Shown here: positions 1 through 64,000 of the stretch, in pieces
Numbering within the stretch: the stretch's first letter is position 1
How the letters are laid out: each line of letters opens with the position of its first letter
Virus record (IMG/VR): IMGVR_UViG_3300045988_175722
Location: 40,206-104,205 of that record
Strand: one strand, 5' to 3'
Length of the DNA stretch: 64,000 bases
Origin: a virus
The notes under the pieces: generated by a model
The model's input: only the letters and a program-made list of their open reading frames with translations
The model's database searches: none
What the model was told of the DNA's origin: nothing
Made by a program: the position numbers and the translations under genes

Positions 1-180
1 GATGGGGATAGACTTCCAGCTTTTGCGGATAAAATGAAGTATTTCATCATGTACAAAAAACATTGGTGGCAGAGGTATAGATACTTTAATGATTATTTCG
101 GCCGCCCCATGAAGTTTGGCAGCCAAGAGGAAGCCGAAGAGTATCTGGAAAGGAAAGGTATAAATTATAAGGGAAAATAA
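1..180 (+). CDS. hypothetical protein, 5' partial at window edge
   Basis: Frame 1 is open from base 1 to TAA at 178-180. There is an internal ATG at 34. The stop lies 2 nt before the next start. Confidence 0.3.
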   Translation, partial: DGDRLPAFADKMKYFIMYKKHWWQRYRYFNDYFGRPMKFGSQEEAEEYLERKGINYKGK

Positions 181-182
181 CT

Positions 183-638
183 ATGGCAAAGAAAGAAGAT
201 CCAAAGAAAGAACCGGCAGAAGAATATGCAGGTTTAGGTAAGGAAGTCTTCATCTGTAAGAGAAAAGACTTCGGCAATCCTTCCCTGTGGCACAAAGTTT
301 CTCTTGCCGATAATGGCACAGTTGCTATCTTCAGCGATTCTGCCACAGGTAAGCAAACGAGCAAGAAAAAGCCCCGTAGTTTCACCGGCACTTTCATACT
401 GGTAGATGATAAGAAAGCACGATATGAAGCTCAGATGTTGGCAGTAACGGTCTTGCCAGTATTCAGCAAGTCTATACTATCCATCACCATGCCTCATGTG
501 CCATTCCAGATGCGGGACGAGTTTACGAAGTTATATCGCAACCCTATCAATTTCTTCTATAATGAATTGGATGACCGCTTATCTTACTCTATCCGGAAGT
601 CGAAGTGGTTTCCATCGTTGGTAAAAAAAAGTAGGTAA
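183..638 (+). CDS. hypothetical protein
   Basis: 151-aa ORF packed head-to-tail with its neighbours. No motif recognised. Confidence 0.5.
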   Translation: MAKKEDPKKEPAEEYAGLGKEVFICKRKDFGNPSLWHKVSLADNGTVAIFSDSATGKQTSKKKPRSFTGTFILVDDKKARYEAQMLAVTVLPVFSKSILSITMPHVPFQMRDEFTKLYRNPINFFYNELDDRLSYSIRKSKWFPSLVKKSR

Positions 639-639
639 T

Positions 640-1395
640 ATGGCAGAAGAAAGTTTTTCAAAGCAGATCTATACCCTCGAAGACTTGGCAAATGATATGT
701 TCTGGCGAGACTCGAAAGAATTCCCGGCAGACCAGGTTTATTGGAACCACGGTCTTTGGGCAGAACAGGAGCGTTTACGCAAAGCTCTCGATAAAGGTAT
801 AGTGATTGACAATGAATGGTGCAATGAGAACTTCTGCATTCCGAGAACCCTGCATCATGGAATGTATGAATACTTAAAAGGTGCCGACGAGTTTCGTCAC
901 AGAGTAGGAGTTGTCTTGAACTATGGCGATAAATTTACGCAAGATGGTGCGTGCTCGTCCTTCTATTCAGGAGATACGAAATACCAGCAGCGTCCTGCAC
1001 CCGATTACGTCGCTCGTTATTTTGCTAAAAGAAGACAGACTATGACAGAGAAAAAAGTGTTATCCCTCGTCCTGGAAAAGAAATGGTTCAAGAAAATCGT
1101 TTCGGGCGAGAAGACGGAAGAATATCGGGAAATCAAACCCTATTGGGCTTCCCGACTGGTAAATCAGCAAGCCGAAAGTGGCGAGGTATTGTTTGATGAG
1201 TTTGGCGGCTATTGCCGTGTACTAGGCGAGCCGGAATACAAACCCTTTACCCACGTCCTCCTCTATGGCGGTTACGCCAAGGGGCGCCAGGTAGTAGAGA
1301 AGAAAATCGAAAGCATCTCCATCGGCAAACCGCAGAAGGGTATGTGTCCCGAAGAGTGGTTAAATAAAGATGTTTTCATCATCAAATTCAAGTAG
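640..1395 (+). CDS. hypothetical protein with a possible ASCH-like C-terminal domain
   Basis: 251-aa ORF. The C-terminal KKWFKKIVSGEKTEEYREIKPYWASRL resembles the ASCH-domain signature, judged by eye only. Confidence 0.5.
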   Translation: MAEESFSKQIYTLEDLANDMFWRDSKEFPADQVYWNHGLWAEQERLRKALDKGIVIDNEWCNENFCIPRTLHHGMYEYLKGADEFRHRVGVVLNYGDKFTQDGACSSFYSGDTKYQQRPAPDYVARYFAKRRQTMTEKKVLSLVLEKKWFKKIVSGEKTEEYREIKPYWASRLVNQQAESGEVLFDEFGGYCRVLGEPEYKPFTHVLLYGGYAKGRQVVEKKIESISIGKPQKGMCPEEWLNKDVFIIKFK

Positions 1396-1397
1396 CA

Positions 1398-1535
1398 ATG
1401 GTAAAGAGAGAAGAGAAATGTTGTGGTAACTGCTTCTGGTTTGACAACGAGGATGCTTATGGACAAGGCTGGTGTATTGATGAGCAGTGCGAAGTATCCT
1501 GCGGCAGCATTTGTGGTAATCATTTAAACAGATAA
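1398..1535 (+). CDS. small Cys-rich protein
   Basis: 45 codons below the track cutoff: MVKREEKCCGNCFWFDNEDAYGQGWCIDEQCEVSCGSICGNHLNR. It fills the gap between its neighbours. Confidence 0.35.
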   Translation: MVKREEKCCGNCFWFDNEDAYGQGWCIDEQCEVSCGSICGNHLNR

Positions 1536-1539
1536 GCGT

Positions 1540-1962
1540 ATGACACAAGAAGAATATATTAAATCATATCCTACTATACCCTGTACTGAGAGTGTAGATG
1601 CTGATGAGCTGGCAGAAGGTAGAATATATGCCGCAGAAACAATAGAAGCGGATTCGATATTAAAAAGGTCGTTTCTTTGCGTGAAGCAGGTATATCCTCA
1701 AGGCCTTGGAGTCTCACTTTATTTCGGAGTATATTTTGAAATAAATGGTACACTGGTTCATATATTGGATTCTCAAGCAGAACATTACCAGAGTGTGGCT
1801 TCTTCGCAATATGCCAATTTTATATATAAGAATATAGGCATACGACGAATTGACAATTACCATTTCTTTATCCCTGGCCAAGGGCAGGTAAAGAACGCCT
1901 TAAATATTCTCAGCAGTTTGGGGTATGAGTTTGTGGACGGTGAGATAAGAAAAAAGAAGTAG
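1540..1962 (+). CDS. hypothetical protein
   Basis: 140-aa ORF preceded by the recurring TAAGCGTATG junction. Confidence 0.5.
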   Translation: MTQEEYIKSYPTIPCTESVDADELAEGRIYAAETIEADSILKRSFLCVKQVYPQGLGVSLYFGVYFEINGTLVHILDSQAEHYQSVASSQYANFIYKNIGIRRIDNYHFFIPGQGQVKNALNILSSLGYEFVDGEIRKKK

Positions 1963-1965
1963 CGT

Positions 1966-2103
1966 ATGAAAGAAAGTCTTAGAGATTATTATTATCACCC
2001 GGAATTTACAATGATGGACAAGTCCTTTATGATAGTTCCTACCCCGAAAGATTTCGGGCAGTATTTACAACAGAAGAAACGTAATAGGAGAAGAAAGAAA
2101 TGA
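1966..2103 (+). CDS. small basic protein
   Basis: 45 codons (MKESLRDYYYHPEF...KKRNRRRKK). Start sits in a TAGCGTATG junction and the stop overlaps the next ATG (ATGA). Confidence 0.3.
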   Translation: MKESLRDYYYHPEFTMMDKSFMIVPTPKDFGQYLQQKKRNRRRKK

Positions 2104-2357
2104 CGTTAGAGTTATCGACGGAGGAAAAGATAATCGTAACTATTCTTTGGGTATTTACGATATTCTTCCTGGTGTTGGTTTCCGGAATATTGGAAGGTAG
2201 GCATGAGCCTATAAAGCCGCCGAATATTCCGCCACCGCCGCCTCCATCTCGCCCTCGCCCTCTGCCATTCCGTCGCAGATCAAGAGTAAGAACTAACAAA
2301 AGAAGAAAATATGTTATACGAAGCAAAACAAGGATCAAAGGCTTACGAATATATTAA
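2100..2357 (+). CDS. small membrane protein with a Pro-rich tail
   Basis: 85 aa with a hydrophobic segment IIVTILWVFTIFFLVLVSGIL followed by PPNIPPPPPPSRPRP. It overlaps the next gene by 47 nt. Confidence 0.35.
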   Translation: MTLELSTEEKIIVTILWVFTIFFLVLVSGILEGRHEPIKPPNIPPPPPPSRPRPLPFRRRSRVRTNKRRKYVIRSKTRIKGLRIY

Positions 2358-2832
2358 GAGTATTCTTGATGCGGAGAAAAGAGAGCGTCAGGCTTATATG
2401 GAGAGAGTAAAAGAAGCTGCGGGCTTCGAGTTCGATGATTACCTATGTTGTCTAGCTAACGACAGCAATGATCGAAAAATCGAAATATCCTATATCTGGG
2501 TGTCTTTTAAACGATACGAAACACTAGATAACAAGGCATGGCGAGTAATGAATTGGGATAAACGAGAGGATGGCCGATATGTAGCTATAGTGCCCAATAA
2601 GCGCTATAAGCAAGGAAGGCTATTAGCTGGCGTATTCGACTCCTATAAACCTGTCATCGGAAAAGATGAGATACTCAAGGAATTGGGAATAGATGTGTCT
2701 CATGTTAGCCCTTTTGGTAATAAAATTATGCTCTTTCGTCGTAAGGACTGCATTTTCGTTTCTTTTAATGACCGTGCCCGAGTCGAAGAGTGTAATCTTG
2801 ATTTCAATAAAGTCGAGATAGAAGGATATTAG
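2311..2832 (+). CDS. hypothetical protein, paralog of 3789..4337
   Basis: 173 aa. The N-terminus MLYEAKQGSKAYEYIK is identical in the paralog, and NKRYKQG is shared. Confidence 0.55.
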   Translation: MLYEAKQGSKAYEYIKSILDAEKRERQAYMERVKEAAGFEFDDYLCCLANDSNDRKIEISYIWVSFKRYETLDNKAWRVMNWDKREDGRYVAIVPNKRYKQGRLLAGVFDSYKPVIGKDEILKELGIDVSHVSPFGNKIMLFRRKDCIFVSFNDRARVEECNLDFNKVEIEGY

Positions 2833-2865
2833 AATTTTATTAATAGTGATAAAAGAAAATAGCGT

Positions 2866-3447
2866 ATGATTGCAGTAACATCTCCTCTCTTGGTAATTCT
2901 GTTTATGCTCTTAGTAATGCTTATATTTGTAATATGTGACAAGGTAAAAACAGAAAGATCTTATAGATTAAGTCATAGACTTTGGACAGGAGAGGAGAAA
3001 TGCCAATGGGATATAGAGTCTCAGTTCATCACTGGAGATTTGGTGTCAATAGATTCACATCTTGTATATGAAGTCTTGGGGCGTATTTCGGAAACGGAAT
3101 ATCTAGTCACTTATAATCGACTTTTGAAAAAGGGACACCTAGTCGTGCATGTATCTAACATGAATGGTATCAGAATTACACCTGAAAGATTGATACGTGC
3201 AGGTTTTTCCTGTCCGGACTATGATCCGGAAGATATACGTTTCGATGTGCCTTATAAAAAGGTGTTCAAAAAGGATGGAACTGAAGTTATGATAACTCAT
3301 AGCGCCAAGAGCACTATACTAAGAGACTATTGGAATGTTCATTTAGAACATTACGATTTTGTTACCCCGTCCAAAAAAGATATTGTTTACATCCACGAGT
3401 TGCAGCATTTTCTTTTTGGTCTAGGTCTTAATTATCGAGATGAATAA
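2866..3447 (+). CDS. hypothetical protein with an N-terminal TM helix
   Basis: 193 aa with the N-terminal segment SPLLVILFMLLVMLIFVI. Confidence 0.5.
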   Translation: MIAVTSPLLVILFMLLVMLIFVICDKVKTERSYRLSHRLWTGEEKCQWDIESQFITGDLVSIDSHLVYEVLGRISETEYLVTYNRLLKKGHLVVHVSNMNGIRITPERLIRAGFSCPDYDPEDIRFDVPYKKVFKKDGTEVMITHSAKSTILRDYWNVHLEHYDFVTPSKKDIVYIHELQHFLFGLGLNYRDE

Positions 3448-3521
3448 TTTTTAAAGCGTATAAAAGAAGGAGAACGTGCAGCCTTGGCTGCGAGATTAAA
3501 GTAATAAAAACATTAAAGATT

Positions 3522-3785
3522 ATGGCATGTGATTGTATTAGCAGAGTTGAAAAACTTATCAAGGCGCAGACCAACGAGAGTGGTTGTCTTGACACAAGTA
3601 TCGGTGTTCCATCGGGCATTGTGATGGTAAACATTTATGGTCTGTTCCATAAGCAGAAGAAGGATGGTTCCTTCTGCGAGAAGTGGAACAAGGTAAATAT
3701 CCTCCCAGAGTATTGTCCTTTCTGCGGCAAGAAGTATGTGGATGATAAGAAAGAAGATGTTCAACAGAAAGAAAAGGAGAAATAG
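3522..3785 (+). CDS. small zinc-ribbon-like protein
   Basis: 87 aa with CDC...CPFCG cysteine pairs. Confidence 0.45.
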   Translation: MACDCISRVEKLIKAQTNESGCLDTSIGVPSGIVMVNIYGLFHKQKKDGSFCEKWNKVNILPEYCPFCGKKYVDDKKEDVQQKEKEK

Positions 3786-3788
3786 TGT

Positions 3789-4337
3789 ATGTTATACGAA
3801 GCTAAACAAGGTTCAAAGGCCTACGAATACATTAAGGGTATTCTCGAAGCTGAAGAAAAAGAGTATCAAGCCTACATGAAAAGAGTAGATGAAGCCGTTG
3901 GCTTCGAGTTTGAGAAGTGGCAAGGTTATCAGCCTAACCGCAGTCTGCTGCGAGAGTATGAGATAACCGCTATCTGGGTACCGTCCGAGCGATATGAAAC
4001 GCTGGATAAGAAGGTATGGCGAGAGGTAGGTAGCCAGTTGTTTAATGATGGCCGTTACGTTTGCGTAGCGCCTAACAAGCGATACAAGCAAGGTAAGGCT
4101 ATCGCCGCTGTACTTGCCTCCTATAAAGCTACCACCAATCATTTCAAGATATTGAAGGAGTTAGACATAGGGGGTTCTCAAGGTAACTCTATCTCCATCA
4201 CTCAGCTTCTCCGTTGCAAGGACCGCATCTTCGCTTTCTTTGATGATAGCATTCGAGCCGAGAAGCGCAATCCTGATTTCACGGAAATCACGATAGGAGA
4301 GTATGAGGATCTTATTAATAGTGATAAAGAAGGATAG
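3789..4337 (+). CDS. hypothetical protein, paralog of 2311..2832
   Basis: 182 aa sharing the N-terminus and central motifs with 2311..2832. The 3' junction TTATTAATAGTGATAAA...TAGCGTATG is also duplicated. Confidence 0.55.
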   Translation: MLYEAKQGSKAYEYIKGILEAEEKEYQAYMKRVDEAVGFEFEKWQGYQPNRSLLREYEITAIWVPSERYETLDKKVWREVGSQLFNDGRYVCVAPNKRYKQGKAIAAVLASYKATTNHFKILKELDIGGSQGNSISITQLLRCKDRIFAFFDDSIRAEKRNPDFTEITIGEYEDLINSDKEG

Positions 4338-4340
4338 CGT

Positions 4341-4805
4341 ATGAAGATAAATATGAATCATGTAAAGGAGAAGATAGCAGGCATTATCTTTGACCTTATC
4401 ATAGAATCGGGCAGTAAGTCTAAATTCTTCCGTAAGTACACCAACCATCGCTTCCGTAAGCAGTACGAACGATTGAAGGATGATTCCTATTTTCATCAGT
4501 ATAAACGCAACAACGCTTTAGAAAAAGCAAATAGTAAGCTGCATGAAAGGATCAGCGCTTTAAATTACAGACTTCACTCTATTTATGATGCGGTGAAAGT
4601 CGTAGCTACGGAGTACCCTAAGAACATCCCGTGCCCTCACGGAGAAAAAGATGAAGAAAACGATTGCCCCGTCAGAACAGATTCCACTGAATGCTGGTGC
4701 TGCCCAGGTTTCGTATGTAGAATACCTGAAAAAGGTACCATTATCTGTTGGAACGAGAACTTTGAACAGAGTGAGGATTTAGAAAATAAAGAAAAAGAAG
4801 AGTAA
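4341..4805 (+). CDS. hypothetical protein, Cys-rich C-terminus
   Basis: 154-aa ORF with a C-terminal cysteine cluster CPHG...CPV...CWCCPGFVC. Confidence 0.5.
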   Translation: MKINMNHVKEKIAGIIFDLIIESGSKSKFFRKYTNHRFRKQYERLKDDSYFHQYKRNNALEKANSKLHERISALNYRLHSIYDAVKVVATEYPKNIPCPHGEKDEENDCPVRTDSTECWCCPGFVCRIPEKGTIICWNENFEQSEDLENKEKEE

Positions 4806-4838
4806 TAATCAGTAACAAAGAAATTAATAGAAAAAGAT

Positions 4839-5663
4839 ATGGCAAAGAATAACGATTATCTTGTAAAAGCAAAAGAGTACCTAGCCGCAATGAAGACTAT
4901 GTACAACCTAGAGCAGTTGGCAGATGGGGTCCGCCCTGATAAATACAAGTACATCTGTCAAAAGTATGGTATTGATGAGGGCGAAGCCATGAACATGTAC
5001 TCTGTTCTTCAGAAGATGAAGAAGGAGTATTACATGGTGAACTATAAGGACTCGGCAGCCTTGGAGCGCGTCCTGTCTATCGCTGAGGAAGCCTATGTTA
5101 CCTACAAGCATGATCGTGTTGATTTTTATGTAGAGCTACACTCCCCTGAAACAAGATACAAGTATATTCTTGTAAGTTTCCACAAACCAGGCGAAAAGTT
5201 GGTTCAACAGGAATTCAATATAACAGACCCGAAAACCTTTCCGGCTGTTACCGACATGATGAATAACGGCTTCGAGATTGTCGGAATGTCACGACAGGCA
5301 GACGAGATAGAAAGTACAAAGTACGATGGAGTCGATGACAATAGAAGGATTTACATCCCTATCTATGATGGCGACGTGCTCCTCTGCTACTTAGAGAATC
5401 CTGACAGTATTTTCTCTCATCATAAAGAATGTGGTCTCTATCTCTGCCATGCTGGTGTTTATCATCGCCTCGTCTATACTCCTGGCAAGGGGTACGTAAG
5501 ACATCATGAGCCAGATGAGGATGAAGATTTCGAGTTGGATATTAGCGAAGAGCCTTTCAGCCAGTACGTCTTGACATTATCTAAGAGATTTCGTAAGTTG
5601 GGTAATATTCATTCCGGCATCGGGTTCCTCATGGAAGAAGATAACAAGAAAGAAGAGAAATAG
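4839..5663 (+). CDS. hypothetical protein
   Basis: 274-aa ORF with no motif recognised. Confidence 0.55.
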   Translation: MAKNNDYLVKAKEYLAAMKTMYNLEQLADGVRPDKYKYICQKYGIDEGEAMNMYSVLQKMKKEYYMVNYKDSAALERVLSIAEEAYVTYKHDRVDFYVELHSPETRYKYILVSFHKPGEKLVQQEFNITDPKTFPAVTDMMNNGFEIVGMSRQADEIESTKYDGVDDNRRIYIPIYDGDVLLCYLENPDSIFSHHKECGLYLCHAGVYHRLVYTPGKGYVRHHEPDEDEDFELDISEEPFSQYVLTLSKRFRKLGNIHSGIGFLMEEDNKKEEK

Positions 5664-5666
5664 CCT

Positions 5667-6008
5667 ATGACAAAGCAAGAGTTGTTATCTAGCCCTGCCT
5701 TTCAGACGGCGGGGGATGATGCTATTATCTATCTCGTAGCATGGTTCGATGGTGGTCCATGGATAAGATATGTTACAGCTCCTAAGAAAGAGGATCAAAC
5801 TAGAGATTGCATTCGTTTCCGCTCATTTGAACCGCTGATTAGCAAGATACGTCTGTTGACAAATCTTTCTTTTCTCCATTCAAGGGGAGGTAAAGTTTTG
5901 ACCTTCCAGTATCCAAATGGCTGGCATAAAACGGGAGAATGCAGCGTTGATATTGACTCAGACGAAAATATCGTAATTAGAGAAAAAAATAAAAGAAGAA
6001 GATTATGA
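5667..6008 (+). CDS. hypothetical protein
   Basis: 113-aa ORF whose stop overlaps the next start. Confidence 0.5.
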   Translation: MTKQELLSSPAFQTAGDDAIIYLVAWFDGGPWIRYVTAPKKEDQTRDCIRFRSFEPLISKIRLLTNLSFLHSRGGKVLTFQYPNGWHKTGECSVDIDSDENIVIREKNKRRRL

Positions 6009-6712
6009 AAAGTAAATTAAAGTATTACACCCAGGTTATAGGTGTTAATTTGTTGGCGGCATTGGTACCGATCCTTGCCGTTATCCTTATCTATGGTCTC
6101 GGCAAGCTGAAGAATATCTATACACACCCTTGCGTTTTATCGCAGGAGATATACGATTGCTGCCTAGAGGCAACCATTGTAGTATTGGCTGGGTTCTCCG
6201 TAGGTCTCTTGTTTGTCGGTTGGGCTGATAAGTGGCGAAAGACAAAACTCAGTGTTCTAAAAATCAAAAGAGAGCGTGAGGAAGAAAAAAGAGCTGCCAA
6301 AATCTGTCTTGCTATGGGAGTAGATCCTACTATAGATAGAGTAGAGCCTGAAGTGAATACGGCAGAGCAGGAGAATGCGCCTGTACCTGGTGATTCCGAG
6401 TTCGAGGATATTTCCGGATTGACAGTTAAGGAGATTTGGGAACTCTATAAGGGGCGTGAGATAGATCTTTTAGGTGGTAATGTTTTTATTGCTGGTTACG
6501 ACGAGGCGCCTAACTTCGTTGTTGTCGGCACTAAATTAGCTCAACCTAGTATAAGTTATGACGAGATGGTAGAAAGGATGGCTAGTAAAGACCCCGATAA
6601 GTGGCATGTAGAAAAAGGCTATGCGGATTACGGAACACTTTCTACCGAATACGTCCACGTTTACAAAAAAGAAGCAATAATTAGATGCAGAAGCTTATGG
6701 CAGCACGCCTAA
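6005..6712 (+). CDS. membrane protein
   Basis: 235 aa with two hydrophobic segments near the N-terminus. Confidence 0.5.
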   Translation: MKSKLKYYTQVIGVNLLAALVPILAVILIYGLGKLKNIYTHPCVLSQEIYDCCLEATIVVLAGFSVGLLFVGWADKWRKTKLSVLKIKREREEEKRAAKICLAMGVDPTIDRVEPEVNTAEQENAPVPGDSEFEDISGLTVKEIWELYKGREIDLLGGNVFIAGYDEAPNFVVVGTKLAQPSISYDEMVERMASKDPDKWHVEKGYADYGTLSTEYVHVYKKEAIIRCRSLWQHA

Positions 6713-7029
6713 GTGATTACAAGACGTATTACGCCAATCTTTATTATACAAACCCATCGGCATGTGAAGGTAAGGCATTCTTTATGCGTCCTATCCCGGA
6801 ACACATGAAGCAGTTCTTACCTGTTGCCGATGCGGATGCAGCTATAGCGCAAGCTCTATCTTTTGCGAAAGCTCATCCCGATTTCTGCATGAAAAGGTTA
6901 TGTGTAGTAACGTCTTTCTATACAAAGAAAGACAATTATAATTACCGTACAGATTACCAGTGGTACAGATGGGATAAAACTTTGCATAATTTTGAGCGAG
7001 ACGAATATCAGAAAGATGTGCATTGGTAA
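6685..7029 (+). CDS. hypothetical protein
   Basis: 114-aa ORF. Confidence 0.45.
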   Translation: MQKLMAARLSDYKTYYANLYYTNPSACEGKAFFMRPIPEHMKQFLPVADADAAIAQALSFAKAHPDFCMKRLCVVTSFYTKKDNYNYRTDYQWYRWDKTLHNFERDEYQKDVHW

Positions 7030-7057
7030 TATAGAAAGAATAATAAAAAGAATTGTT

Positions 7058-7675
7058 ATGAAGAAGAATTATTTGTTTGATGTTGGCGGCTTGCTACAGG
7101 TGCTGCAAGCCATCCAGGAGGGAAAGCCCGTGGAGTATCGTCCATTAGAGGAACCTAATTGGCGAGAGTTCAACCCAGAGGATTGCGGTATTGATACTGA
7201 GAACTGTAAATATCGCGTTAAGCCTTGCGAGTATGGAGACAGCTCGGGTATAGAACCTATCCGTCCGGAAGATTTAGAGGAAGACAGAATCTATCTTTTG
7301 AGAAGCCGAGATTACGGTAATGATAAGGGATTTCTTTGCGTAAAAAGTAATATGTGGAAATGGAATAAGTTAATGTCTTTGCATTTTTCTTATATTATTG
7401 AGAATGACAGTAGCGCTGTGTTGAGTATATGCGATCCTAATACCTGGAAATGTAGTCATAGCGAGTACTCGGAAAGTTTTGCCAACAGCATTTCCTCTAA
7501 TCTCGCAGTTTGTAACTTTGATGATGTAGTGTGCTATGAGCCATCTTTAGCACAAGTTCAGATGCTGGAGTCTAAGCTGCGCGAAATAGGTTATGAGCTC
7601 AAAAACGGAGAAATGATAAAGATAGATGAAAACGAAGAACAAACAACAAGGCATGAATGCAGAACAGCAAAATGA
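7058..7675 (+). CDS. hypothetical protein
   Basis: The track ORF is 6992..7675. The first ATG after the upstream stop is at 7058 (MKKNYLFD). Confidence 0.5.
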   Translation: MKKNYLFDVGGLLQVLQAIQEGKPVEYRPLEEPNWREFNPEDCGIDTENCKYRVKPCEYGDSSGIEPIRPEDLEEDRIYLLRSRDYGNDKGFLCVKSNMWKWNKLMSLHFSYIIENDSSAVLSICDPNTWKCSHSEYSESFANSISSNLAVCNFDDVVCYEPSLAQVQMLESKLREIGYELKNGEMIKIDENEEQTTRHECRTAK

Positions 7676-8000
7676 TACGGCGAGTTTCTTGCGTATACCC
7701 GTTCCTTGCTTCATGCTTCCTTTGTATAAGGAAAGAAAAATAAACATAGCATTCGTACCTTTTTACTCAGAGTGGAAGAAAGAATTGCTTTTGTCAGAAA
7801 AGCCTACAGGTGATGGAGGCATGGAATACATTTTTAAGCAATATGATTTCGTGCAGATATACAATGAAGATGATCCATCCATGCAGGTAACGAGAATGTT
7901 TCAGGGATTTGCCCTGGATAGTTGCGGAACTCCCGAGGAGAAGAAGAAAACTCCATCGGTAGGCATTAACTTTAATCAGGTTGTTATCTATTTCAGATAG
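7626..8000 (+). CDS. hypothetical protein
   Basis: 124-aa ORF. The start is uncertain because it overlaps the previous gene. Confidence 0.4.
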   Translation: MKTKNKQQGMNAEQQNDTASFLRIPVPCFMLPLYKERKINIAFVPFYSEWKKELLLSEKPTGDGGMEYIFKQYDFVQIYNEDDPSMQVTRMFQGFALDSCGTPEEKKKTPSVGINFNQVVIYFR

Positions 8001-8052
8001 ATAAAGTAATTTGCCCGTAGGTAAGTCAAGAAAATAAAAAGATTTATAGATT

Positions 8053-8706
8053 ATGGAAAAGATTGAATTTACGAAGGAACAGATAGAAAAGATAGCTGAA
8101 GACATCAGCGTAATCTGCTTCCGCTCTAACTCGGAGGCAAAGAAGTTTTTGCTTATGGAATATCCGAAGGTTAAAGATGTGTTTGGTAACTCTTGTATCT
8201 GGGATGATCCTATCTATAATAAGGAACACCCCCAGGAAGTGAAAAGCGTGCTGCCTAGTTTTGAGGCAGTGCATACTTTTGGCTCACCGGCTTTATTCAA
8301 ACCAACTCTTGCTGAGATTATCCAGGCTTGCCCTATCAACCTTCTTGGGAACTTTAACGCTGTCACTATCCATTATAATGGTTTTGCAGAGAATGCTTCC
8401 AAGCATCAGAGTATCGTGACTCCTTACGTGATTTGTGAGAAGAAGAAGCCATTCGTTCCTTGTTTCAGTGATGAAGAGGAGAAGAAGCTGCATCCTTCGC
8501 CATTGAAGATAGGCGACCTTGTAGGTACTATCATTGACGAGTTCTGCCAGGTAAGCATTGATACTATCCAGCCTGATACCCGCAACCTTCAGACCTTATT
8601 TGAGGGTCCGATGAATGAAGTCCCCGAGAAGTACCTGGATAAGCATTTCCGTCCGATAGAGATTATTAAGGACTACGGAGATGAGATACATTTAATCATT
8701 AACTAA
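8053..8706 (+). CDS. hypothetical protein
   Basis: 217-aa ORF. Confidence 0.5.
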   Translation: MEKIEFTKEQIEKIAEDISVICFRSNSEAKKFLLMEYPKVKDVFGNSCIWDDPIYNKEHPQEVKSVLPSFEAVHTFGSPALFKPTLAEIIQACPINLLGNFNAVTIHYNGFAENASKHQSIVTPYVICEKKKPFVPCFSDEEEKKLHPSPLKIGDLVGTIIDEFCQVSIDTIQPDTRNLQTLFEGPMNEVPEKYLDKHFRPIEIIKDYGDEIHLIIN

Positions 8707-8714
8707 GCTTTATC

Positions 8715-9296
8715 ATGTTTGAGATATACGTTAAAATGAAGAGAAAGAAGTGCTGGAAACTCGCTATAGAGGTTCCCAACGCTTGGGGTGGAATGCCTCA
8801 CCTTTGGATGTATTTAGAAAAGAAATACCTTCCATCTTACGTACCGGTAGGAGTTGATGGGAAACCGCTGGATATGGAATGGGTGAAGGAAAAACAGGCA
8901 AAAGGTGAATATGCAAGCCGTTGGGTCTATGCTTCATCCAAAAAGGAGATTGAGGACCTACAGAAAGATTTCCGCCTAACTTATGAGGAAATGATGGTAT
9001 TCAGATCTACTTTTGATTTTGCAAAGGTTCTAGGCGAAGATATACCAGTTTACCTTGAATGCTTGAAGGTTGTCGCTGATGAATGTGGAGGCATATATCC
9101 ACAACAATACGAAAAGCTGAGAGCCTTTATTAAGGTTCATAGCATAAATGACATAGAGGCAATCGCCTTCAACCAGACAAGCGTAAACTGTGCCTATGAT
9201 TTCTTTGGCAACAGATATAATGCGCCAGTAGATAACTTTTGGGACTGTATGTGTCCAAAGGATTTTTACAACAACCTCAGAAAAGAAACGAAATGA
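8715..9296 (+). CDS. hypothetical protein
   Basis: 193-aa ORF. Confidence 0.5.
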   Translation: MFEIYVKMKRKKCWKLAIEVPNAWGGMPHLWMYLEKKYLPSYVPVGVDGKPLDMEWVKEKQAKGEYASRWVYASSKKEIEDLQKDFRLTYEEMMVFRSTFDFAKVLGEDIPVYLECLKVVADECGGIYPQQYEKLRAFIKVHSINDIEAIAFNQTSVNCAYDFFGNRYNAPVDNFWDCMCPKDFYNNLRKETK

Positions 9297-9799
9297 ATGC
9301 AAGAGCGTTTTTCGATCTGGTGACTAATATAAATAGTAAGATTATGAAAAGAAATTTTAAGTATATGATTAAAAAAGCTGTCGTTAAGCTGAATGACGCA
9401 TTAGAACTTCTCTTGTCGGCCACCCTAATCTATGCTTTAGAAAAACTGGCGATTATCGTTCTCTCTCCTAACCCACCAACGCAAGAGGTGCAAGCCCGCT
9501 TCATTTTTGCTCTAATAGTAGTCTTTCTCGACATCATTTATTATTTCATTATCGATTTCTTCACGATAAACTGGAGAAGATGGAGAAGAAGAAGGCTTGC
9601 GAAGTTAAAGGCGCAGAAAGATACAGAAAAGTCTCGAACAGCAGCAGAGAATAGTAAGCTAGCGGCTGCGATTATCCAGGCAGAAATAGAGAAGGGCATG
9701 GCGGGTTTTTGGGGAGGTATAGAAATTCCGCAAAGGCGGATGAGTAAGGAAGGTATCAATAAGACTGAAACGTTAAAAGATAAAAAGAAAAAACAATAA
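9293..9799 (+). CDS. membrane protein
   Basis: Frame of track ORF 9239..9799. The ATG at 9293 overlaps the upstream stop (ATGA). TM segments are present, plus an RRWRRRR stretch. Confidence 0.45.
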   Translation: MNARAFFDLVTNINSKIMKRNFKYMIKKAVVKLNDALELLLSATLIYALEKLAIIVLSPNPPTQEVQARFIFALIVVFLDIIYYFIIDFFTINWRRWRRRRLAKLKAQKDTEKSRTAAENSKLAAAIIQAEIEKGMAGFWGGIEIPQRRMSKEGINKTETLKDKKKKQ

Positions 9800-9808
9800 G
9801 ATTACTAG

Positions 9809-9838
9809 CCCCCGTTCCCAGCGATTCCATCGCTGGTC
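9809..9838 (+). repeat. gene-boundary hairpin element copy 1
   Basis: CCCCCGTTCCCAGCGATTCCATCGCTGGTC, 10 nt after the stop at 9799. Confidence 0.85.
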
Positions 9839-9869
9839 AGCAGGCAAAAGCAGCGGCGGGCAATACCCT

Positions 9870-9906
9870 TTTGTCCCCGCCATCCAAAAATTAAGTATTA
9901 ACTTTG
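9870..9906 (+). promoter_or_regulatory. bipartite promoter P1
   Basis: TTTGTCCCC, then a 25-nt gap, then TAACTTTG. It lies 31 nt upstream of the ATG at 9937. Confidence 0.45.
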
Positions 9907-9936
9907 CAAATAGAAAAATAAAGATTTATAGAGAAT

Positions 9937-10407
9937 ATGACAGAATTGGAACAATATGAACTCCTGGGGGAGTTGAAAGACCTTGCAGAATGGATGCAAA
10001 ATAGCGCACCTGGTTTCGATGTAGAGGAGTATAGATCGCTCGAAGAGCAGATAAAGAGTCTGAATCAGGATTCGGGTGATTTCTATGAGGTCATTATTGA
10101 AATCCATTTTAATAATGGCAGATACATCATTCTCCACAATCAAGCCTTTGAGGCTTTGGTGCAGGATTCATATATAGGTGATGAGATTGATGCTACGTCG
10201 AAGGATACGGTGATAGGAGTTACATACACAGACCCAGAGACAGACTATACGCAGATGGTGATTCCTATCAGTTCCATCTGCTACATTTCTGCCTACACCC
10301 AAGAAATCAAGTGGCAGGAGCGATGGGATGCACTGAGCAGAGATAAGAAAGATGACTGCATTGCAGCCTTCGACAAATGGTATTCCAAGAGCCAGCAAGA
10401 GAAATAA
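9937..10407 (+). CDS. hypothetical acidic protein
   Basis: 156-aa ORF lying 31 nt downstream of a TAACTTTG -7 box. Confidence 0.5.
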   Translation: MTELEQYELLGELKDLAEWMQNSAPGFDVEEYRSLEEQIKSLNQDSGDFYEVIIEIHFNNGRYIILHNQAFEALVQDSYIGDEIDATSKDTVIGVTYTDPETDYTQMVIPISSICYISAYTQEIKWQERWDALSRDKKDDCIAAFDKWYSKSQQEK

Positions 10408-10602
10408 GAATTTTTCATTCTTCTAAATAATATATATAATAGTTTTCAATCTTGTTTTATAAGATAGTTTTTATTTATAATGTATTTAGATTACCTAAGC
10501 CCTCCTTCGTTGTGATAACGCGGGAGGCTTCTTTAGTCAAGGTCAAACGTGTAATAATGTAGTTTTTGTATTCTTACAAATAATTGGTTTTGTATAAAGA
10601 AG

Positions 10603-10633
10603 AGGGGCGATTGTCGTGATGACAGTCGCCCCT
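10603..10633. terminator. bidirectional hairpin between convergent genes
   Basis: AGGGGCGATTGTC GTGAT GACAGTCGCCCCT, a 13-bp stem with one mismatch. It is T-rich on both sides and lies 15 nt from the terL stop. Confidence 0.55.
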
Positions 10634-10647
10634 TTGTTCTTTACTTG

Positions 10648-12651
10648 CTATACGTTCCTTCCGTCCGGCAATACGAACCAGCCGATATTGCCTCGCCAGA
10701 ACTTGCAGCCAAGATATAAGGAGTCGAAGGCATCAGTGAAGTCTGTTCTCTGCTGCAACGGCAGGTTGTCTTCCGTCTCCGCTTTCTTCTCCTGACTTTT
10801 ATCCTTTCGGAATCCCTGGTAGCCGATGCTCACTTCACAGAGCTGCATGGCGATAATCAAATCGGGGTTCTGAGTCTGATTGATACGGATGGCAGGATAT
10901 TCTATGCCGGCAAGAGAATTATTGATAATGCGATGTTTCACCTCGTGCTTCTCCGGCACACCCATATCTATCGCCGTCACATTCCATCCATTACGCTCCA
11001 ATTCTTTAATTACAGCCTGATAGAATCTCTCATCAGTCAGTGCATACGATGCACCCTGCTTGGCGGTGGCATCGTAGAAGTAAACCACGTCTCTGTTGAT
11101 GGCTCTCTTCGGAGCATAGTAATGCGAGAAATCATCTACCAACTCCCTCAGTTTGCGCTCGTTCTTCACATAAAAACTCTTGATAACATTCACTGCCTCT
11201 ACTCCGTCACGCTGATATACCTGGCCTACCACCAGGGTATTGATGTTGGCATTATAGTCAAATGCGAGATAGAGAGGAAGGTCGTTCACGCAGTCAGCAT
11301 CCATACGGCAATCGTTTCTCTCGGACAGTTCCTTCAAGTTCGGCTGATAACTTTCCGAAGTAATCTTCTTGCCGCCGATGATACCCATAGCCTTCTGGGT
11401 GCTCCAGTTGGCTTGACTCAGAGGGTCTATTCCCTCGTCAGGAATATAACCGTGAACATGATCTATATCCAGATTAGAATAGAAACCATCGTTCGATTTC
11501 TTGATTTTTACGTTCAAAATACTGACCATGAAGGTGTAATTAGGCAAATCTCGCTTCATGGTGCGGATGTAGTCTTCACTCAATAAGTCCACATTGTCGA
11601 GGGTAGAAGCACGCCTAACGAGAAATGCCGAGCGGCGAAGCTCTCTCAGTTCGTCTTCCCGAAACTCTTTTGATTTGTCGAACTTTTGCATCTCCCACCA
11701 TTCTTCATCAGTTACCAGATATTCGTAATCATAGATGAGTTCTGCATCCGCTGCATCCACCAGCTTGTAGTTTACCGCCATATCCACCATGTTCTTGGTG
11801 AGCTGGTTGCCGTGGTTAGGCAGAATCTTAAACTGCCCCTCGTGCTTAATCATCTTGAGGGCGATGGCACGTATCATCAATCTCAAATCGGGTGGCACGG
11901 CATGAGGGGTATGCCCGGTCTTTTTGGCATTATAGATAAGGTCGTTGTAACGGATAATCTTGTTTGCATAGTCTTCCAACTGCTCCTGCACCCATCGGTA
12001 AGTCTTGCCTTGAAATTTACCTGATTCTATCGTAAGGTCAAGTTTCTCCTCCTCGCGCTCCAGCCAACTGCCCTTGGTAGTAAGCGAAGCATCAGATAGG
12101 AATCTTGTCGATTTATAGAGTGGGTTGTAATCAGTAAAGTTGATGTTGCCCAAGGGGTGAGTCTGGCCTGATAATGCCGGCATCAACTCATCGGTTACTT
12201 TCTTGTAAGGGAAGAACCTGGCTTCGTCACCTACCATCGCGGAAAAAGTGTAACTGTTGGCACTTGCGGTCTGCGAGAGGGAGATGAGCACCCACTGGGC
12301 ACCATTCGCAAACCAAATAATATTGTCATAGCTTTTCGGCTTAAAGATAGCCTCACGGGCGTGCTTCGGTGGTCGTCCCCAACCGAAATGAATGCCCTGC
12401 GTAAAGCCGAACATTCTCTCCATGGCAGCCATGGTACCAGGAATAGTTTTGCCGAATCCCTGCTGCCGTGATACGGCTACCCAGGCTCCCAGCATACCGG
12501 GCATAGAGTTAGAAGCCATCCAGACGTAAGGAGCCACAAGACCGTCGGTTTTACCCACACGTCTTGCGGCAATCACCCTTTCATCCTTCGCAGCCATATA
12601 TAATGACTGCTGCTGGAATTTGGTTAGGTATATCAAATGTGGTTGTTGCAT
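10648..12651 (-). CDS. terL: terminase large subunit (putative)
   Basis: 667 aa with a Walker A-like RRVGKTDG and a Walker B-like MVGDEARF. The size is typical for TerL. No search was run. Confidence 0.65.
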   Translation of the reverse strand: MQQPHLIYLTKFQQQSLYMAAKDERVIAARRVGKTDGLVAPYVWMASNSMPGMLGAWVAVSRQQGFGKTIPGTMAAMERMFGFTQGIHFGWGRPPKHAREAIFKPKSYDNIIWFANGAQWVLISLSQTASANSYTFSAMVGDEARFFPYKKVTDELMPALSGQTHPLGNINFTDYNPLYKSTRFLSDASLTTKGSWLEREEEKLDLTIESGKFQGKTYRWVQEQLEDYANKIIRYNDLIYNAKKTGHTPHAVPPDLRLMIRAIALKMIKHEGQFKILPNHGNQLTKNMVDMAVNYKLVDAADAELIYDYEYLVTDEEWWEMQKFDKSKEFREDELRELRRSAFLVRRASTLDNVDLLSEDYIRTMKRDLPNYTFMVSILNVKIKKSNDGFYSNLDIDHVHGYIPDEGIDPLSQANWSTQKAMGIIGGKKITSESYQPNLKELSERNDCRMDADCVNDLPLYLAFDYNANINTLVVGQVYQRDGVEAVNVIKSFYVKNERKLRELVDDFSHYYAPKRAINRDVVYFYDATAKQGASYALTDERFYQAVIKELERNGWNVTAIDMGVPEKHEVKHRIINNSLAGIEYPAIRINQTQNPDLIIAMQLCEVSIGYQGFRKDKSQEKKAETEDNLPLQQRTDFTDAFDSLYLGCKFWRGNIGWFVLPDGRNV

Positions 12652-12703
12652 ATTTTAAAATTTTGTTATCCTGAATGTATGTTGATTTAGCCGCGTCCTT
12701 GCG

Positions 12704-12738
12704 CCCGTTAGGCGTTCCTGCGGATTTGAAATCCGCAG
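12704..12738. repeat. dispersed partial copy of the IR-A/IR-B unit
   Basis: CCCGTTAGGCGTTCC followed by CTGCGGATTTGAAATCCGCAG. Confidence 0.7.
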
Positions 12739-12759
12739 ACATGCCAGTTTTTTACAGTC

Positions 12760-13041
12760 TTAGAGAAATTTTGCGGGCTGGCAATCATCGATTAGCTTGC
12801 GTGTTTCTTTGGCACACTCAGCCACGCATCTCTCGACTGCCTCGGTGATGTCTTGAATTTGATTCTCACGCATATTGCCGTATTTATCGCAAGTATCGTT
12901 TATTATTTTGTAGAGAACCTGATTTTGTAAAGCCTCCATATAATCTACGTACTCCTTGCAAGTACTGCGCCGAGGTGCTTGCACCCATTTAAGGAAGTCC
13001 TGTTTCCAGTCTTTCCATGTTTTTATTTTTATTACTATCAT
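12760..13041 (-). CDS. hypothetical protein
   Basis: 93-aa ORF in the leftward operon. Confidence 0.45.
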   Translation of the reverse strand: MIVIKIKTWKDWKQDFLKWVQAPRRSTCKEYVDYMEALQNQVLYKIINDTCDKYGNMRENQIQDITEAVERCVAECAKETRKLIDDCQPAKFL

Positions 13042-13047
13042 TGTTGC

Positions 13048-13371
13048 TTACATTTTAAATTGTCGTTTCAAAAACTGGTTGCTCTTTATGAGTTCTATCA
13101 TTTCTTCTTCTGAGTGTACTCCCTCCCAGAAGAGTTCGGTATGGTCTCCGACCCTATCTTCATCTACAGAGAAAGGCACGCCATAGTTAGTATAGGTTTC
13201 GCCGTGGTGTTGAATCAGGTGACGACCTGGATTTTTCCGGATGTTTTCTATCCAGACTTCATTATCACACTCGCACCATTTATTATACTCCTCTCCTGTC
13301 AGTGTCATATCAATACCGATAGGGTAGTGCCCGGAGCACCCATTGGTTCCGAAGTAAATAATCTTTGCCAT
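13048..13371 (-). CDS. hypothetical protein
   Basis: 107-aa ORF in the leftward operon. Confidence 0.5.
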   Translation of the reverse strand: MAKIIYFGTNGCSGHYPIGIDMTLTGEEYNKWCECDNEVWIENIRKNPGRHLIQHHGETYTNYGVPFSVDEDRVGDHTELFWEGVHSEEEMIELIKSNQFLKRQFKM

Positions 13372-13383
13372 AATTTCGCAGAT

Positions 13384-14154
13384 TTAAAATAGGCTAGGCT
13401 GCGCCATTTCGAGCTGAATACGCTTGCAAGCCTTGTCGTAATATTCTTTGTTCAGCTCAAAGCCGATGAAGTTCCTCTTTTCTCTGATGCAGGCGATTGC
13501 GGTAGTTCCGCTGCCCATGCAATTATCGAGAACGCACCCCCCCACATTAGTATAAGTACATATAAGATACTGGATAAGAGCTACTGGCTTTTGCGTAGGG
13601 TGGAAGGTATCGGCAGAATGTTCTTTATCAAAGCAGATAATGCTCTTTGGGAATTTTTCATCTGATACGATAGTAGGCACTTCTTTATGGTCTCCATAAC
13701 AGCCTCGCTTCAAACTATGCGAGCCATCTCCCCTTCGATGATTCCTTTGATGTGGCGCACATTTTACCATTTGAGGATTGTAGACAGGTTGTTTTCGATA
13801 AAATACAGCAATATCCTCATGTGAGCGCAGAGGCATCTTGTTGGCATTCAGAAAGCCTGTTACCCGTTGTTTGCTCCAAATAAGATTATATTTCCAGAGT
13901 TTCGGCTGCGACATCATAAGTTGTGCGGTAAACATACCTTGGCAGAAAAGGATAATGGCTGCATTGGGTTTGGTTATGCGCAGATATTCCTTCCATAATG
14001 GCTCAAGCGGGATAATGCTATCCCAGCCACCGCCCTCACTCTTTTTATTGAGAACGCCATACGGCAAATCGCAGATAATGCAATCCACGCTTGCGTCCGG
14101 AATCTTTTTCATTCCTACCAGGCAATCCTCATTATAAATCTTATTTAATTCCAT
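13384..14154 (-). CDS. DNA methyltransferase, N6-adenine/N4-cytosine class
   Basis: Motifs DLPYG (DPPY-type) and FHPTQKPVALIQYLI...VLDNCMGSGTT (AdoMet binding). A coding-strand G7 tract at 13537-13543 is in frame. Confidence 0.85.
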   Translation of the reverse strand: MELNKIYNEDCLVGMKKIPDASVDCIICDLPYGVLNKKSEGGGWDSIIPLEPLWKEYLRITKPNAAIILFCQGMFTAQLMMSQPKLWKYNLIWSKQRVTGFLNANKMPLRSHEDIAVFYRKQPVYNPQMVKCAPHQRNHRRGDGSHSLKRGCYGDHKEVPTIVSDEKFPKSIICFDKEHSADTFHPTQKPVALIQYLICTYTNVGGCVLDNCMGSGTTAIACIREKRNFIGFELNKEYYDKACKRIQLEMAQPSLF

Positions 14155-14174
14155 CCTCTATAAAACTGTTTTTA

Positions 14175-14772
14175 TCAATTAAACCATTTTAGAATAGTTT
14201 CTCCTTTATATCCTTTTTCCCAGATAAACCAGGCATAGGCTTGAGCGCTACCAGCCATTGCATCGAAATCGCCATTGGCAGCACATTTCAGTCGTGAACT
14301 GCTTACCCATACTCTGCATGGAGGCTGTGTTCTAAACAGATGCCTTCTTCCTTTCCCTTCAAGAAAAGTAAGTTTTAGAAACATAGCAACCTTTCTTCCT
14401 TTCGGAATAATCTGCAAAGCCTTTTCCACGAACTCTAACGCAAATCGGTATGGTGGATTGGTAACAATATCTCCATTCCATTCTATGTTGTCGATGGAAA
14501 GAAAATCTGCAACATCACCATAACCTCTATCTATCAAGTCACGGCTGACTACATCGTAGCCATGAGCCTTTAACACTTTGCTAATATGTCCTTCGCCGCA
14601 GGAAGGTTCCAAAATTACCCCCCCCCGTAAAATGCTCTATCTTACAGAGCCATTCGGTAGCTGCGGGTTCTGTGGCATAGTAGTCTTCTTTTTGGCGCTC
14701 ACCATTTTTGTGATTGCTAGCGCCCAAAGTCTTAAACACGGCAGCCTTGCCGCCTACCCAGTCTTTTGCCAT
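14175..14772 (-). CDS. N6-adenine DNA methyltransferase, interrupted by a frameshift at a G9 tract
   Basis: Track ORFs 14581..14772 (…YYATEPAATEWL…EHFTGGG) and 14175..14612 (EPSCGEGHI…TNPPY) are two halves of one MTase. They join as TGGVILEPSCGEG if the tract at 14618-14626 had 8 rather than 9 nt. Confidence 0.75.
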
Positions 14773-14805
14773 AAAGTCTATAAACTATTAACTATAAATT
14801 ATTAA

Positions 14806-15033
14806 CTATCTTAACTTTCCAATGTGCCATTTCGAGCACACCTTGCACTGATAAGCCGTATATCCTGCAGCCATGATTTTTTGGTGCAGCTTCAGAAACT
14901 CGCAGGCTTCATCTTCACTCTCGTAGGCAACCTTGGCTTTCCAGCCGTGACTGCTTTTCCTCGTCCAGTGTTCCGGATCAGGACGGAAGGGAGGTATCTT
15001 GTTGGGATGATGATTTCCGTATCGCTTACTCAT
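14806..15033 (-). CDS. small zinc-finger-like protein
   Basis: 75 aa with a C-terminal YQCKVCSKWH. Confidence 0.45.
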   Translation of the reverse strand: MSKRYGNHHPNKIPPFRPDPEHWTRKSSHGWKAKVAYESEDEACEFLKLHQKIMAAGYTAYQCKVCSKWHIGKLR

Positions 15034-15811
15034 CGGCTGGTTCCTCCTTCATTTCTTTAGCCTGCTGACCAGCCTCCTTCTCTTCCATCACCTCTTCCAT
15101 ATAGTCGAAGTAATCAGGAGCTTTTTCCGGAGTAGCATTCAGACTCTCCTCATCGGCTATCTGCTGCATATCCTTCACCGTAAGACCGTACTTGCGAGCC
15201 ATCTTGCGCTTATACTCATCGGTATAGTTGATGCGGTCGTGCTTCACGATGCTAACATCCTGCGTAATGGCAATGCGGCTCATATCCGGCATCTCATCCG
15301 TAGCATCCTTATCCTCCACGAAGTTGCCATATACATTAGCCAGGGCTTGCATACCCTTATCCACCGCTCGGTCGTTGTTCTGCTGTTTGCCGGTACGAAT
15401 CAGCCATTCAGCGCTGCTCAGATACATCGCCTTGTGACGAGGGCTTTCATCGGTCTGGAAGAAACGGATGATGTGGTTGCATACCGCCACATCATTATTC
15501 AGTTCCGTAACCGTTCGGGGTTTGATATTTCCTTCCTCGTCAATATCAATATGCAGCGCCATCACCATCTCCTGCGCCTCTTTGTTGCCCTGTCCTGCCT
15601 GGTTCACGAAGAGCGTATAATCGCGCCGTGCGATATTGCGGCAGGTGGTACGCGGGTCTATATCGTTGTTCTGCACCCATCGCTTGTAGAACTCGGCACA
15701 AATCTGCATGCGGTACCGCTGTTCCAGTTTGGGGAACATCGTCTCCATGCTGAGACCATTGGATAGCCACTTATCTATCCTCTGCAGGGTGTTTTGCGTT
15801 AATTGGCTCAT
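15026..15811 (-). CDS. hypothetical protein, first gene of the leftward operon
   Basis: 261 aa with an acidic C-terminus. Its position would suit a small terminase or DNA-binding protein, but no motif supports that. Confidence 0.5.
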   Translation of the reverse strand: MSQLTQNTLQRIDKWLSNGLSMETMFPKLEQRYRMQICAEFYKRWVQNNDIDPRTTCRNIARRDYTLFVNQAGQGNKEAQEMVMALHIDIDEEGNIKPRTVTELNNDVAVCNHIIRFFQTDESPRHKAMYLSSAEWLIRTGKQQNNDRAVDKGMQALANVYGNFVEDKDATDEMPDMSRIAITQDVSIVKHDRINYTDEYKRKMARKYGLTVKDMQQIADEESLNATPEKAPDYFDYMEEVMEEKEAGQQAKEMKEEPADE

Positions 15812-15851
15812 TTTGCTTTGCAGTGTTTAATGTTATTTTTATATCTGCCCA

Positions 15852-15888
15852 CAAAATTACGAAATCACCCCTAAATGATTGGGACAAG
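15852..15888 (-). promoter_or_regulatory. bipartite promoter P8 (leftward)
   Basis: On the minus strand: CTTGTCCC, then 25 nt, then TAATTTTG. Same architecture as seven + strand copies. Confidence 0.45.
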
Positions 15889-15896
15889 GGGGATGC

Positions 15897-15984
15897 AGTT
15901 GATAGTTGATAGTTTATAGTTAACAGCATCCTTGCTCAAAGGCGCTAGCTTCTATAAACTATAAACTGTAAACTATCAACTATA
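15897..15984. promoter_or_regulatory. operator-like inverted arrays of GATAGTT/TATAGTT heptamers
   Basis: The left arm is GATAGTT GATAGTT TATAGTT. The right arm is the reverse-complement array CTATAAACTATAAACTGTAAACTATCAACTAT. It lies between divergent promoters P8 and P2. Confidence 0.5.
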
Positions 15985-15986
15985 TT

Positions 15987-16023
15987 TTTGTCCCCGTCTT
16001 AGGGCAAAAATATTCTACCTTTG
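15987..16023 (+). promoter_or_regulatory. bipartite promoter P2
   Basis: TTTGTCCCC, then a 25-nt gap after the TTTG, then TACCTTTG. It lies 47 nt upstream of the ATG at 16070. Confidence 0.45.
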
Positions 16024-16069
16024 TATCGTATTAAAGACAACATAGGATAACATTAAAAAGAAAAAAGAA

Positions 16070-16696
16070 ATGCAAAGTTTAATTCCAACCCTTACCAGGT
16101 TTCTTGCAGCCATCATTGGCTTGTTGTGGTGTACACTGGAACCATCCCTTAACTACATCGCCGTATGCTTCTTCGCCCTTATCTGCGACTGCTACACGGC
16201 TTGGCGGTGCAACTGCCGCATCTATTCCCGCTATCGGGAGGCTATCAAGAAAGACCCTCGATGCAAAATCGACGGGAAACTGAAATCTAAGAAAATGGCA
16301 AAGATGGTGAAAGATTTCTCCGTCCTCATCCTTGCGATATTCTTGGCCACGATGGTAGATACCGTGATACTCGATTTTCAGAACCCTTTCCATCTCGCCA
16401 ACTATCTTGCTGCTATCTATTGTGGTGTGCAGCTCGTAAGTATTCTCGAAAACGAGAGTACCTGTAATGGGGCACCCTGGGCAAGAGTGATGCAGAAGAT
16501 TGTGGCCGATAAAACCGAAAGGCACTTCAACGTGAAGCTGAAAGACTTGATGAAGGAAGAAGAGGAGGACAGCGAGAAAGAAGAGGTAAAGGATAAAGGT
16601 AAGGCAGATACAGATAATGCAGCCAAGCCGGATAATGGTGCAGATAAAGATGAGTGGATTCCGTCGAAATTAGGTGGAGATGCTTATGATATATAG
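16070..16696 (+). CDS. holin-like membrane protein
   Basis: 208 aa with several TM segments. The QLVSILENES motif resembles phage holin family 4, and the tail is acidic. Confidence 0.5.
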   Translation: MQSLIPTLTRFLAAIIGLLWCTLEPSLNYIAVCFFALICDCYTAWRCNCRIYSRYREAIKKDPRCKIDGKLKSKKMAKMVKDFSVLILAIFLATMVDTVILDFQNPFHLANYLAAIYCGVQLVSILENESTCNGAPWARVMQKIVADKTERHFNVKLKDLMKEEEEDSEKEEVKDKGKADTDNAAKPDNGADKDEWIPSKLGGDAYDI

Positions 16697-16758
16697 TGCC
16701 AACAACTCTTAATTTCTGTACGCCATCAGTTAATAATGTGTTAAAATCCTTTTGAATT

Positions 16759-17361
16759 ATGACAATATCAAATGTTTTGGAACACTGGGCTACGATATAC
16801 AAGCCCTTATCCCATGACCCGACAAGCAAGAAGCTGGAGGATCAGAGTTTCTTTCGCATTCGTGATATTGATGAGGAAAATATCTTTTCCCGAAACGCCA
16901 ATATCATTCACTCTCCCTGTATGCTCTATCGTGTAGTTAACTCCGGAGAGCTAAAATCGGATAAGCAAGCCCTGATTACCTATCAGGTCTGCTTCCTTAC
17001 CCGACTGAAAGATTCCTCTGCTACGTTGGGCAGATATGATGGCAGCAAATTGCAGGCTGCATCGGATGATCTGATGGAGTATTGCGAAGACCTCGCCTCT
17101 TATCTCACTCAGCTTCGCCGCACGGGTATCTGTCCTATCACTGGCAGAAACTTCAAGACGGAAGAGCCTAAGTTGGGCATAGAGTTATCATCCGTCGATA
17201 TAGAGAGTTTTGCCTATGGTGTAAACCCTCTTTTCCGTGGTCCGAGCTGGCTCCTCGCTGATTGCTATTGGCAGACCATCCGTCCGCTCTATAACTTCCA
17301 ATGCGGGAAGGAGCAGAAATATATCATTCCTGCATCAACAGAAGACGGAAAGGAGGGATAA
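16759..17361 (+). CDS. hypothetical protein
   Basis: 200-aa ORF upstream of the tape measure gene. Confidence 0.5.
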   Translation: MTISNVLEHWATIYKPLSHDPTSKKLEDQSFFRIRDIDEENIFSRNANIIHSPCMLYRVVNSGELKSDKQALITYQVCFLTRLKDSSATLGRYDGSKLQAASDDLMEYCEDLASYLTQLRRTGICPITGRNFKTEEPKLGIELSSVDIESFAYGVNPLFRGPSWLLADCYWQTIRPLYNFQCGKEQKYIIPASTEDGKEG

Positions 17362-17364
17362 GCT

Positions 17365-17919
17365 ATGCCTATCAGAACCCAACCCATCAAGTCGCCTTTT
17401 GCCCCCTTAAAAGAGGTGGCAGGTGTATATCTGAAGCAAGCCCTTCTTGATATAGAAGTTAACTTCAATACCCAGAAGATTTATCCGGTAGAGGTATATC
17501 GTGGCTACGAGAAGGTGAATAAATATCGTGAGGAACACGGCATGTGGTACTCTACGGGTGAAGGCAAGAAATCCTTTGAGGGTACGGTATATCAGGCTGA
17601 TGAAAAGACGGGTAATCTGATGGTAGGAATCCGTTATAACGATTATCTCCGCTATGTGGATATTGGTGTAGGTTTGACGGGTGATCCTCGTGACCCTGCA
17701 GCCCATATCACTGCCGATAAGGTGGACCGCTCGAAAAAAGCCAAGTTCAAAACCCGCTATATCGGCAAGTGGGATAGAAGGGCAGGTAAATCTCACCGTC
17801 CTGCCATCATGCGAACCGTCCGCAGGTTGAAAACGAGATACGAAAACCATCTTGCCGATTACTACGGCTATCAAGGCTTGTTACAGATAATGAACGCCCT
17901 GGAAGACAAAGGCGATTAA
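17365..17919 (+). CDS. hypothetical protein
   Basis: 184-aa ORF upstream of the tape measure gene. Confidence 0.5.
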   Translation: MPIRTQPIKSPFAPLKEVAGVYLKQALLDIEVNFNTQKIYPVEVYRGYEKVNKYREEHGMWYSTGEGKKSFEGTVYQADEKTGNLMVGIRYNDYLRYVDIGVGLTGDPRDPAAHITADKVDRSKKAKFKTRYIGKWDRRAGKSHRPAIMRTVRRLKTRYENHLADYYGYQGLLQIMNALEDKGD

Positions 17920-17928
17920 CCCATCTCG

Positions 17929-17958
17929 CCCCCGTTCCCGGTGATTCCATCGCCGGTC
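17929..17958 (+). repeat. gene-boundary hairpin element copy 2
   Basis: The stem variant CCGGTGAT/ATCGCCGG has a compensatory A>G with T>C change plus a U-G wobble. It lies between the stop at 17919 and the TMP start. Confidence 0.85.
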
Positions 17959-17996
17959 TCATATCCCCCAAAAATAAACATTAAAAATAAAAAGCA

Positions 17997-20900
17997 ATGG
18001 CAAAGAATAAAACAGAGGCTATCATCACGCTCAATGGCCAGCAACCGCTCCAGGTACTGAAGCAGTTGCAGGAGGCTGCAGCGGGTATATCCGAGCAGAT
18101 AGATGCGGCTCAGGCGAAGCTGAAAAACCTGAAGCCGAACACTGATCCATATAAAACGCTCGATGCCACCATCAAGGATTTGAAGAAGCAGTATGATTTG
18201 CTGGCTTCTGCACAGATTAAGGATATAGCTGCCAATGAACGTTTGCAGAGTGTAGTGGACCAGCTTAGTAATACTTCTCTCCGCAATCTGCGCCGTGCAT
18301 TGGGCGATGGCAAGCGTCAGCTCGAAGGTTTGTCGGAGGCAGAGCTGGAGCAGGCTAATTCCATCCGTGCGATGATGAAGGAAGTAGGCGATGAGATACG
18401 TCTGCTCGAAGGTAAGTATGTGAAGATTAAAGAAGGATTGAAGGATGTTGATGAGCAATCCGACCAATGGCTCAGTAAGGCTCTTACTCAGCAGAGAGAA
18501 CTCGTTTCCTCTTTAAAAAAAACCGATGCCAGCTATCAGTCTAATCTTGACACATTGAAACAACTGGAGGCGGAGGAGGATAGGCGCAAAGGCAAGATGA
18601 GTGTTTGGGAGGCTACTGGCATCGTTAACAGAAAGCACGCATCTGCATCTGATTTGCGCAGGGCAAAGACAACCCTCACGGAAGCTAGGGATAATACTGA
18701 TTTATCTGATGAGAATAAGATTAATTCTTATAACGAAAGCCTTGCTACCATCGAAAAGCGTCTGGAGGCGGTTTCCGGTAAAGCTCAGAAGGCTTCTATG
18801 GATTCTATTACGCTCTTAAAAATTCTGAGTAACCCTAACGGACATCCTGCAGAAGATATTAAGGCGGCAATGGATGCTATTCAAAAGCAGATTCAAAAGT
18901 TGCCTGTAGGCTCACAGGAGGTGGCAAAACTCCGTCAGCAGTATGCTATGTTGGAGAAAGCCCTGAAAGGTACCTATCTTTCGCATAGTCAGCTTAATGA
19001 TGTTATCGAGAGAGGAAGAAGGGGGAAAGCTTCTATCAATGAGTTGAAACAGGCTTACAATCAGCTTTCCGAAGAGTTGAATCAGTTAAACACCAAAAGC
19101 AAGGAGTTTAACGAGAAACAAAAAGAGCTGAAGGATTTAAAAAAGAATATCGATAATGCTACCGGGTCAATAAGCCAGCAAAGTAAATCCTGGCAGACGG
19201 CAGTGAAGAACCTTACGGCATACGTGGGTCTCTTCCAGGTCTTCAATGCTATCAAAGATACAGTTACTTCTGCTATCAAGAAAAACTTTGAATATTCTTC
19301 GTCTTTGACGGATATTCGCAAGGTGTCCGGACTCACGATGCAGGATGTCAATAAACTGTCTGAGGAATTGGCTAAGATTGATACTCGTACTTCTGTTGAT
19401 GGTTTGGCTCAACTTGCCTACCAGGGTGCAAAACTTGGTATGGGTAAGTATGGCGTGGAAGGTATGAAGCAGTTCGTAGCTGCTGCAGACCAAATCAATG
19501 TAGCAATCGGTGAGGAGATGGGAGAGGAAGCGCTGCCGGCTCTGTCTAAGATGGTGGAGACGATGGGGCTTATCCCGAAGATGGGTATTGAAAAAGCGAT
19601 GCTTGCTACGGGTTCGGCTATGTTCAAACTGTCTTCTACCTCTACATCTACATCTACTAATATCGTAGAGTTTGCCAAGCGATTAACCGGTGTGAGCCGT
19701 ACTGCAGGTATCACTACCGACCAGTTGTTGGCTCTCGGTTCTGCATCCGATTCTCTCTTCCTGATGCCGGAGGTGAGTGCCACGGCGATGTCTAAGTTCA
19801 TCGTAGCTTTGCAGAAGAATCATAACCTTATCGAGAAGGATTTGGGCATTCAGCAGGGTACTATCAAGAATATGTATGCCGCTGGCCATGCCATGGATGC
19901 CATCGTTCTTGTATTGGAGAAGATGCGTGACAAGGGCAACATGAATGCTCTTGGTGAAATCTTTAAAGACCTTGGTTCTGACGGACAAAGACTTATTACT
20001 TCTATGGTAACTATGTCTAAGAACGTGGACGTACTGAAGGATCATCTCTATGAGTCTAAGGAGGCATTCGAGGAGGCAAGCGCTGTAACCAATGAGTACA
20101 AAATGCAGCAGCAGTCTGCTGCAGGTATATTGGATAGAGCCAACAACCTTTGGGAGAAGGCATTTGTCAACCCTGATGGCGTGGAGAGTGTAAAGGCTAT
20201 GGCACAGGCTTGGTACGATATGTCGCAGATGATCTTGCAAAGTCCGGTGTTCAAGAATACGCTTCAGGCAGCCCTGTGGAGCGTGATAACTGCTTGCAAG
20301 GTATTTATAACCCTTCTTCCTCTTATCGCCAACTATTTCGCTGCTCTGGGTATTTACAAAACCGTTTCGTTTCTTTGGGAATTAGGCAAGGCTTTAAAAG
20401 CTGCAGCAGCTGCGCAAACGTTGTTTAATTCAGCAGCCAAGGTAAATCCTTATGTAGCTATTGCAAGTGCGATTCTTACCGCCGTAGGAGTGGTATGGTC
20501 TTTTGCGGAAGCGAATAGAGAAGCTGCTGCTGCGGAAGCAGAGGCAACACGTAAAGCTAATTCCTGGAAAAAAACACTTAACGAGGCGGCAGTAGAAACG
20601 AGTAACCTTAACAAGAAACTCGATAATTATAAGCGAATGATGAATGAGGCGAACCTTTCGCAAAAGGAACGCCAAGGTCTCGTATCCAGATTCAATCGGG
20701 ATTTCCGCTCTTATATTGCTAATCTCGGTATAGAGATAAAGAATGTAAAAGACCTTCGTGACCATTATTCAGAGTTGGCACAGGAAGCGCAGAGGGCAAC
20801 TTATTACCGTATGCGTGAGAAAGCCAAACAGCAGGCTTTGCCGAAATTTGATTCCGACAGAAACGCAGCTTCAAACGTTTTGATGGAAAAGGTTCGTGGT

Positions 20901-23900
20901 TTAGGTCTTGATAAGCTTGGAGTGTCTTTTCAGGATATAGACCGATGGGTCAGCAAGGGTGCAAGCGGTACCTCCGTGTTCTGGTACTTAGCTAAAAAAC
21001 TGCCGAAAAATAAATCAGGCTTGATTAGCGGTGAAAATTGGAAAGTTGATAATAAGGGTTTCGTTTACCGCCAGGGTTATGACGGCAGAAAGATTTCTCC
21101 CTCTTCCAGTGACCCGCAAATGGTATTCAAACTTCGTGATTTGCTTTCTGCGTCTCGCTGGTACACAAACGCTACGCATCGTAGAGGCAATAAAGAAAAG
21201 GAAATTGAGAAGGCTTATGCGAATTGGGTTCCAGAAGGATATACTGATTATCCGGAAGAAAGTCCTGGCACTCTTGATAATAATGCACCCGATCCTGATG
21301 CTATCGCTGCTGCGAAGCGGGAGGCACGTGAACAGAAGCAGGCGTTGCGTGACCAGCAGCGTTCCTGGCGTGATGAGCTGAAGCAGAAGCAGGACGAGGC
21401 GAGTGCTATCATGGATAACGTTCGCAACTTCTATGAGCGACAAATTAACGAGAAGCTATCCCAGGCAGTAAGCCTCGGAAGGGATGAGACAGAGCAGAAA
21501 TTCTATATAGAACCGATAAAGAGACGTATGAATGAAGCTCTTGCTCAGGTGCGCCTTGCTATCGCTGGTCAGGCTAACACCTGGGAGGAGTTCAAGAAGA
21601 CGATGGATAATGATCTTGTTGAGAAGACCGATGAGACTGGCGTGAATCTTTCTCAAAATCTCCTCGCTTCCATCCAAAAGAATAACGTCGATGCCCTGCG
21701 TGAGAAGATGGCTCAGTTGGGTAATAGTCTGAACCGCTCGATGAACTCCATCACGTCTGAAATCTTTGCCAAGGCTACCAAGAATCAGCAGAATAATATA
21801 ACGCTGGAGGCTCAACAGGCAGAAGCTCGGCGAAAGATAGCCCGAGAGCACAACTATACTGGAGCCGTGCAGCAGAGCATGTACGATGATTTCAATCAGA
21901 TGGGCTTCGCTAACCCAACCGGTTTTGAGCTAGCGGATGAGGAACGCGCAGAAAAACGCAAGGAGCATATCATCGCCATGTACGAGCAGGCAAGAAAGCA
22001 AATTGCCAACCTTTATACAGTTGATGTCAGCAGTAAAGAGGGTAGGGGATTGTTGATGCAGATGCTCTTTGGTGATGATCCTTATGCACTGGGTGCCCGT
22101 ATTCAGAATATGTTGGGCGATAATGCGGAGGACTGGCATGTGTTCTATAATAAACTCATTCAGTATTCTGATGAATATACCGAAGCTCAGAAGAAGACCT
22201 TCGACCAGGCAAAGAAGATTGCCGAGCAGATGTGGAAGGTGAACCAGCGCAATCTTGCCAATCAGGAAGCCCTTCGCAAGATGCAGCAGGAAAGTGCGCT
22301 CTTCGGCAAGCGAACTAATATGTGGTCGAACCTTGGACTGGGTAATCTCACCGCTGACCCAGAGGTGGAGCTGATGAAGATGAAGATGCAGATGGCAGAA
22401 GATTACTATGCCTTTGTATTCAAGAACTCAAAGAACAAGCAGCTCCTCGATGAAGCTGACAAGGCTCGTCAGGAGGCAGAACTCGCCTACGTCAACCAAA
22501 TGGCTACGGCGATGAGGAACCGCCTTTCTCAGATGCAGCAGCTCGTGCAGCCTATCGAAACCTTCGGTGCAGAAGTAGGCAAGGCATTTGCCGAAATGCG
22601 CAACGATGCAAAAAGCGCACAGGAGAGCATCAAGAACGCCCTGAAGTCTATGCTCGAATCGTGGGGTAACATGGCACTCAACGACGTGAATACGCAGATG
22701 TGGAAGGCTATCAATGATGCTGGCGCCAAGCGAGCCAAGAAGAAAGCACAACCTGGTATTGATGCAGCGAGAGCCAACGCTGATGCCAATGCCGTGAAGG
22801 AAGATTTCTCTCATCTCGGCACAAAGGCGAATCCGATGTATGTGCGACTGGTAGATGAGGGTGCATCTTATCTTACTCAGCAGCCGCAGTCTAGTTTCGA
22901 GAATATGAGTTCACGGCAGCAGCCTATCGGTTGGAATCCTGATGGCTCGCCTATCATGCCTGGCAAATCTCCTGTTGCGCCTGATAACACTCCCGTCGTG
23001 CCTTATGCGCCTACCGATACCAAGCAGCAGGGCACGCAAGAGCAGCAAAACGGTGCTCCTCATGCGTGGGCACATCGCAACCGAGACAATGCTAATGCGT
23101 TCTACCAGGATGCAGCCACGCAAACGGGTGCAGCCGCAGCCGATGTTATCTCGGGCGGTAGCTCTTTCAATGATGCCGCAGCCGGTATCGCTGGTTCCTC
23201 CGTTGGAGGAATGATGAACACCGAGTTCAAAACTGGCGGCAAATCCAAGGAGGATAAGGAAAAAGCCGAGCAGTTGAAGAAGGAAAAGAAGCACCAGAAG
23301 GAGCTGAGTAAAGAGGTAAAGAAGGGCAACAAGGAACGTGAAAAGGTAACTACCCAGGGTGTTAAGAACATCACAGATGTAACCGCTGCCGGAAACAAGG
23401 AGCAGAACGAGGGTACTAAGGTGACTTTGAATGCAGGTATGCAGATGACGGAAACGGCCCTTAATACCAACCTTGCAAAGACAAAGGAGAACAACCAGGA
23501 AGTAACCGAGTCAGATGCCAGCCGCACGCAGGCTGAAATGACCTTCTCTATCGCTGGTGCGATGGCGAAGTGTTTCGAGTTCCTGGGTCCTATCGCTGGT
23601 CCTATTGCAGCCGCAGGCGTAATGGCCACCCTTATGGGCTTACTCCAGTGGGCACTCAACTCTGCCTTCAGCAGTGGCAAGAAAAAGAACACATCTTCTT
23701 CCACCAATACCAAGCTCACCTCCGGCATGCTTACCTACGATAGTGGTAACGTGCAGGATTTGAAGCCTTTCGTGGCCGATAATGGCGAGGTGTATTGGGC
23801 AAAAGAGGATGATGGAAAGCAGATGCAGGGCGTGAAGATGCTTACCACTCCTACCGCCACCACCGTAAACGGGCAGCCGTCTTTGGTAGCCGAGAAGGGA

Positions 23901-24272
23901 CCGGAAATCGTCATTGGTAGAGAAACTACCCATGCCATGATGATGAATAACCCTGGTTTGCTGAAAGCCCTTGTGAATTTCGACCGTAACTACTCAGGCA
24001 GAAACTCAGCAAGAAGGGCATTTGATAATGGCAACGTGGGTGATGTTCTTGCAGCAGGCACGCAAGCAGGCAATGGTAATCTTTCGTCTGGCGCGTCAGC
24101 GACAGGCGACCTGGTTACCGCAAGCATTGCAAGCAATGCGGCGCTTCTGCAAGCCGTGAATGCGCTCATTCAGCGTTTGAACGAACCTATCAATGCCAAG
24201 ATTAATATGTATGGTCGTGACGGACTGCATGATAGCCTGAATAAGGCTAATCAGTTTATGAAGAATAAATAG
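17997..24272 (+). CDS. tail tape measure protein
   Basis: 2091 aa with extended coiled-coil-like sequence. It has a TMP core-like block (SLTDIRKVSGLT…LAQLAYQGAKLGMG…AADQINVAIGE) and hydrophobic segments. Confidence 0.85.
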   Translation: MAKNKTEAIITLNGQQPLQVLKQLQEAAAGISEQIDAAQAKLKNLKPNTDPYKTLDATIKDLKKQYDLLASAQIKDIAANERLQSVVDQLSNTSLRNLRRALGDGKRQLEGLSEAELEQANSIRAMMKEVGDEIRLLEGKYVKIKEGLKDVDEQSDQWLSKALTQQRELVSSLKKTDASYQSNLDTLKQLEAEEDRRKGKMSVWEATGIVNRKHASASDLRRAKTTLTEARDNTDLSDENKINSYNESLATIEKRLEAVSGKAQKASMDSITLLKILSNPNGHPAEDIKAAMDAIQKQIQKLPVGSQEVAKLRQQYAMLEKALKGTYLSHSQLNDVIERGRRGKASINELKQAYNQLSEELNQLNTKSKEFNEKQKELKDLKKNIDNATGSISQQSKSWQTAVKNLTAYVGLFQVFNAIKDTVTSAIKKNFEYSSSLTDIRKVSGLTMQDVNKLSEELAKIDTRTSVDGLAQLAYQGAKLGMGKYGVEGMKQFVAAADQINVAIGEEMGEEALPALSKMVETMGLIPKMGIEKAMLATGSAMFKLSSTSTSTSTNIVEFAKRLTGVSRTAGITTDQLLALGSASDSLFLMPEVSATAMSKFIVALQKNHNLIEKDLGIQQGTIKNMYAAGHAMDAIVLVLEKMRDKGNMNALGEIFKDLGSDGQRLITSMVTMSKNVDVLKDHLYESKEAFEEASAVTNEYKMQQQSAAGILDRANNLWEKAFVNPDGVESVKAMAQAWYDMSQMILQSPVFKNTLQAALWSVITACKVFITLLPLIANYFAALGIYKTVSFLWELGKALKAAAAAQTLFNSAAKVNPYVAIASAILTAVGVVWSFAEANREAAAAEAEATRKANSWKKTLNEAAVETSNLNKKLDNYKRMMNEANLSQKERQGLVSRFNRDFRSYIANLGIEIKNVKDLRDHYSELAQEAQRATYYRMREKAKQQALPKFDSDRNAASNVLMEKVRGLGLDKLGVSFQDIDRWVSKGASGTSVFWYLAKKLPKNKSGLISGENWKVDNKGFVYRQGYDGRKISPSSSDPQMVFKLRDLLSASRWYTNATHRRGNKEKEIEKAYANWVPEGYTDYPEESPGTLDNNAPDPDAIAAAKREAREQKQALRDQQRSWRDELKQKQDEASAIMDNVRNFYERQINEKLSQAVSLGRDETEQKFYIEPIKRRMNEALAQVRLAIAGQANTWEEFKKTMDNDLVEKTDETGVNLSQNLLASIQKNNVDALREKMAQLGNSLNRSMNSITSEIFAKATKNQQNNITLEAQQAEARRKIAREHNYTGAVQQSMYDDFNQMGFANPTGFELADEERAEKRKEHIIAMYEQARKQIANLYTVDVSSKEGRGLLMQMLFGDDPYALGARIQNMLGDNAEDWHVFYNKLIQYSDEYTEAQKKTFDQAKKIAEQMWKVNQRNLANQEALRKMQQESALFGKRTNMWSNLGLGNLTADPEVELMKMKMQMAEDYYAFVFKNSKNKQLLDEADKARQEAELAYVNQMATAMRNRLSQMQQLVQPIETFGAEVGKAFAEMRNDAKSAQESIKNALKSMLESWGNMALNDVNTQMWKAINDAGAKRAKKKAQPGIDAARANADANAVKEDFSHLGTKANPMYVRLVDEGASYLTQQPQSSFENMSSRQQPIGWNPDGSPIMPGKSPVAPDNTPVVPYAPTDTKQQGTQEQQNGAPHAWAHRNRDNANAFYQDAATQTGAAAADVISGGSSFNDAAAGIAGSSVGGMMNTEFKTGGKSKEDKEKAEQLKKEKKHQKELSKEVKKGNKEREKVTTQGVKNITDVTAAGNKEQNEGTKVTLNAGMQMTETALNTNLAKTKENNQEVTESDASRTQAEMTFSIAGAMAKCFEFLGPIAGPIAAAGVMATLMGLLQWALNSAFSSGKKKNTSSSTNTKLTSGMLTYDSGNVQDLKPFVADNGEVYWAKEDDGKQMQGVKMLTTPTATTVNGQPSLVAEKGPEIVIGRETTHAMMMNNPGLLKALVNFDRNYSGRNSARRAFDNGNVGDVLAAGTQAGNGNLSSGASATGDLVTASIASNAALLQAVNALIQRLNEPINAKINMYGRDGLHDSLNKANQFMKNK

Positions 24273-24377
24273 AAAATATGAAGAACGAGTAAAAAGAATA
24301 AATAGAAAACGATTTTTTGTTGATTGTTAGTTGTTAGTTTTAAGTTTTTATTAGGTTTTTATTAGGTTTTTAGTAAG

Positions 24378-24410
24378 GCTGCTCCGCTGTGAAGCGTGGC
24401 AGCTTTTTTA
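24378..24410 (+). terminator. intrinsic terminator after the tape measure gene
   Basis: GCTGCTCCGCT…AGCGTGGCAGC hairpin followed by TTTTTT. Confidence 0.6.
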
Positions 24411-24425
24411 TTTGAATTTCTTCCT

Positions 24426-24984
24426 GGTCCCATTTTGCGACCAAGGGGAGAAATTAGTGGGCTTTTGATAACTCGCTGATTTTGTGGGCTTTTTGGTCTC
24501 AAAATCATATCTTGGTCTCATTTTTCCCCGAAATTCACTACTATATATAAAATTTTCCGTGTATTTTTTCTTCTTCCCAAAAACAAAATCCCCTAACCTC
24601 AAACTAGAAGTTAGTAGCATTAACGGCTTTGCCGTAAACATCAGACAATAAGGTGGTTATGGGGATATAAGAGGATGGCAACTAGCGAGGGAAATGCAGG
24701 ATTTTCTACATATTTTCTACATATTTCAAATATATTTTTGCATTCCTGCGTACATTAGTTTATAGAAATTAATTAAAAAATGAGACCAAAAATAAGAAAA
24801 TCGCTGAAAAACAAGCAGATAGCAAAAAATCGTAGTGGGCTAGCAGGGGGACAATGGTGGGTCAGCAGGGGGACAAAATACCCCATTTTTGCAATTAATG
24901 GGCTTTAACATTTCTGCTAATAAAATTAAAATGGGACCAGAATGGGCAAAATGAGACCAGATTTCGCATCCTGGTCCCATTTTT
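24426..24984. promoter_or_regulatory. iteron-rich non-coding region, candidate replication origin
   Basis: Seven copies of AAAATGRGACC or its complement GGTCYCAWWWT at 24426, 24495, 24514, 24775, 24928, 24948 and 24973. The region is AT-rich with direct repeats and sits upstream of the primase-like gene. Confidence 0.45.
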
Positions 24985-25002
24985 GAAAAAATATCCTCTG
25001 CG

Positions 25003-25032
25003 CCCCCGTTCCCAGCGATTCCATCACTGGTT
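25003..25032 (+). repeat. gene-boundary hairpin element copy 3
   Basis: The right arm is ATCACTGG (one mismatch). It sits at the right end of the iteron region. Confidence 0.8.
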
Positions 25033-25161
25033 CACCCTCTCAAACCTATATTAAATGTTAAAAATATAACTTGTTTCAAATATTATATAGCTTACCTATA
25101 CTGTTTCCGATTTATTTTTGTATCTTTGCAGCAGTTTTAGTACAATTAATATATATAAGGT

Positions 25162-26280
25162 ATGTTTGAGGAGATATGTTCCGTCTATCGGGATGCGAAG
25201 GATGCACTCGGAAGATATGTCGATATGGAGACGGGCGAGTGCATCACGCAGATGTCTATCCGTGAGTTCTGCCTGACGGACAGATGGAAGCCGTATGTAG
25301 AGAAGCTGAGAGCCATGAGGCAACAGTATGGCAGTGCAGCTAAGAAGATGCCGGAATACGTAGATACCAAGAAGATGCTTCCTGGTGCCACGCTGAGCGG
25401 TCTCTTCGCTACCTACGAGGACAATAGTCTTACTCATCCAGGCCAGCGGGTGATGGTTTCCCGAAGAGAAAGCCACCTTCAACGGCATACAGGATGGTTG
25501 GCAATAGATATTGACCTGCAAGACAACCAAGGTATAGCCGATTTCGAGAATATCCGCAGGGTATTGGCATTTCGCCCCGAGGTAGCCCTGCTGATGCGTT
25601 CCTGTTCCGGAACGGGATTGTTCGGATTGGTTCGCTTGGCTTACCCTGACCATCACAAAGAGCAGTTCAAGGCATTACTGCAGGAGTATGCTGCCCTGGG
25701 CATTATGCTTGATGGCTCTTGTGGAAATATCGGTCGTGTGCGCTTCGCCTCATGGGATGATCCGCAGCATATATATATTAATGAACGTGCGATACCATAC
25801 ACCAGACTACCCGATAATGTGCCTACGCCGATGCCCGTGATGCAGTATGGCAACACGTTTTTCAGTGGCAGCCATCCGACAGGTGCCCGCTTTGGCGGAA
25901 ACTATTCGCATGGTGGATATAGGTGTGACACTCCCGAGATCACCTATCACAAAGCGCTGCGCCTTGTTGAGAAGATAGAGGCACAAGGCATTGATATTTG
26001 CGCAGGCAAGGATGCTAATAGTGGCTATCTGGGTTGGGTGAAATGCGGCATGTCGCTCTATCACGTGGATCGCGTGGCAGGCTATGACCTGTGGCGAAGA
26101 GTTTCCCGCTTCCGTCCTGCTGATTCCACCTGCGGCCACAACGAGATGGATTTTCGCAAGCGATGGAATCAGTTTGCTAATTACAACAAAATCTCTGAGG
26201 CAACTTTCTTCGACTACTGCAAGCGGTCGGGCATCATCCTCACCAAGGAAGACTGGAAAGAGATATACCAGAATACATAA
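25162..26280 (+). CDS. primase / replication-initiation-like protein
   Basis: 372 aa. WLAIDIDL…MRSCSGTGLFGLVRL…GRVRFASWD resembles the BT4734/VirE N-terminal primase-type domain, judged by eye. Confidence 0.5.
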   Translation: MFEEICSVYRDAKDALGRYVDMETGECITQMSIREFCLTDRWKPYVEKLRAMRQQYGSAAKKMPEYVDTKKMLPGATLSGLFATYEDNSLTHPGQRVMVSRRESHLQRHTGWLAIDIDLQDNQGIADFENIRRVLAFRPEVALLMRSCSGTGLFGLVRLAYPDHHKEQFKALLQEYAALGIMLDGSCGNIGRVRFASWDDPQHIYINERAIPYTRLPDNVPTPMPVMQYGNTFFSGSHPTGARFGGNYSHGGYRCDTPEITYHKALRLVEKIEAQGIDICAGKDANSGYLGWVKCGMSLYHVDRVAGYDLWRRVSRFRPADSTCGHNEMDFRKRWNQFANYNKISEATFFDYCKRSGIILTKEDWKEIYQNT

Positions 26281-26285
26281 AAAGC

Positions 26286-26315
26286 GCCCCGTCCCCAGCG
26301 ATTCTATCGCCGGTC
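26286..26315 (+). repeat. gene-boundary hairpin element copy 4
   Basis: The loop is TCT and the right arm is ATCGCCGG. It lies 6 nt after the stop at 26280. Confidence 0.8.
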
Positions 26316-26357
26316 CACAAGCAAAAAAGTTTTTAATACATTTAAAGATTATAGATT

Positions 26358-26644
26358 ATGGCAAAAAGAAAAGTAGAAATCCCTAAAGGGTCATGGCTTG
26401 ACCAGAAAGGTCAACGTTGGGTAAAAGTAGTGTTCGATGTAATGTCCGGATTCGGGGGGGCAAAAAGTTCCTTCGTCAAATCACAATGACGTTCCCGGCA
26501 AATCTCGATATGGCTTTAGGCAAATACTTAATAGATATGGGCGATATGGATGATTTCAGAGACAGAATAAATCATCAATACCCATCATTGGAACACCTTA
26601 AAAATCTCACCTTTATCCCTACGGGAGACAAGGTTTTGAGATAG
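26358..26644 (+). CDS. hypothetical protein, split by a frameshift at a G7 tract
   Basis: The ATG at 26358 reads MAKRKVEIPKGSW…MSGFGG up to the tract at 26454-26460. With 8 G it continues as GKKFLRQITMTF… in the frame of track ORF 26417..26644. Confidence 0.4.
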
Positions 26645-26801
26645 TAAAAGTAAATGACAGGTAGCTTCGGCTAAATTCATGGAACAGCCATTGGGCAATC
26701 ACTGAATATCCATTGAACATTCACTGAATATTCAGTGGTTGCCCCGTGATAGTTCTATTACGTGGATTTTATATATAGCATATTTTACAAAATAAAAAGA
26801 T

Positions 26802-27411
26802 ATGAAACAGAAGATTATCGCAATTATGGGTCCATCTGGAGCAGGCAAGGACACGGTGGCAAATATCCTTTCCGTCGCCCTGAACATTCCCTTGCTTTGT
26901 TCCTTCACCACCCGTCCCATGAGGGATGGCGAGGTAAATGGCAAGGAGCATTTTTTCGTGAGGGAGTGTAAGACTCCCAAGGAGGATATGCTTGCCTACA
27001 CCGAATATGGTGGCTACGAGTATTGGACGGAACTCGCCCAGGTAAAAGATACAGCCATCTATGTGATTGACGAAAGAGGATTTTCTGGGCATCTGCGAGC
27101 ATTTTCCGGATATTGAACTGATGAGCATTTATGTGGCTGCCAAGCCCGAAACGCTGAAGGCTCGCGGTATTGCTCCTGAAAGAACCAACCGTGATGAATA
27201 TCGTGTATCGCTGGATATTAACTCCTTCGATTACGTTATCAGCAATAATTCGTCACTCTATCGTTTGCTGACCACTACGCTGAATGTAAAAAAGTGCATT
27301 CAAGCTGCCAACGAAGAAACGTCGAAGTATGAAGCAGAGGTGGAAGAGAGACTGAAAAAAGGAGGATTGGTAGCAAAAAACTTAATCCGCATTCTCAGCT
27401 CCTTCCTTTAA
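26802..27411 (+). CDS. guanylate/dNMP kinase-like protein, frameshifted
   Basis: P-loop GPSGAGKDT and TTRPMRDGEVNGKEHFF are present. The frame changes near 27075-27085 (A3/T4 runs) and continues as FLGICEHFPDIELMSIYVAAKPETLKARG. Confidence 0.6.
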
Positions 27412-27480
27412 AAGAAACCATCTGTTCCGTGAAAACGAAAAGCAGATTTTTAATATATAAAATATCAAATAAGAAACAAT

Positions 27481-28377
27481 ATGAAAATGATAATTCCTGG
27501 TGTTGAGTGGTGGCCTCAGAAGACCGCTGCCCAGCAAATAGCCCGTGTGGGCAGGATTTGCTATAAGAGCAAAGTCAAGCAGCCTGATGAGAATCTTTCT
27601 GAAGACAAGAAAGATGAGTTTTTTGAGGAGCAGGCAGTAAAGTTGGCCAACCGATTCTGGGAGAGCGGGCACCGCTCCATGTATCGCCATGGCACCCTCT
27701 ATTTCTTCGTCAAGAACGACTCAAAGCTGCCAAAGCATCTTTGGTCGTTCCTCGTTGCGTCGCCATATATCAGCTATGCGGTGCAGGAAAAGAAGGTATG
27801 GATCAGCAGCAATATGCAGTTCCTCTGCGAGCATGGTAACTTACTTGAAATCCTGTCTCCATTCAATGTAAAGGAAGCCGAGTTTATCGAGAAAGCACAG
27901 AAATATGATTTCACGGATGCACTCTATATTCTCCGTATGACACTGGTCGTTACCACGCAGATCAGTACCAGCCGTGAGCTGAACCGCACGTCGCCAAATT
28001 GCATCAGCGAGCAGAGCACCCGTTACGTGAATATGGAGAAGAAGGGTGGCGTGCAGATTGCCCGTCCGCATTGGCTGCATGAGGGTACGAGATGGCAGAA
28101 GTTCCTCTATCTCACTGGCTGCAAGATTTCCGACTGGCTCTATCGCCGATTGCTGAAATCGGGCATGAAGCCGCAGGATGCAAGAGGCATTCTCCCTCTC
28201 GATACCTATACGGTGGTAGCCTACACTTACACCATCAGCGAGTGGAAGCATATCCTCGACCTCCGCTTCCGTGAAATTACCGGCAAGGCGCATCCTAACG
28301 CCAAGGAGATAGGCTATCTGATTCACCGTATCATAACCGAAAGAATGAAGGCTTATGATGAAGATTTTGCAATATAA
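27481..28377 (+). CDS. ThyX-like (flavin-dependent thymidylate synthase fold) protein
   Basis: GHRSMYRHGTLYFFV and SRELNRTSPNCISEQSTRY align by eye to ThyX GHxxxxEH and RHRxxSxxxxSxRY. The RHR triplet is replaced by NRT. Confidence 0.6.
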   Translation: MKMIIPGVEWWPQKTAAQQIARVGRICYKSKVKQPDENLSEDKKDEFFEEQAVKLANRFWESGHRSMYRHGTLYFFVKNDSKLPKHLWSFLVASPYISYAVQEKKVWISSNMQFLCEHGNLLEILSPFNVKEAEFIEKAQKYDFTDALYILRMTLVVTTQISTSRELNRTSPNCISEQSTRYVNMEKKGGVQIARPHWLHEGTRWQKFLYLTGCKISDWLYRRLLKSGMKPQDARGILPLDTYTVVAYTYTISEWKHILDLRFREITGKAHPNAKEIGYLIHRIITERMKAYDEDFAI

Positions 28378-28481
28378 TTCAGATGTGATAGCATTAGCCG
28401 TTAAGGGCGATTATGATTAATAGAACTTCTTATGTCTCTATTTTACGACGGTTTCCAAAATTGCAACTGTCGTAGATGGAG

Positions 28482-28512
28482 CCCCCGTTCCCAGCGATTC
28501 CATCGCTGGTCC
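28482..28512 (+). repeat. gene-boundary hairpin element copy 5
   Basis: Canonical sequence, lying between the stop at 28377 and the ATG at 28551. Confidence 0.85.
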
Positions 28513-28550
28513 GCAAAGAAAAAAAAGCAAAAAGGCAAAAACAAAAAACA

Positions 28551-29525
28551 ATGGGAACAAAAAACAAAAAACAGCAGCAGCAGGCTCTAGCCAAGCGTGA
28601 GCAGCAGATAAGAAACACGCCAACAATTTACACCTTTAATTTCAAAGATGTGTCTGCTGAGAAATATACCGCAGCCCTGGAAGCCCTCTTCTCTCACCCC
28701 GATTTTGCAGCAGCCCTGCAACACCGCAACGAACTCGTGCGTGCTGCGAACCGCGTGCCTTCCAGCTCCCCACAGATGGGTGCCCTTATCAAGGCGATTC
28801 AGGAGAGAGATGCCAAACTCGCCAAACAGATGTATGGCTTGCTTGTACAGGTAAACCTGCGCAGCGAAGTGAGTTACGATTTCCTGAACTTCGGCCATCT
28901 GCTTCGCTACTACGTAGATTATTCTCAGCCCGATATGCAGCAGAAGGTAACGAGACTTTCCGACAACCTCAACAAAGTGGCGTTCCTCGCCGATGCACTG
29001 GAAAGCATCGTAAGACAGATTCAGGCTGATATGATGGAAATCTTCAATGGCAGCGTAGAGTTCAACCAATTTGATGCCGTGACCCAGGTACTGAAGCAGT
29101 TGGATGTCTTCTTCAACTTCTCCCGAACCAAGGACATCAACTCCAAGGATAATAGCCTCTATTGCGAGTATTCTGATAGCATCAACGCCTACGTAGATAA
29201 GCGCATGAAGACTTATTCCGAGAAATACCGCAAACTGCACCCTTCCCTTCCTGGCTTCACCCAGGAGCAGATGGTGGAAGCCATCAATCTCTTCTTCGGA
29301 GAAGACAAGAAGTTCAATGAGAGTTTCATCGCCAAAACCGAGTCAGGCGGCTGCTACATCGACGGTATGAAGCTCTTCATGAACCTTAATGAGGAGCAAA
29401 CTACCAAGCTCGATAAGCTGGTACCTCGCCCGAAGGAAGGCAATAGCATGCAGAAATACTTCCTCAACGTCACCGATGCCATCATGCTCTACTATGCCCA
29501 GCAAAAAGGCATCGCTCTGAAGTAG
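28551..29525 (+). CDS. hypothetical protein
   Basis: The track ORF starts at 28476, but that extension is just the translated hairpin element. The first ATG after it is 28551 (MGTKNKKQQQQ). Confidence 0.55.
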   Translation: MGTKNKKQQQQALAKREQQIRNTPTIYTFNFKDVSAEKYTAALEALFSHPDFAAALQHRNELVRAANRVPSSSPQMGALIKAIQERDAKLAKQMYGLLVQVNLRSEVSYDFLNFGHLLRYYVDYSQPDMQQKVTRLSDNLNKVAFLADALESIVRQIQADMMEIFNGSVEFNQFDAVTQVLKQLDVFFNFSRTKDINSKDNSLYCEYSDSINAYVDKRMKTYSEKYRKLHPSLPGFTQEQMVEAINLFFGEDKKFNESFIAKTESGGCYIDGMKLFMNLNEEQTTKLDKLVPRPKEGNSMQKYFLNVTDAIMLYYAQQKGIALK

Positions 29526-29562
29526 AAAGCAAAAAGGTAAAAAGCCCCTTAACCCCTTTGCG

Positions 29563-29593
29563 CCCCCGTTCCCAGCGATTCTATCGCTGGTCC
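29563..29593 (+). repeat. gene-boundary hairpin element copy 6
   Basis: The loop is TCT. It follows the stop at 29525. Confidence 0.85.
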
Positions 29594-29616
29594 CTCATTC
29601 ACAAACAAAGAAAAGT

Positions 29617-30348
29617 ATGCCAAATATATACCTCCGCCTTCCCACTTCCCGCTGTCAGTTCTTCCGGCACCGCGATCCCAAGCTCGTCCTATCCAAGGAT
29701 GATCCGATAGTGTTCAGCAACTTCTCGCACGAGTACTTCATTATGAGAAATTCGCTCATCAATGCCCCAGCCCGCAGCAACCGCATCGACCTTTCCTGCT
29801 TTTCTCAGCAGCAATGGTGCAATATGCTCGCGGGCAGGCATCCAGCCGGAGGCAAGGTGATGATGCGCCGTGATGCCGGAAGCTGGCTCACCTTCCAGGA
29901 AGTTCAGCAGCTTAACGGTCGCCTTACCGATGGCAAGGGTACCAATGATGATTACCTCTGTATCCGCCTGCCCAGCGAAGTGGAGCTTGTCGATACCGTT
30001 TATCCGGTAAAGCCTACCTTTACGCTCGATACCTATGGTGTCCGCGCATTGGTAGTATCGCTCAACAATGATTTCAAGCGCAGTCTCGTGGAATGGGCAC
30101 TATCCACCTTCGATTTCTGCACTTCCAAGGGCAGGGTCATCGCCCGCTCCCATAACGCCATGCTGGAGCGCTATCTGATGCGTTACGGCATAGAAGTCAA
30201 CGAGGAAGAGAAAGATGTATTGCGTCGCATCGTCGGCAGGTGGTTCCGCACGGAACACTGTTTCTTCAAGTCCTATTCCTGCATGGATATGCGGTTCAAG
30301 GATAGCCGTGATAAGCCAAACCGCATCGACGAAGTGCAGTGGATGTGA
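29617..30348 (+). CDS. hypothetical protein
   Basis: 243-aa ORF. Confidence 0.55.
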   Translation: MPNIYLRLPTSRCQFFRHRDPKLVLSKDDPIVFSNFSHEYFIMRNSLINAPARSNRIDLSCFSQQQWCNMLAGRHPAGGKVMMRRDAGSWLTFQEVQQLNGRLTDGKGTNDDYLCIRLPSEVELVDTVYPVKPTFTLDTYGVRALVVSLNNDFKRSLVEWALSTFDFCTSKGRVIARSHNAMLERYLMRYGIEVNEEEKDVLRRIVGRWFRTEHCFFKSYSCMDMRFKDSRDKPNRIDEVQWM

Positions 30349-30422
30349 TTTTATATCTTATATAATAGGTGTTAATTTACAAGATAATAAACGTTAAATA
30401 ATTAATAAATCAAGGAAACAAT

Positions 30423-30911
30423 ATGAAATCAGCCGATAATTGCAGAGAGTTATTTCTTGATGGAGTAACCGATGCTTATTTTTACGCCGCAAAGGAAAGC
30501 ACCCTTCCTATCCCGTTCATTGTGCAGCGGGTATTGCAGATGAATGGCTGCAAGTTTGCTGGTGAAGCGCTCCATGTTGCCACCAGCGAAGGCGATAATT
30601 ACGTGGTAACAGATGCTATCACCGCCAAGCAGACCTCTCAGGAAGGTGGCAATGGCACCGCATTCAGCTTCGAGATTACTGCCAATATCGAAGCCGGAAA
30701 GGAGAATATACCCGAAATCATCAAGAATATGCACGGAAACGACTATTATATAGTCTTGCGCAAGCAGGATGACTCACTCCATCTCTGTTATACGCTGCCC
30801 GATACCTTCCGTATCACCGATTCCGTAACCAGTCAGAGCAGTGCAGAGACCCGTAGCGTTACGGCAACTTGCATGGCGATGTCTGAGTTTATTCCGATTA
30901 CACTTTCATAG
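30423..30911 (+). CDS. hypothetical protein
   Basis: 162-aa ORF. Confidence 0.5.
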   Translation: MKSADNCRELFLDGVTDAYFYAAKESTLPIPFIVQRVLQMNGCKFAGEALHVATSEGDNYVVTDAITAKQTSQEGGNGTAFSFEITANIEAGKENIPEIIKNMHGNDYYIVLRKQDDSLHLCYTLPDTFRITDSVTSQSSAETRSVTATCMAMSEFIPITLS

Positions 30912-30993
30912 TCAGTTAAAAATAAAATGCCGGTTCTTAATTATTATAGATTCAAAGTATAAAATTGTTTTAGTTTAAGATTTGTGTATATAG

Positions 30994-31026
30994 CCCTGCC
31001 GTCCGTGAGGATAGCAGGGTTTTTTG
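30994..31026 (+). terminator. intrinsic terminator
   Basis: CCCTGC…GCAGGG hairpin followed by TTTTTTG. The same hairpin sequence recurs inverted at 63707-63734. Confidence 0.65.
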
Positions 31027-31067
31027 TTTTCCCCTAAATCATAGCAAATTCCACGCATAGGCTCATT

Positions 31068-31104
31068 TTTGTCCCTATTTACCCACGTTTTCCCATTACC
31101 TTTG
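31068..31104 (+). promoter_or_regulatory. bipartite promoter P3
   Basis: TTTGTCCC, then a 25-nt gap, then TACCTTTG. Upstream of the protease gene. Confidence 0.4.
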
Positions 31105-31208
31105 CCGTCAGAAAATATATAAGAGTCTTCTTTTGCAATCAAGGTAAGGAGATTTGTATTTCAGGATAACGATAACATACATTAATTTTTAAAATTCTAT
31201 TACCCACA

Positions 31209-32873
31209 ATGAAAGGTCTATACGAAATTCTGACCGAGAAAAAGTGGATGATTTCGCCTGACTTTGTTCACGGAATCCGTAAGGCATTGGAGCAGAATCT
31301 GAATGCACATGCCATATACGAACGCCCTGCACCTACCTGCGGCTTCGTAACCGTGAGGGCAGCCGATGGCTCAATCTATTACCCAGAGGAATATCAGATT
31401 TCCGAGGATGGTAAGAAGGTGAGAGGTCAGTGGGCGTTGGAGGATGAGAACGAGCAGACCTTTCCGTTTGTTTCTGTGCTCACCGTCGATGGTCCTATCA
31501 CCCGAAATGGTGGCGGTTGTTCGTATGGTTCTATCGACCATCGCAACATGATGATCAATGCGGCCAATCATCCCCTCTGTCGAGGTCACATCTTCATCAT
31601 CAACACTCCTGGTGGCTCCGCTTGGGCAAAGAACGATTATGAACAGGCTATCAACTATGCCCGTTCGCAAGGTCAGCCAGTCATTGCCTTCATCGACGGT
31701 ATGTGCGCATCGGCAGGTATGTATCTCGCTTCTCTCTGTGATGAGCGTTACTACATGCACCCGAAAGATCAAATCGGTTGTATCGGTGTGATGGCATCTT
31801 TCTACACGCAGGCTGATGGCAGTAAAAACCAGTTTACCGATGAAACTTATCACGAGTTGTACGACCCTGAGAGCTTCGACAAGAACCGAGAGTTTCGCGA
31901 TATTGCCAACGATGGTGATAGCGAAAAGCTGGTAAAAGAGCTTGCCGAGTTGGGCGTGGAGTTCAGAGCCGACGTAAAGAAAGCCTGCCCTGCTGCAAAG
32001 GATGAACATCTTCATGGTAAGGTATTCGATGCCGAGGAAGTAAAGGGTATTCTAATGGATGCCCAAAGTGACTTCTTCTCTTGCGTAAAGCGTTGCTTCG
32101 ACCTTTACAATGGTGTAGCTCAGCCTATCATCAGAAAGCCATCTGATGATGATGACGAAACCAAAAGCAGTTTGAACGAGCCATCCGACCATCCGGCACA
32201 CGACCCTCAGTTGGAGCCAGACAAGGATTCTTCGGCAAAGAAAGGAAATCATCAACATACAAATAATCAAAATTTCATCAATATGGCAAATTATCCAAAA
32301 ATCAATGCCGCTTGCGGTATGCAGGATGGTCAGCAGATTGAGGTGAAGGAGGAAGGCGCATTCATGAATGCGCCATTACTCGACACCCTCGAAGCTCATC
32401 TCGCATCGCAGGAGCAGGCAGTGGCTGATGCCAAGCAGAAAGCCACCACAGCAGAGCAGAGTCTTGCCGATCTCCAGGCAAAGCACGATGCACTCGCTGA
32501 GACCATCGCCCAGAAGGACGAGGAAATCAAGAACCTGAAAGAGGCAAAGGCTAAGGCTGATGAGGACATCAAAGCCCTCAACGACGCAAAGGCAAAGGCT
32601 GATGAGGAGAAGGCAAAGACAGGTGAGGAGTTGAAGACTGCCCAGGCTTCACTTGCTACTGCCCAGCAGACCATCGCTGACAAGGACGCTCAGATTGCTG
32701 AGTTGAACGAGAACCCAGGCGAGGAGCCGGCACAGGGTGCCGCACCTCAGAACAACGGCGAGGGTGCAAAAGTAGAAACTGCAAAGACAGGCTACCCAAC
32801 TTGGAATCCAGCCGATCCAGTAGGTTCTAAGAAAGCTATCGAGGAGTACAAGAGAGAAAACGGCCTCCTCTAG
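31209..32873 (+). CDS. S49-family prohead protease fused to a scaffold-like coiled coil
   Basis: IINTPGGSAWA…IDGMCASAGMYLASLCD…IGCIGV matches the SppA/S49 serine protease pattern. The C-terminal 170 aa is an Ala/Glu/Lys-rich coiled coil. Confidence 0.75.
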   Translation: MKGLYEILTEKKWMISPDFVHGIRKALEQNLNAHAIYERPAPTCGFVTVRAADGSIYYPEEYQISEDGKKVRGQWALEDENEQTFPFVSVLTVDGPITRNGGGCSYGSIDHRNMMINAANHPLCRGHIFIINTPGGSAWAKNDYEQAINYARSQGQPVIAFIDGMCASAGMYLASLCDERYYMHPKDQIGCIGVMASFYTQADGSKNQFTDETYHELYDPESFDKNREFRDIANDGDSEKLVKELAELGVEFRADVKKACPAAKDEHLHGKVFDAEEVKGILMDAQSDFFSCVKRCFDLYNGVAQPIIRKPSDDDDETKSSLNEPSDHPAHDPQLEPDKDSSAKKGNHQHTNNQNFINMANYPKINAACGMQDGQQIEVKEEGAFMNAPLLDTLEAHLASQEQAVADAKQKATTAEQSLADLQAKHDALAETIAQKDEEIKNLKEAKAKADEDIKALNDAKAKADEEKAKTGEELKTAQASLATAQQTIADKDAQIAELNENPGEEPAQGAAPQNNGEGAKVETAKTGYPTWNPADPVGSKKAIEEYKRENGLL

Positions 32874-32924
32874 TTTTTGAAATTTAAATCACATACATAA
32901 ACAAGCAAAATTTGTATTCTAATT

Positions 32925-34214
32925 ATGGCAGCACCAAACAACTTTATTGGTATCAGCGCCCTCGAGGAGGTCGCTAACCAGGTATTCAAGAGCGTTGTGC
33001 AGGGTCCGGCTTATGCTAACCCCGAAGAGATGAAGCGTCTTGGTATCAAGATTATCAGCGGCGTCCAGTTCCAGCGCACTATCAATGTATTCATCCGTAA
33101 GGGTGGTACTACTCGCCGTAAGGATGTAAATCCTAAGTTGAACAGTGAAATCGGTTTCCTCAAGGAGCGTAAGTTGACAGCCAAGCTTGCTTGGTTCCAC
33201 GGTACCGATAACATGGATCGCTATTGTGAGACAAACCTTGGTACAGGCTCACATGGCGCTTATCCTCTTTCTACCGTAGCTATTGAGGCGGTATTGAAGA
33301 CTTATGCTGACGACCTTTACAACAACCTCTGGTGGGGTGACATTGACAGAGACGTTCCTGGCGCTTCAAATCTGGAGAAGTCTATGGCTCTCTATGATGG
33401 CTTCCTCACCGGTCTCAAGCACGATATTGAGGATGGCCTTATCAGCGAGGCTAACCACAACCTCATCCACACCGAAGCTATCACTGCACCAGCCAATGCG
33501 ACGGATAGCTCTGCATACAAGATCTTCCGTGGGGCTTACATGAAGCTGGACCCACGTATGCGCCGTCAGAATGTTTTCGCTTACATGACTCCTGAGACAG
33601 CCATCGCTATTTCTGATGCTTACGCACTCCAGTCATACGGTACTCATAAGCTCAATGTGGTAGATGGCGGTAACTACGTTATCCCAGAGCTTCCTAAGTG
33701 TACCATCGTTCCAGTTGAGGGCTTGGGTATCGGTGATCGCGTTCTCTTCTCTATCAAAGACAACCTCGTTTATGCAGTAGATTCTGAGGGTAACGACACT
33801 AAGGTTATGATTGGTAAAGGCAGTCCAGACGACCTGAGAGACATCACTATCCAGGCACAAAGTATTCAGGGCTGTTATGTGGAAAATCCATTCTCTTGGG
33901 CGTTCGCAATGACAGACGGAAACCTCGAAGCCGCAGAGTTCGTTTCAGGCGACTACACCGAGTCTAACATTACCGTTTCTCTTGCTAAGACCGTATCTAC
34001 CGCAGAGGGCGAGATCGATGGTAAGGTAAAGGTAAACGATGTTGAGTACACTAAGCCAGTGGAGACAACTCCTAACGCTATTGTTACTCTTGAGGCAGTG
34101 GATGGCACCAACTACGTCTTCGATCACTGGAACACCGGTGGCAAGGAGAAGAAGATCCAGTTCGCTGCAACAGGCATGAGCCAGGGCTTCACCGCCTTCT
34201 TCAAGAAGGGTTAA
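32925..34214 (+). CDS. major capsid protein (putative)
   Basis: 429 aa directly downstream of the protease/scaffold gene. The call is by position only. Confidence 0.55.
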   Translation: MAAPNNFIGISALEEVANQVFKSVVQGPAYANPEEMKRLGIKIISGVQFQRTINVFIRKGGTTRRKDVNPKLNSEIGFLKERKLTAKLAWFHGTDNMDRYCETNLGTGSHGAYPLSTVAIEAVLKTYADDLYNNLWWGDIDRDVPGASNLEKSMALYDGFLTGLKHDIEDGLISEANHNLIHTEAITAPANATDSSAYKIFRGAYMKLDPRMRRQNVFAYMTPETAIAISDAYALQSYGTHKLNVVDGGNYVIPELPKCTIVPVEGLGIGDRVLFSIKDNLVYAVDSEGNDTKVMIGKGSPDDLRDITIQAQSIQGCYVENPFSWAFAMTDGNLEAAEFVSGDYTESNITVSLAKTVSTAEGEIDGKVKVNDVEYTKPVETTPNAIVTLEAVDGTNYVFDHWNTGGKEKKIQFAATGMSQGFTAFFKKG

Positions 34215-34224
34215 CCCCCTCTCG

Positions 34225-34255
34225 CCCCCGTCCCCAGCGATTCCATCGCTGGTCC
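34225..34255 (+). repeat. gene-boundary hairpin element copy 7
   Basis: CCCCCTCTCGCCCCCGTCCCCAGCGATTCCATCGCTGGTCC, starting just after the capsid-candidate stop. Confidence 0.85.
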
Positions 34256-34361
34256 AACAGTCAAAAGGCAATCCTCTATAAATCCTCGGCGGCGGTCGCT
34301 TGACCTGGCGGAAAATGGCTTCCGCCGCCATTTCTTTTCATTTTAAAAATAAGATATAATT

Positions 34362-34931
34362 ATGGCAGATAACGTAACATGTCCACAGCTTGCGGACGTA
34401 TTGAACGAGAACGAGTGCCTGGAGAACCGTGCAGGTGTAGGTGTCACTGTCTATCTCGGTTTGAAGAGTGAGCTTGCAGCCCCTCTTACTGCTACCGAGA
34501 ATATGTACTCCACTCCTGCCTTCCAGACCGGCAAGGGTCTCTACAAAGTAGAGTGCAAAGACGATACCAACCAGGTTCAGGGTTCATCCCTCGGCTATCG
34601 CAAGGGTTTTGAGTTGACCTTCAACTTCGGTATCGACTCTGTAAATCCTGCAGCGGGTAAGTTGGCGCGCGCCATCAACAACCGCGACATCTTTATCATC
34701 GTCAAGGACAATGATAAGTCTCAGATTATGTACGACCCAGACCGCAAGGTTAAGTTTGACTCAGGTGGCATTAAAACGGACACGGGAGCCAAAAGCGACG
34801 ATGAACGCAGCACCACCTTCGAGGCAAAGTTGTCAAGCGTAAATTATCCAAACCTTTACGTAACAGAGCCTACAGAGAAGGGTTGGGATTCCCTTCTCGC
34901 TTCTGCGGCAACAAAGAAGCCGGGGGAATAA
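34362..34931 (+). CDS. structural protein, possibly a tail tube or head-associated protein
   Basis: 189 aa. The overlapping -1 frame stays open for 73 more codons beyond a G5 run at 34921-34925. Confidence 0.5.
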   Translation: MADNVTCPQLADVLNENECLENRAGVGVTVYLGLKSELAAPLTATENMYSTPAFQTGKGLYKVECKDDTNQVQGSSLGYRKGFELTFNFGIDSVNPAAGKLARAINNRDIFIIVKDNDKSQIMYDPDRKVKFDSGGIKTDTGAKSDDERSTTFEAKLSSVNYPNLYVTEPTEKGWDSLLASAATKKPGE

Positions 34932-35277
34932 CAGGCGGAACAGATCAGAGCGAAACCGCTTCCGCCTCTGAGCAGCCATCTGAGCCAAGCGAGCAGGTAA
35001 CTCCCACCCAGGAGTCTCCTGCCGCTATCAGCAAAGAAGATCAGACTCCTCCCGAGAATCAGCCTTCTGATGAAGAGCAGCCTTCTACTGAAGAGGAAGT
35101 CGCCCCTATCAAAAAGGTGGCTTCCTCTAGCAAAGGTGGTAAGTAATCGCTCCCCCATCAAACTCCAATGCGTTTCCATTGGCAATTTACTCTATAGATC
35201 AAGAGCCTGGCAGAAAGAAATTTCCTCGCCAGGCTTTTTCGCTTTGTTATCTTAAAAGAACCTCACCCCCTCTCTAG

Positions 35278-35308
35278 CCCCTGTACCCAGCGATTCCATC
35301 GCTGGTCC
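35278..35308 (+). repeat. gene-boundary hairpin element copy 8
   Basis: The 5' flank variant is CCCCTGTACCC. Promoter P4 follows. Confidence 0.8.
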
Positions 35309-35351
35309 CCATTCCCCTTTCTGCTAGGCACTAGAGTCCGCTAGGTATCTC

Positions 35352-35388
35352 TTTGTCCCCATCATCTTCTTAGCATTTGCTATCTTTG
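35352..35388 (+). promoter_or_regulatory. bipartite promoter P4
   Basis: TTTGTCCCC, then a 25-nt gap, then TATCTTTG. It lies 38 nt upstream of the endolysin ATG. Confidence 0.45.
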
Positions 35389-35425
35389 CCCTCAGAAGAA
35401 ATAAAAACGATAAAACAGAAAAGAT

Positions 35426-35980
35426 ATGGCAAAGATTCAACCTCTTGCAGATTTTATCCTCTCCTTCGAGGGAGGCTATGCGAACCACCCCAACGACAAG
35501 GGTGGTCCTACCAACATGGGTGTAACCCTCAAAACCTGGCAAACCCAGGGCTACGATAAAAACCATGATGGCCGCATAGACGCAAAGGATGTAAAGCTCA
35601 TCACAAAAAATGATGCCGTCTCCATCCTTCGCCGTTGCTATTGGAACCGCTGGAAAGCCGATGGCATCAAAGACCAGAGCATCGCCAACATCCTGGTAGA
35701 TTGGGTATGGATCAGCGGCACCCCAGGCGTAACCCTGGTGCAAGCCATGCTAGGCGTAAAAGCCGATGGCATTGTAGGCAGCAAAACTCTCAAGGCGCTC
35801 AATAACCAGAACCCTAAGCGGTTTTTCGAGCGCATCAAGGCACGCCGCAAGCAATACATCGCTAGAGTCATTGCCCAGTGCCCTAGTCAGAAGGGCTTCG
35901 AGGCAGGCTGGCTCCGTCGCCTCAATGCCATCAGTTACGGCAGTCTAATCGCCAACAATGGCAAAGAAATAAAGTGGTAA
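35426..35980 (+). CDS. endolysin: GH108 muramidase with a peptidoglycan-binding domain
   Basis: The N-terminal ILSFEGGYANHPNDKGGPTNMGVT is the GH108 signature. LGVKADGIVGSKTLKALN is a PG-binding motif. Confidence 0.85.
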   Translation: MAKIQPLADFILSFEGGYANHPNDKGGPTNMGVTLKTWQTQGYDKNHDGRIDAKDVKLITKNDAVSILRRCYWNRWKADGIKDQSIANILVDWVWISGTPGVTLVQAMLGVKADGIVGSKTLKALNNQNPKRFFERIKARRKQYIARVIAQCPSQKGFEAGWLRRLNAISYGSLIANNGKEIKW

Positions 35981-35981
35981 T

Positions 35982-37088
35982 ATGGAAGCAAAGATAAACC
36001 TCACCATCCCGAAAAGCTGGAATCAATGCACCCCCACCCAGCTAGAGCAGATTGCCCTCATCATGCTAGAGCAGATAGAGAAATCCAAGGTAGACCGCTA
36101 TCACCCCTTCGATATGCAGAAGGTGAAGATAGCTGTCTTCTTTCTCTTTGCCGGGATAAGCATCAACGCCTATCCCGACCCTCGCCAGCCTATCAATGAG
36201 CAGCACTACCTGGTAAGCATAGAGCCGCAGAAGAAGAGCCTCCTAAAGAAGCTCTTCTCCCTCTGCGCCTCCGTTCCCAGCGATTCCATCGCTGGTCCCC
36301 AGTCTTGCAGCCACTTCCCTCTCTATCTTTGGCAGCTCAACTATTGGCTTTCCCCGAAAGCCAAAACCAACGATAAAACCTCCCCCGAGTATATCTCCCA
36401 AGGCGCAGGTCTCCTCGATTGGCTGGATGCGGATAGCGGCAATTTTCTCACCCTTTTTCCCTATCCATCCATCAAGCAGAAATCCAAGTGGTACCATCGC
36501 AGCAAAGCCTTCCAGGGTCCGCACCCAGACCTCGATGGTTTCTCCTGGCAGCAGTACCGCTTCGCCAGCGATATGATGCAAACCTACACCAAGTTAAACA
36601 ATAACCTGGTTAAGATGAAGAAGATGGATAAATTCACCGAGGCGCAGTTGCATCAGCAAGCCGAGAGTGTGCGTAGTGCAAAAAGCATGTTCTTAGCCGT
36701 CATCTTTAACACCACTACGAATTACATCGACTCTACCACTGGCATAAAGAAATACGATTTCCACTATGAGGCAAAACAGCTCACTGCCCATGCCAAGTAT
36801 TTCGTCGATTTCTCCGAAGCCCAGTGGCAAGTAGTTTTATTCTGGTGGACGGGCATCATGCACACCCTGGCTCATCGCTACCCTCATGTGTTCAAGGTGC
36901 AGAAGGTAAACAACAGTAAGCCACAAACTCCGATGGAAATCTACACCGCTACCACCGCCACGATGCAGAAGTATGCCGGCTTAACAGAAGATCAGATCAA
37001 CACCCAATCCTATTCCTTGGTTCTAGAACACTTAGAAAGGTTATCGAAAGAGAATGAGGAAATGGAAAAGATGAGGAGAAGCAAATGA
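35982..37088 (+). CDS. hypothetical protein carrying an in-frame hairpin element
   Basis: 368-aa ORF. Element copy 9 at 36266-36297 is translated as CASVPSDSIAGPQ. Confidence 0.5.
   Translation: MEAKINLTIPKSWNQCTPTQLEQIALIMLEQIEKSKVDRYHPFDMQKVKIAVFFLFAGISINAYPDPRQPINEQHYLVSIEPQKKSLLKKLFSLCASVPSDSIAGPQSCSHFPLYLWQLNYWLSPKAKTNDKTSPEYISQGAGLLDWLDADSGNFLTLFPYPSIKQKSKWYHRSKAFQGPHPDLDGFSWQQYRFASDMMQTYTKLNNNLVKMKKMDKFTEAQLHQQAESVRSAKSMFLAVIFNTTTNYIDSTTGIKKYDFHYEAKQLTAHAKYFVDFSEAQWQVVLFWWTGIMHTLAHRYPHVFKVQKVNNSKPQTPMEIYTATTATMQKYAGLTEDQINTQSYSLVLEHLERLSKENEEMEKMRRSK
36266..36297 (+). repeat. gene-boundary hairpin element copy 9 (inside an ORF)
   Basis: GCCTCCGTTCCCAGCGATTCCATCGCTGGTCC lies within 35982..37088. 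Confidence 0.8.
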
Positions 37089-37231
37089 TAAAGATAGATT
37101 ATCATTTTCCGAATACGGGGGGGGTATTCACTCAATGTACAAAGGATTTCAATAATGGCCCCTTATGGAATTTGAGCCGTTGCGTCAAGGCAAGCGTTCT
37201 CGATACAGGCGTAATGCTAGAATATGAATAA
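37085..37231 (+). CDS. C5-MTase TRD-like mini-ORF 0a
   Basis: MIKIDYHFPNTGGVFTQCTKDFNNGPLWNLSRCVKASVLDTGVMLEYE. The ATG overlaps the upstream stop (ATGA). The G8 tract at 37117-37124 is in frame. Confidence 0.45.
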   Translation: MIKIDYHFPNTGGVFTQCTKDFNNGPLWNLSRCVKASVLDTGVMLEYE

Positions 37232-37352
37232 CCATCGCTTTTACCAATACCCACGAGGCGAGAATATGGGCGGTATTCTAGATACATCACTCTGCCTTAC
37301 CATCACTATTAATTCGTAGGAACAGAATGTGTTTCTAATAGAGGAATTATAA
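37224..37352 (+). pseudogene. TRD-like mini-ORF 0b with an in-frame TAG
   Basis: MNNHRFYQYPRGENMGGILDTSLCLTITINS, then TAG at 37317, then EQNVFLIEEL. The TAG sits where other cassettes carry the G tract. Confidence 0.3.
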
Positions 37353-37358
37353 AGATTT

Positions 37359-37667
37359 ATGAGTTATAGTACATTAAAAATAGAGAAGAATAAATTCAGA
37401 GAACACTCTGTATTTTTATCCCGTTCAACCGTAAGTGATACGGTTGTAATCAAGTGTGGTTCAGAAAGCGTGTGTCTTGAGCAAGACGAATTTAAAGCGC
37501 TGGCACATCTCATGTGCTATGATTTCTATACACGAGGTATGATCGAGAAAGCTCAAGAACATAGCCGGAATGATGTTCGTCCATACGATATATATTCTAC
37601 TACCGATATAGAAGGTTACGACGAGAAGATTAATTGGGATTTGGATGTAGAAAATAACAACAAATAG
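37359..37667 (+). CDS. hypothetical protein
   Basis: 102-aa ORF. Past its TAG the same frame reads HFQRTREFIEYD then stop, which is the cassette-type tail. Confidence 0.4.
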   Translation: MSYSTLKIEKNKFREHSVFLSRSTVSDTVVIKCGSESVCLEQDEFKALAHLMCYDFYTRGMIEKAQEHSRNDVRPYDIYSTTDIEGYDEKINWDLDVENNNK

Positions 37668-37727
37668 CATTTCCAAAGAACAAGAGAATTCATTGAGTAT
37701 GATTAAAGATTTATAGAGCAAAACAAA

Positions 37728-39029
37728 ATGATAACAAAATTCAATTTTAAGGATAAGACCATCAAGTCTTATGCCATCCGAAAGCTGACACCTTTCGAGT
37801 GTTTCCGACTGATGGGTGTTCGTGATAATGTGATACAAACCATGCAGAGCACCAATGCCCAGGCAGCCGAACGCATCGCCAACTACAAGGGCAAGGGCAA
37901 ACCTGAAGATATGGCAGTATCAGCCAGTCAGCAATACAAGCAGGCGGGTAACTCCATCGTGGTAGATGTGCTTGCAGCCATCTATCAGCAACTCTGGTAC
38001 CAGAAAGAACCAAAGCGTGAGGCACAGACCTCCCTCTTTGCCGATTTCTTCCCAGAAGACCAACTCCCTACCTATCCGGTAGATAAGAACGATGATGAGA
38101 AACTTATTCTTACCACCTTCTCCGGTTACGACTCGCAGTTGATGGCAGCCGATGTGCTCGCCCAGCAGCATCCTGATTTCCGCTGGACGTGCGTAGGCTG
38201 GAGCGATATAGATAAGTATGCCTGTCAGATGCACGACCTTATCTTTCCGCAGTTTTCCGACAAAGCCTTGGGCGATATAACCAAAATCGACTGGCAACAG
38301 GTAAAATCTAATACGGGGGGGCAAGAAATTGACCTCTTTACCTATTCTTCACCTTGTCAGGATATATCGCAAGCCGGCAAGCAGATGGGTCTGAAGGAAG
38401 GTTCCGATACCCGCTCTGCATTATTGTGGCGAGTAGTCGATGCCGTAGAGGTATTGCGGCCTAAATACCTGCTCCAAGAGAACGTAGCAGCCCTGGTAAG
38501 CAAGAAGTTTATGCCCGATTTTCAGAAGTGGCTTGATAAGCTCTCTTCTCTTGGCTACGTAAGCCGATGGGCACGCCTCAATGCCAAAGACTATGGTGTT
38601 CCGCAGAACCGCGACCGAGTTTTCTGCCTCTCAATGAGAAAAGATGTAGCCTTCGATTACCAGTTTCCCGACCCTATTCCGCTGAAGAGAAAGTTGGAAG
38701 ATGTGTTGCAGGAAGAAGTAGATACAAGGTTCTTCTTGAAAGATGAATCCGTCAGCAAGTTCCTCCAGGCAAACGATAAAGACACCTGTGTCTTCCATCA
38801 GTTTGAGATAGAGCCGAGCCACGAGAATGCCATGGCATTGAAAGCCATCCTTACCCTTTTCGTAGAGCAGTATGATTGCTGGAACCGCAAGCCTAAGAGA
38901 ATGCAGGAGCTACTTGTTTCTTCTCACGAGGATATTATCATGCCATTATTCAATGATTGGAAAGAGAACGGCAAGTTCCAAAATCCAAAGTTAGATAGTT
39001 TGTACCATCAGTTTTTGGAGAAGAAATGA
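37728..39029 (+). CDS. DNA (cytosine-5) methyltransferase core, circularly permuted (IX-X-I…VIII), with no TRD
   Basis: AIRKLTPFECFRLMG (IX) and QAGNSIVV (X) lie at the N-terminus. They are followed by FSGYDS (I), SPCQDIS (IV), QENV (VI) and QNRDRVF (VIII). The G7 tract at 38315-38321 is in frame. Confidence 0.85.
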   Translation: MITKFNFKDKTIKSYAIRKLTPFECFRLMGVRDNVIQTMQSTNAQAAERIANYKGKGKPEDMAVSASQQYKQAGNSIVVDVLAAIYQQLWYQKEPKREAQTSLFADFFPEDQLPTYPVDKNDDEKLILTTFSGYDSQLMAADVLAQQHPDFRWTCVGWSDIDKYACQMHDLIFPQFSDKALGDITKIDWQQVKSNTGGQEIDLFTYSSPCQDISQAGKQMGLKEGSDTRSALLWRVVDAVEVLRPKYLLQENVAALVSKKFMPDFQKWLDKLSSLGYVSRWARLNAKDYGVPQNRDRVFCLSMRKDVAFDYQFPDPIPLKRKLEDVLQEEVDTRFFLKDESVSKFLQANDKDTCVFHQFEIEPSHENAMALKAILTLFVEQYDCWNRKPKRMQELLVSSHEDIIMPLFNDWKENGKFQNPKLDSLYHQFLEKK

Positions 39030-39215
39030 TTTGCAGTTTAACCCATGTTGCGAAGCCTTCGCCTATGATTAGGGGGGGGGTATCAGCAGGTAGTAAACGT
39101 AACAGACGGAGAAAGCGCAGCCACCTTAACAACTCGCTATGAGTCGATAGGTCCTACCAACATTTTAACGCTTGCGCATTACCCTATGACAGTAGTGTTA
39201 TATGAATACGAATAA
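39026..39215 (+). CDS. TRD mini-ORF C1 (out of frame as sequenced)
   Basis: MICSLTHVAKPSPMIRGG, then a G9 tract at 39072-39080, then YQQVVNVTDGESAATLTTRYESIGPTNILTLAHYPMTVVLYEYE. It needs 8 G. As sequenced it stops at 39142. Confidence 0.45.
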
Positions 39216-39353
39216 TACGATAGACAAAATAGGCAACATTTACTTTAATGAATGGAAGCCCGGTTTTGATGGTAATATCTGTGGCGTGAAAGGTATATAC
39301 CCTACCATTACTCTATCCAACAATACGGGGGGGTACTGTTAGAGTATGCTTAA
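39202..39353 (+). CDS. TRD mini-ORF C2 (tail out of frame as sequenced)
   Basis: …IGNIYFNEWKPGFDGNICGVKGIYPTITLSNNTGG, then a G7 tract at 39327-39333, then VLLEYA. It needs 8 G. As sequenced it ends YC at 39342. Confidence 0.5.
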
Positions 39354-39513
39354 AAAGAACGCACGTCTGGAGCGTATGTATCAGCGCGGTTTCCGTCCAC
39401 ATCACGCCATGTGGATCGATACCTATAATAAGCAATATGGCAAAGATATTATCTATACTGTTTTAGCTGGTATCAGTAGTAGAAACCATTATTACGTAGC
39501 AGTAGAACTATGA
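39346..39513 (+). CDS. TRD mini-ORF C3 (intact, no tract)
   Basis: MLKKNARLERMYQRGFRPHHAMWIDTYNKQYGKDIIYTVLAGISSRNHYYVAVEL. The start lies inside the C2 tail and the stop overlaps the C4 ATG. Confidence 0.5.
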   Translation: MLKKNARLERMYQRGFRPHHAMWIDTYNKQYGKDIIYTVLAGISSRNHYYVAVEL

Positions 39514-39658
39514 ATAGTAATCGCCCGATCATCCTCGGCTCTTATAGCCCATCCCAAAACGGCATTATCGTTCACCCTAAAGGTATCGCCCTATGCCTTT
39601 GTGGGGGGGCAAAGGGCATGATGTAGATAAACCGAAAATATTATTAGAGTATGAATAA
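39510..39658 (+). CDS. TRD mini-ORF C4 (tail out of frame as sequenced)
   Basis: MNSNRPIILGSYSPSQNGIIVHPKGIALCLCGG, then a G7 tract at 39603-39609, then GKGHDVDKPKILLEYE. It needs 8 G. Confidence 0.5.
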
Positions 39659-39802
39659 GGTTATTCCTTTCGTAAAACGATTTAAGGAGCTATGCCCACG
39701 ATTAGATGGTTACTCTACAGCCTTGTCATCAAGGTACGATGGATGGGGGGGCTGTACGACAACCACGGGCAGCATACTATGTTATTGTTAGTATATGATT
39801 AA
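39651..39802 (+). CDS. TRD mini-ORF C5 (tail out of frame as sequenced)
   Basis: MNKVIPFVKRFKELCPRLDGYSTALSSRYDGWGG, then a G7 tract at 39745-39751, then LYDNHGQHTMLLLVYD. It needs 8 G. Confidence 0.45.
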
Positions 39803-39939
39803 ATTGATAACAATCAATACCCCCCCCCATAATCTGTGGTGCTATCACTGCTCATTATTTTAAGGATGGGGTATCGAATATCCTTCCAAATACAAACTCG
39901 CAGATAAAGGCTGCGGCAATATTAGCAGAGTATGAATAA
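39795..39939 (+). CDS. TRD mini-ORF C6 (out of frame as sequenced; C tract instead of G tract)
   Basis: MIKLITINTPP, then a C9 tract at 39820-39828, then IICGAITAHYFKDGVSNILPNTNSQIKAAAILAEYE. It needs 8 C. As sequenced it stops at 39833. Confidence 0.4.
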
Positions 39940-40033
39940 GGTTATAATAGATAAAGGTAGCATTCCTCCTTCTGAAGAGAAAGAGGATGATTCTAATGAT
40001 ATGCCGCCATTCGTATTGATAGAATATGATTAA
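39932..40033 (+). CDS. mini-ORF C7 (short, acidic, cassette-type ends)
   Basis: MNKVIIDKGSIPPSEEKEDDSNDMPPFVLIEYD. It shares the 19-nt junction AGAGTATGAATAAGGTTAT with the C4/C5 boundary. Confidence 0.4.
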   Translation: MNKVIIDKGSIPPSEEKEDDSNDMPPFVLIEYD

Positions 40034-40202
40034 GATATTAGCCATTCACGAGGCAAGAACAGAGCACGCCAAGGAAGTACGCAAGCAGACTGGTACCAAC
40101 GATTATCGGGATAAAGCCGTCTTCTTCCGTGATAGTCCTTTGATGCAGTGCATCGGTACTTTCTCCACAAAGGATAATCTTCTTGCCTTCAGATATGAAT
40201 AA
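40026..40202 (+). CDS. TRD mini-ORF C8 (intact)
   Basis: MIKILAIHEARTEHAKEVRKQTGTNDYRDKAVFFRDSPLMQCIGTFSTKDNLLAFRYE. Confidence 0.5.
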   Translation: MIKILAIHEARTEHAKEVRKQTGTNDYRDKAVFFRDSPLMQCIGTFSTKDNLLAFRYE

Positions 40203-40211
40203 AGAAAAGTT

Positions 40212-40376
40212 ATGAACGAAATACATCCGATAGTAGTAGGCTTGCTGAATACGCCTCCCTTTGACAAGCGCTTCGCCCAGATAAGGCGAGTGTTCGCTAT
40301 CCAAGGTCTAGCGCCTACTTGCGATACTTGTGGGGGGGGCGGTACTCAGCCCAAGATACTGGTGGAGTATGATTAG
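40212..40376 (+). CDS. TRD mini-ORF C9 (intact, G8 in frame)
   Basis: MNEIHPIVVGLLNTPPFDKRFAQIRRVFAIQGLAPTCDTCGGGGTQPKILVEYD. The G8 tract is at 40332-40339. Confidence 0.5.
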   Translation: MNEIHPIVVGLLNTPPFDKRFAQIRRVFAIQGLAPTCDTCGGGGTQPKILVEYD

Positions 40377-40551
40377 GCAAGCCATCATTACCCACTATCG
40401 AACCGAAGAAGCGAAGGCATATCGCAAGATACACGGCGACAGAGGCGGTTGCCGTTATCAGGATAAGTATCATCGCCCAAGTCCCTACCCCTGGAGTAAC
40501 TGCATTTCCACCGTAACAAAAGATAATCTTTTATGGCAACAATACGAATAA
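40369..40551 (+). CDS. TRD mini-ORF C10 (intact)
   Basis: MIRQAIITHYRTEEAKAYRKIHGDRGGCRYQDKYHRPSPYPWSNCISTVTKDNLLWQQYE. This is the frame of track ORF 40330..40551. Confidence 0.5.
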   Translation: MIRQAIITHYRTEEAKAYRKIHGDRGGCRYQDKYHRPSPYPWSNCISTVTKDNLLWQQYE

Positions 40552-40691
40552 GAACCTGCGCAAGCAGAGGCAGAGCCGATGGTGATTGGTACTACAACCC
40601 TCACTCCCAAAGGTTAGAAATTGGGGGAAGCATCAGTAATGCCATCTCCTCCATCGCTAAGGATTTTATGATTATCATTGAACACCGCTAG
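40533..40691 (+). CDS. TRD mini-ORF C11 (intact)
   Basis: MATIRIRTCASRGRADGDWYYNPHSQRLEIGGSISNAISSIAKDFMIIIEHR. It ends inside repeat IR-A. Confidence 0.45.
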   Translation: MATIRIRTCASRGRADGDWYYNPHSQRLEIGGSISNAISSIAKDFMIIIEHR

Positions 40692-40878
40692 GCGCTCGGC
40701 GGATTTGAAATCCGCCGTTAAAAAATGTCCTAACCTTTTTAGGCTCTGCGGATTTGAAATCCGCAGCAAGCAAGATTGTATCAAAGAATAGGGGGATTAC
40801 AGATCCCCCAGTTTAATAGGTCGAACCTTTTTTGACGGTGGATTTCAAATCCGCCGGAACGCCTAACGGAAGACTTTG
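40685..40878. repeat. composite palindrome-cluster repeat IR-A
   Basis: Contains GGCGGATTTGAAATCCGCC (40698), CTGCGGATTTGAAATCCGCAG (40746), GGGGGATTACAGATCCCCC (40791) and GGTGGATTTCAAATCCGCC (40837). Its reverse complement aligns along its length with 50501-50695. Confidence 0.8.
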
Positions 40879-40911
40879 TCCCCATCAAAACCACAAAAAG
40901 CCCTAACTTTA
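40875..40911 (+). promoter_or_regulatory. bipartite promoter P7
   Basis: TTTGTCCCC, then a 25-nt gap, then TAACTTTA. Upstream of the gene at 41003. Confidence 0.35.
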
Positions 40912-41002
40912 CACTCAGAAACAAGAGAAAAGCGGGCGTGCGTATATCGCCGCCCTTCTCTCTTCCATCACATTCAGGATAACATAAAAAAGAAACGCAA
41001 AA

Positions 41003-42844
41003 ATGGCAAGCAAAAACAAAAACAGAGTAACCAACTTGCAGCAGTTCCAAAATCGTAGTGAGGAACTGAAAGATGCAGGCTACGTAGCCGTTCGCCCAGA
41101 TGCCTTTACGTCGCCAAAGAACGGCGGCAATAAGGTCTTTTCCTGGAACGGCTACGTTCACAGCATGCTCCTAACCACAGCCGGTATGTCGGCAAGCGGT
41201 GGCGATGCAAGCGGTTCTGCAGCACGTCAGCAAGTCTCAACTATCTTTGCATCGAGTGGCGGCGAGAACCTGGGCAAACCGAAAGGCGTAGGTACCGAAG
41301 GCTTAGGCTTTATGGAATGGGGTATGGCAAACCGACTGCCAAACCTTATCTGGATGCTCTCTCGCATGTCGCCTTTCACCGCAGCAGGAGTAGATTACAT
41401 CAAGAAAATATTGGTAGGTCGCGGTCCCGCAGCCAAGTATCACTACACCCAGTACGTAGGCGGTAACATCACAGAAAAATATATCCCCTACGAGAGTGCC
41501 GGAGTTTTGCTCCGTGGGCAGATAGCCGACCTGAAAGCCCAGGAAGAGGCAGCCGCCGAAGCCAAGCGCCAAAGAGAAGAGCAGCAGAACCGAAACAACC
41601 AGCAGAACCCCAATGAGCAATCTCAGCAGTCAGAGCCACCGTTCCATGCGATTCCATCGCAGGTCTCCTCATCCCCCGAAGAAGAGGAAAGCGAGGAGAT
41701 GAAATCCCTAAAAGAAGCTCTCCAAAAATGGGAAGAAACCAATGCCCAGCTTCGTGATTTCCTAGAAAACAACGACCTGATGCAGACCTTCCTCGACCTG
41801 GCAGGCGATATGGCTTTGATGTCACAATGCTTTGTAGAACTTCAGCTCAACCAGCGTTCCCTCGACGAGAGCGGCAAAGCCGTTCCCACCGCTCAATGGA
41901 CTCCGAAGGTGATCGGCCTAAAGCACCGTAGTATCTTCACCACTCGCCTGGAGCGCATGGATGAGAACTACCGCATCAACTATGCCTACGTGAGCAATCA
42001 ATGGCTCGACCCTACCCAATACGTCGGCGTACAGAAAGAGGAAGACCGCAAGATAGCTGCTATTCCTTATCTCCCTACCACATCGGCAGTAAAGGATTTG
42101 CAGCGCAATATCCGTGAGGCACGTCAGAAGCAGGTAAGCCGCAAGAAACGCCCTACCCGCTTCATTATGTCGCCAAGAGATTTTGGCGGTCCCTATTATG
42201 CCGATGCCCTTTGGCATTCAATCTTTGCCGGTAGCATTTTTGAGTATGCCTTTACTATCGTGGATGACCGCCTTACCCGAAAGCGCAACAGCAATATCAT
42301 CGGTAGAGTTATCTATATCCATCAGGACTACATCAATAAGCTCTATCAGCAGCAGGGCGAACAGAAGAAGAAAACCATCGGTGAGATTCAGATCGAAATC
42401 TTCACCTCTATCAATACCTGGCTCGCCAATCCCGATAATGCAGGTCAGGCGCTCATCTCCTCTGCCTTCACGGGCAGCGACGGAAAGGAGCACAAGGCTT
42501 GGGAAATCGTGGAAATCGAAACCAAGGCAAACGATCAGGCAAATGCCGATAAAACCGAGTTGCAGGAAATAAGCAGCATTATCTTCTTTGCCATGGGTCT
42601 TGATGCAAAGCTCATCGGTAATACTCCTGGCGATACGGCATCATCGGGCGGTACCGACCTGAGAGAACGTTTCCTAGTCAAGCAAATCCAGTTTGCTCCA
42701 TTGCAGCAATTAATGATACGTCCTCTGGAAGTTTTGAGCCGTTTTAACGATTGGGATGAGCACCTGGTATGGCAGATAGATCGAGAGGTATTGACCACCC
42801 TCGACAACTCAAAAACCGGAGTTGCAAAGCAGGGGCAGGAATAG
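41003..42844 (+). CDS. portal-like virion protein (tentative)
   Basis: 613 aa. FMEWGMANRLPNLIWMLSRMSPFTAAGVDYIKKILVGRG recalls N-terminal portal motifs of Bacteroidota phages, from memory only. It has an acidic/Gln-rich insert carrying degenerate hairpin element copy 10. Confidence 0.4.
   Translation: MASKNKNRVTNLQQFQNRSEELKDAGYVAVRPDAFTSPKNGGNKVFSWNGYVHSMLLTTAGMSASGGDASGSAARQQVSTIFASSGGENLGKPKGVGTEGLGFMEWGMANRLPNLIWMLSRMSPFTAAGVDYIKKILVGRGPAAKYHYTQYVGGNITEKYIPYESAGVLLRGQIADLKAQEEAAAEAKRQREEQQNRNNQQNPNEQSQQSEPPFHAIPSQVSSSPEEEESEEMKSLKEALQKWEETNAQLRDFLENNDLMQTFLDLAGDMALMSQCFVELQLNQRSLDESGKAVPTAQWTPKVIGLKHRSIFTTRLERMDENYRINYAYVSNQWLDPTQYVGVQKEEDRKIAAIPYLPTTSAVKDLQRNIREARQKQVSRKKRPTRFIMSPRDFGGPYYADALWHSIFAGSIFEYAFTIVDDRLTRKRNSNIIGRVIYIHQDYINKLYQQQGEQKKKTIGEIQIEIFTSINTWLANPDNAGQALISSAFTGSDGKEHKAWEIVEIETKANDQANADKTELQEISSIIFFAMGLDAKLIGNTPGDTASSGGTDLRERFLVKQIQFAPLQQLMIRPLEVLSRFNDWDEHLVWQIDREVLTTLDNSKTGVAKQGQE
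41636..41667 (+). repeat. gene-boundary hairpin element copy 10 (degenerate, inside an ORF)
   Basis: CCACCGTTCCATGCGATTCCATCGCAGGTC. An A-T to T-A swap keeps the stem paired. Confidence 0.6.
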
Positions 42845-42882
42845 CCACTATGGTGCGATAACCGCTCCATAGCCCCCTCTCG

Positions 42883-42913
42883 CCCCCGTCCCCAGCGATT
42901 CCATCGCTGGTCC
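42883..42913 (+). repeat. gene-boundary hairpin element copy 11
   Basis: Canonical sequence with the CCCCCTCTCG leader. It follows the stop at 42844. Confidence 0.85.
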
Positions 42914-42944
42914 CATATTATAATAACGTAAAAGCAAAAAGAAA

Positions 42945-44186
42945 ATGATAATCTCTACGAACCAAGAATTGCGTCTTCACGTTCCTAGCAACGCAATCGA
43001 CGATATAGCCACTATCCAGGGCATACTGGATAACAGCGAAAAAGATGTACTGAAGGATAAGCTCGGCGCATCACTCTATAACCGCCTGTGTGAGGAATAC
43101 AAGAAGCTCGACCCGCTCGATTTCTACAACCACGTGCAGGATGGTACCTACATTCAATACCCTTGGGAAGAACTTCTGCTGAACGCCCAGCGTGTAGTAG
43201 CTAACGAGGCGATGGCTCGCTTTGCCTATCAGCAGGTTATTTCTATCAATGGCGCAGGAGTCAACATCGCTTCCAGCAACGACTACGATGCAGCCAGTGA
43301 AAAGCTGCTGGATAAGGGTGTAGCCGGATATAAGAAGGAAGCCATGGTTTCCCTCAATAACCTTCTGCTCATGCTCGAAAATATGGCGAAGATGGTGAAG
43401 ACTTCGGCGAAAATTGCAGGCACGAATAATACGGAACATGCAGATTCAGAAAGTTCTGAAACACCAAAGAACGAGAGTTCCGAAGTGCAAAAGGACGATA
43501 GTACTAACGTACCAAAGAACAATAATACTAATGTACCAAAGAGTGACAGTACGAAAGGCGATGATACGAAAGGCGATGGTGACACAGAAGGAACACCCTC
43601 TCAGCCTACCAAGGACGAAATTCACGCCGCTCTAGAAGATATTATTCTCTTGTGGCAAGAAAGCCGATATTACTATCTGCATCATGATCTCCTCATCCCA
43701 ACCTGCGAAATCATGCAGCAGTATCTCGACATCTACGATAGCCGGGATAAGTTCATTCGTCTCATCCCAGATATGCTTTTTATTCAGAGCGAGTATCTGG
43801 AAGAAGCTTTTGGCGAAGATTTCATTCCTCGCCTCTTGCAGGCCGATGAAAACGACAAGATGCTGAAGAAGGCACGCCAACTTGTAGTGGCTTATCTCAA
43901 AGAGCGTACATCAGTCATTAATTTCGATAAGCTAGCCCGCTCCACAGCTCATAACGATGCCGTCACCGTAAGAGAAAGCATCCATCGGTTGCTGAAGAAA
44001 GAGGAAGCCGAGGCACAAGCCAAACTCGATGCAGCCAAAGCTGATAGTGCCACAGAAGGCGGCAATTCTTCCTCATCTACGAGTAACGCCTCCGGCGTTT
44101 CCCCATCGGGCAGCAAGGATAGCAATGAAGGTTACGAGAACAATCAAAAAGGTTCTCGCATCTTCGTAACCCCTATCCTGTGCTAA
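42945..44186 (+). CDS. hypothetical virion-module protein
   Basis: 413-aa ORF with a low-complexity Ser/Thr/Asn/Lys central region. Confidence 0.55.
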   Translation: MIISTNQELRLHVPSNAIDDIATIQGILDNSEKDVLKDKLGASLYNRLCEEYKKLDPLDFYNHVQDGTYIQYPWEELLLNAQRVVANEAMARFAYQQVISINGAGVNIASSNDYDAASEKLLDKGVAGYKKEAMVSLNNLLLMLENMAKMVKTSAKIAGTNNTEHADSESSETPKNESSEVQKDDSTNVPKNNNTNVPKSDSTKGDDTKGDGDTEGTPSQPTKDEIHAALEDIILLWQESRYYYLHHDLLIPTCEIMQQYLDIYDSRDKFIRLIPDMLFIQSEYLEEAFGEDFIPRLLQADENDKMLKKARQLVVAYLKERTSVINFDKLARSTAHNDAVTVRESIHRLLKKEEAEAQAKLDAAKADSATEGGNSSSSTSNASGVSPSGSKDSNEGYENNQKGSRIFVTPILC

Positions 44187-44321
44187 AAAAAAGCTTATTT
44201 TCGCTTTTGTGTCGCATCAAGCGCTTTCAAAACCGCTTAATTTGACGTTTAATCGGGAATCAAGCTAAAAATAGGCAAAAAATATTCTTAATTTTCAAAT
44301 AAGCAACAAAAAAAAGGATTT

Positions 44322-45413
44322 ATGGAAAATTTATCTAAAGAACAGATTGTTCAGATTCTTGCCCCTGTCATTGGAGCCAGAATGCTTACCGCCGATCAGC
44401 GAGATGCTTTCGAGCAGGGTCTTTCCATTTTGGAAAGTACCACCAAGGCAAAATCATTTGTAAAAGACTCACGCCGATTTAAAGACTACCATCGCCGTGT
44501 GCGTCAGATGATAACTTATCTGCAAACCCTCGATGCCAGCAGCGCAGTTTCTGCCACCGATAAGCGACGTGTGGGCAGACCGACAAAAGAGGAACAGGCA
44601 GCCTATGCCGAGCTCCAAAAGCAGAAAGCCCTGGAAGAGGCAAAGCAATCCCTCTTCCCTAACATGAAGCCCGACACCACCGTGCAGCCGCTTACTTACA
44701 ATGGTATCGTAGCCAATCCAAACGGCGAGAGCATCGCAGCCACCATGCCAAACCTGATGCAGTTGCGTCCGTTCCTCTCTACCGCTCTTCAAGAGCAGGT
44801 GAACAACGTGCGTGATCTCCGCAGCGAAATGGCGAGCAAAGCAGAGCAGGCTAAGACGATGGCAGAAGCCAACGAGAAAGCTATCTCACAAGGTAAGAGC
44901 GCCATCTACACCGAGGATGAGATTGCCGCTCTCGCCACAAGAGCCGTAGAAATCGAGAGCGATATTCTCCCCGAAATCTTCAAGGCAGTAGATAGAGAGA
45001 TGGGTGAGTGCTACCTGCGACTGAGCGAGAAGACCGGAGACCCTGAGTATATCGCCTATGCAAAGAAGGCCTTCACCATCGACCCTCAGACCCTCCGCAC
45101 CCAGTTTAAGCCATTCTACGAGAAAGCGCAGTCTCGTGACCCTCGTTTCGCCGAGCAGGTAGCCGAGAAGATTGCCAGCGACCGCCCCGAAGTAAAGGCA
45201 GCCCGTGATGCAGCCGCCAAGCACAAGGCAGAAGCCGATGCCCTTATCAAGTACATCATCCGCAAGGATAAACCATCTACCAAGACAAGAGTAAAAGGCA
45301 TCAAGGGCCGTATCGACGATCTCCGCAACAAATACTCCGACGTAGTAACCGAGGAGGAACTAAAAGGCTATGAAGCCATCCTCGCCAAAACAGAAGAGGA
45401 AAGTGCGTCTTAG
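44322..45413 (+). CDS. hypothetical protein, helical/coiled-coil-like
   Basis: 363-aa ORF, Ala/Glu/Lys-rich. Confidence 0.55.
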   Translation: MENLSKEQIVQILAPVIGARMLTADQRDAFEQGLSILESTTKAKSFVKDSRRFKDYHRRVRQMITYLQTLDASSAVSATDKRRVGRPTKEEQAAYAELQKQKALEEAKQSLFPNMKPDTTVQPLTYNGIVANPNGESIAATMPNLMQLRPFLSTALQEQVNNVRDLRSEMASKAEQAKTMAEANEKAISQGKSAIYTEDEIAALATRAVEIESDILPEIFKAVDREMGECYLRLSEKTGDPEYIAYAKKAFTIDPQTLRTQFKPFYEKAQSRDPRFAEQVAEKIASDRPEVKAARDAAAKHKAEADALIKYIIRKDKPSTKTRVKGIKGRIDDLRNKYSDVVTEEELKGYEAILAKTEEESAS

Positions 45414-45450
45414 AAATACAAAAGGCAAGAAGCGTCTTGCTAGCTTGCAC

Positions 45451-45487
45451 CACCGTTCCCAGCGATTCCATCGCTGGGTTCTTTTTT
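45451..45487 (+). terminator. gene-boundary hairpin element copy 12, terminator-type variant
   Basis: The stem is extended to CCCAGCGAT/ATCGCTGGG and followed by TTCTTTTTT. Confidence 0.7.
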
Positions 45488-45521
45488 GTCCCCCCTAATA
45501 AGAAAAAATCTCCTATCTTTG
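45485..45521 (+). promoter_or_regulatory. bipartite promoter P5
   Basis: TTTGTCCCCCC, then a 25-nt gap after the TTTG, then TATCTTTG. It is fused to the T-run of hairpin element copy 12. Confidence 0.45.
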
Positions 45522-45545
45522 CCTTATAAATAAAAAGAAAAAGCA

Positions 45546-46223
45546 ATGGCAAAAAATAAAGAAACCCCCGAACAGCGCACCCAGCGGTTCAAATCCCTCT
45601 GCATCGGCATCCTTGCCCAGAGCGGCAACTGCCAGGAATCGCAGTCAGCTTTCCATCGGGCAGAATCCATCCCCGATATGTGCGAGGCGTGGCGCAAGTA
45701 CTGGCACGGTTTAATCACTGAGGTGCCGCAGCAGGTAATAGATGCTTTCAAGGCGGTTTATCCTGAATTTAAGGCAGATATAAACCGAGGCGGTATCTTT
45801 TACAACGAAGACTCGCCCACCGGAAACGTTCTTGTGGGCGATACCGATGAAATTATCCATCTCTACTCCTCCCGAAAGATATACATCCTCGGTAAGGCGC
45901 ACGTGGTGCTCCATAATGCCGCCACTGCCATCGCCATGAACCCCCACTGCAAGGTAGAACTCTACGATGGCAGCAAGGCAACGCTGAAGGCAGGTTACGG
46001 CATAGCCCACAACTATGCCCACCTGGTAACTTGCGGCGAAGCCGAGTGTTACGACCAGAGTGTGGTTTTCATTACCGATGGCACCCTTCACGACTACGGG
46101 CACAAGAAAATCAACGCCTTCGGTAATGCCCTGGTGGACACCTTTACCCATCGTCTGATTGACACCTACGATAGGGCGAGAATTGAAGTAAGGAAGCAGC
46201 CATCAGAACCATTCATCGTATGA
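45546..46223 (+). CDS. hypothetical protein
   Basis: 225-aa ORF. Confidence 0.55.
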   Translation: MAKNKETPEQRTQRFKSLCIGILAQSGNCQESQSAFHRAESIPDMCEAWRKYWHGLITEVPQQVIDAFKAVYPEFKADINRGGIFYNEDSPTGNVLVGDTDEIIHLYSSRKIYILGKAHVVLHNAATAIAMNPHCKVELYDGSKATLKAGYGIAHNYAHLVTCGEAECYDQSVVFITDGTLHDYGHKKINAFGNALVDTFTHRLIDTYDRARIEVRKQPSEPFIV

Positions 46224-46266
46224 TGAAGCATTCACAGATAAACATCAAAGAAATAAACACCAGAAA

Positions 46267-49161
46267 ATGAACTCACATCTCGCAATATTAATCAACGACA
46301 AGCCGGTAGCCCTGCCCGATGATTTCTCCATCGATATAGAGGATCAGAACCCCGTGTTCAACGATACGGAGATGTTCTCCTATCCTTTCTCTATTCCCCT
46401 GGATGGCAATCGCTGGCTTGTCAAGAACATAGAAGACGTGCATGCTGCCGTGAGAGCCGTGAACATGGAGCATTTGCCTACCCGAATCCATGCCGACGGA
46501 CTTCCCTTCCGCAGCGGTACCCTGGTGATGCAGGACGATGAGGAGATAACCAACTCGCTTTCGATGAATATCGATGCCAGCACGCAGAGTTTCAGCGACC
46601 TGATCAGCAACCTGCAATGCCGGGATATTCCGGTCAAAGACCAGCTTATCATCGGCGAGAAGATAGGCAATGTAAGGGTGGATATTTGGAGCAATCCGAC
46701 CATCCAGGTGCATCTTCACAGCGACGGCAAGAAGGGCGGCAAGAATGCCACCGCTACCGTGAAAGCCACTCCTCTCAGGGCAAGTAAAGTGCTTGAACCG
46801 CAGGCACTCGGTTTCTCCTATCCTGGCTCTTGCAGGGAATACACATATAATACAAGTGACCACCATATCGGCGATGCCTACAACAAAGGCACGAAGTCAT
46901 ACGCTGCCAGCAAGGTGAACGTCAATATTCCGCAGGAAATTTCGCAGGGAAGCTATATCAATACCTCGGCCGCCTATGGCGAAACCGATAACGCAGGCAG
47001 GGCTACCGCATATTGCAATGCCCGCATTTGCTACAGACATCATGCGCTGGAAGATGATGGCAGTACGTCGAGCGACACCATCAAGATGGATAAGTGTACA
47101 TGGATAGATGAGGATCTTTATCCTTACTGGGTATTGGATGCCAAGCGTCCGCAATCGGGTATCTGCTTCTACGTGCTCTATTTCCTGGATTGCCTCTTCG
47201 CTCATCTGGGCGTAAGTTTCGACAAAAGAGCTTTGCTAAAGATAGAAGACTTGAAGCATCTCTGTTTCTTCACCACTGTTTGCGGCTACGATACCATCGA
47301 ACACCCACATCACGGCGATTATTACGAAGCGAAGGAAATTCAGGATGCCAAGGATATTGTCAACGACAAAAAGTACAAAAAAGGCAGCAATCCAGAGGCG
47401 GAGATTATCGCCGAAAAATCGGTAGGAGAAATCAAGACGGGTTTTTTCTCCTCTCAGGAACACATCAATTCCTGGCTCGAAAGCCGCGGTTGCGGCGGTC
47501 AGATTGAGATAACCAAAGCCGAGGATAAGGAGGTGCAGGAACTCGACCTTGCCGTAACGGAAAATGGCGTGACGACTACCCGTCATATTCAGGTGGGAGA
47601 GGTGGTTACTTTTCCTCCTGGCAAGGGAATGAAGGTAACGGGTATTACCATTGAATCGAATATTGAGAAATTCGAGGTACAGGGCAATGTGCTCTATATG
47701 GTAGCCAATAGCGACAACTTCCCCGACGAGAGTGTAAGTACCGTTATTTCTTCGCTCGAGAATGCGTTTGGTATCAAGTTCTCTTACGATTACGAACAGA
47801 AGAAAGTAACCGCTTATCTCACTCGTGATATTCTCCGCAGAAGCGGTGATACGCCAAGAAATTTCCACGCCAACATCCACTCGATGGTGCCCATGAGCGA
47901 GAAGATTACGGGTGTGCGTATGCGATATTCTGCCGAAGCCGACAAAAAAGAGCAGCAGGGCTACACCAAGCGCAACGCCCAGGGAGATTATCTTGATTCC
48001 GGCTACGACACCGATTATAACTATACGGAATACCCTCTGCCCGATGGCGACTCGAGCAAATCGGGTAGAACCATTACCAACATGAAATACGTAGAATTTT
48101 TCCACAACATCAGTAACCCTGGTGATAGAAATTGCTACATCGACCGCGCCACTGGCAATGCTTATCGCGTAAAGGTAAACAAGGAAGCAAGGACTTCCAA
48201 TGAGCTGAAACCTGTATTGTTCGAGGTGGGTCAGTTCAAGGGTGTTGAGTATGGGGATTGCCGTGAAGAGAATGAGGATTTCATCCACGACATCAGTATA
48301 GATTTCACGCCAGTACCCTTCAATGACGTAAACTACTTCAAGGAGGTGGAAGCCGCTTATGGTATTCACTCCGCAAAGGGCGATAACGGCGAAGATTATC
48401 TTGCCAATATCAGGGGGGTGCAGCAGCCTATTCTCTGCGCTTATGTAGATGAGGATATGGAGCACGAGTTTGTAGAGCAGGAAATCAACCAGGTTATCTC
48501 TTCTGCCTTCTGCAATTACTATATGAAGCAGAAACTGAAGCTCGTGGAAAGCTATGACCCGTCGGGTACCGATGATGGCAATTCTCCTTTGCAGGATAAA
48601 TCCCGTTGGGGCTTTGCGGTAGCCTTGATGCGAGGCGGTGGCAGCGATGCCACCCTGCAACCTTACGATTACAACTACGACCATTTTGGTACATCCAAAT
48701 GGCGCACCAATGCCGGTGAGTATGCCCTAGCCTGCGATTCACTGGACATGATGGGCAATGTGTTTGATTATAACGGTGTGCAGGAAGGTGTAGGCACTGG
48801 AGAGCGTTTCTCGCTAAAAATACGAGCTTTCAAGGAGCCATCGTGGATGAATGATCCGAAATACAAGGATATAGTGGTCTGCAATGAAGATGAGATAGAT
48901 GAGAACGGGGAGGTAGTAACTAAAATCCGCTCCCGTGGTCTCTTTGATACCTTCATTCTCCCCTACGCCTATTTCCTCTTGAATAGGAAGAAATTCAAAA
49001 TAAGATGCACCACCACGGTAGCCCAGGTTGCTGATATACCAAACCACTGGCAGGAATGGTGGAACATAGGCGGCATGAAGTGCCTCATTGACAAGGTAAA
49101 CACCACCATCGATGCCAAGACGGGCATGGGCGAAGTAGAGCTAACGGTATATGCCCTCTAA
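46267..49161 (+). CDS. large virion protein (baseplate or tail-associated, unassigned)
   Basis: 964-aa ORF. No catalytic motif recognised. Confidence 0.6.
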   Translation: MNSHLAILINDKPVALPDDFSIDIEDQNPVFNDTEMFSYPFSIPLDGNRWLVKNIEDVHAAVRAVNMEHLPTRIHADGLPFRSGTLVMQDDEEITNSLSMNIDASTQSFSDLISNLQCRDIPVKDQLIIGEKIGNVRVDIWSNPTIQVHLHSDGKKGGKNATATVKATPLRASKVLEPQALGFSYPGSCREYTYNTSDHHIGDAYNKGTKSYAASKVNVNIPQEISQGSYINTSAAYGETDNAGRATAYCNARICYRHHALEDDGSTSSDTIKMDKCTWIDEDLYPYWVLDAKRPQSGICFYVLYFLDCLFAHLGVSFDKRALLKIEDLKHLCFFTTVCGYDTIEHPHHGDYYEAKEIQDAKDIVNDKKYKKGSNPEAEIIAEKSVGEIKTGFFSSQEHINSWLESRGCGGQIEITKAEDKEVQELDLAVTENGVTTTRHIQVGEVVTFPPGKGMKVTGITIESNIEKFEVQGNVLYMVANSDNFPDESVSTVISSLENAFGIKFSYDYEQKKVTAYLTRDILRRSGDTPRNFHANIHSMVPMSEKITGVRMRYSAEADKKEQQGYTKRNAQGDYLDSGYDTDYNYTEYPLPDGDSSKSGRTITNMKYVEFFHNISNPGDRNCYIDRATGNAYRVKVNKEARTSNELKPVLFEVGQFKGVEYGDCREENEDFIHDISIDFTPVPFNDVNYFKEVEAAYGIHSAKGDNGEDYLANIRGVQQPILCAYVDEDMEHEFVEQEINQVISSAFCNYYMKQKLKLVESYDPSGTDDGNSPLQDKSRWGFAVALMRGGGSDATLQPYDYNYDHFGTSKWRTNAGEYALACDSLDMMGNVFDYNGVQEGVGTGERFSLKIRAFKEPSWMNDPKYKDIVVCNEDEIDENGEVVTKIRSRGLFDTFILPYAYFLLNRKKFKIRCTTTVAQVADIPNHWQEWWNIGGMKCLIDKVNTTIDAKTGMGEVELTVYAL

Positions 49162-49171
49162 CTCCCTCTCG

Positions 49172-49202
49172 CCCCCGTTCCCAGCGATTCCACCGCTGGT
49201 CC
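49172..49202 (+). repeat. gene-boundary hairpin element copy 13
   Basis: The right arm is ACCGCTGG. It lies 11 nt after the stop at 49161. Confidence 0.8.
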
Positions 49203-49232
49203 CATAACAAGAAACATAAAAACGAAATAAAA

Positions 49233-50441
49233 ATGGATAGAAAAATAATAATCACCGGAACCGGCATCCTTTCCGCTATGGGCAGGAATACAAAGGAAGT
49301 AGCCATGAATCTTTATCATGGCAAATGCGGCTTGCATCATGATGAATGCCGTGATAACTACATCTCCGATTTATGCGGCGACGTGTGTAGCTACGAAAAA
49401 GATTACCATGATATTCTTACTCATGCACAATGCGAATGTATGCCTGTACACGGTTTCGACGTGCTCGATGCAGTATTCGAGGCGCTGAAGGAAGCAAAGG
49501 TTAGTAAAGAGTTCTTGGAAAACCATAACGTTTCCATCGTCGTAAGCAACGATTCTGAATGCTACGAGAGTAGGTGTGTAGTGAATCATGTAGATGAGGA
49601 CAACTTCAATAATTCCTTGCCGGTAAGTACCCTCTTCCGCTCACTTAATTCCACCATCAGCATGAACCTGGCTACCATCCTCGGTATTCATGGCTTATCA
49701 CTTACTGTAAGCGCAGCTTGTGCAGGAGGTGGCCACGCCATTGGTTTGGCGAAGATGCTTCTCGATAGCAAACAGACCGAAATGGTAATTGTGGTTGGCG
49801 CGCAGGAATACGAGTCTCAATATTGCATGGAAGCTTTCGATGCCCTGGGTGTCTTCTCACCCGATAAAGTGCAGCCATTTGGTAAAGGCAGAAATGGACT
49901 CGCACCATCGGGCGGTGCAGCCTGCATCATCCTCGAACCATCGGATAGCCTTCGCCTGAAAGAAGAGAAAGTGCATTCCTTCGCTTCTCTTTCCGGCTAT
50001 AGCTTTTCAACAACCGGAAAAGCTATCACTACTCCTGATGCCTATCAGGAAGAAGTATCTATGGTCAATGCCATCGAGAACGCGGGTCTGGATGAAGGCA
50101 TGATAGATGTGGTTCTCGCCCACGCCACGGGTACCCCAATGGGTGATGCAGCGGAAGCGGAAGCCATCGGAAAGATTTTCTCTATCTGTCCGAATGTGGT
50201 AGCCACGAAGGGCATGACAGGCCACGAGTGCTGGATGGCAGGCGTATCGCAAGCCGTGCAAGCCGTAATCATGTTCACCTATGGCCGTCTGTTTCATGCA
50301 GCCACTACCGAGGAGAATGCCTTCCCGGAATTGAACCTGGTGATGCGCCCTAAGTATTACTCACCTCATCATATCCTCTGCAATGCCTTCGGTTTTGGTG
50401 GTACCAACGCATCCTTTGTCGTCTCAAAGGTTCCTCGTTAG
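49233..50441 (+). CDS. beta-ketoacyl-ACP synthase (KAS I/II type)
   Basis: Active-site Cys in SAACAGGGHAIG, His in HATGTPMGD, Lys/His in ATKGMTGHECW, and C-terminal NAFGFGGTNASFVV. Confidence 0.85.
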   Translation: MDRKIIITGTGILSAMGRNTKEVAMNLYHGKCGLHHDECRDNYISDLCGDVCSYEKDYHDILTHAQCECMPVHGFDVLDAVFEALKEAKVSKEFLENHNVSIVVSNDSECYESRCVVNHVDEDNFNNSLPVSTLFRSLNSTISMNLATILGIHGLSLTVSAACAGGGHAIGLAKMLLDSKQTEMVIVVGAQEYESQYCMEAFDALGVFSPDKVQPFGKGRNGLAPSGGAACIILEPSDSLRLKEEKVHSFASLSGYSFSTTGKAITTPDAYQEEVSMVNAIENAGLDEGMIDVVLAHATGTPMGDAAEAEAIGKIFSICPNVVATKGMTGHECWMAGVSQAVQAVIMFTYGRLFHAATTEENAFPELNLVMRPKYYSPHHILCNAFGFGGTNASFVVSKVPR

Positions 50442-50450
50442 TCTTTCCCG

Positions 50451-50525
50451 CAAAGTCTTCCGTTAGGCGTTCCAACAAAGTCTTCCGTTAGGCGTTCCAA
50501 CAAAGTCTTCCGTTAGGCGTTCCGG
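50451..50525 (+). repeat. 25-bp tandem repeat x3
   Basis: CAAAGTCTTCCGTTAGGCGTTCCAA repeated three times. The third copy runs into IR-B. Confidence 0.9.
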
Positions 50526-50695
50526 CGGATTTGAAATCCGCCGTCAAAAAAGGTCCCAACCTATAAAACCGGGGGATTTGCAATCCCCCAATCATTATCA
50601 GCACCCTTGCTTGCTGCGGATTTCAAATCCGCAGGGCATAAAAAGGTTGGGTCATTTCTTAACGGCGGATTTCAAATCCGCCGAGCGCCTAGCGG
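50501..50695. repeat. composite palindrome-cluster repeat IR-B (inverted copy of IR-A)
   Basis: Palindromes at 50524, 50571 (GGGGGATTTGCAATCCCCC), 50614 and 50664. It aligns with the reverse complement of 40685-40878. Confidence 0.8.
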
Positions 50696-50751
50696 GATAA
50701 AGCGCCTAGCAGGATAAAGCGCCTAGCGGGATCGAGCACCTAGCGGAAGAT
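50684..50751 (+). repeat. 17-bp tandem repeat x4
   Basis: AGCGCCTAGCGGGATAA, AGCGCCTAGCAGGATAA, AGCGCCTAGCGGGATCG, AGCACCTAGCGGAAGAT. Confidence 0.85.
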
Positions 50752-50804
50752 AAGGATTTGCAATCCGCACAATCAAAATTCAAACAATATTTCAGCAAAA
50801 AGCA

Positions 50805-51056
50805 ATGAAGCAAGAAGAAATAACCCCTCGCATCATCGGCATCGTGAATAGTTTAAAAACCTCGTGGGTCAACCACGAGGTTACGCCTTCTTCTAATCTC
50901 CGAGACGAAATCCAGCTTGAATCCATCGATATGCTCGATATGATTCAGCAGGTGGAAATGATGTTCCATATCAGAATCACACCCGAGGAAGCCGCGAAAT
51001 GTAAGCTCGTCTCCGATGTAATCAACCTGGTTTCTATTAAACAAAAGCAAAAGTAA
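50805..51056 (+). CDS. acyl carrier protein
   Basis: 83 aa. LESIDMLDMIQQVEMMFHIRITPEE fits the ACP DSL-helix II pattern, with Ser in ESID as the candidate phosphopantetheine site. Confidence 0.7.
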   Translation: MKQEEITPRIIGIVNSLKTSWVNHEVTPSSNLRDEIQLESIDMLDMIQQVEMMFHIRITPEEAAKCKLVSDVINLVSIKQKQK

Positions 51057-51057
51057 T

Positions 51058-52125
51058 ATGGCAAAGAAAATCACCCTTACATCGGGTTCCATCCTCGCCG
51101 GAAACCCGATAACGCTCTCTATTCAGCCCGAGGTACTGAAATCTCCCACCTTTCATCGTGTCATTGTGGAAGTAACCTTTTCCAATCTTCAGGATGATTA
51201 CGAAACCGTGGCACTCTCGGTTCCCGTGACCCAGGAAAAAGAAGGTGCAGAGGTGTCTCTCGATATCTCTTCCGCCATCCGCATTCCGCTGGATAGCTAC
51301 ACCTACTCGCCGCTACCTGCCACCTATCCCAAGGTAAGCTGGTACGTAAGAGCCTACGATGAGTACATGGATAACAACGGCAGACTGCATACGGGCGCAG
51401 ACACGGGTGCGGTTTATTTTCCGCAAGCACCGCTAAACGGCATCAACACCAACCTGCGCTGCATAGCGGGTGCCTTCAACGATATGGAACGATTAAAAGC
51501 TGGTGTAACGAAAGCCGTGACGAATCTTTCCGCCAAGCCTACATCAAGTCCGGAACCATTCGTAGTAGGCGAATCCTTCATCTACCCAGTTCCTTATGCA
51601 GAGCCGCAGACGTTAGCCGCTAGTGCTACCCTGGCCGCGCCCTCGTCTTCTGGAACCATCATCTTTCAAGAAGGCATGCAGACCATCAATGACCACCACC
51701 CTATCTACGCCCTACCCGATACGGAAGCAGAAAACCGCACCACCTTCCGCTTCATCAACCGTTTCGGTTGCCTGGAAAGCGTAAATGTGCCGAAAAGCTA
51801 CAGCCAGAAGATGAGTGCGGACAGCGCATCCTATACCATCGCCAAGCAGGAAACCTTCAATGAGTTTTCTCACTTCGTCATTCACAAGCAGAATGACCGG
51901 GAATCCTGGCTTTTCCAAACCGACCCGTTAGATAAAGAGTGGCTGCAATGGTACTATCACGAGTTTCTGATGGCAAAGCATGTATGGCTGAAAATCTCCG
52001 ATACCTGGGTTCCATGCACCATTGCCCTGGAGGATGAAATCACCATCAAGGACGATACCGCGCATACGTATCACGCCGTAAGCTTCACGGCAACGCTGGG
52101 TATCAACGGAAGCCCACTAGTGTAG
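51058..52125 (+). CDS. hypothetical virion protein
   Basis: 355-aa ORF that starts 1 nt after the ACP stop. Confidence 0.55.
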   Translation: MAKKITLTSGSILAGNPITLSIQPEVLKSPTFHRVIVEVTFSNLQDDYETVALSVPVTQEKEGAEVSLDISSAIRIPLDSYTYSPLPATYPKVSWYVRAYDEYMDNNGRLHTGADTGAVYFPQAPLNGINTNLRCIAGAFNDMERLKAGVTKAVTNLSAKPTSSPEPFVVGESFIYPVPYAEPQTLAASATLAAPSSSGTIIFQEGMQTINDHHPIYALPDTEAENRTTFRFINRFGCLESVNVPKSYSQKMSADSASYTIAKQETFNEFSHFVIHKQNDRESWLFQTDPLDKEWLQWYYHEFLMAKHVWLKISDTWVPCTIALEDEITIKDDTAHTYHAVSFTATLGINGSPLV

Positions 52126-52141
52126 CTAATAGTCAGTCCTG

Positions 52142-52181
52142 CCCCCGTTCCCAGCGATTCCATCGCTGGGTTCTTTTTTTT
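52142..52181 (+). terminator. gene-boundary hairpin element copy 14, terminator-type variant
   Basis: Extended stem CCCAGCGAT/ATCGCTGGG followed by TTCTTTTTTTT. Confidence 0.7.
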
Positions 52182-52215
52182 GTCCCACCCATTTCCTCCT
52201 TTTCTCGTACCTTTG
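52179..52215 (+). promoter_or_regulatory. bipartite promoter P6
   Basis: TTTGTCCC, then a 25-nt gap, then TACCTTTG. It is fused to the T-run of hairpin element copy 14. Confidence 0.45.
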
Positions 52216-52283
52216 CATTATCACATTCAAAGAAGAAGTATCGCATACACAAACATCAAAAAATAATAATAAAGGAAAGATAA

Positions 52284-54440
52284 ATGGCAACAGAAGCAAA
52301 AACCACCAACTATTGGATTTCGAGCAATGCACTCTATATCCAGCTCAACGCCATGGGTGAACCCGACTACACGCAATGCAGTGTGGCCACGGGTGCATCC
52401 ATCCTCTGCTATATGCAGGGCGTAAAAGGCTTGGAGTATGATGCAGGGCACAACTACCAGCGGTGGCCTCTTGCTGCATACCCTTCCATCTTCCCCGATA
52501 GCGAAAAGAAATATGTGTATGCTGCCATCCCCCGTACCCGTCTCTCGGAAGGCGACCAGGCTACTATCGTGTTCCCTGGGCAGCGTATCGACCTCTATGG
52601 CAAGGCGATCATCTCAACCAAAAACGAAGATGGTACCACATCCGAAACCGAGGGCGAACAGATAGGTAACGAGGGCTTTTATTACATCTTCCTGCAAGGT
52701 ATCATATCGGAAGTAAAGACTGATACCGACGGCGTGACCCGCAAGCGTGAGTGGAGCCAGCAGATGAACTTCGGTTCCCTGGCCACCGATGAAGCCTTGG
52801 CTTCGGGCGGTGAAGGCGCATGGTGGAAATATAACTCTGCCTCTGATACCGTCACCTTCTTAAAAACCATTCAGAAGGCGAATTTCGAGGAACTGGCTGC
52901 GAAATCAGCCACCCTCACTAAGCTCATCCTCGGCAATAGCCCACTCACGGGCATTGCCAATGCTGAAACTCTGGATGATAACAACGAGCGCATCGTAACG
53001 CCGCTCTATCTGGGTTTGTTCGGCGAGAAGCATTTTCTGGCCAAAGACAAGGATGATACCGCCCATGGCACCATCACCTTTGAGAAGGTGCAGAAGTTTC
53101 TCAGCGGTTTGGTAGCCCAGAAGGAATCGAGTTTTAAAGGTGGTGCAACCTTCGGCGATTTCGTCAAGGGCATCTTAATCGGCAGCGGTGCCAATATTGA
53201 TGCCCTGGGCAATGCTGAGTTTCAGAGTATCACGGCACGCAGTTCGATTATCGCCAAGGAACTCATCGTAAACCGCCAGACCGCCATGGAAAGCAACTTT
53301 GTCTTCACAGAAAGCGGATTGGTGGAAAAAGTGATTGAGCATGCTCCGGAAGCGGAAGGCGGAAATCCTACCTACACCCTGCAGCTTCAGAAACGATGGG
53401 AGAATGATTTCACGGCATTCAAGGAAAATGACGTGGTGCTCGCCTCCGTCAACACCCTGATGCAGGACGGCAAATACTACGATATCTGGTTCCGCATCCT
53501 CGATGTAAACACGGTGAAGAATACCATCGATGTGGTGTGCTATCCAGATAATGAGGTGCCGAGCCAGAAGAACTATCCGCCCTGCGAACTGGCACGACTG
53601 ATACGATGGGGTAACGCCACTGATACTGCCAGACAAAGTTGCTGGTATATTTCATCGGAAAACGGCGTATTGGTATGGCTCGATCACGTAACCAAGCCTA
53701 TCATTGATATATCGAATTACTCCGTGGCTATCGGTAGAATGCCTGACGAACTGCGGAATTTCGTGTTCAAGGACTATCCTATCAACGATAGAGACAGCGC
53801 CTTCTACGCCAAATACCTTGCCGTGCAGAAGCAGGTGCAGGTGGATTTCCAGGGCAACGTGATACAGAAGGTGGTAGATAGAGGTATCTGGTCGCTCACC
53901 GTAGCCGAGAGCAGCAACCCCTACCGCTGTACTAATATCGAGGTACACGATGTGTGGCACAATGGCTGCAAATGGCGCTGCCTGAAGGATAAGACGGCAA
54001 ACAAGCCACAATATGCCAGTACTGACTGGGCGTTTGTGGAAGGCAACCCTGAGTTTACCTGCAAGATTTTTGGTGCTGAAGATATTTTCGATGGCGATTA
54101 TATCTCGCAGCCCGATGCCAACGGCAAATATCCGGTGTTTACCACACTGAGTGTAAAAGGTTATCTTTACAACGAGGACGTGACTGCCCACATCAAGGAA
54201 CGCCATGTAACATGGACCCGTGACAGCGGCAATGTGGCAGAGGATAACACCTGGGCAGCCATACATGCCAACTCCGGCTTTTCGGTGCCGCTCACCTGGG
54301 AAGACCTGGGCAAGAACGCATCCGAACGCTTCAGCTGTAAGTTTAAGGTAACGGTAATCATCATCGATGAGACCACTGAAACCAACGCCACGGACACCAA
54401 CCGCACCAAGCAGGCAAGCGATGAACTGACATTTAATTAA
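52284..54440 (+). CDS. tail fibre or baseplate-like protein
   Basis: 718-aa ORF within a run of large late genes. Confidence 0.5.
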   Translation: MATEAKTTNYWISSNALYIQLNAMGEPDYTQCSVATGASILCYMQGVKGLEYDAGHNYQRWPLAAYPSIFPDSEKKYVYAAIPRTRLSEGDQATIVFPGQRIDLYGKAIISTKNEDGTTSETEGEQIGNEGFYYIFLQGIISEVKTDTDGVTRKREWSQQMNFGSLATDEALASGGEGAWWKYNSASDTVTFLKTIQKANFEELAAKSATLTKLILGNSPLTGIANAETLDDNNERIVTPLYLGLFGEKHFLAKDKDDTAHGTITFEKVQKFLSGLVAQKESSFKGGATFGDFVKGILIGSGANIDALGNAEFQSITARSSIIAKELIVNRQTAMESNFVFTESGLVEKVIEHAPEAEGGNPTYTLQLQKRWENDFTAFKENDVVLASVNTLMQDGKYYDIWFRILDVNTVKNTIDVVCYPDNEVPSQKNYPPCELARLIRWGNATDTARQSCWYISSENGVLVWLDHVTKPIIDISNYSVAIGRMPDELRNFVFKDYPINDRDSAFYAKYLAVQKQVQVDFQGNVIQKVVDRGIWSLTVAESSNPYRCTNIEVHDVWHNGCKWRCLKDKTANKPQYASTDWAFVEGNPEFTCKIFGAEDIFDGDYISQPDANGKYPVFTTLSVKGYLYNEDVTAHIKERHVTWTRDSGNVAEDNTWAAIHANSGFSVPLTWEDLGKNASERFSCKFKVTVIIIDETTETNATDTNRTKQASDELTFN

Positions 54441-54458
54441 AAATAAAAAGTAAGAATC

Positions 54459-55685
54459 ATGATTATTTCAAAGACAACCAAACTCGACATCCAGCATGAA
54501 CCGCTAGACGTGAGTTGCAACATCGTCGCCCACGGCGGTATTCCCGACCGGCAGGTGTTTGATAGTGCCAGCGGCGGTTATACTCCCGACTATTCGGTAG
54601 ATGCTCCGCTCTGTCTCTATCCGCAGTGCCGAGCCTTCGGTTCCAACGAGAGTACGCCGGATGGCGGTATCGTTAACAGTGACGCAAAGAACTTTTCTTT
54701 TGCCTGGTATGAGCTTGTGTTCGATAAGGCGAAAAATAAGTACGTGCGTGGCGAAGCCCTTAAAAGCAGTGCTTCCTACACTGTGGTAGAAACATCAGCC
54801 GATGGACTGATTCGAGGCATGCTGCTGGTACGCAAGAATGCCCAGCCGAACAATCCGATCCGTCTGGAGTTTGAAGCCAATTACACCGACAAGGCAAACC
54901 GCGTACTCCACTATCTGGGGCAGAAGAACGTAACCTGCGATGATATGGAGGCTGCCACTCCAGTGATGCACCTTACGCCTACATCGTCTATCTTCAATCC
55001 TCTGAAGGAAAATTCAAAGGTGACTTTTGATGTATTGATTACCGACGGCAACAGCAATATCACTAACAATAAAAATGTGCTTATCAAGTGGTACCGCAAG
55101 GTGAACGTGAACGGCACATCTTACGATTTGCAGGAGGTGAAGGCTAGCGGCATTGACGATGTAGAAGTTCTTGAACTCTCTACCAAAACCGTTACCATCG
55201 ACGGCAAGGACGTAAGTTCGCCGGGCAGCAAGCTCACCATCGACCGCAGTCTGATAGGCGAGGAGATACAGTATGTGTGCAAGGCAATACGCCGTCCTAC
55301 CCTGTCAAAATCAGATGATTTCACCGATCGAGATCCATCGCAGACCGTGGGTGTGCGCTGGCAACTTCCAGCCATCAAGGTGACAACCTACGGCATGATG
55401 GACACCGCCGACGAGCAGCAGGAGACTATCAATCCTAGCTTCGATATTCGTGACGTGCAGACGCAGGAAGTATATGAAAACTGGGCTGACTTCTACAACA
55501 TCTCCTGGCAGGTGAAGAATCCGGGCGAAATCGCCTTCAAGGAAGTTTCTACCGAAGCCAACCCTTCTATTCCGTTTATAGCGGGCATGGGGGTGCAGCT
55601 GGGCGTAGAGCCAAAGGGACCGAAGAAACTGGTTACTGCAGGCGGCAAGCAAATGACGATAGACGGCAAGTTCCTGGTAGTATAA
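54459..55685 (+). CDS. hypothetical tail-module protein
   Basis: 408-aa ORF. Confidence 0.55.
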   Translation: MIISKTTKLDIQHEPLDVSCNIVAHGGIPDRQVFDSASGGYTPDYSVDAPLCLYPQCRAFGSNESTPDGGIVNSDAKNFSFAWYELVFDKAKNKYVRGEALKSSASYTVVETSADGLIRGMLLVRKNAQPNNPIRLEFEANYTDKANRVLHYLGQKNVTCDDMEAATPVMHLTPTSSIFNPLKENSKVTFDVLITDGNSNITNNKNVLIKWYRKVNVNGTSYDLQEVKASGIDDVEVLELSTKTVTIDGKDVSSPGSKLTIDRSLIGEEIQYVCKAIRRPTLSKSDDFTDRDPSQTVGVRWQLPAIKVTTYGMMDTADEQQETINPSFDIRDVQTQEVYENWADFYNISWQVKNPGEIAFKEVSTEANPSIPFIAGMGVQLGVEPKGPKKLVTAGGKQMTIDGKFLVV

Positions 55686-55687
55686 AG

Positions 55688-55718
55688 CCCCCGTCCCCAG
55701 CGATTCTATCGCTGGTCC
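55688..55718 (+). repeat. gene-boundary hairpin element copy 15
   Basis: The loop is TCT. It lies 3 nt after the stop at 55685. Confidence 0.85.
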
Positions 55719-55768
55719 AATAACAAATAAGAAAAATAAATTATTAACAAAAAAAAATAAAAGAAATT

Positions 55769-56278
55769 ATGGGTACAGATTTTCCTAGAATCAAGGTTAC
55801 ACCGAAGGTAGCCAAGCTCTTTGCTAATTTGCAGATGCGCAACAAAACGCGCGATGGTAATTACATTCTCTGGATGAGTGATTTGGACACGGTTCCGGGT
55901 GATACCATCGCCGATAGAGCTGCCTACGTAGGCGGTGCTTTGCTTACTCCTATGGAGACCAAGATGGAGTGCCAGGGCACGGCAGCTCAGTATAAGTCGG
56001 TCTCCACTCCGGTTTATCTGGATAAGGACGCAGAGACAGAAGCAGCCAGCAATAAGCAGGCGACAGACAACAACGGCAGCGAGAGTACCGATACGGGCTA
56101 TGTGGCTCCCGAGGTAGTAGGTGGCAGCATTCCGTCGGTAGTTGCTCCGGCAGGTGATAGTCATGCACCGGAAGAGAACACAGAGGGTACAGAAGGCGCA
56201 GATAGTGCAACAGGCAGCGAGAACGGCGACCATGCCGACAGTGCCGCAGCCGATGCAGCAGCAAAGAAGAGTAAATAA
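55769..56278 (+). CDS. hypothetical protein, acidic low-complexity C-terminus
   Basis: 169-aa ORF. Confidence 0.45.
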   Translation: MGTDFPRIKVTPKVAKLFANLQMRNKTRDGNYILWMSDLDTVPGDTIADRAAYVGGALLTPMETKMECQGTAAQYKSVSTPVYLDKDAETEAASNKQATDNNGSESTDTGYVAPEVVGGSIPSVVAPAGDSHAPEENTEGTEGADSATGSENGDHADSAAADAAAKKSK

Positions 56279-56300
56279 TTAAAGCAGGAGGACATAGACT

Positions 56301-57425
56301 ATGAGTAATCAGGCTTCATATATTACCAACGTGGCTTATTCAAGAAGCGGTGGTACCTATTCGGCACGCATGGTGTCAGATTATGGCGACATCTATCAGA
56401 ACTACACGGCGTATGACAGTGCCACCAAGCAGGCATCAGGCATTTCGCCATCATTCGTAACCAATCCGCCTACCGTGCAGATTGCTATTTTCAATAGTAA
56501 GAAGGTAGGTCAGGTTTCGGGTTCCGACAATTCGGTAAATACAACGGGTGAGGTTTATCCGGGTAGTGTGGTGTGGACCGCCATCGGACAGGAACTTACC
56601 TTTGACAGCAAGGGTATTTCTACCAATACTTTCAACGGCGAGACGGGTCATTTCCAGCTTGTCAATGCCAACGCGGCAACCAATACCCGTGCGGGTTTGA
56701 AAATCATCAAGAACGTGGTTGTTGCTTCACAGGCAACTCCATTCTCTATTGATGCCGTAGCGAGCGTGGCAAACGGTAAGGGTTCTACCAAGGTTCCTGC
56801 ATCTTTGTCAGTGGCAATTAAGAAGGTGAGCACGGGTTCGGTAGTGGTGAATATTACCGCTACAAATGGCGGCATTATTTACGCTGGAGCTGGAGGCAAA
56901 TACAAAACAACAAGGCTTACTGCTACCGTTTCTAGTATCAGTGATGATACCTCTTCGTCAGGCTTAACTTATGAGTGGTATGCGCAGAATCTGGAAACGG
57001 GCGAATTTGTCATTATGGATGGCGAGATTAAGAATTACATCGATGTCGGTTTGGATATGGTTGACCAGTCTCGACTTTTCAAGGTAACGGTATCTGCCAA
57101 AGGCTCCGCGATTGGATCTGATACTTGTGCAGTATTTGACCAGTCAGATCCTCTGCGTATTGACGCGAACCCGGTTCCGTCTGACGAGACCATAAGAGAG
57201 GGCGATGCAACTGCCAGTCAGGTCAAATGGACTCCGGTGCTGATGCGAGGCAATGATGCTGTCGATGATTCTAAGGTAGAATGGAAGTTCCGTATTTACG
57301 ATTCTGTAGGACAGACGGTTTATCCGCAAGATTTGACCGATAAGGCGAAATTCATCGTTACCGAGCAGATGTTTGGTGATTTGGGTTCTCTCCAGGCGTG
57401 CATCTTCGCCAAGACAACCGCATAA
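56301..57425 (+). CDS. hypothetical tail-module protein
   Basis: 374-aa ORF, beta-rich in appearance. Confidence 0.55.
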   Translation: MSNQASYITNVAYSRSGGTYSARMVSDYGDIYQNYTAYDSATKQASGISPSFVTNPPTVQIAIFNSKKVGQVSGSDNSVNTTGEVYPGSVVWTAIGQELTFDSKGISTNTFNGETGHFQLVNANAATNTRAGLKIIKNVVVASQATPFSIDAVASVANGKGSTKVPASLSVAIKKVSTGSVVVNITATNGGIIYAGAGGKYKTTRLTATVSSISDDTSSSGLTYEWYAQNLETGEFVIMDGEIKNYIDVGLDMVDQSRLFKVTVSAKGSAIGSDTCAVFDQSDPLRIDANPVPSDETIREGDATASQVKWTPVLMRGNDAVDDSKVEWKFRIYDSVGQTVYPQDLTDKAKFIVTEQMFGDLGSLQACIFAKTTA

Positions 57426-57477
57426 AAAGCGCTTTTCGCACAAAGGATTTTTTTAGAATAAACATAAATTAATCAAT

Positions 57478-60342
57478 ATGCAAAACGGAGCAGTATATAC
57501 CACGCAGGTGGGCTATGTAAAAAAGGGTGCGGATGCGGTTTCCTACGAAATCGTACCCTCCACCCGCTCCTTGCTTGTCCTTGCTAATGGTCATTGGGCG
57601 GAGGGAACGACGACGAGCACGAGCTTTGCAAAGGTAACTTGCTCGGTATATAAGGTAATCGGTTCCAAGCGAGAGCTATGTACCGAGAAGTTGTATTATT
57701 CGGCAAGCAGTGCTTATATTAAAGGCTTCATGTTCGACAAGGGTACCTTTTACCTGATAATCCCCCGCAGTGCCACCATTGTGGATGTTTCCATCTTTGT
57801 TTGTGACAAAACTACATCGAAGCCTACAGGCAATCCGCTTGCCATGATCAGCATCCCCGTGGTTCACAATGGAACCGATGGCACCAGCGGTGCATCGCTC
57901 CTCTGTCAGTATTCCAGCAATGGAACGGGCAACTGGCATGATGATTATCAGCAGGGCACGGATTTCTGGATGCACCAAAAGCTTTCCACCGATACCAACT
58001 GGAGTGCTCCGATGCGCATTATAGGTGAACAGGGCATCAAAGGCAAGGACGGCAGCTATACCGAGTTTGGCTACGGTATCAGTAGCATGGAGGCTACCAG
58101 CAGCCCTACCACATCGCCTACAGATGTAAGCGAATGGTTTGATGGTCCGCAGAAGACTACCGCCAAGAAGCCTTATCTCTGGATGACTACCTGCAGGTTT
58201 TCGGGCGACGGCAAGGAAGGCACGAGATATTATGTCAGAATCAACGGTAAAGATGGTGCCAATGGTACATCTATCAACATCAAGGGCAATTTAGCCAATT
58301 CGGGCTTGCTCCCTACATCAGGTGCAGCCCTCGGCGACTGTTATCTGATAAACGGCGAACTCTGGGTGTATGTAGGTGAACAGGAAGGTGGAAACACTGA
58401 TACCATGGTGTATGGCTTCGTGAACTGCGGCAGCATCAAGGGTGCCCCTGGCGCTAATGCCACCCAGTACTTCTACCATGTGGCCTGGGCGAACAACATC
58501 ACCAAGCAGGAAGACGGCTCCATCGTAGCAGAAGGTTTTACTACCTCTAACCCCGCGGGCGCAGCCTATGCCTATATGGGTGTGTGCTACAATACCAACG
58601 GCAAGACCGACCCTGATACGCCATCGGTGTACAAATGGGTAAAGGTGGGAGGCAAGCCGGCCATTACGTGCGAGGTTCGCCTTGATACCAACACCGTGAC
58701 GCTGAATGAAAAGACGGGCAAGTTCGTAACCGAGAAGCTGGGTAAGTTCCGCTACATCAAGCATGTGGGTGGAACGGAAGAAGAGATAAACTCGGTGTAT
58801 CTGTTATCCAATAACCTGGCGATATTTCTTAAGGATGGTGTAGTAAAGGGCGGTCTCATGGCCAGCGGTGAGTCTGACATCATGAAGTTCATCGAGAATA
58901 GCAAGATAGCTCAGACCGACATCGACATGATCCGCTTCTTCTGGTACGACCAGATGCTGCTGAATCTAAACAGTGATCCGAACGGTACCATCCTTAAGAG
59001 AATCAGGGATGCGCAGGGTATTCCGCCCGCCGATACAGGAATCAAAATCCTGGCAAGCAGCACCTTTACCGTATTGCGCCAGCCGAAAGATGGCGAACGG
59101 GGCAGTGCGGGAGCCAAGTGGCGACAGCACAAGGGTTTCGTTAAGGCTTCGGAAGCTGAACCTTACGGCTATATGGCAGGTGGTGAAGGAGAAGAGTTCA
59201 TCGACGTGGTATTGGTAGGCAAGGTGTGGTACCGCTGCCAGAAATCGTACCAATCTACGGGCATCACTGACCCTAACAATACCCTGGGCACATCTGCCTT
59301 TGAGGAATATTGGGGTGCCCCATTTACCAATGCCGATTTCATAGCCACGGATTTGTTCTTGGCTGAGAATGCCAAGATTAACCTTCTGGGTTCCAACGAG
59401 GTGAATCTTTATGACAGCAGCAGCGATGGCAACGAAACAGGTAAACTCTTCGGTTCTTATCGTGTGCCCGTAGTGACGGCAGGTAGTATTCCGTATGCCT
59501 TATGGCTGGGAGGAGAGACAGGTGCAGATGCCCCATTCTCGGTAACGAAGGGTGGAGAGATTTATGCCACGGCGGGACAGATTGGTTCGTTCAATATTGT
59601 GACAAAAAAAGACCTGGTATCGGACTACGTTTTTTACAGTCTTTCTGCCTATTCAGAAGGCACGATATATGGCCTTCCTCCCTGTTGTACCGTCTTGGAT
59701 AATTACGGAATTTTTGTTCACAGTGATATAGCGGTACCGGGAAACTGGACGCATATTGAGTTGGGTAGAGAGAGTGAGCTAACAAGCAATGATACGAGCA
59801 TAGATCCTATGTACCGATATGGAGCAGGTAAGCTCGTTAGGATAAACGGAGATACATCTAGTGTAGAACTTGATATTACGGGTATCTATGTAAGCGTAAG
59901 GTCTCATCCCGATAATAGGAGCTATGCTTTCTATGCGGACAGTGGTGACATAAGGGTTTATCAGGGCAAGATAGAAGTAGATAGCGGCGATGTAGAGGTA
60001 AAGAAAGGCGATTTCGTAGGCACGCACCGTCCGCCTACGGCGGTTACGGACAAAGACAAAGCTCTGACTGATGCTGATTATTTTGTTGTTTGTACGAACG
60101 GCGAAAGGACCACCATCACTCTCACGCTTCCTCTTTTTCCAAAAGAAGGTCAGTCATACCAGATATATCAGGCAGGCAAAGGTAAGGTAGTGGTGAAATC
60201 TACAACATCCCGCCACCCCATCGTATCACACAACCACGATTATCCGGGCGGTTCGCAGGATTTCACGTCCAACACGACCAACCAGACCACGTGGGTTATC
60301 TATGCACAAGGCAAATGGTATCTTAATTTTTTAAATCATTAA
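57478..60342 (+). CDS. tail fibre protein (putative)
   Basis: 954 aa. WSAPMRIIGEQGIKGKDGS is a fibre-like motif. It lies immediately upstream of the DGR target gene. Confidence 0.6.
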   Translation: MQNGAVYTTQVGYVKKGADAVSYEIVPSTRSLLVLANGHWAEGTTTSTSFAKVTCSVYKVIGSKRELCTEKLYYSASSAYIKGFMFDKGTFYLIIPRSATIVDVSIFVCDKTTSKPTGNPLAMISIPVVHNGTDGTSGASLLCQYSSNGTGNWHDDYQQGTDFWMHQKLSTDTNWSAPMRIIGEQGIKGKDGSYTEFGYGISSMEATSSPTTSPTDVSEWFDGPQKTTAKKPYLWMTTCRFSGDGKEGTRYYVRINGKDGANGTSINIKGNLANSGLLPTSGAALGDCYLINGELWVYVGEQEGGNTDTMVYGFVNCGSIKGAPGANATQYFYHVAWANNITKQEDGSIVAEGFTTSNPAGAAYAYMGVCYNTNGKTDPDTPSVYKWVKVGGKPAITCEVRLDTNTVTLNEKTGKFVTEKLGKFRYIKHVGGTEEEINSVYLLSNNLAIFLKDGVVKGGLMASGESDIMKFIENSKIAQTDIDMIRFFWYDQMLLNLNSDPNGTILKRIRDAQGIPPADTGIKILASSTFTVLRQPKDGERGSAGAKWRQHKGFVKASEAEPYGYMAGGEGEEFIDVVLVGKVWYRCQKSYQSTGITDPNNTLGTSAFEEYWGAPFTNADFIATDLFLAENAKINLLGSNEVNLYDSSSDGNETGKLFGSYRVPVVTAGSIPYALWLGGETGADAPFSVTKGGEIYATAGQIGSFNIVTKKDLVSDYVFYSLSAYSEGTIYGLPPCCTVLDNYGIFVHSDIAVPGNWTHIELGRESELTSNDTSIDPMYRYGAGKLVRINGDTSSVELDITGIYVSVRSHPDNRSYAFYADSGDIRVYQGKIEVDSGDVEVKKGDFVGTHRPPTAVTDKDKALTDADYFVVCTNGERTTITLTLPLFPKEGQSYQIYQAGKGKVVVKSTTSRHPIVSHNHDYPGGSQDFTSNTTNQTTWVIYAQGKWYLNFLNH

Positions 60343-60361
60343 TTATAATAAGTAAAATAAT

Positions 60362-61117
60362 ATGGCAATTCAAACAATCGATTTCAATGAATGGGTAAAA
60401 GCGAACCCATCGGTAGTAAGCAGCGCCATCAAGAGCAATTTCTTGCAGGCGGCTAAATCGGACATGGTGGAGCTGATGAACCAGAACCTCCGTCCGTTGC
60501 AGGATGGTGTGTATATCGGTAAGATTCAGAAAGAGACCTGGGGTAGCTACATGCGTACCGAGCCATGGCAGACTACCAACATCGGTATTACTGCAGCAGA
60601 TGCAGATGCCATCGTGATTCAGTTCGGCGGCTATCGCCTCGGTATCGCACTTACTGAGCCTGATGCCCTGAAATGGGGCAGTAGTACCACGGTGCGTGTA
60701 AACGTGGCAGATGATCTGAACAGCTATGATGGCAAGCAGCTCACTGCCAACATCATAAAGAATGATGCGTACAAAAATGATGCTGCCGCTACTTACGCCG
60801 TGGCATACGCCTACGCCTACAGTAAGGGGCACACGGGTGATCCAGGTGGCGATGTAAGTATTCCGGCTAAGAGTTGGTGGCTGCCTACCATGGGTGACCT
60901 CGCCTTGATTCACCGCTACTTCGAGACCATCAATCTCGCCCTGACAAGAATCAAGAACGCAGGTAAGCAGACCGTGACCCTGCTCCAGCGCGCCGGCTAC
61001 TGGAGTTGTTGTGAGACCAGTGCAGGCAACGCTCGCCATCTGGTTTTCTCCAATGGCATTCGCGGCAACTACGGTAAGGGTATTACGGATCGTGTGCGAC
61101 CTGTTACGGCATTTTAA
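60362..61117 (+). CDS. DGR variable protein (receptor-binding candidate; DUF1566/C-type-lectin-like C-terminus)
   Basis: 251 aa. WWLPTMGDLALI…YWSCCETS…VRPVTAF fits the pattern of DGR targets. The VR occupies the last 44 codons. Confidence 0.85.
   Translation: MAIQTIDFNEWVKANPSVVSSAIKSNFLQAAKSDMVELMNQNLRPLQDGVYIGKIQKETWGSYMRTEPWQTTNIGITAADADAIVIQFGGYRLGIALTEPDALKWGSSTTVRVNVADDLNSYDGKQLTANIIKNDAYKNDAAATYAVAYAYAYSKGHTGDPGGDVSIPAKSWWLPTMGDLALIHRYFETINLALTRIKNAGKQTVTLLQRAGYWSCCETSAGNARHLVFSNGIRGNYGKGITDRVRPVTAF
60986..61113 (+). repeat. DGR variable repeat (VR)
   Basis: 128 nt, identical to the TR except at 12 positions, each of which is A in the TR. Confidence 0.9.
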
Positions 61118-61148
61118 CCTCTTTATCTCTTTACCTCTTTATCTCTTT

Positions 61149-61164
61149 CCCGCCGCTAGGCGGG
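61149..61164 (+). promoter_or_regulatory. GC hairpin downstream of the VR (candidate DGR target-recognition hairpin)
   Basis: CCCGCC GCTA GGCGGG, starting 35 nt after the VR end. It is preceded by a duplicated CCTCTTTATCTCTTT. Confidence 0.45.
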
Positions 61165-61221
61165 CAAGCAAGGATGGAAGCAGGAATGGAGGCAAGAAAC
61201 GCAGCCAGAAAAGCATTTATT

Positions 61222-61248
61222 CTCGCTCGCCATCGGCGAGCGAGTTTT
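61222..61248 (+). terminator. intrinsic terminator
   Basis: CTCGCTCGCC ATC GGCGAGCGAG followed by TTTT. Confidence 0.65.
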
Positions 61249-61364
61249 CACCGAAAATCGGGGCGTTTCGCTCCGATTTTCTTATTTTTGGGGCAAAAAT
61301 CGGATTTTTATCTTAAATGGCGTTAAATTTTGGGCTAGAATTTGATGGTATCAAAATTTATTAT

Positions 61365-61372
61365 TACTTTTG
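61365..61372 (+). promoter_or_regulatory. -7 box candidate for the avd-TR-RT unit
   Basis: TACTTTTG matches TAnnTTTG. Confidence 0.3.
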
Positions 61373-61496
61373 CAGAAAATAAATTGTTTAACATAAATTT
61401 AAAAAGAAAAGCACAATTACTTAGACTAGCTTATCCGAGCGCCTTTGGGCGCAAGTGATAGCCAAGTCTCTGCAAATTGTCAGCAAGAGTTTTGAT

Positions 61497-61844
61497 ATGG
61501 CAGAAGCAAGACAGCTCCCGATTTATCGGGCTACGTATGAGCTTGTGAGCAAGTTGACCTCCTGGGTAGAAAACTTCCCTAGGATACATCGCTTTACACT
61601 TGGCGACAGGGTGGTATGCAACGCCATCGACCTGTTCAATTACATCCAGCTCGCCAATATGTATGCAGACCAGAGAAAACAGTACCTCATGGGGTTTACA
61701 ACGAAACTGGAACTCGTAAAAACGCTGTTACGCCTATGCTTTGAGAGAAAACTTTTCTCGACAAAACAATCGGCTGACATTTGTAGAATGATGACCAATA
61801 TCGGTAAACAGGCTACCGGCTGGAGGAACTCCAAGAAGGTTTAG
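61497..61844 (+). CDS. avd: Avd-like four-helix-bundle accessory protein
   Basis: MAEARQLPIYRATYELVSKL…FPRIHRFTLGDRV… matches the four-helix-bundle (23S rRNA IVS protein) family pattern. It lies between the target and the TR. The track ORF starts at 61455. Confidence 0.8.
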   Translation: MAEARQLPIYRATYELVSKLTSWVENFPRIHRFTLGDRVVCNAIDLFNYIQLANMYADQRKQYLMGFTTKLELVKTLLRLCFERKLFSTKQSADICRMMTNIGKQATGWRNSKKV

Positions 61845-61992
61845 TACCCTTGGTTTGAAAAGCAAGAGTATGGTGTTGCCAAGGCGCACCATAGAGACGA
61901 TCCTTCTAGAATAATGGTCCCACCACTGTCAAGTCGCATTCTTGTTTGTAAAAGATTGCGAACCAGTTAAGATGTATTTAGAGTGGGAATAA

Positions 61993-62120
61993 CAGCGCAC
62001 CAACTACTGGAGTTGTTGTGAGAACAGTGCAGACAACGCTCGCAATCTGAATTTCTCCAATGGCAATCGCGGCAACAACGGTAAGGGTAATACGAATCGT
62101 GTGCGACCTGTTACGGCATT
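61993..62120 (+). repeat. DGR template repeat (TR)
   Basis: Rich in AAC/AAT codons (…ACC AAC TAC…AAC AGT GCA GAC AAC…AAT CTG AAT…). It sits 12 nt upstream of the RT ORF. Confidence 0.9.
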
Positions 62121-62132
62121 AGTTTAAGGAAA

Positions 62133-63389
62133 GTGGGAAAGAGTACGGTTATGGTACAAGCAGAAGAGATTTTGGCGGCACATTGCGATTGCATTGATGG
62201 TAAGGCATCGTCACCCGATGCCATTGCGTTTGACGTGGCTCTCTTTGAGAACATCATCAGCCCTACCGACAGCATCAATGCACGTGACTACCAACCTCTG
62301 CCTTCCATCACATTTGTCGTTCCCAAGCCTGTTTATCGTGAGGTGTTTGCTGCCAACTATCGTGATAGAGTGATTCATCACTACATAGCCCTGCGCCTTG
62401 AACCCCTTTACGAAGAGGTATTTAGCGACCGCACCTTTAATTGCAGACGCGGCAAAGGCCAGCTTTACGGCATCAAGCGCCTGGAGGCAGACATCCGAGA
62501 AGCTAGTGATAACTATAAGTACCCCTGCTGGTGCCTACGTGGCGACATGCAGGGCTTTTTCATGAGCATCCCTCGCCAGCGCCTCGCTGACAAGGTGGAT
62601 GCTTTTATCGTCAAGAACTACAAGGGCGACGACATAGAGGATTTGCGCTATGTGAGCCGCATTACCATTATGAACGATCCTACCCGTAATTGCATCCGCC
62701 GTTCGCCCGAGAGCGAGTTTGCGAAAGTTCCGGCAGGCAAAACCCTGAGTACTACCAAGCAGGGCTGCGGCTTGCCTATCGGCAACCTGACCAGTCAGCA
62801 TGATGCCAACTTCTGGCTTAATGATTTCGACTGGATGTTTGAAATTTTCCTCCATATTTATTACCACGGCAGATACGTGGATGATTTCTATGCCGTGCAT
62901 CGCAGCAAGATGGTTCTCGTGAATGCCATCCCCTATATTCGCCATTATCTGGGCGACTATGGCATCAAACTGCACCCAAGAAAAATCAGTCTTCAGTTAT
63001 GCAGCCGTGGTGTAAAGTTTACAGGCATGGTGGTGAAAAACGGCAGGATTTATGCCAGCAACCGCACCGTGGCCAACTTCCGTGACTTAATCTACAAGAT
63101 GAATCTTTTGCCGCAAGACTACACGCTGGATCAGATAAACGCCTACCTCTGTTCCATCAACAGTTACCTGGGCTACATGCGCCATTGCAGCAGTTACGCC
63201 ATCCGCAAAAAGGTGATGCTGATGATGGACCGCCGCTTTTACCGGCATATCTATATCAAGGGCAGATACGAGAGCGTAGCCTTGAAAAACAAGTATAAAC
63301 GCCTGCGTGAAGCAAGAAAGATACTAGCCCATGCCAGCAGCAAGAAGTTTGATTATCTGATGGATAATTACGATAAGCTCTGTGCGTAA
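62133..63389 (+). CDS. DGR reverse transcriptase
   Basis: GLPIGNLTSQ (DGR-type [ILV]GxxxSQ motif) and GRYVDDFYAV (YxDD). The first ATG is at 62151. Confidence 0.9.
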   Translation: MGKSTVMVQAEEILAAHCDCIDGKASSPDAIAFDVALFENIISPTDSINARDYQPLPSITFVVPKPVYREVFAANYRDRVIHHYIALRLEPLYEEVFSDRTFNCRRGKGQLYGIKRLEADIREASDNYKYPCWCLRGDMQGFFMSIPRQRLADKVDAFIVKNYKGDDIEDLRYVSRITIMNDPTRNCIRRSPESEFAKVPAGKTLSTTKQGCGLPIGNLTSQHDANFWLNDFDWMFEIFLHIYYHGRYVDDFYAVHRSKMVLVNAIPYIRHYLGDYGIKLHPRKISLQLCSRGVKFTGMVVKNGRIYASNRTVANFRDLIYKMNLLPQDYTLDQINAYLCSINSYLGYMRHCSSYAIRKKVMLMMDRRFYRHIYIKGRYESVALKNKYKRLREARKILAHASSKKFDYLMDNYDKLCA

Positions 63390-63469
63390 TCGGGCATTTT
63401 TTTATATGTATATATGGTATAAAAAATATACGTTTTATCAATATTAAATCTAGAAAATGTAAAGAAATC

Positions 63470-63634
63470 ATGCAGTATAATTTATCAAGAAATCGCGATA
63501 AAGTGAAGATAATTTCAAAATTAACCCTAAAATCCCTCCCTTCTGAGCAAGAAATTGCAAAAATCATAAAAAATGGATATGAAATCGAGTTCTTCCGTCA
63601 GGGCAATGATGTGGTATGCCTAATAAGCGAATAA
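63470..63634 (+). CDS. small hypothetical protein
   Basis: 54 codons below the track cutoff: MQYNLSRNRDKVKIISKLTLKSLPSEQEIAKIIKNGYEIEFFRQGNDVVCLISE. Confidence 0.3.
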   Translation: MQYNLSRNRDKVKIISKLTLKSLPSEQEIAKIIKNGYEIEFFRQGNDVVCLISE

Positions 63635-63698
63635 AAAGCCTATCAGCTACAAACTACAAGATCGAAGCCTATCAACTATAAACTAGCAGCTATAAACT

Positions 63699-63734
63699 AA
63701 AAAAAAGCCCTACTATCCTCACGGACGGCAGGGC
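63699..63734 (-). terminator. intrinsic terminator for leftward transcription
   Basis: The minus strand reads GCCCTGCCGTCCGTGAGGATAGTAGGGC followed by TTTTTTTT. The hairpin sequence is shared with 30994-31019. Confidence 0.55.
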
Positions 63735-63881
63735 GCATCAATTTTAATACTTTTTCTTTTAAAGATTATAAGCCCACTTCCGGAAGAAGCGAACTTTTAG
63801 CGCCTGCAAAGTTACGAATAAAATTCCGATTACGCGCAATTTTTGGAATAAAAAGAAGATTTTCTCTGAAAAATCCCTCAA

Positions 63882-63917
63882 AAAGTCTTCCGCCAGGCGT
63901 TCCGGCGGATTTGAAAT
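63882..63917. repeat. dispersed partial copy of the IR-A/IR-B unit
   Basis: AAAGTCTTCCGCCAGGCGTTCCGGCGGATTTGAAATC, with a truncated palindrome. Confidence 0.65.
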
Positions 63918-64000
63918 CATAAGTGGTTGAAAGATTATTTTAGGCATGTTGCTCTATAAAGTAGGATTTCCTTTTTTAAGGAATCCTACTTCTTATAGTA

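Follow-up and report, generated by a model that had tools for sequence, protein, structure and literature searches.

A conserved ketosynthase and acyl carrier protein pair in the late operon of uncultured ~100-kb phages, by which the phages probably re-route host lipid chemistry

Why would a phage place a condensing enzyme and an acyl carrier protein (ACP) in a late operon, and what would the two do there? We addressed this question for a stretch of 64,000 nucleotides (the window, positions 40,206 to 104,205 of the IMG/VR virus record IMGVR_UViG_3300045988_175722), which contains a tape-measure-like protein, a protease, an endolysin, a holin, tail-fibre matches and a DGR, and in which no tRNA genes were found. 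A preliminary description, made from the sequence alone, had reported a beta-ketoacyl-ACP synthase (KS) and an ACP gene and had offered two explanations, either an auxiliary pair redirecting host acyl-ACP pools or a route to acylate a virion or cell-surface component. The genes and the stretch between them, in window coordinates, are:

49233–50441, plus strand: KS, a FabB-like beta-ketoacyl-ACP synthase of 402 aa with the triad Cys163-His297-His331 and the motif GHECWM
50442–50804, plus strand: KS-ACP spacer, a lineage-specific palindromic repeat insertion of 363 nt
50805–51056, plus strand: ACP, a dedicated acyl carrier protein of 83 aa with its serine in LESID and a pI of 5.6

The KS matches the Pfam families PF00109 (1.7e-23) and PF02801 (9.3e-18), both above the gathering score; its top NCBIfam model is FabB, and its top solved-structure matches are KAS I enzymes. 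In an alignment to KAS I structures and E. coli FabB, residues C163, H297, K326, H331 and F388 correspond to C163, H298, K328, H333 and F392 of FabB, with the gate Phe388 sitting within NAFGFGGTN, and Thr299, Thr301, Asp305 and Glu308 likewise match KAS I positions. The intact Cys-His-His triad proposed in the preliminary description thus falls on the catalytic positions of solved enzymes, and the alignment showed the active-site assignment to be correct. The catalytic residues, among them both histidines for decarboxylation and the gate Phe, are invariant throughout the phage family described below. A housekeeping FabB/FabF orthologue was nevertheless rejected, since the KS scores far under the NCBIfam equivalog cut-offs (160.8 vs 630 bits for the FabB model, 154.6 vs 493.75 bits for the fabF model); its identity to E. 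coli FabB and FabF amounts to 26% and 23%, respectively. At FabB positions 62, 63 and 66, which we take to be contacts to AcpP, it carries H, A and E, so that the basic residues are absent. A KS-alpha/KS-beta (CLF) pair of a type II PKS was also rejected, as the window holds a single KS-like sequence and the genome has no other KS Pfam match; a second or relic copy of KS or ACP near the primase was not found either. No family in PHROG was matched by the KS, so that annotation is improved by this result.

The ACP passes the Pfam model PF00550 (24.4 vs a cut-off of 20.8 bits) and matches the 'acyl carrier protein' family phrog_5934 (4.7e-8). Its LESID aligns with DSLD of E. coli AcpP, and the serine, already pointed out in the preliminary description as part of an ESID site, is invariant among 44 distinct family sequences. 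As with the KS, the score stays under the housekeeping equivalog level (best NCBIfam ACP model, 42.8 vs 66 bits), and with 18–27% identity to every ACP compared the protein is too diverged for placement. It is also less acidic, the pI varying within the family from 4.4 to 7.9. The repeat cluster noticed between the two genes proved to be a 363-nt insertion consisting of three direct-repeat families plus hairpins, which folds as one long palindrome (z-score -12.3) and matches no Rfam family at threshold; in relatives, the gap between KS and ACP measures -4 to 83 nt.

Neither PPTase, acyltransferase, KR, DH nor ER was detected by Pfam among the 49 ORFs of the window or in the remaining ~40 kb of the genome as read in relatives, so that the lack of partner enzymes noted for the window extends to the rest of the genome. 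In the reading that we favour, the pair would form a catalytically competent two-gene chain-elongation module, consisting of a homodimer-type decarboxylating KS and its own ACP.

Is the pair a phage gene set at all? A KS-ACP pair is found at the same position in 57 related viral contigs of 52–111 kb, in which the order p413-p363-p225-p964-KS-ACP-p355-p718 is kept. Identity among the KS of this family ranges from 58 to 87%, all copies of KS and ACP are intact ORFs, and the dN/dS values (0.12 for KS, 0.18 for ACP) are comparable to those of the flanking genes (0.07 for p964, 0.15 for p355); the GC content of the pair is near that of its neighbours. Co-occurrence in related phages is therefore established, and both a recent capture from the host and a decaying passenger, each raised earlier as a way in which the idea could fail, were rejected on account of the shared position, the intact copies and the purifying selection. 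In four distant relatives (L282, L290, L299 and L302), p355 follows about 15 nt after p964 with neither KS nor ACP, and p964 is just 36–47% identical in relatives that lack the pair. From this direct adjacency, the pair is seen to be cargo that was inserted long ago into the ~15-nt junction of a still older late operon, which accounts for a position that had been called unusual. As judged from sequence comparison, these data show that the pair entered this clade of uncultured ~100-kb phages once, in an ancestor, at the p964/p355 junction, and that it has been under purifying selection since. In INPHARED, neither the region nor p964 nor the putative capsid gene retrieved a relative in nucleotide and protein searches, and the best KS match reached 35.6% identity.

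One could still argue that misassembly or wrong binning placed host DNA in viral contigs, or that the genes are decaying passengers without a phage function. Many KS matches in public 'phage' records indeed resemble host genes, for example a fabB at a prophage border, and in L058 and L059 a KS of bacterial type lies at a contig end. However, this explanation, to which we attach next to no credence, is already contradicted by the identical flanks in the 57 independent contigs, by the intact and constrained reading frames, by phage genes on both sides of the pair and by the fact that no cellular copy above 40% identity occurs among 185,579 species-representative genomes.

The transcriptional setting of the pair is outlined by the following elements:

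45458–45487, plus strand: intrinsic terminator after p363, formed by the hairpin CCCAGCGATTCCATCGCTGGG and a T-run; ends the upstream unit
45514–45521, plus strand: Bacteroidota-type -7 promoter box TATCTTTG, 32 nt 5' of p225; presumed operon start
45546–46223, plus strand: p225, opening the operon; without a match to any family, syntenic in relatives
46267–49161, plus strand: p964, a large, conserved protein that flanks the insertion upstream and predates it
49180–49200, plus strand: degenerate hairpin copy without T-run; probably no terminator
51058–52125, plus strand: p355, a predicted all-beta protein; old downstream neighbour of the insertion
52150–52181, plus strand: intrinsic terminator, a CCCAGCGATTCCATCGCTGGG-type hairpin and T-run; ends the operon
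52208–52215, plus strand: -7 box TACCTTTG for the unit that follows, starting with p718; relatives have an equivalent TAtcTTTG box

The motif TAnnTTTG has 14 matches in 12.1 kb of intergenic sequence vs 14 in 51.9 kb of coding sequence. As the hairpin copy at 49180–49200 lacks a T-run and is probably not a terminator, transcription would read through into KS, and we infer that the block p225-p964-KS-ACP-p355, enclosed by two terminator-promoter cassettes, is transcribed as one operon. For the clade as a whole, we infer a Bacteroidota bacterium as host. The start of p355 lies 1 nt past the ACP stop codon, and the distance is 1–2 nt in about two-thirds of the relatives; such close spacing might indicate a functional connection to p355.

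The neighbours themselves reveal little. Neither p964 nor p355 has a family match in Pfam or PHROG, and profile searches against PDB sequences gave nothing useful. An AF2 model of p964, built from a 16-sequence alignment, reached a pLDDT of 30.5; the model of p355 (pLDDT 66) had no significant fold match in the PDB (best E 3e-3), and in BFVD it matched uncharacterised phage proteins only, some of them labelled BACON-domain. Weak tail and tail-fibre PHROG matches are confined to genes further downstream. The labels 'virion protein' for p964 and 'baseplate', as used in the preliminary description, are to be read as tentative. PADLOC returned no matches, and a defence or anti-defence role was rejected on this basis.

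This setting invites a form of the second of the earlier explanations in which the KS would extend an acyl chain that is then moved from the ACP to p355, p964 or another tail protein. A tail or baseplate protein would in this case receive a lipid anchor made by the phage itself; such lipidation might aid membrane penetration and would resemble the IacP-assisted acylation of the Salmonella T3SS translocon. Besides the shared putative transcription unit with p964 and p355 and the 1–2-nt junction with p355, the idea can draw on a precedent: IacP is described as a private ACP inside the SPI-1 secretion operon of Salmonella, which encodes a membrane-penetrating apparatus (PMC5279801). IacP, however, acts without a ketosynthase and has a known target and transferase, nothing comparable to which was found on the phage, and an acyltransferase was found nowhere in the genome. 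Moreover, the adjacency of p964 and p355 is older than the insertion, both proteins function without the pair in relatives, a 363-nt insertion separating KS and ACP is tolerated here, and related pairs occupy replication modules in other phages. We therefore regard lipidation of the virion or injection apparatus as very unlikely, co-transcription with p964 and p355 being its only positive support, and the narrower proposal that the chain ends on a particle component or an assembly or injection site, likeliest p355 or p964, by way of a host acyltransferase, appears equally unlikely.

The evidence from other phages deserves a closer look. The KS sequences nearest to the phage family, always located beside an ACP, recur in three or more further phage-like settings, replication modules included. 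In P0129, a distant relative of the window's phage, and in P0176, an ACP followed by a KS lies upstream of primase and ThyX genes; P0132 encodes a KR-KS-ACP trio; and P0208, a contig of 159 kb whose replication genes are T4-like, carries a KS followed by an ACP. In a neighbour-joining tree, the family and the P0129/P0176 sequences group together with a bootstrap of 79, and the group including P0132, P0208 and P0187 receives 71. Related pairs are thus independent of a tail context, and their recurrence leads us to conjecture that steering the acyl-chain synthesis of Bacteroidota might be a general phage strategy.

Alternatively, the pair could act mainly as a sink or inhibitor during host takeover, depleting malonyl-ACP or tying up the FAS enzymes of the host, and so shut down host membrane synthesis late in infection rather than make a useful product. 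The pair alone cannot complete a cycle, and the unusual charge of the ACP, together with the altered docking patch of the KS, suggests a private KS-ACP couple, both of which would fit such a function. For a decoy, on the other hand, the strictly conserved catalytic machinery with its decarboxylation histidines and gate Phe would be superfluous, and the KR added in one relative lineage suggests that the product is processed; we consider this function unlikely.

Which cellular enzymes come closest? The nearest cellular KS, with 37–40% identity over the full length, are the FabB-like KS of flexirubin/aryl-polyene clusters in Bacteroidota, a link absent from the preliminary description. At least 600 Bacteroidota genomes encode a KS at this level of identity with TGHECWM in common. 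The gene order around it is KR-KS-ACP-acyltransferase, and it matches in position the homodimeric, FabB-like ApeR, which neighbours the reductase ApeQ (PMC8358021). Phage and bacterial KS share the motifs NDS, FxxxNSTxSMNL and TGHECWM and the same Cys-His-His-Lys set, and in both cases an ACP of ~80 aa lies directly downstream. They differ in two motifs, ACAGGGHA and GVSQ in the phage family vs ACASGSHA and GASE in the bacterial KS; in addition, the ACPs are ~20% identical, and the phage lacks ammonia-lyase, ligase, KR, DH, acyltransferase, LolA and MMPL. With respect to the phylogenetic placement proposed earlier, the position within a clade of phage-associated KS stands (bootstrap 71–100 for the phage clade alone, neighbour-joining), but the node joining it to the flexirubin/aryl-polyene KS reaches just 17–18.

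Based on this relationship, the pair might plug into a host pathway of the flexirubin/aryl-polyene type and act, like ApeR, as a fast elongator of short-chain polyenes. More antioxidant polyene lipid would then accumulate in the outer membrane, and the infected anaerobe would be shielded from oxidative stress until lysis. In addition to the shared motifs of these closest cellular relatives, it is in line with this idea that ApeR increases the throughput of aryl-polyene synthesis in vitro (PMC8358021), that an arylpolyene cluster in synteny with that for flexirubin has been reported from the gut bacterium Bacteroides xylanisolvens (PMC12940132) and that oxidative-stress enzymes are frequent on phages of gut Bacteroidetes (PMC8008677). 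Against this stand the modest identity and the unsupported tree placement, a non-aromatic Leu at the aryl-stacking position (equivalent to FabB Met138) and the missing ammonia-lyase, ligase and dehydratase pair. Enhanced pigment synthesis is therefore possible, if doubtful.

Altogether, the intact KS with its own ACP, related to bacterial pigment genes, makes it probable that these phages redirect the lipid chemistry of their hosts. The specific form that we favour, and consider about evenly balanced between right and wrong, is by analogy a chain-elongation module of the NodE/NodF kind, which would rely on host enzymes and be aimed at the infected cell rather than at virion building. KS and ACP pairs such as NodE/NodF cooperate with housekeeping FAS enzymes. 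The in vitro reconstitution of aryl-polyene synthesis employs the organism's own FabD (PMC8358021). In the phage-infected cell, host AcpS would convert the phage ACP to its holo form and host FabD would load malonate onto it; an acyl chain on Cys163 of the KS would be condensed with malonyl-ACP, His297 and His331 serving in decarboxylation, and the beta-keto product would be handled by a host reductase and dehydratase, from either FASII or a flexirubin/aryl-polyene-type pathway. Host acyl flux might in this way be diverted into a chain length or type specified by the phage, as with NodE/NodF in rhizobia. The first of the earlier explanations, an auxiliary pair using host partners, fits this scheme, as the genome lacks partner enzymes and related pairs lie outside structural modules. 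Given the divergence and lower acidity of the ACP and the changed docking positions of the KS, it is not certain that the pair would interact productively with FabD, FabG and FabZ of the host.

Compared with KAS I (FabB) and KAS II (FabF), the phage KS has the same two-domain fold family and catalytic residues, but it differs in its changed basic ACP-docking positions, its private ACP and its location on a phage. The likeness to NodE/NodF, a functional analogy only, lies in a minimal KS plus ACP without a reductase, dehydratase or transacylase of its own; NodE/NodF, however, adjoin NodA, an acyltransferase that uses their product, whereas the phage has no such gene. The phage lipid genes reported so far are, to our knowledge, mostly single desaturases, isoprenoid enzymes and copies of fab operons in predicted prophages, and full-text literature searches found no description of this phage KS-ACP pair. 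Since only two small genes are involved, the pair is experimentally tractable, and a new phage-made lipid or polyene could emerge from such work. Predicted Rhodobacteraceae prophages have fabG-acpP-fabF trios that were annotated as auxiliary metabolic genes (PMC8224337); these likewise place a fatty-acid-type condensing enzyme and an ACP on phage-like elements and have been read as metabolic reprogramming. Those trios copy the order of the host fab operon, whereas the pair described here is diverged, its KS reaching no more than 40% identity to cellular KS, falls within a phage-associated KS clade and lies in the late operon of non-integrated ~100-kb genomes. As a phage lipid gene it would be of a new kind, with a divergent condensing enzyme and its private carrier having become fixed in a common clade of uncultured phages.

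The KS-ACP feature is real, intact and old. Both genes lie where the preliminary description had placed them, with the sizes it had given, and the repeat cluster it had reported between them is the spacer listed here:

49233-50441, + strand: KS, 402 aa, with both Pfam ketosynthase domains (1.7e-23 and 9.3e-18)
50442-50804: KS-ACP spacer, 363 nt, with three direct-repeat families and several hairpins
50805-51056, + strand: ACP, 83 aa, matching the Pfam PP-binding model (24.4 bits, cut-off 20.8) and the phage family phrog_5934, 'acyl carrier protein'

For the KS there was no PHROG match. We read its catalytic positions from alignments to KAS I proteins of solved structure (HMMER) and to E. coli FabB (MAFFT), in which Cys163, His297, Lys326, His331 and the gate residue Phe388 correspond to FabB C163, H298, K328, H333 and F392; the active-site motifs proposed from the sequence fall on these positions in both. 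A scan of IMG/VR returned 59 loci, and the order p413-p363-p225-p964-KS-ACP-p355-p718 (p, window protein) is kept in 57 of them, with KS identities of 58–87%, which bears out the co-occurrence of the pair in related phages. Across this family all catalytic residues of the KS are invariant, and the ACP serine is unchanged in 44/44 distinct sequences. Pairwise dN/dS has a median of 0.12 in the KS and 0.18 in the ACP, next to 0.07 and 0.15 for the flanking p964 and p355. The GC content of the pair resembles that of the neighbouring genes, with slightly lower GC3. The KS of the window is encoded on a contig of 104,205 bp, and close relatives are found on contigs of up to ~107 kb. That the pair is an artefact is hardly credible.

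Among the relatives, the gap between KS and ACP ranges from -4 to 83 nt (most commonly 2 nt), which makes the 363-nt repeat cluster a feature peculiar to the lineage of the window genome. When folded, this cluster forms a single extended, imperfect palindrome (dG -166 kcal/mol, z -12.3). Its core of ~160 nt, made of GGCGGATTTSAAATCCGCC hairpins, duplicates an element at 40697-40856, and lone hairpins of this type occur at 12722 and 63907. Since the spacer is missing from the relatives, it looks like a MITE-like palindromic insertion. The spacers around KS, ACP and p355 also differ strongly between otherwise syntenic relatives (L001-L057), where they consist of hypervariable short-repeat arrays with tandem units such as AGGTAAAAAG, TGTTGAA and GCCCTGTAAGGGC hairpins. 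This suggests that the gene-junction spacers of the relatives are fast-evolving repeat arrays. Elsewhere in the window, a 2-kb region (39030-41002) lacks any ORF of at least 90 aa and holds five scattered copies of approximately TAYTGTTAGAGTATGMTTAA, which could be origin iterons or operator sites.

With p964 as the query, a profile search extended to more remote phages, whose p964 is 36–47% identical. In four of these loci (L282, L290, L299 and L302) a p355 homologue begins ~15 nt past p964, and KS and ACP are absent. The pair was therefore inserted into a pre-existing gene junction, and its insertion dates to the base of the KS-bearing clade. On the 3' side, the ACP stop is followed by the p355 start after 1–2 nt in about two-thirds of the relatives and after 1 nt in the window. 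A hairpin element of ~30 nt (CCCAGCGATTCCATCGCTGG / GCCCCCGTTCCCAGCGATTCCATCGCTGG) recurs in 13 copies, mostly just 3' of genes:

9817, 25011, 26294, 28490, 29571, 34233, 35286, 36276, 42891, 45458, 49180, 52150 and 55696, + strand: copies of hairpin element GCCCCCGTTCCCAGCGATTCCATCGCTGG
45514, + strand: TAnnTTTG box after hairpin 45458, 32 nt 5' of p225
52208, + strand: TAnnTTTG box after hairpin 52150, 76 nt 5' of p718

Only the two copies followed by a box carry a T-run; the copy at 49180, in the p964-KS gap, has neither a T-run nor a promoter box downstream. From this arrangement we infer a transcription unit p225-p964-KS-ACP-p355. The other hairpin copies are possibly attenuators or RNA ends.

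The window is a phage, with PHROG and Pfam matches to a 2091-aa tape-measure-like protein, an S49 head-maturation protease, a GH108 endolysin, a holin, DNA methyltransferases, ThyX and a BT4734-type primase, and with weak tail and tail-fibre matches 3' of the pair. Just 3' of the tail-fibre-like genes lies a further element:

61455-63389: diversity-generating retroelement, with bAvd at 61455-61844 and reverse transcriptase at 62133-63389

No close homologue of this reverse transcriptase was found among the related contigs (identity at most 47%); one relative carries a different RT-like ORF (L226:568-2085). The search for tRNA genes was negative. The tape-measure-like gene (17997-24272) is placed 5' of those for the primase, ThyX, the protease and the putative capsid (31209-34214), and such a module order is unusual for a tailed phage. 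The remaining ~40 kb of this phage type, as represented by three relatives (L065, L108 and L189), codes for a ParA-like ATPase, a beta clamp of DNA polymerase III, an Rv2179c-like exonuclease, an N6 methyltransferase and a 1226-aa protein, whose homologue in L304 has a weak DUF5906 match; a plasmid-like lifestyle is one possibility raised by the ParA-like gene. In intergenic DNA the Bacteroidota -7 box TAnnTTTG shows a four-fold enrichment, 30–110 nt 5' of gene starts. Because of the primase, this enrichment and the Bacteroidota relatives of the KS, the host is probably a Bacteroidota bacterium.

Outside this family, the closest KS homologues are located on phage-like contigs with an ACP neighbour in every case:

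P0129 (L304/L305): ACP then KS, upstream of a BT4734-type primase
P0176 (L394): ACP then KS, upstream of a BT4734-type primase, with ThyX after the primase
P0132 (L307): KR-KS-ACP trio on a 55-kb contig
P0208 (L395): KS then ACP on a 159-kb contig with clamp-loader, terminase, gyrase and T4-like replication genes
P0123: ACP then KS

By neighbour-joining, the family groups with P0123, P0129, P0158, P0176 and P0209 (bootstrap 79), and with P0132, P0208 and P0187 added (71). Several ACPs of this clade carry the serine motif in its ESID form. The P0129 phage and the window phage have a distant replication module in common (1226-aa protein 35%, clamp 29% identical). As related pairs occupy different sites in different phages, the pair moves between lineages and has no fixed genome position, which argues that its role is independent of the tail genes. 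Lipidation of the virion by the pair is very improbable. Neither p964 nor p355 matched Pfam, PHROG, PADLOC or PDB sequence families. The predicted p355 model is all-beta (pLDDT 66), has no significant match among PDB folds and resembles many uncharacterised BFVD phage proteins, some labelled BACON-domain and from Flavobacteriia phages; the earlier labels 'virion protein' and 'baseplate' for the neighbours are putative, though plausible.

The absence of partner enzymes from the window was confirmed by a Pfam scan of 49 window ORFs, and the remaining ~40 kb of the genome was covered through relatives standing in for the window's own (L065, L108, L189 and L226). With ORFs of at least 80–90 aa and E-values up to 1e-4, no PPTase, transacylase, reductase, dehydratase or acyltransferase was found, and the families recovered belong only to replication, partition, methylation, lysis and retroelements. 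At 18–27% identity to all the ACPs compared, the phage ACP is too diverged for its origin to be traced; its pI of 5.6 (family 4.4–7.9) is less acidic than that of AcpP and flexirubin-cluster ACPs (~4.1). The window KS has H, A and E at FabB positions 62, 63 and 66, which contact AcpP; as a lead, the sequences hint that the KS-ACP interface may be private to the pair. The best explanation, to which we give an even chance, is by analogy that the pair is a host-directed, NodE/NodF-like chain-elongation module. It would extend chains in the infected host as NodE/NodF do, and host AcpS, FabD and reducing enzymes would supply the steps for which the phage encodes no partners. That the pair acts as a metabolic sink is improbable.

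Full-text searches of the literature gave no description of this pair. Trios of fabG-acpP-fabF in predicted prophages of Rhodobacteraceae have been described as auxiliary (PMC8224337), and for gut Bacteroidetes phages a survey names isoprenoid and oxidative-stress enzymes, with no mention of ketoacyl synthases or ACPs (PMC8008677).

As to its type, the best NCBIfam model for the KS is FabB, at 161 bits far below the cut-off of 630, with FabF and several other KS models scoring nearly equally; identity is 26% to E. coli FabB and 23% to FabF. Among 1.84 billion representative proteins, searched exhaustively, the closest single-domain KS from beyond the family had 35–44% identity. A genome scan found KS with TGHECWM and 37–40% identity in at least 600 Bacteroidota genomes, including Flavobacterium, Chryseobacterium, Sphingobacterium and Cytophagales, which rules out TGHECWM as a motif specific to the phage family. 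In Chryseobacterium the neighbourhood comprises AMP-ligase, halogenase, aromatic ammonia-lyase, KR, KS, ACP, lipid-A-type acyltransferase and amine oxidase genes. An annotated Persicobacter plasmid has a KR-KS-ACP-acyltransferase block within a full flexirubin-type cluster, together with a separate KS/chain-length-factor pair, a thioesterase and LolA, and another relative, P0156, stands alongside ApeP-like, ApeI-like, MMPL, KR, LolA and thioesterase genes. A gut Bacteroides arylpolyene cluster is reported to be syntenic with the flexirubin cluster (PMC12940132). That the pair is a specific aryl-polyene or flexirubin booster is unlikely, and the probability left over goes to some explanation outside the five named here. 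Phage and Bacteroidota flexirubin/aryl-polyene KS have NDS and F-x3-NST-x-SMNL in common, whereas the bacterial proteins carry ACASGSHA and GASE and the phage clade ACAGGGHA and GVSQ; in the neighbour-joining tree the deep node that would join them has a bootstrap of only 17–18. In aryl-polyene clusters, ApeR is a homodimeric FabB-like KS that adjoins the reductase ApeQ and speeds short polyene formation (PMC8358021), and the KS of the Bacteroidota flexirubin-type clusters occupies the same cluster position.

Follow-up and report, generated by a model that had tools for sequence, protein, structure and literature searches.

Positions 60362 to 63389 of the window, by which we mean the whole 64,000-nt stretch of viral DNA that was analyzed, raise the question of whether a complete diversity-generating retroelement (DGR) follows a run of structural-type genes, as the initial annotation had proposed. 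They further raise the questions of whether such an element has been active, what protein it would diversify and how its RNA is organized. We estimate a probability of about 90% that the locus is a complete DGR of the order target-avd-TR-RT, carried by a ~104 kb phage of a probable Prevotellaceae host and working by the mechanism proposed below. Systems of this type are well known, and the DGR is one more well-formed example of a well-studied class. Only one feature was not expected, a conserved, folded RNA that directly precedes the template repeat (TR). The elements of the locus are listed in Table 1.

Table 1. Features of the DGR locus, in window coordinates
Feature	Position	Strand	Description
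DGR target gene, 251 aa	60362..61117	+	Predicted N-terminal helix, beta-sandwich and C-terminal DUF1566/Lcl-type C-type-lectin domain with the VR
Variable repeat (VR)	60986..61113	+	Last 42 codons of target; 128 nt
CT-rich 8-nt repeats (TTTATCTC / TTTACCTC, ~4 copies)	61114..61147	+	From stop codon to hairpin
GC-rich hairpin or cruciform after VR	61145..61168	+	CCCGCC 61149-61154, loop GCTA, GGCGGG 61159-61164
Two terminator-like hairpins, end of target transcript	61222..61290	+	CTCGCTCGCC-ATC-GGCGAGCGAG-TTTT
Bacteroidota-type promoter-like site (TTTG...TACTTTTG)	61341..61372	+	Upstream of avd; tentative
avd (accessory variability determinant), 115 aa	61497..61844	+	Pfam, PHROG
Conserved structured RNA, 132 nt	61866..61997	+	5 helices, 28 bp; abuts TR 5' end
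Template repeat (TR)	61993..62120	+	36 adenines; 11 AAY codons in VR frame
Spacer, TR to RT ATG	62121..62150	+	May pair with pyrimidine-rich linker ~61897-61905, closing TR in a loop (tentative)
DGR reverse transcriptase (RT), 412 aa	62151..63389	+	Intact; GLPIGNLTSQ and YVDD

The two repeats, each 128 nt, differ at 12 positions, and all 12 are adenines in the TR, which contains exactly 36 of them (P = 5.3e-8 for an adenine-only pattern by chance; hypergeometric, 12/12 on A). The coordinates, length and 12 all-adenine differences given by the initial annotation, together with its estimate of roughly 36 TR adenines, were reproduced exactly. The VR is in frame with ORF 60362-61117 and encodes the peptide originally quoted for it. 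Its changes fall only at codon positions 1 or 2 of AAY, ACC or GAC codons, and the 23 nt at the 3' end that are common to VR and TR are invariant. No other long direct repeat was present within 55000-64000, and a hunt for additional VRs, proposed at the outset as a check, found none matching the TR in the 64-kb window. Exact-pattern scans of IMG/VR with the TR 3' end, and of IMG/VR and JGI metagenomes with the TR in which A was replaced by N, returned zero matches. An ordinary duplication or gene-conversion tract with a coincidental adenine bias has nothing in its favor beyond the existence of a repeat. Such an origin is effectively refuted by the bias in the window alone (P = 5e-8), by the independent occurrence of the same bias in dozens of related loci, and by the position of the repeat pair beside avd and a DGR-type RT.

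The identities of these two genes were established by profile searches. The avd product matched Pfam PF22296 bAvd (2e-14, 54.4 bits; cut-off 40) and PHROG 3206 'Avd protein of DGR' (2e-23), in agreement with the Avd-like gene first called from the letters; it scored 65.8 bits against the NCBIfam DivGenRetAVD equivalog (under the cut-off of 80) and had no match in a PDB sequence search. The RT matched Pfam RVT_1 (7e-17) and PHROG 1423 (4e-69), and its best solved-structure match was Bordetella bRT (8ub7; 5e-13), in an alignment that places GLPIGNLTSQ with GIPIGSLTSQ and YVDD with YMDD. With no DGR-specific RT model among the libraries searched, the RT matched in NCBIfam only group II intron, retron and Drt3a models, all below threshold. 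The RT start is most likely ATG 62151, not GTG 62133, since the N-termini of all relatives and of bRT align with the former. Full-length alignment against six relatives showed a conserved RT with no disruption; the motifs noted earlier (GLPIGNLTSQ and YVDDF) are present, and the inactivating changes that might have undermined the initial annotation were not found. With its adenine-specific repeat pair, Avd and intact RT, the locus is thus the complete DGR that had been claimed, in what is the commonest DGR architecture, B1 of Wu et al. (PMC5758913).

The carrier is an uncultivated gut phage of ~104 kb, and its host is probably a member of Prevotellaceae, Prevotella or Segatella. Relatives of the RT at 65-67% identity occur in the Segatella copri G8 chromosome (65%) and in Prevotella MAGs; those in Bacteroides uniformis phages are 44-47% identical. 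A related-locus search with a single RT protein query returned nothing, and loci were recovered when an RT alignment was used as the query. The target-avd-TR-RT arrangement with A-only mismatches was found in 21 of the 25 IMG/VR loci that were located by target and in which a repeat pair was detected, as well as in most of 80 loci located by RT. Searches of 50,697 GenBank phage records gave no match to the cassette (megablast) or to the candidate capsid protein (tblastn). A crAss-like identity was considered and rejected: the window has a tape-measure-like gene and a match to a head-maturation protease (PHROG), and no crAss markers.

The initial annotation called the element apparently active, and comparison with relatives bears this out at the level of the lineage. 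In three relatives that are ~88% identical in DNA (L031, L032 and L034), the TRs carry four non-A substitutions relative to the window TR, and each VR has the same four non-A changes as its own TR. Variability was assessed in a 90%-identity protein cluster and its contigs. Among the 15 proteins of this cluster all 11 AAY codons are hypervariable, with 4-7 residues each, and only 2 of 18 adenine-free codons vary, so that variation among close homologues lies almost wholly within TR-adenine codons. The mirrored TR substitutions and the hypervariable AAY codons indicate TR-to-VR transfer with adenine mutagenesis in the lineage and support recent activity of the element. It is quite improbable that the window holds a relic whose parts remain recognizable after homing was lost in this genome, so that its VR differences are historical. 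Two observations favor such a relic: the RT of L031 has a stop codon and a frameshift beside a VR/TR pair that is still A-only, and L030, the only other contig with exactly the same genome, has a VR identical to that of the window. The first implies that the lineage can lose activity and that the A-only pattern alone is no proof of present activity. However, the window has an intact and conserved RT, Avd, TR, hairpin and upstream RNA, and the VR differs in every close relative sampled while its scaffold is nearly fixed, which argues for frequent recent turnover in the lineage.

The target was examined by structure prediction, as had been proposed with its first description. The AlphaFold model (pLDDT 85.7) supports a DUF1566/Lcl-type C-type-lectin fold at the C-terminus, and the VR is thereby placed at the 3' end of an ORF with a predicted variation-tolerant fold. 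Foldseek against the PDB gave as top fold match 4eps, a Bacteroides fimbrial protein (3e-4), and aligned the model with the Lcl C-terminal domain 8q4e_A (E = 4e-4, probability 1.0, TM(target) 0.48), and C-type lectins were matched as well; against BFVD it gave DUF1566-annotated proteins at E = 1e-11 to 2e-5, and tail-fibre proteins as well. The DUF1566-type C-terminus of the initial annotation is accordingly sustained by fold (8q4e, 4eps) and by sub-threshold Pfam matches in homologues, but not by any Pfam match of the window protein itself, which returned nothing, PF07603 (Lcl_C, formerly DUF1566) included, even at E<=10. Homologues P0007 and P0014 scored 27-31 bits against PF07603, under its cut-off of 34.9. 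Some of the 1098 target homologues carry PF07603, and precomputed matches to this family are present in many cluster representatives. A PDB sequence search with the target profile found no match.

In the most likely reading, the target is a small receptor-binding protein located distally on the tail, and its gene is plausibly the last of a tail-fibre block. Directly 5' of this gene is a run of large structural-type genes in the same orientation, with weak PHROG matches to tail or tail-fibre families (4e-9 to 2e-5), although two large proteins from this upstream region had no match in a PDB sequence search. We consider it unlikely that the DGR, itself real, diversifies some other displayed or secreted lectin-like protein, such as a mucus- or glycan-binding decoration of capsid or tail or a surface protein of lysogenic conversion. 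The best solved matches indeed come from bacteria, namely a fimbrial protein and the Lcl adhesin domain of Legionella, with no phage receptor-binding protein among them; the target is only 251 aa long, the tail annotations of its neighbors are weak, and relatives reside in a bacterial chromosome as prophages. Against this, beyond the position of the gene, annotated tail-fibre proteins of other phages, 571-1417 aa long, have this fold at their C-terminus, and one relative (L033) has only its first ~40 target residues swapped, in a different phage background, which is the pattern expected of a virion-docking adaptor. In addition, VR differences in DUF1566-type target genes go with host-range differences among the cultured Bacuni phages of Bacteroides uniformis, which carry DGRs, although a causal link was only proposed by the authors (Hedzet et al. 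2021, PMC8143477).

Between the VR and avd lie several elements that could serve homing or transcription. The GC-rich hairpin behind the VR folds as DNA at -9 kcal/mol (z = -2.96), has no T-run behind it, and shows compensatory stem changes across relatives (CCGACC/GGTCGG, CCGTCC/GGACGG, CCGGCC/GGCCGG and CCGCTC/GAGCGG). It is likely a homing-enhancer element, by analogy with the GC-rich hairpin behind the VR of the BPP-1 DGR described by Guo et al. 2011 (PMC3240598). It differs from the latter in lying 35 nt from the VR, in having CT-rich repeats ahead of it, and in its loop, which is GCTA here and GCA or GTA in relatives, at variance with the GRNA consensus of that study. A BPP-1-like 14-bp GC-rich IMH was not recognizable at the VR 3' end. 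Members of the close clade have conserved the CT-rich repeats, and so have some distant relatives. Downstream, a terminator scan matched 61253-61281 plus a T-run. The pattern TTTG-N17-23-TAnnTTTG had one exact match in the window, where ~1.7 are expected by chance; from its position, we tentatively regard this site as a promoter for avd-TR-RT.

The RNA that abuts the TR was derived by RNAalifold on an unbiased MAFFT alignment, and the single-sequence minimum free energy fold agrees with the consensus structure. Covariance models R1 and R2 gave 39 + 11 matches, in 50 related cassettes. A total of 96.6% of cells are paired, and compensatory changes support 28 of 28 pairs. Rfam gave no family match to 61780-62260 even at E<=10 (chance-level hits only). 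The RNA is probably part of the DGR RNA that organizes the RT-Avd ribonucleoprotein, and is a candidate scaffold for it. We suggest, with some reserve, that it may represent an undescribed class of DGR RNA cofactor, a scaffold that binds RT-Avd and sets up priming and that lies upstream of the template in this large gut-phage/Prevotellaceae clade; the CT-rich repeats by the VR hairpin could then be a matching clade-specific target-site signal. A function outside the retrotranscription machinery, as a regulatory leader (translational control or an RT processing element) or a transcript stability element, appears somewhat doubtful. The RNA is 5' untranslated relative to the RT, and its pyrimidine-rich linker can pair with a purine-rich stretch just ahead of the RT start codon, so that initiation of translation could be blocked. 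Yet its 3' end is fixed at the TR start in all 50 matches despite differing TR lengths, and it contains long invariant single-stranded stretches that suggest protein or tertiary contacts. The pairing of linker and spacer (RNAalifold columns 73-78 with 304-309) is tentative; it gave duplex-scan z-scores of -2.7 to +1.5 across clades, and is weak in the window itself (+1.2). A hairpin at 62204-62222, inside the RT ORF, was rejected as an RNA element; it overlaps the invariant KASSPDAI motif and lacks covariation.

The placement of this RNA sets the cassette apart from the BPP-1 DGR (mtd-avd-TR-brt), which it otherwise resembles in gene order, in the Avd accessory protein, in an RT whose best solved match is bRT and which has the IGxLTSQ and YxDD motifs in common with it, and in a VR placed at the very 3' end of the gene for a tail protein with a C-type-lectin fold. 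In BPP-1 a structured spacer of 140 nt follows the TR. Here the conserved structured RNA is 5' of the TR, and on the 3' side the RT start codon comes after 30 nt, as in all related cassettes, so that a structured spacer RNA of the BPP-1 type (Sp; Rfam RT-10), which primes cDNA synthesis, is absent. The TR 3' end was compared by eye with conserved single-stranded segments of the RNA upstream of it and with the opening 100 nt of the RT ORF, and no convincing covarying pairing of the BPP-1 primer:template kind emerged. The BPP-1-type 3' spacer is a mark of the BPP-1 subtype, not of DGRs generally. Further differences are the target domain (DUF1566/Lcl-type, CLec2-like, versus Mtd) and the RT, which is 412 aa versus 328 aa, with a ~45-residue insertion before IGxLTSQ and a C-terminal extension. 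The Rfam families RT-1 to RT-19 (Weinberg et al. 2017, PMC5737381) are likewise structured RNAs adjoining bacterial RT genes, and at least one belongs to a DGR; RT-10 lies in the BPP-1 TR-brt spacer, 3' of the TR, whereas the RNA described here lies on the other side of the TR.

DGRs with DUF1566 targets have already been described in cultured Bacteroides phages (PMC8143477). Bacuni F1, F2 and F4 have the closest cultured-phage RTs and share the avd-TR-RT order and Bacteroidota gut hosts; their targets, with DUF1566/Fib_succ_major motifs, are similar to BACOVA_04982 (4eps), a fimbrial tip protein of B. ovatus. They are, however, ~40 kb siphoviruses, the F4 target is only 27% identical, and RNA model R2 was not found in the cultured Bacteroides phages F2 and BS-TP1. 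The Legionella pneumophila DGR (LdtA; category 'd'/CLec2 of Wu et al., PMC5758913) also combines avd-TR-RT with a variable region in a DUF1566-type C-type-lectin domain. It is chromosomal and diversifies a bacterial surface lipoprotein, in contrast to the phage virion-module protein encoded here, which has no lipoprotein signal.

In the mechanism that we propose, the avd-TR-RT unit would be transcribed, probably from its own promoter at ~61341-61372, and the RT with Avd would copy the TR RNA into cDNA, misincorporating opposite the 36 template adenines. The 132-nt RNA would take the part that the 3' spacer RNA plays in the Bordetella prototype. The cDNA would then replace the VR, and with it the last 42 target codons, assisted by the GC hairpin downstream, and would randomize the 11 AAY codons and a few other adenine-containing codons, for a potential ~10^13 or more protein variants. 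The randomized residues are predicted to lie on the ligand-binding face of the lectin domain, with scaffold residues staying fixed. With a target that most likely binds receptors at the distal tail, the element would diversify host recognition.

To our knowledge, everything understood mechanistically about DGR cDNA synthesis comes from the Bordetella element, in which the essential RNA scaffold follows the template on its 3' side. The present clade, where a strongly covarying, scaffold-like RNA precedes the template and there is next to no 3' spacer, offers a concrete second system in which the universality of individual RNA features of DGR reverse transcription could be tested. If the 5' scaffold is real, it would imply a permuted ribonucleoprotein and possibly another geometry of priming or termination. 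For the phages themselves, the results suggest continuous rewriting of a small lectin-like tail protein by a widespread family of ~100 kb phages of the human gut, uncultivated and probably infecting Prevotella or Segatella, which bears on host-range prediction and on phage-based manipulation of Segatella copri.

The element is a diversity-generating retroelement (DGR) of known type, carried by an uncultivated phage lineage. In the scheme of Wu et al., it is a canonical architecture-B1 DGR with a category-d, that is DUF1566/CLec2-type, target (PMC5758913). The initial annotation had described the same element from the sequence alone, and both its observation and its main interpretation were correct. 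The variable repeat (VR) and template repeat (TR) constitute the sole long direct repeat in positions 55000-64000 (91% identity). Base-by-base comparison reproduced exactly the reported 128-nt pair with 12 differences, all of them (12/12) with an A in the downstream copy, and the hand count of roughly 36 TR adenines proved to be exactly 36. The probability of 12 random mismatches all falling on adenines is 5.3e-8. VR forms the last 42 codons of the target ORF, in frame, and the mutated adenines occupy positions 1 or 2 of AAC, AAT, ACC or GAC codons. Homology between the copies ends abruptly at both edges, and no further match to TR at its non-adenine positions was found on either strand of the 64-kb window. 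Multi-target versions of this DGR clade exist, as seen from a second adenine-biased repeat pair in one relative (L018, 1972-2087 / 2285-2400) and from two VRs (1637-1733 and 2484-2580) for one TR (3313-3410) in another (L089); none was found in the window.

Features of the DGR cassette, by window position
Feature	Position	Strand	Size	Remarks
Target ORF	60362-61117		251 aa	
VR	60986-61113		128 nt	
CT-rich 8-nt repeats (TTTATCTC / TTTACCTC)	61114-61147	+		About 4 copies, from target stop codon to hairpin
GC hairpin after VR	61149-61164 (core), extendable to 61145-61168			CCCGCC-GCTA-GGCGGG; DNA fold z = -2.96
Two terminator-like hairpins	61222-61290			Between target and avd
Bacteroidota promoter consensus match	61341-61372			3' of the terminator-like hairpins; the window's only exact match, not significant by count
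avd	61497-61844		115 aa	Pfam bAvd above curated cut-off; PHROG 'Avd protein of DGR'
Structured RNA	61866-61997			Adjoins TR 5' end
TR	61993-62120		128 nt	
RT	62151-63389		412 aa	Reverse transcriptase family matches

The Pfam and PHROG matches support the Avd-like gene proposed earlier; its product scores under the cut-off of the NCBIfam Avd equivalog. Among all solved structures, the top match for the RT is bRT, the DGR enzyme of Bordetella phage BPP-1 (8ub7, 5e-13), and the two DGR-type motifs first noted in the RT align with their bRT equivalents (GLPIGNLTSQ with GIPIGSLTSQ and YVDD with YMDD). The RT aligns end to end with those of six relatives at 58-96% identity, without a stop codon or frameshift. 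A 7-bp hairpin (GGCATCG-TCACC-CGATGCC) at 62204-62222 (+) falls within RT codons 18-25, where it overlaps the invariant KASSPDAI motif; no covariation was found in it, and 13 of 14 relatives have GCA as the Ala codon. Downstream of the RT, the second contig of this genome (L030, from another assembly) has 10 nt (12924-12933) in place of 66 nt (63430-63495) in an AT-rich intergenic stretch, and is otherwise 100% identical to the window.

The target itself has no Pfam match even at E<=10, and its homologues (~67% identity) score 27-31 bits against Lcl_C, previously called DUF1566, for which the cut-off is 34.9 bits. In an AlphaFold model of the target (pLDDT 85.7, built on 79 homologues), a helix at the N-terminus is followed by a small beta-sandwich and, at the C-terminus, an alpha/beta domain. 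The best solved-structure matches of the model are 4eps, a fimbrial protein of Bacteroides ovatus (3e-4), and 8q4e, the C-terminal domain of Legionella Lcl (4e-4), with classical C-type lectins matching at lower significance. Among predicted viral structures, the model resembles DUF1566 proteins, some of them from crAss-like phages, and the C-terminal parts of proteins with a tail-fibre annotation. The DUF1566-type C-terminus suggested at the outset is thus upheld by fold (8q4e and the DUF1566 proteins) but not by a Pfam match of the target. A receptor-binding role is plausible. Among cultured phages, the most similar RTs belong to F2, F4 and Bacuni_F1, which infect Bacteroides uniformis (44-47% identity); DGRs of B. 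uniformis phages, like that of the window, have DUF1566-type targets, which resemble 4eps (PMC8143477).

The target belongs to an 18-member cluster at 90% identity. Among the 15 listed members that were compared, residues 46-208 are near-invariant, all 11 AAY codons of VR show 4-7 different residues, and only 2 of the 18 adenine-free VR codons are variable. Three members were recovered with their DNA (close relatives L031, L032 and L034; ~88% nucleotide identity over the cassette). Their TRs differ from that of the window by four non-adenine changes, and the same four changes are present in each VR; within each genome, VR-TR differences fall at adenines in 12/13, 7/7 and 11/11 cases, respectively. 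TR has therefore been copied to VR, with errors specific to adenines, after these lineages diverged. At the sequence level, the mirrored changes and the hypervariable adenine codons in relatives support the earlier description of the DGR as apparently active. The VR of L030, the one other contig of the same genome, is identical to the window VR. In 25 of 29 IMG/VR loci with 52-66% target identity, a pair of VR and TR was detected with the target; TR adenines account for at least 87% of mismatches in 21 of these pairs, and for all mismatches in 15 of those. Most of the 80 loci found by RT also show the adenine-biased pattern.

In L031 (~87% DNA identity; 83-kb contig, ENA ERZ18534033), the RT (11813-13060) carries the in-frame stop codon W222* as well as a frameshift at about residue 296, and VR-TR differences still fall almost only at adenines; this would fit either a DGR that has lost its RT or a faulty assembly. 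L033 (84-kb contig, ENA ERZ27227162) encodes a 243-aa target homologue (4001-4732) whose first ~40 residues and neighbour genes are different. Neither avd, TR nor RT was called within 4 kb downstream, and its VR fits an L031-type TR (18/19 mismatches at adenines). Possible explanations are an orphan or remote target and module exchange between phages.

The avd-TR interval, at 148 nt, is conserved with obvious compensatory changes, and RNAalifold predicted one hairpin and a three-helix domain from a plain MAFFT alignment. R1, a covariance model derived from 13 sequences, recovered 19 instances, and a second model (R2) gave 39 matches in contigs of viruses and 11 in those of bacterial genomes. 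All matches lie on the RT strand, have the start of TR as their 3' boundary, and belong to cassettes with RTs that share 34-73% identity with the window RT. In the 39-sequence alignment, which is model-fitted and so favours the structure, 96.6% of cells pair and 28/28 pairs have double-sided changes; 0/500 shuffles reached these values, and slid controls paired at 31-46%. The model structure agrees both with the RNAalifold prediction, which was made independently, and with the MFE fold of the window sequence alone. The many G-U pairs on the RT strand point to a structure of RNA, not DNA. No Rfam match was found even at E<=10. In a further set of relatives (L065-L069, L071-L074 and L087; RT 46-50% identity), VR is located downstream of the RT and on the other strand, and TR still abuts the RT start; several of them still give a weak match to the upstream RNA.

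The window is clearly phage DNA, with tape-measure-like, head-protease, endolysin, primase-like, thymidylate-synthase and methyltransferase matches, and comes from a contig of 104,205 nt. The genes just upstream of the target are large and co-oriented, with weak tail or tail-fibre PHROG matches. Nothing similar was found in the GenBank phage collection by DNA or by candidate capsid protein. RTs 65-67% identical to that of the window, accompanied by the same RNA, are encoded by the finished chromosome of Segatella copri G8 and by contigs of Prevotella MAGs, which points to Prevotellaceae as the likely host. The G8 chromosome carries a complete target-avd-RNA-TR-RT cassette (L119; NZ_CP146523.1, 3106371-3114591; RT 65% identical), probably a prophage and an experimentally accessible relative. 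A 402-aa beta-ketoacyl synthase (49233-50441, +; Pfam PF00109 1.7e-23, PF02801 9e-18) is encoded inside the structural/tail gene block and kept in L031, an unusual phage cargo. Two DNA methyltransferase genes are present (13384-14154, -, and 37728-39029, +; PHROG E-values 2e-75 and 5e-65), and the head-protease gene is preceded by a tape-measure-like gene (17997-24272) encoding 2091 aa, an atypical module order.

The GC hairpin after VR is not followed by a T-run. Its pairing is kept in relatives with different stems (CCGACC/GGTCGG, CCGTCC/GGACGG, CCGGCC/GGCCGG, CCGCTC/GAGCGG and CCGTTC/GAACGG). It is, by analogy, the putative counterpart of the homing-enhancing hairpin/cruciform of BPP-1 described by Guo et al., with 7-10-bp GC stems and 4-nt GRNA loops 4-34 bp after VR (PMC3240598), although its distance from VR is at the upper limit and its loop is not GRNA. 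If the promoter match is real, avd-TR-RT would form a separate transcription unit.

Only 30 purine-rich nt separate TR from the RT ATG, in the window and throughout the clade. A pyrimidine-rich linker within the upstream RNA is a possible pairing partner of this spacer, with a weak signal in the window itself; the partners vary by clade (GATTCTCC with GGAGAG, AGTCTTC with GAAGAC, and GCGTTTCT with the post-TR segment). The putative duplex would be like the upstream:downstream 'cPRT Stop' duplex of the Bordetella RNP (10.1101/2023.10.23.563531). The CT-rich repeats, conserved within the close clade as well as in some of the distant relatives, resemble the linker and are complementary to the spacer (GGGAAAGAG versus CTCTTTCCC). 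A priming site was sought in the window element and not found. The 140-nt spacer lying 3' of TR is the RNA that surrounds bRT and provides the primer in Bordetella, whereas the structured RNA here lies 5' of TR, and the arrangement therefore looks permuted. The strongly covarying 5' RNA and the near absence of a 3' spacer could be of interest to specialists, as they set this clade apart from the only mechanistically characterised DGR.
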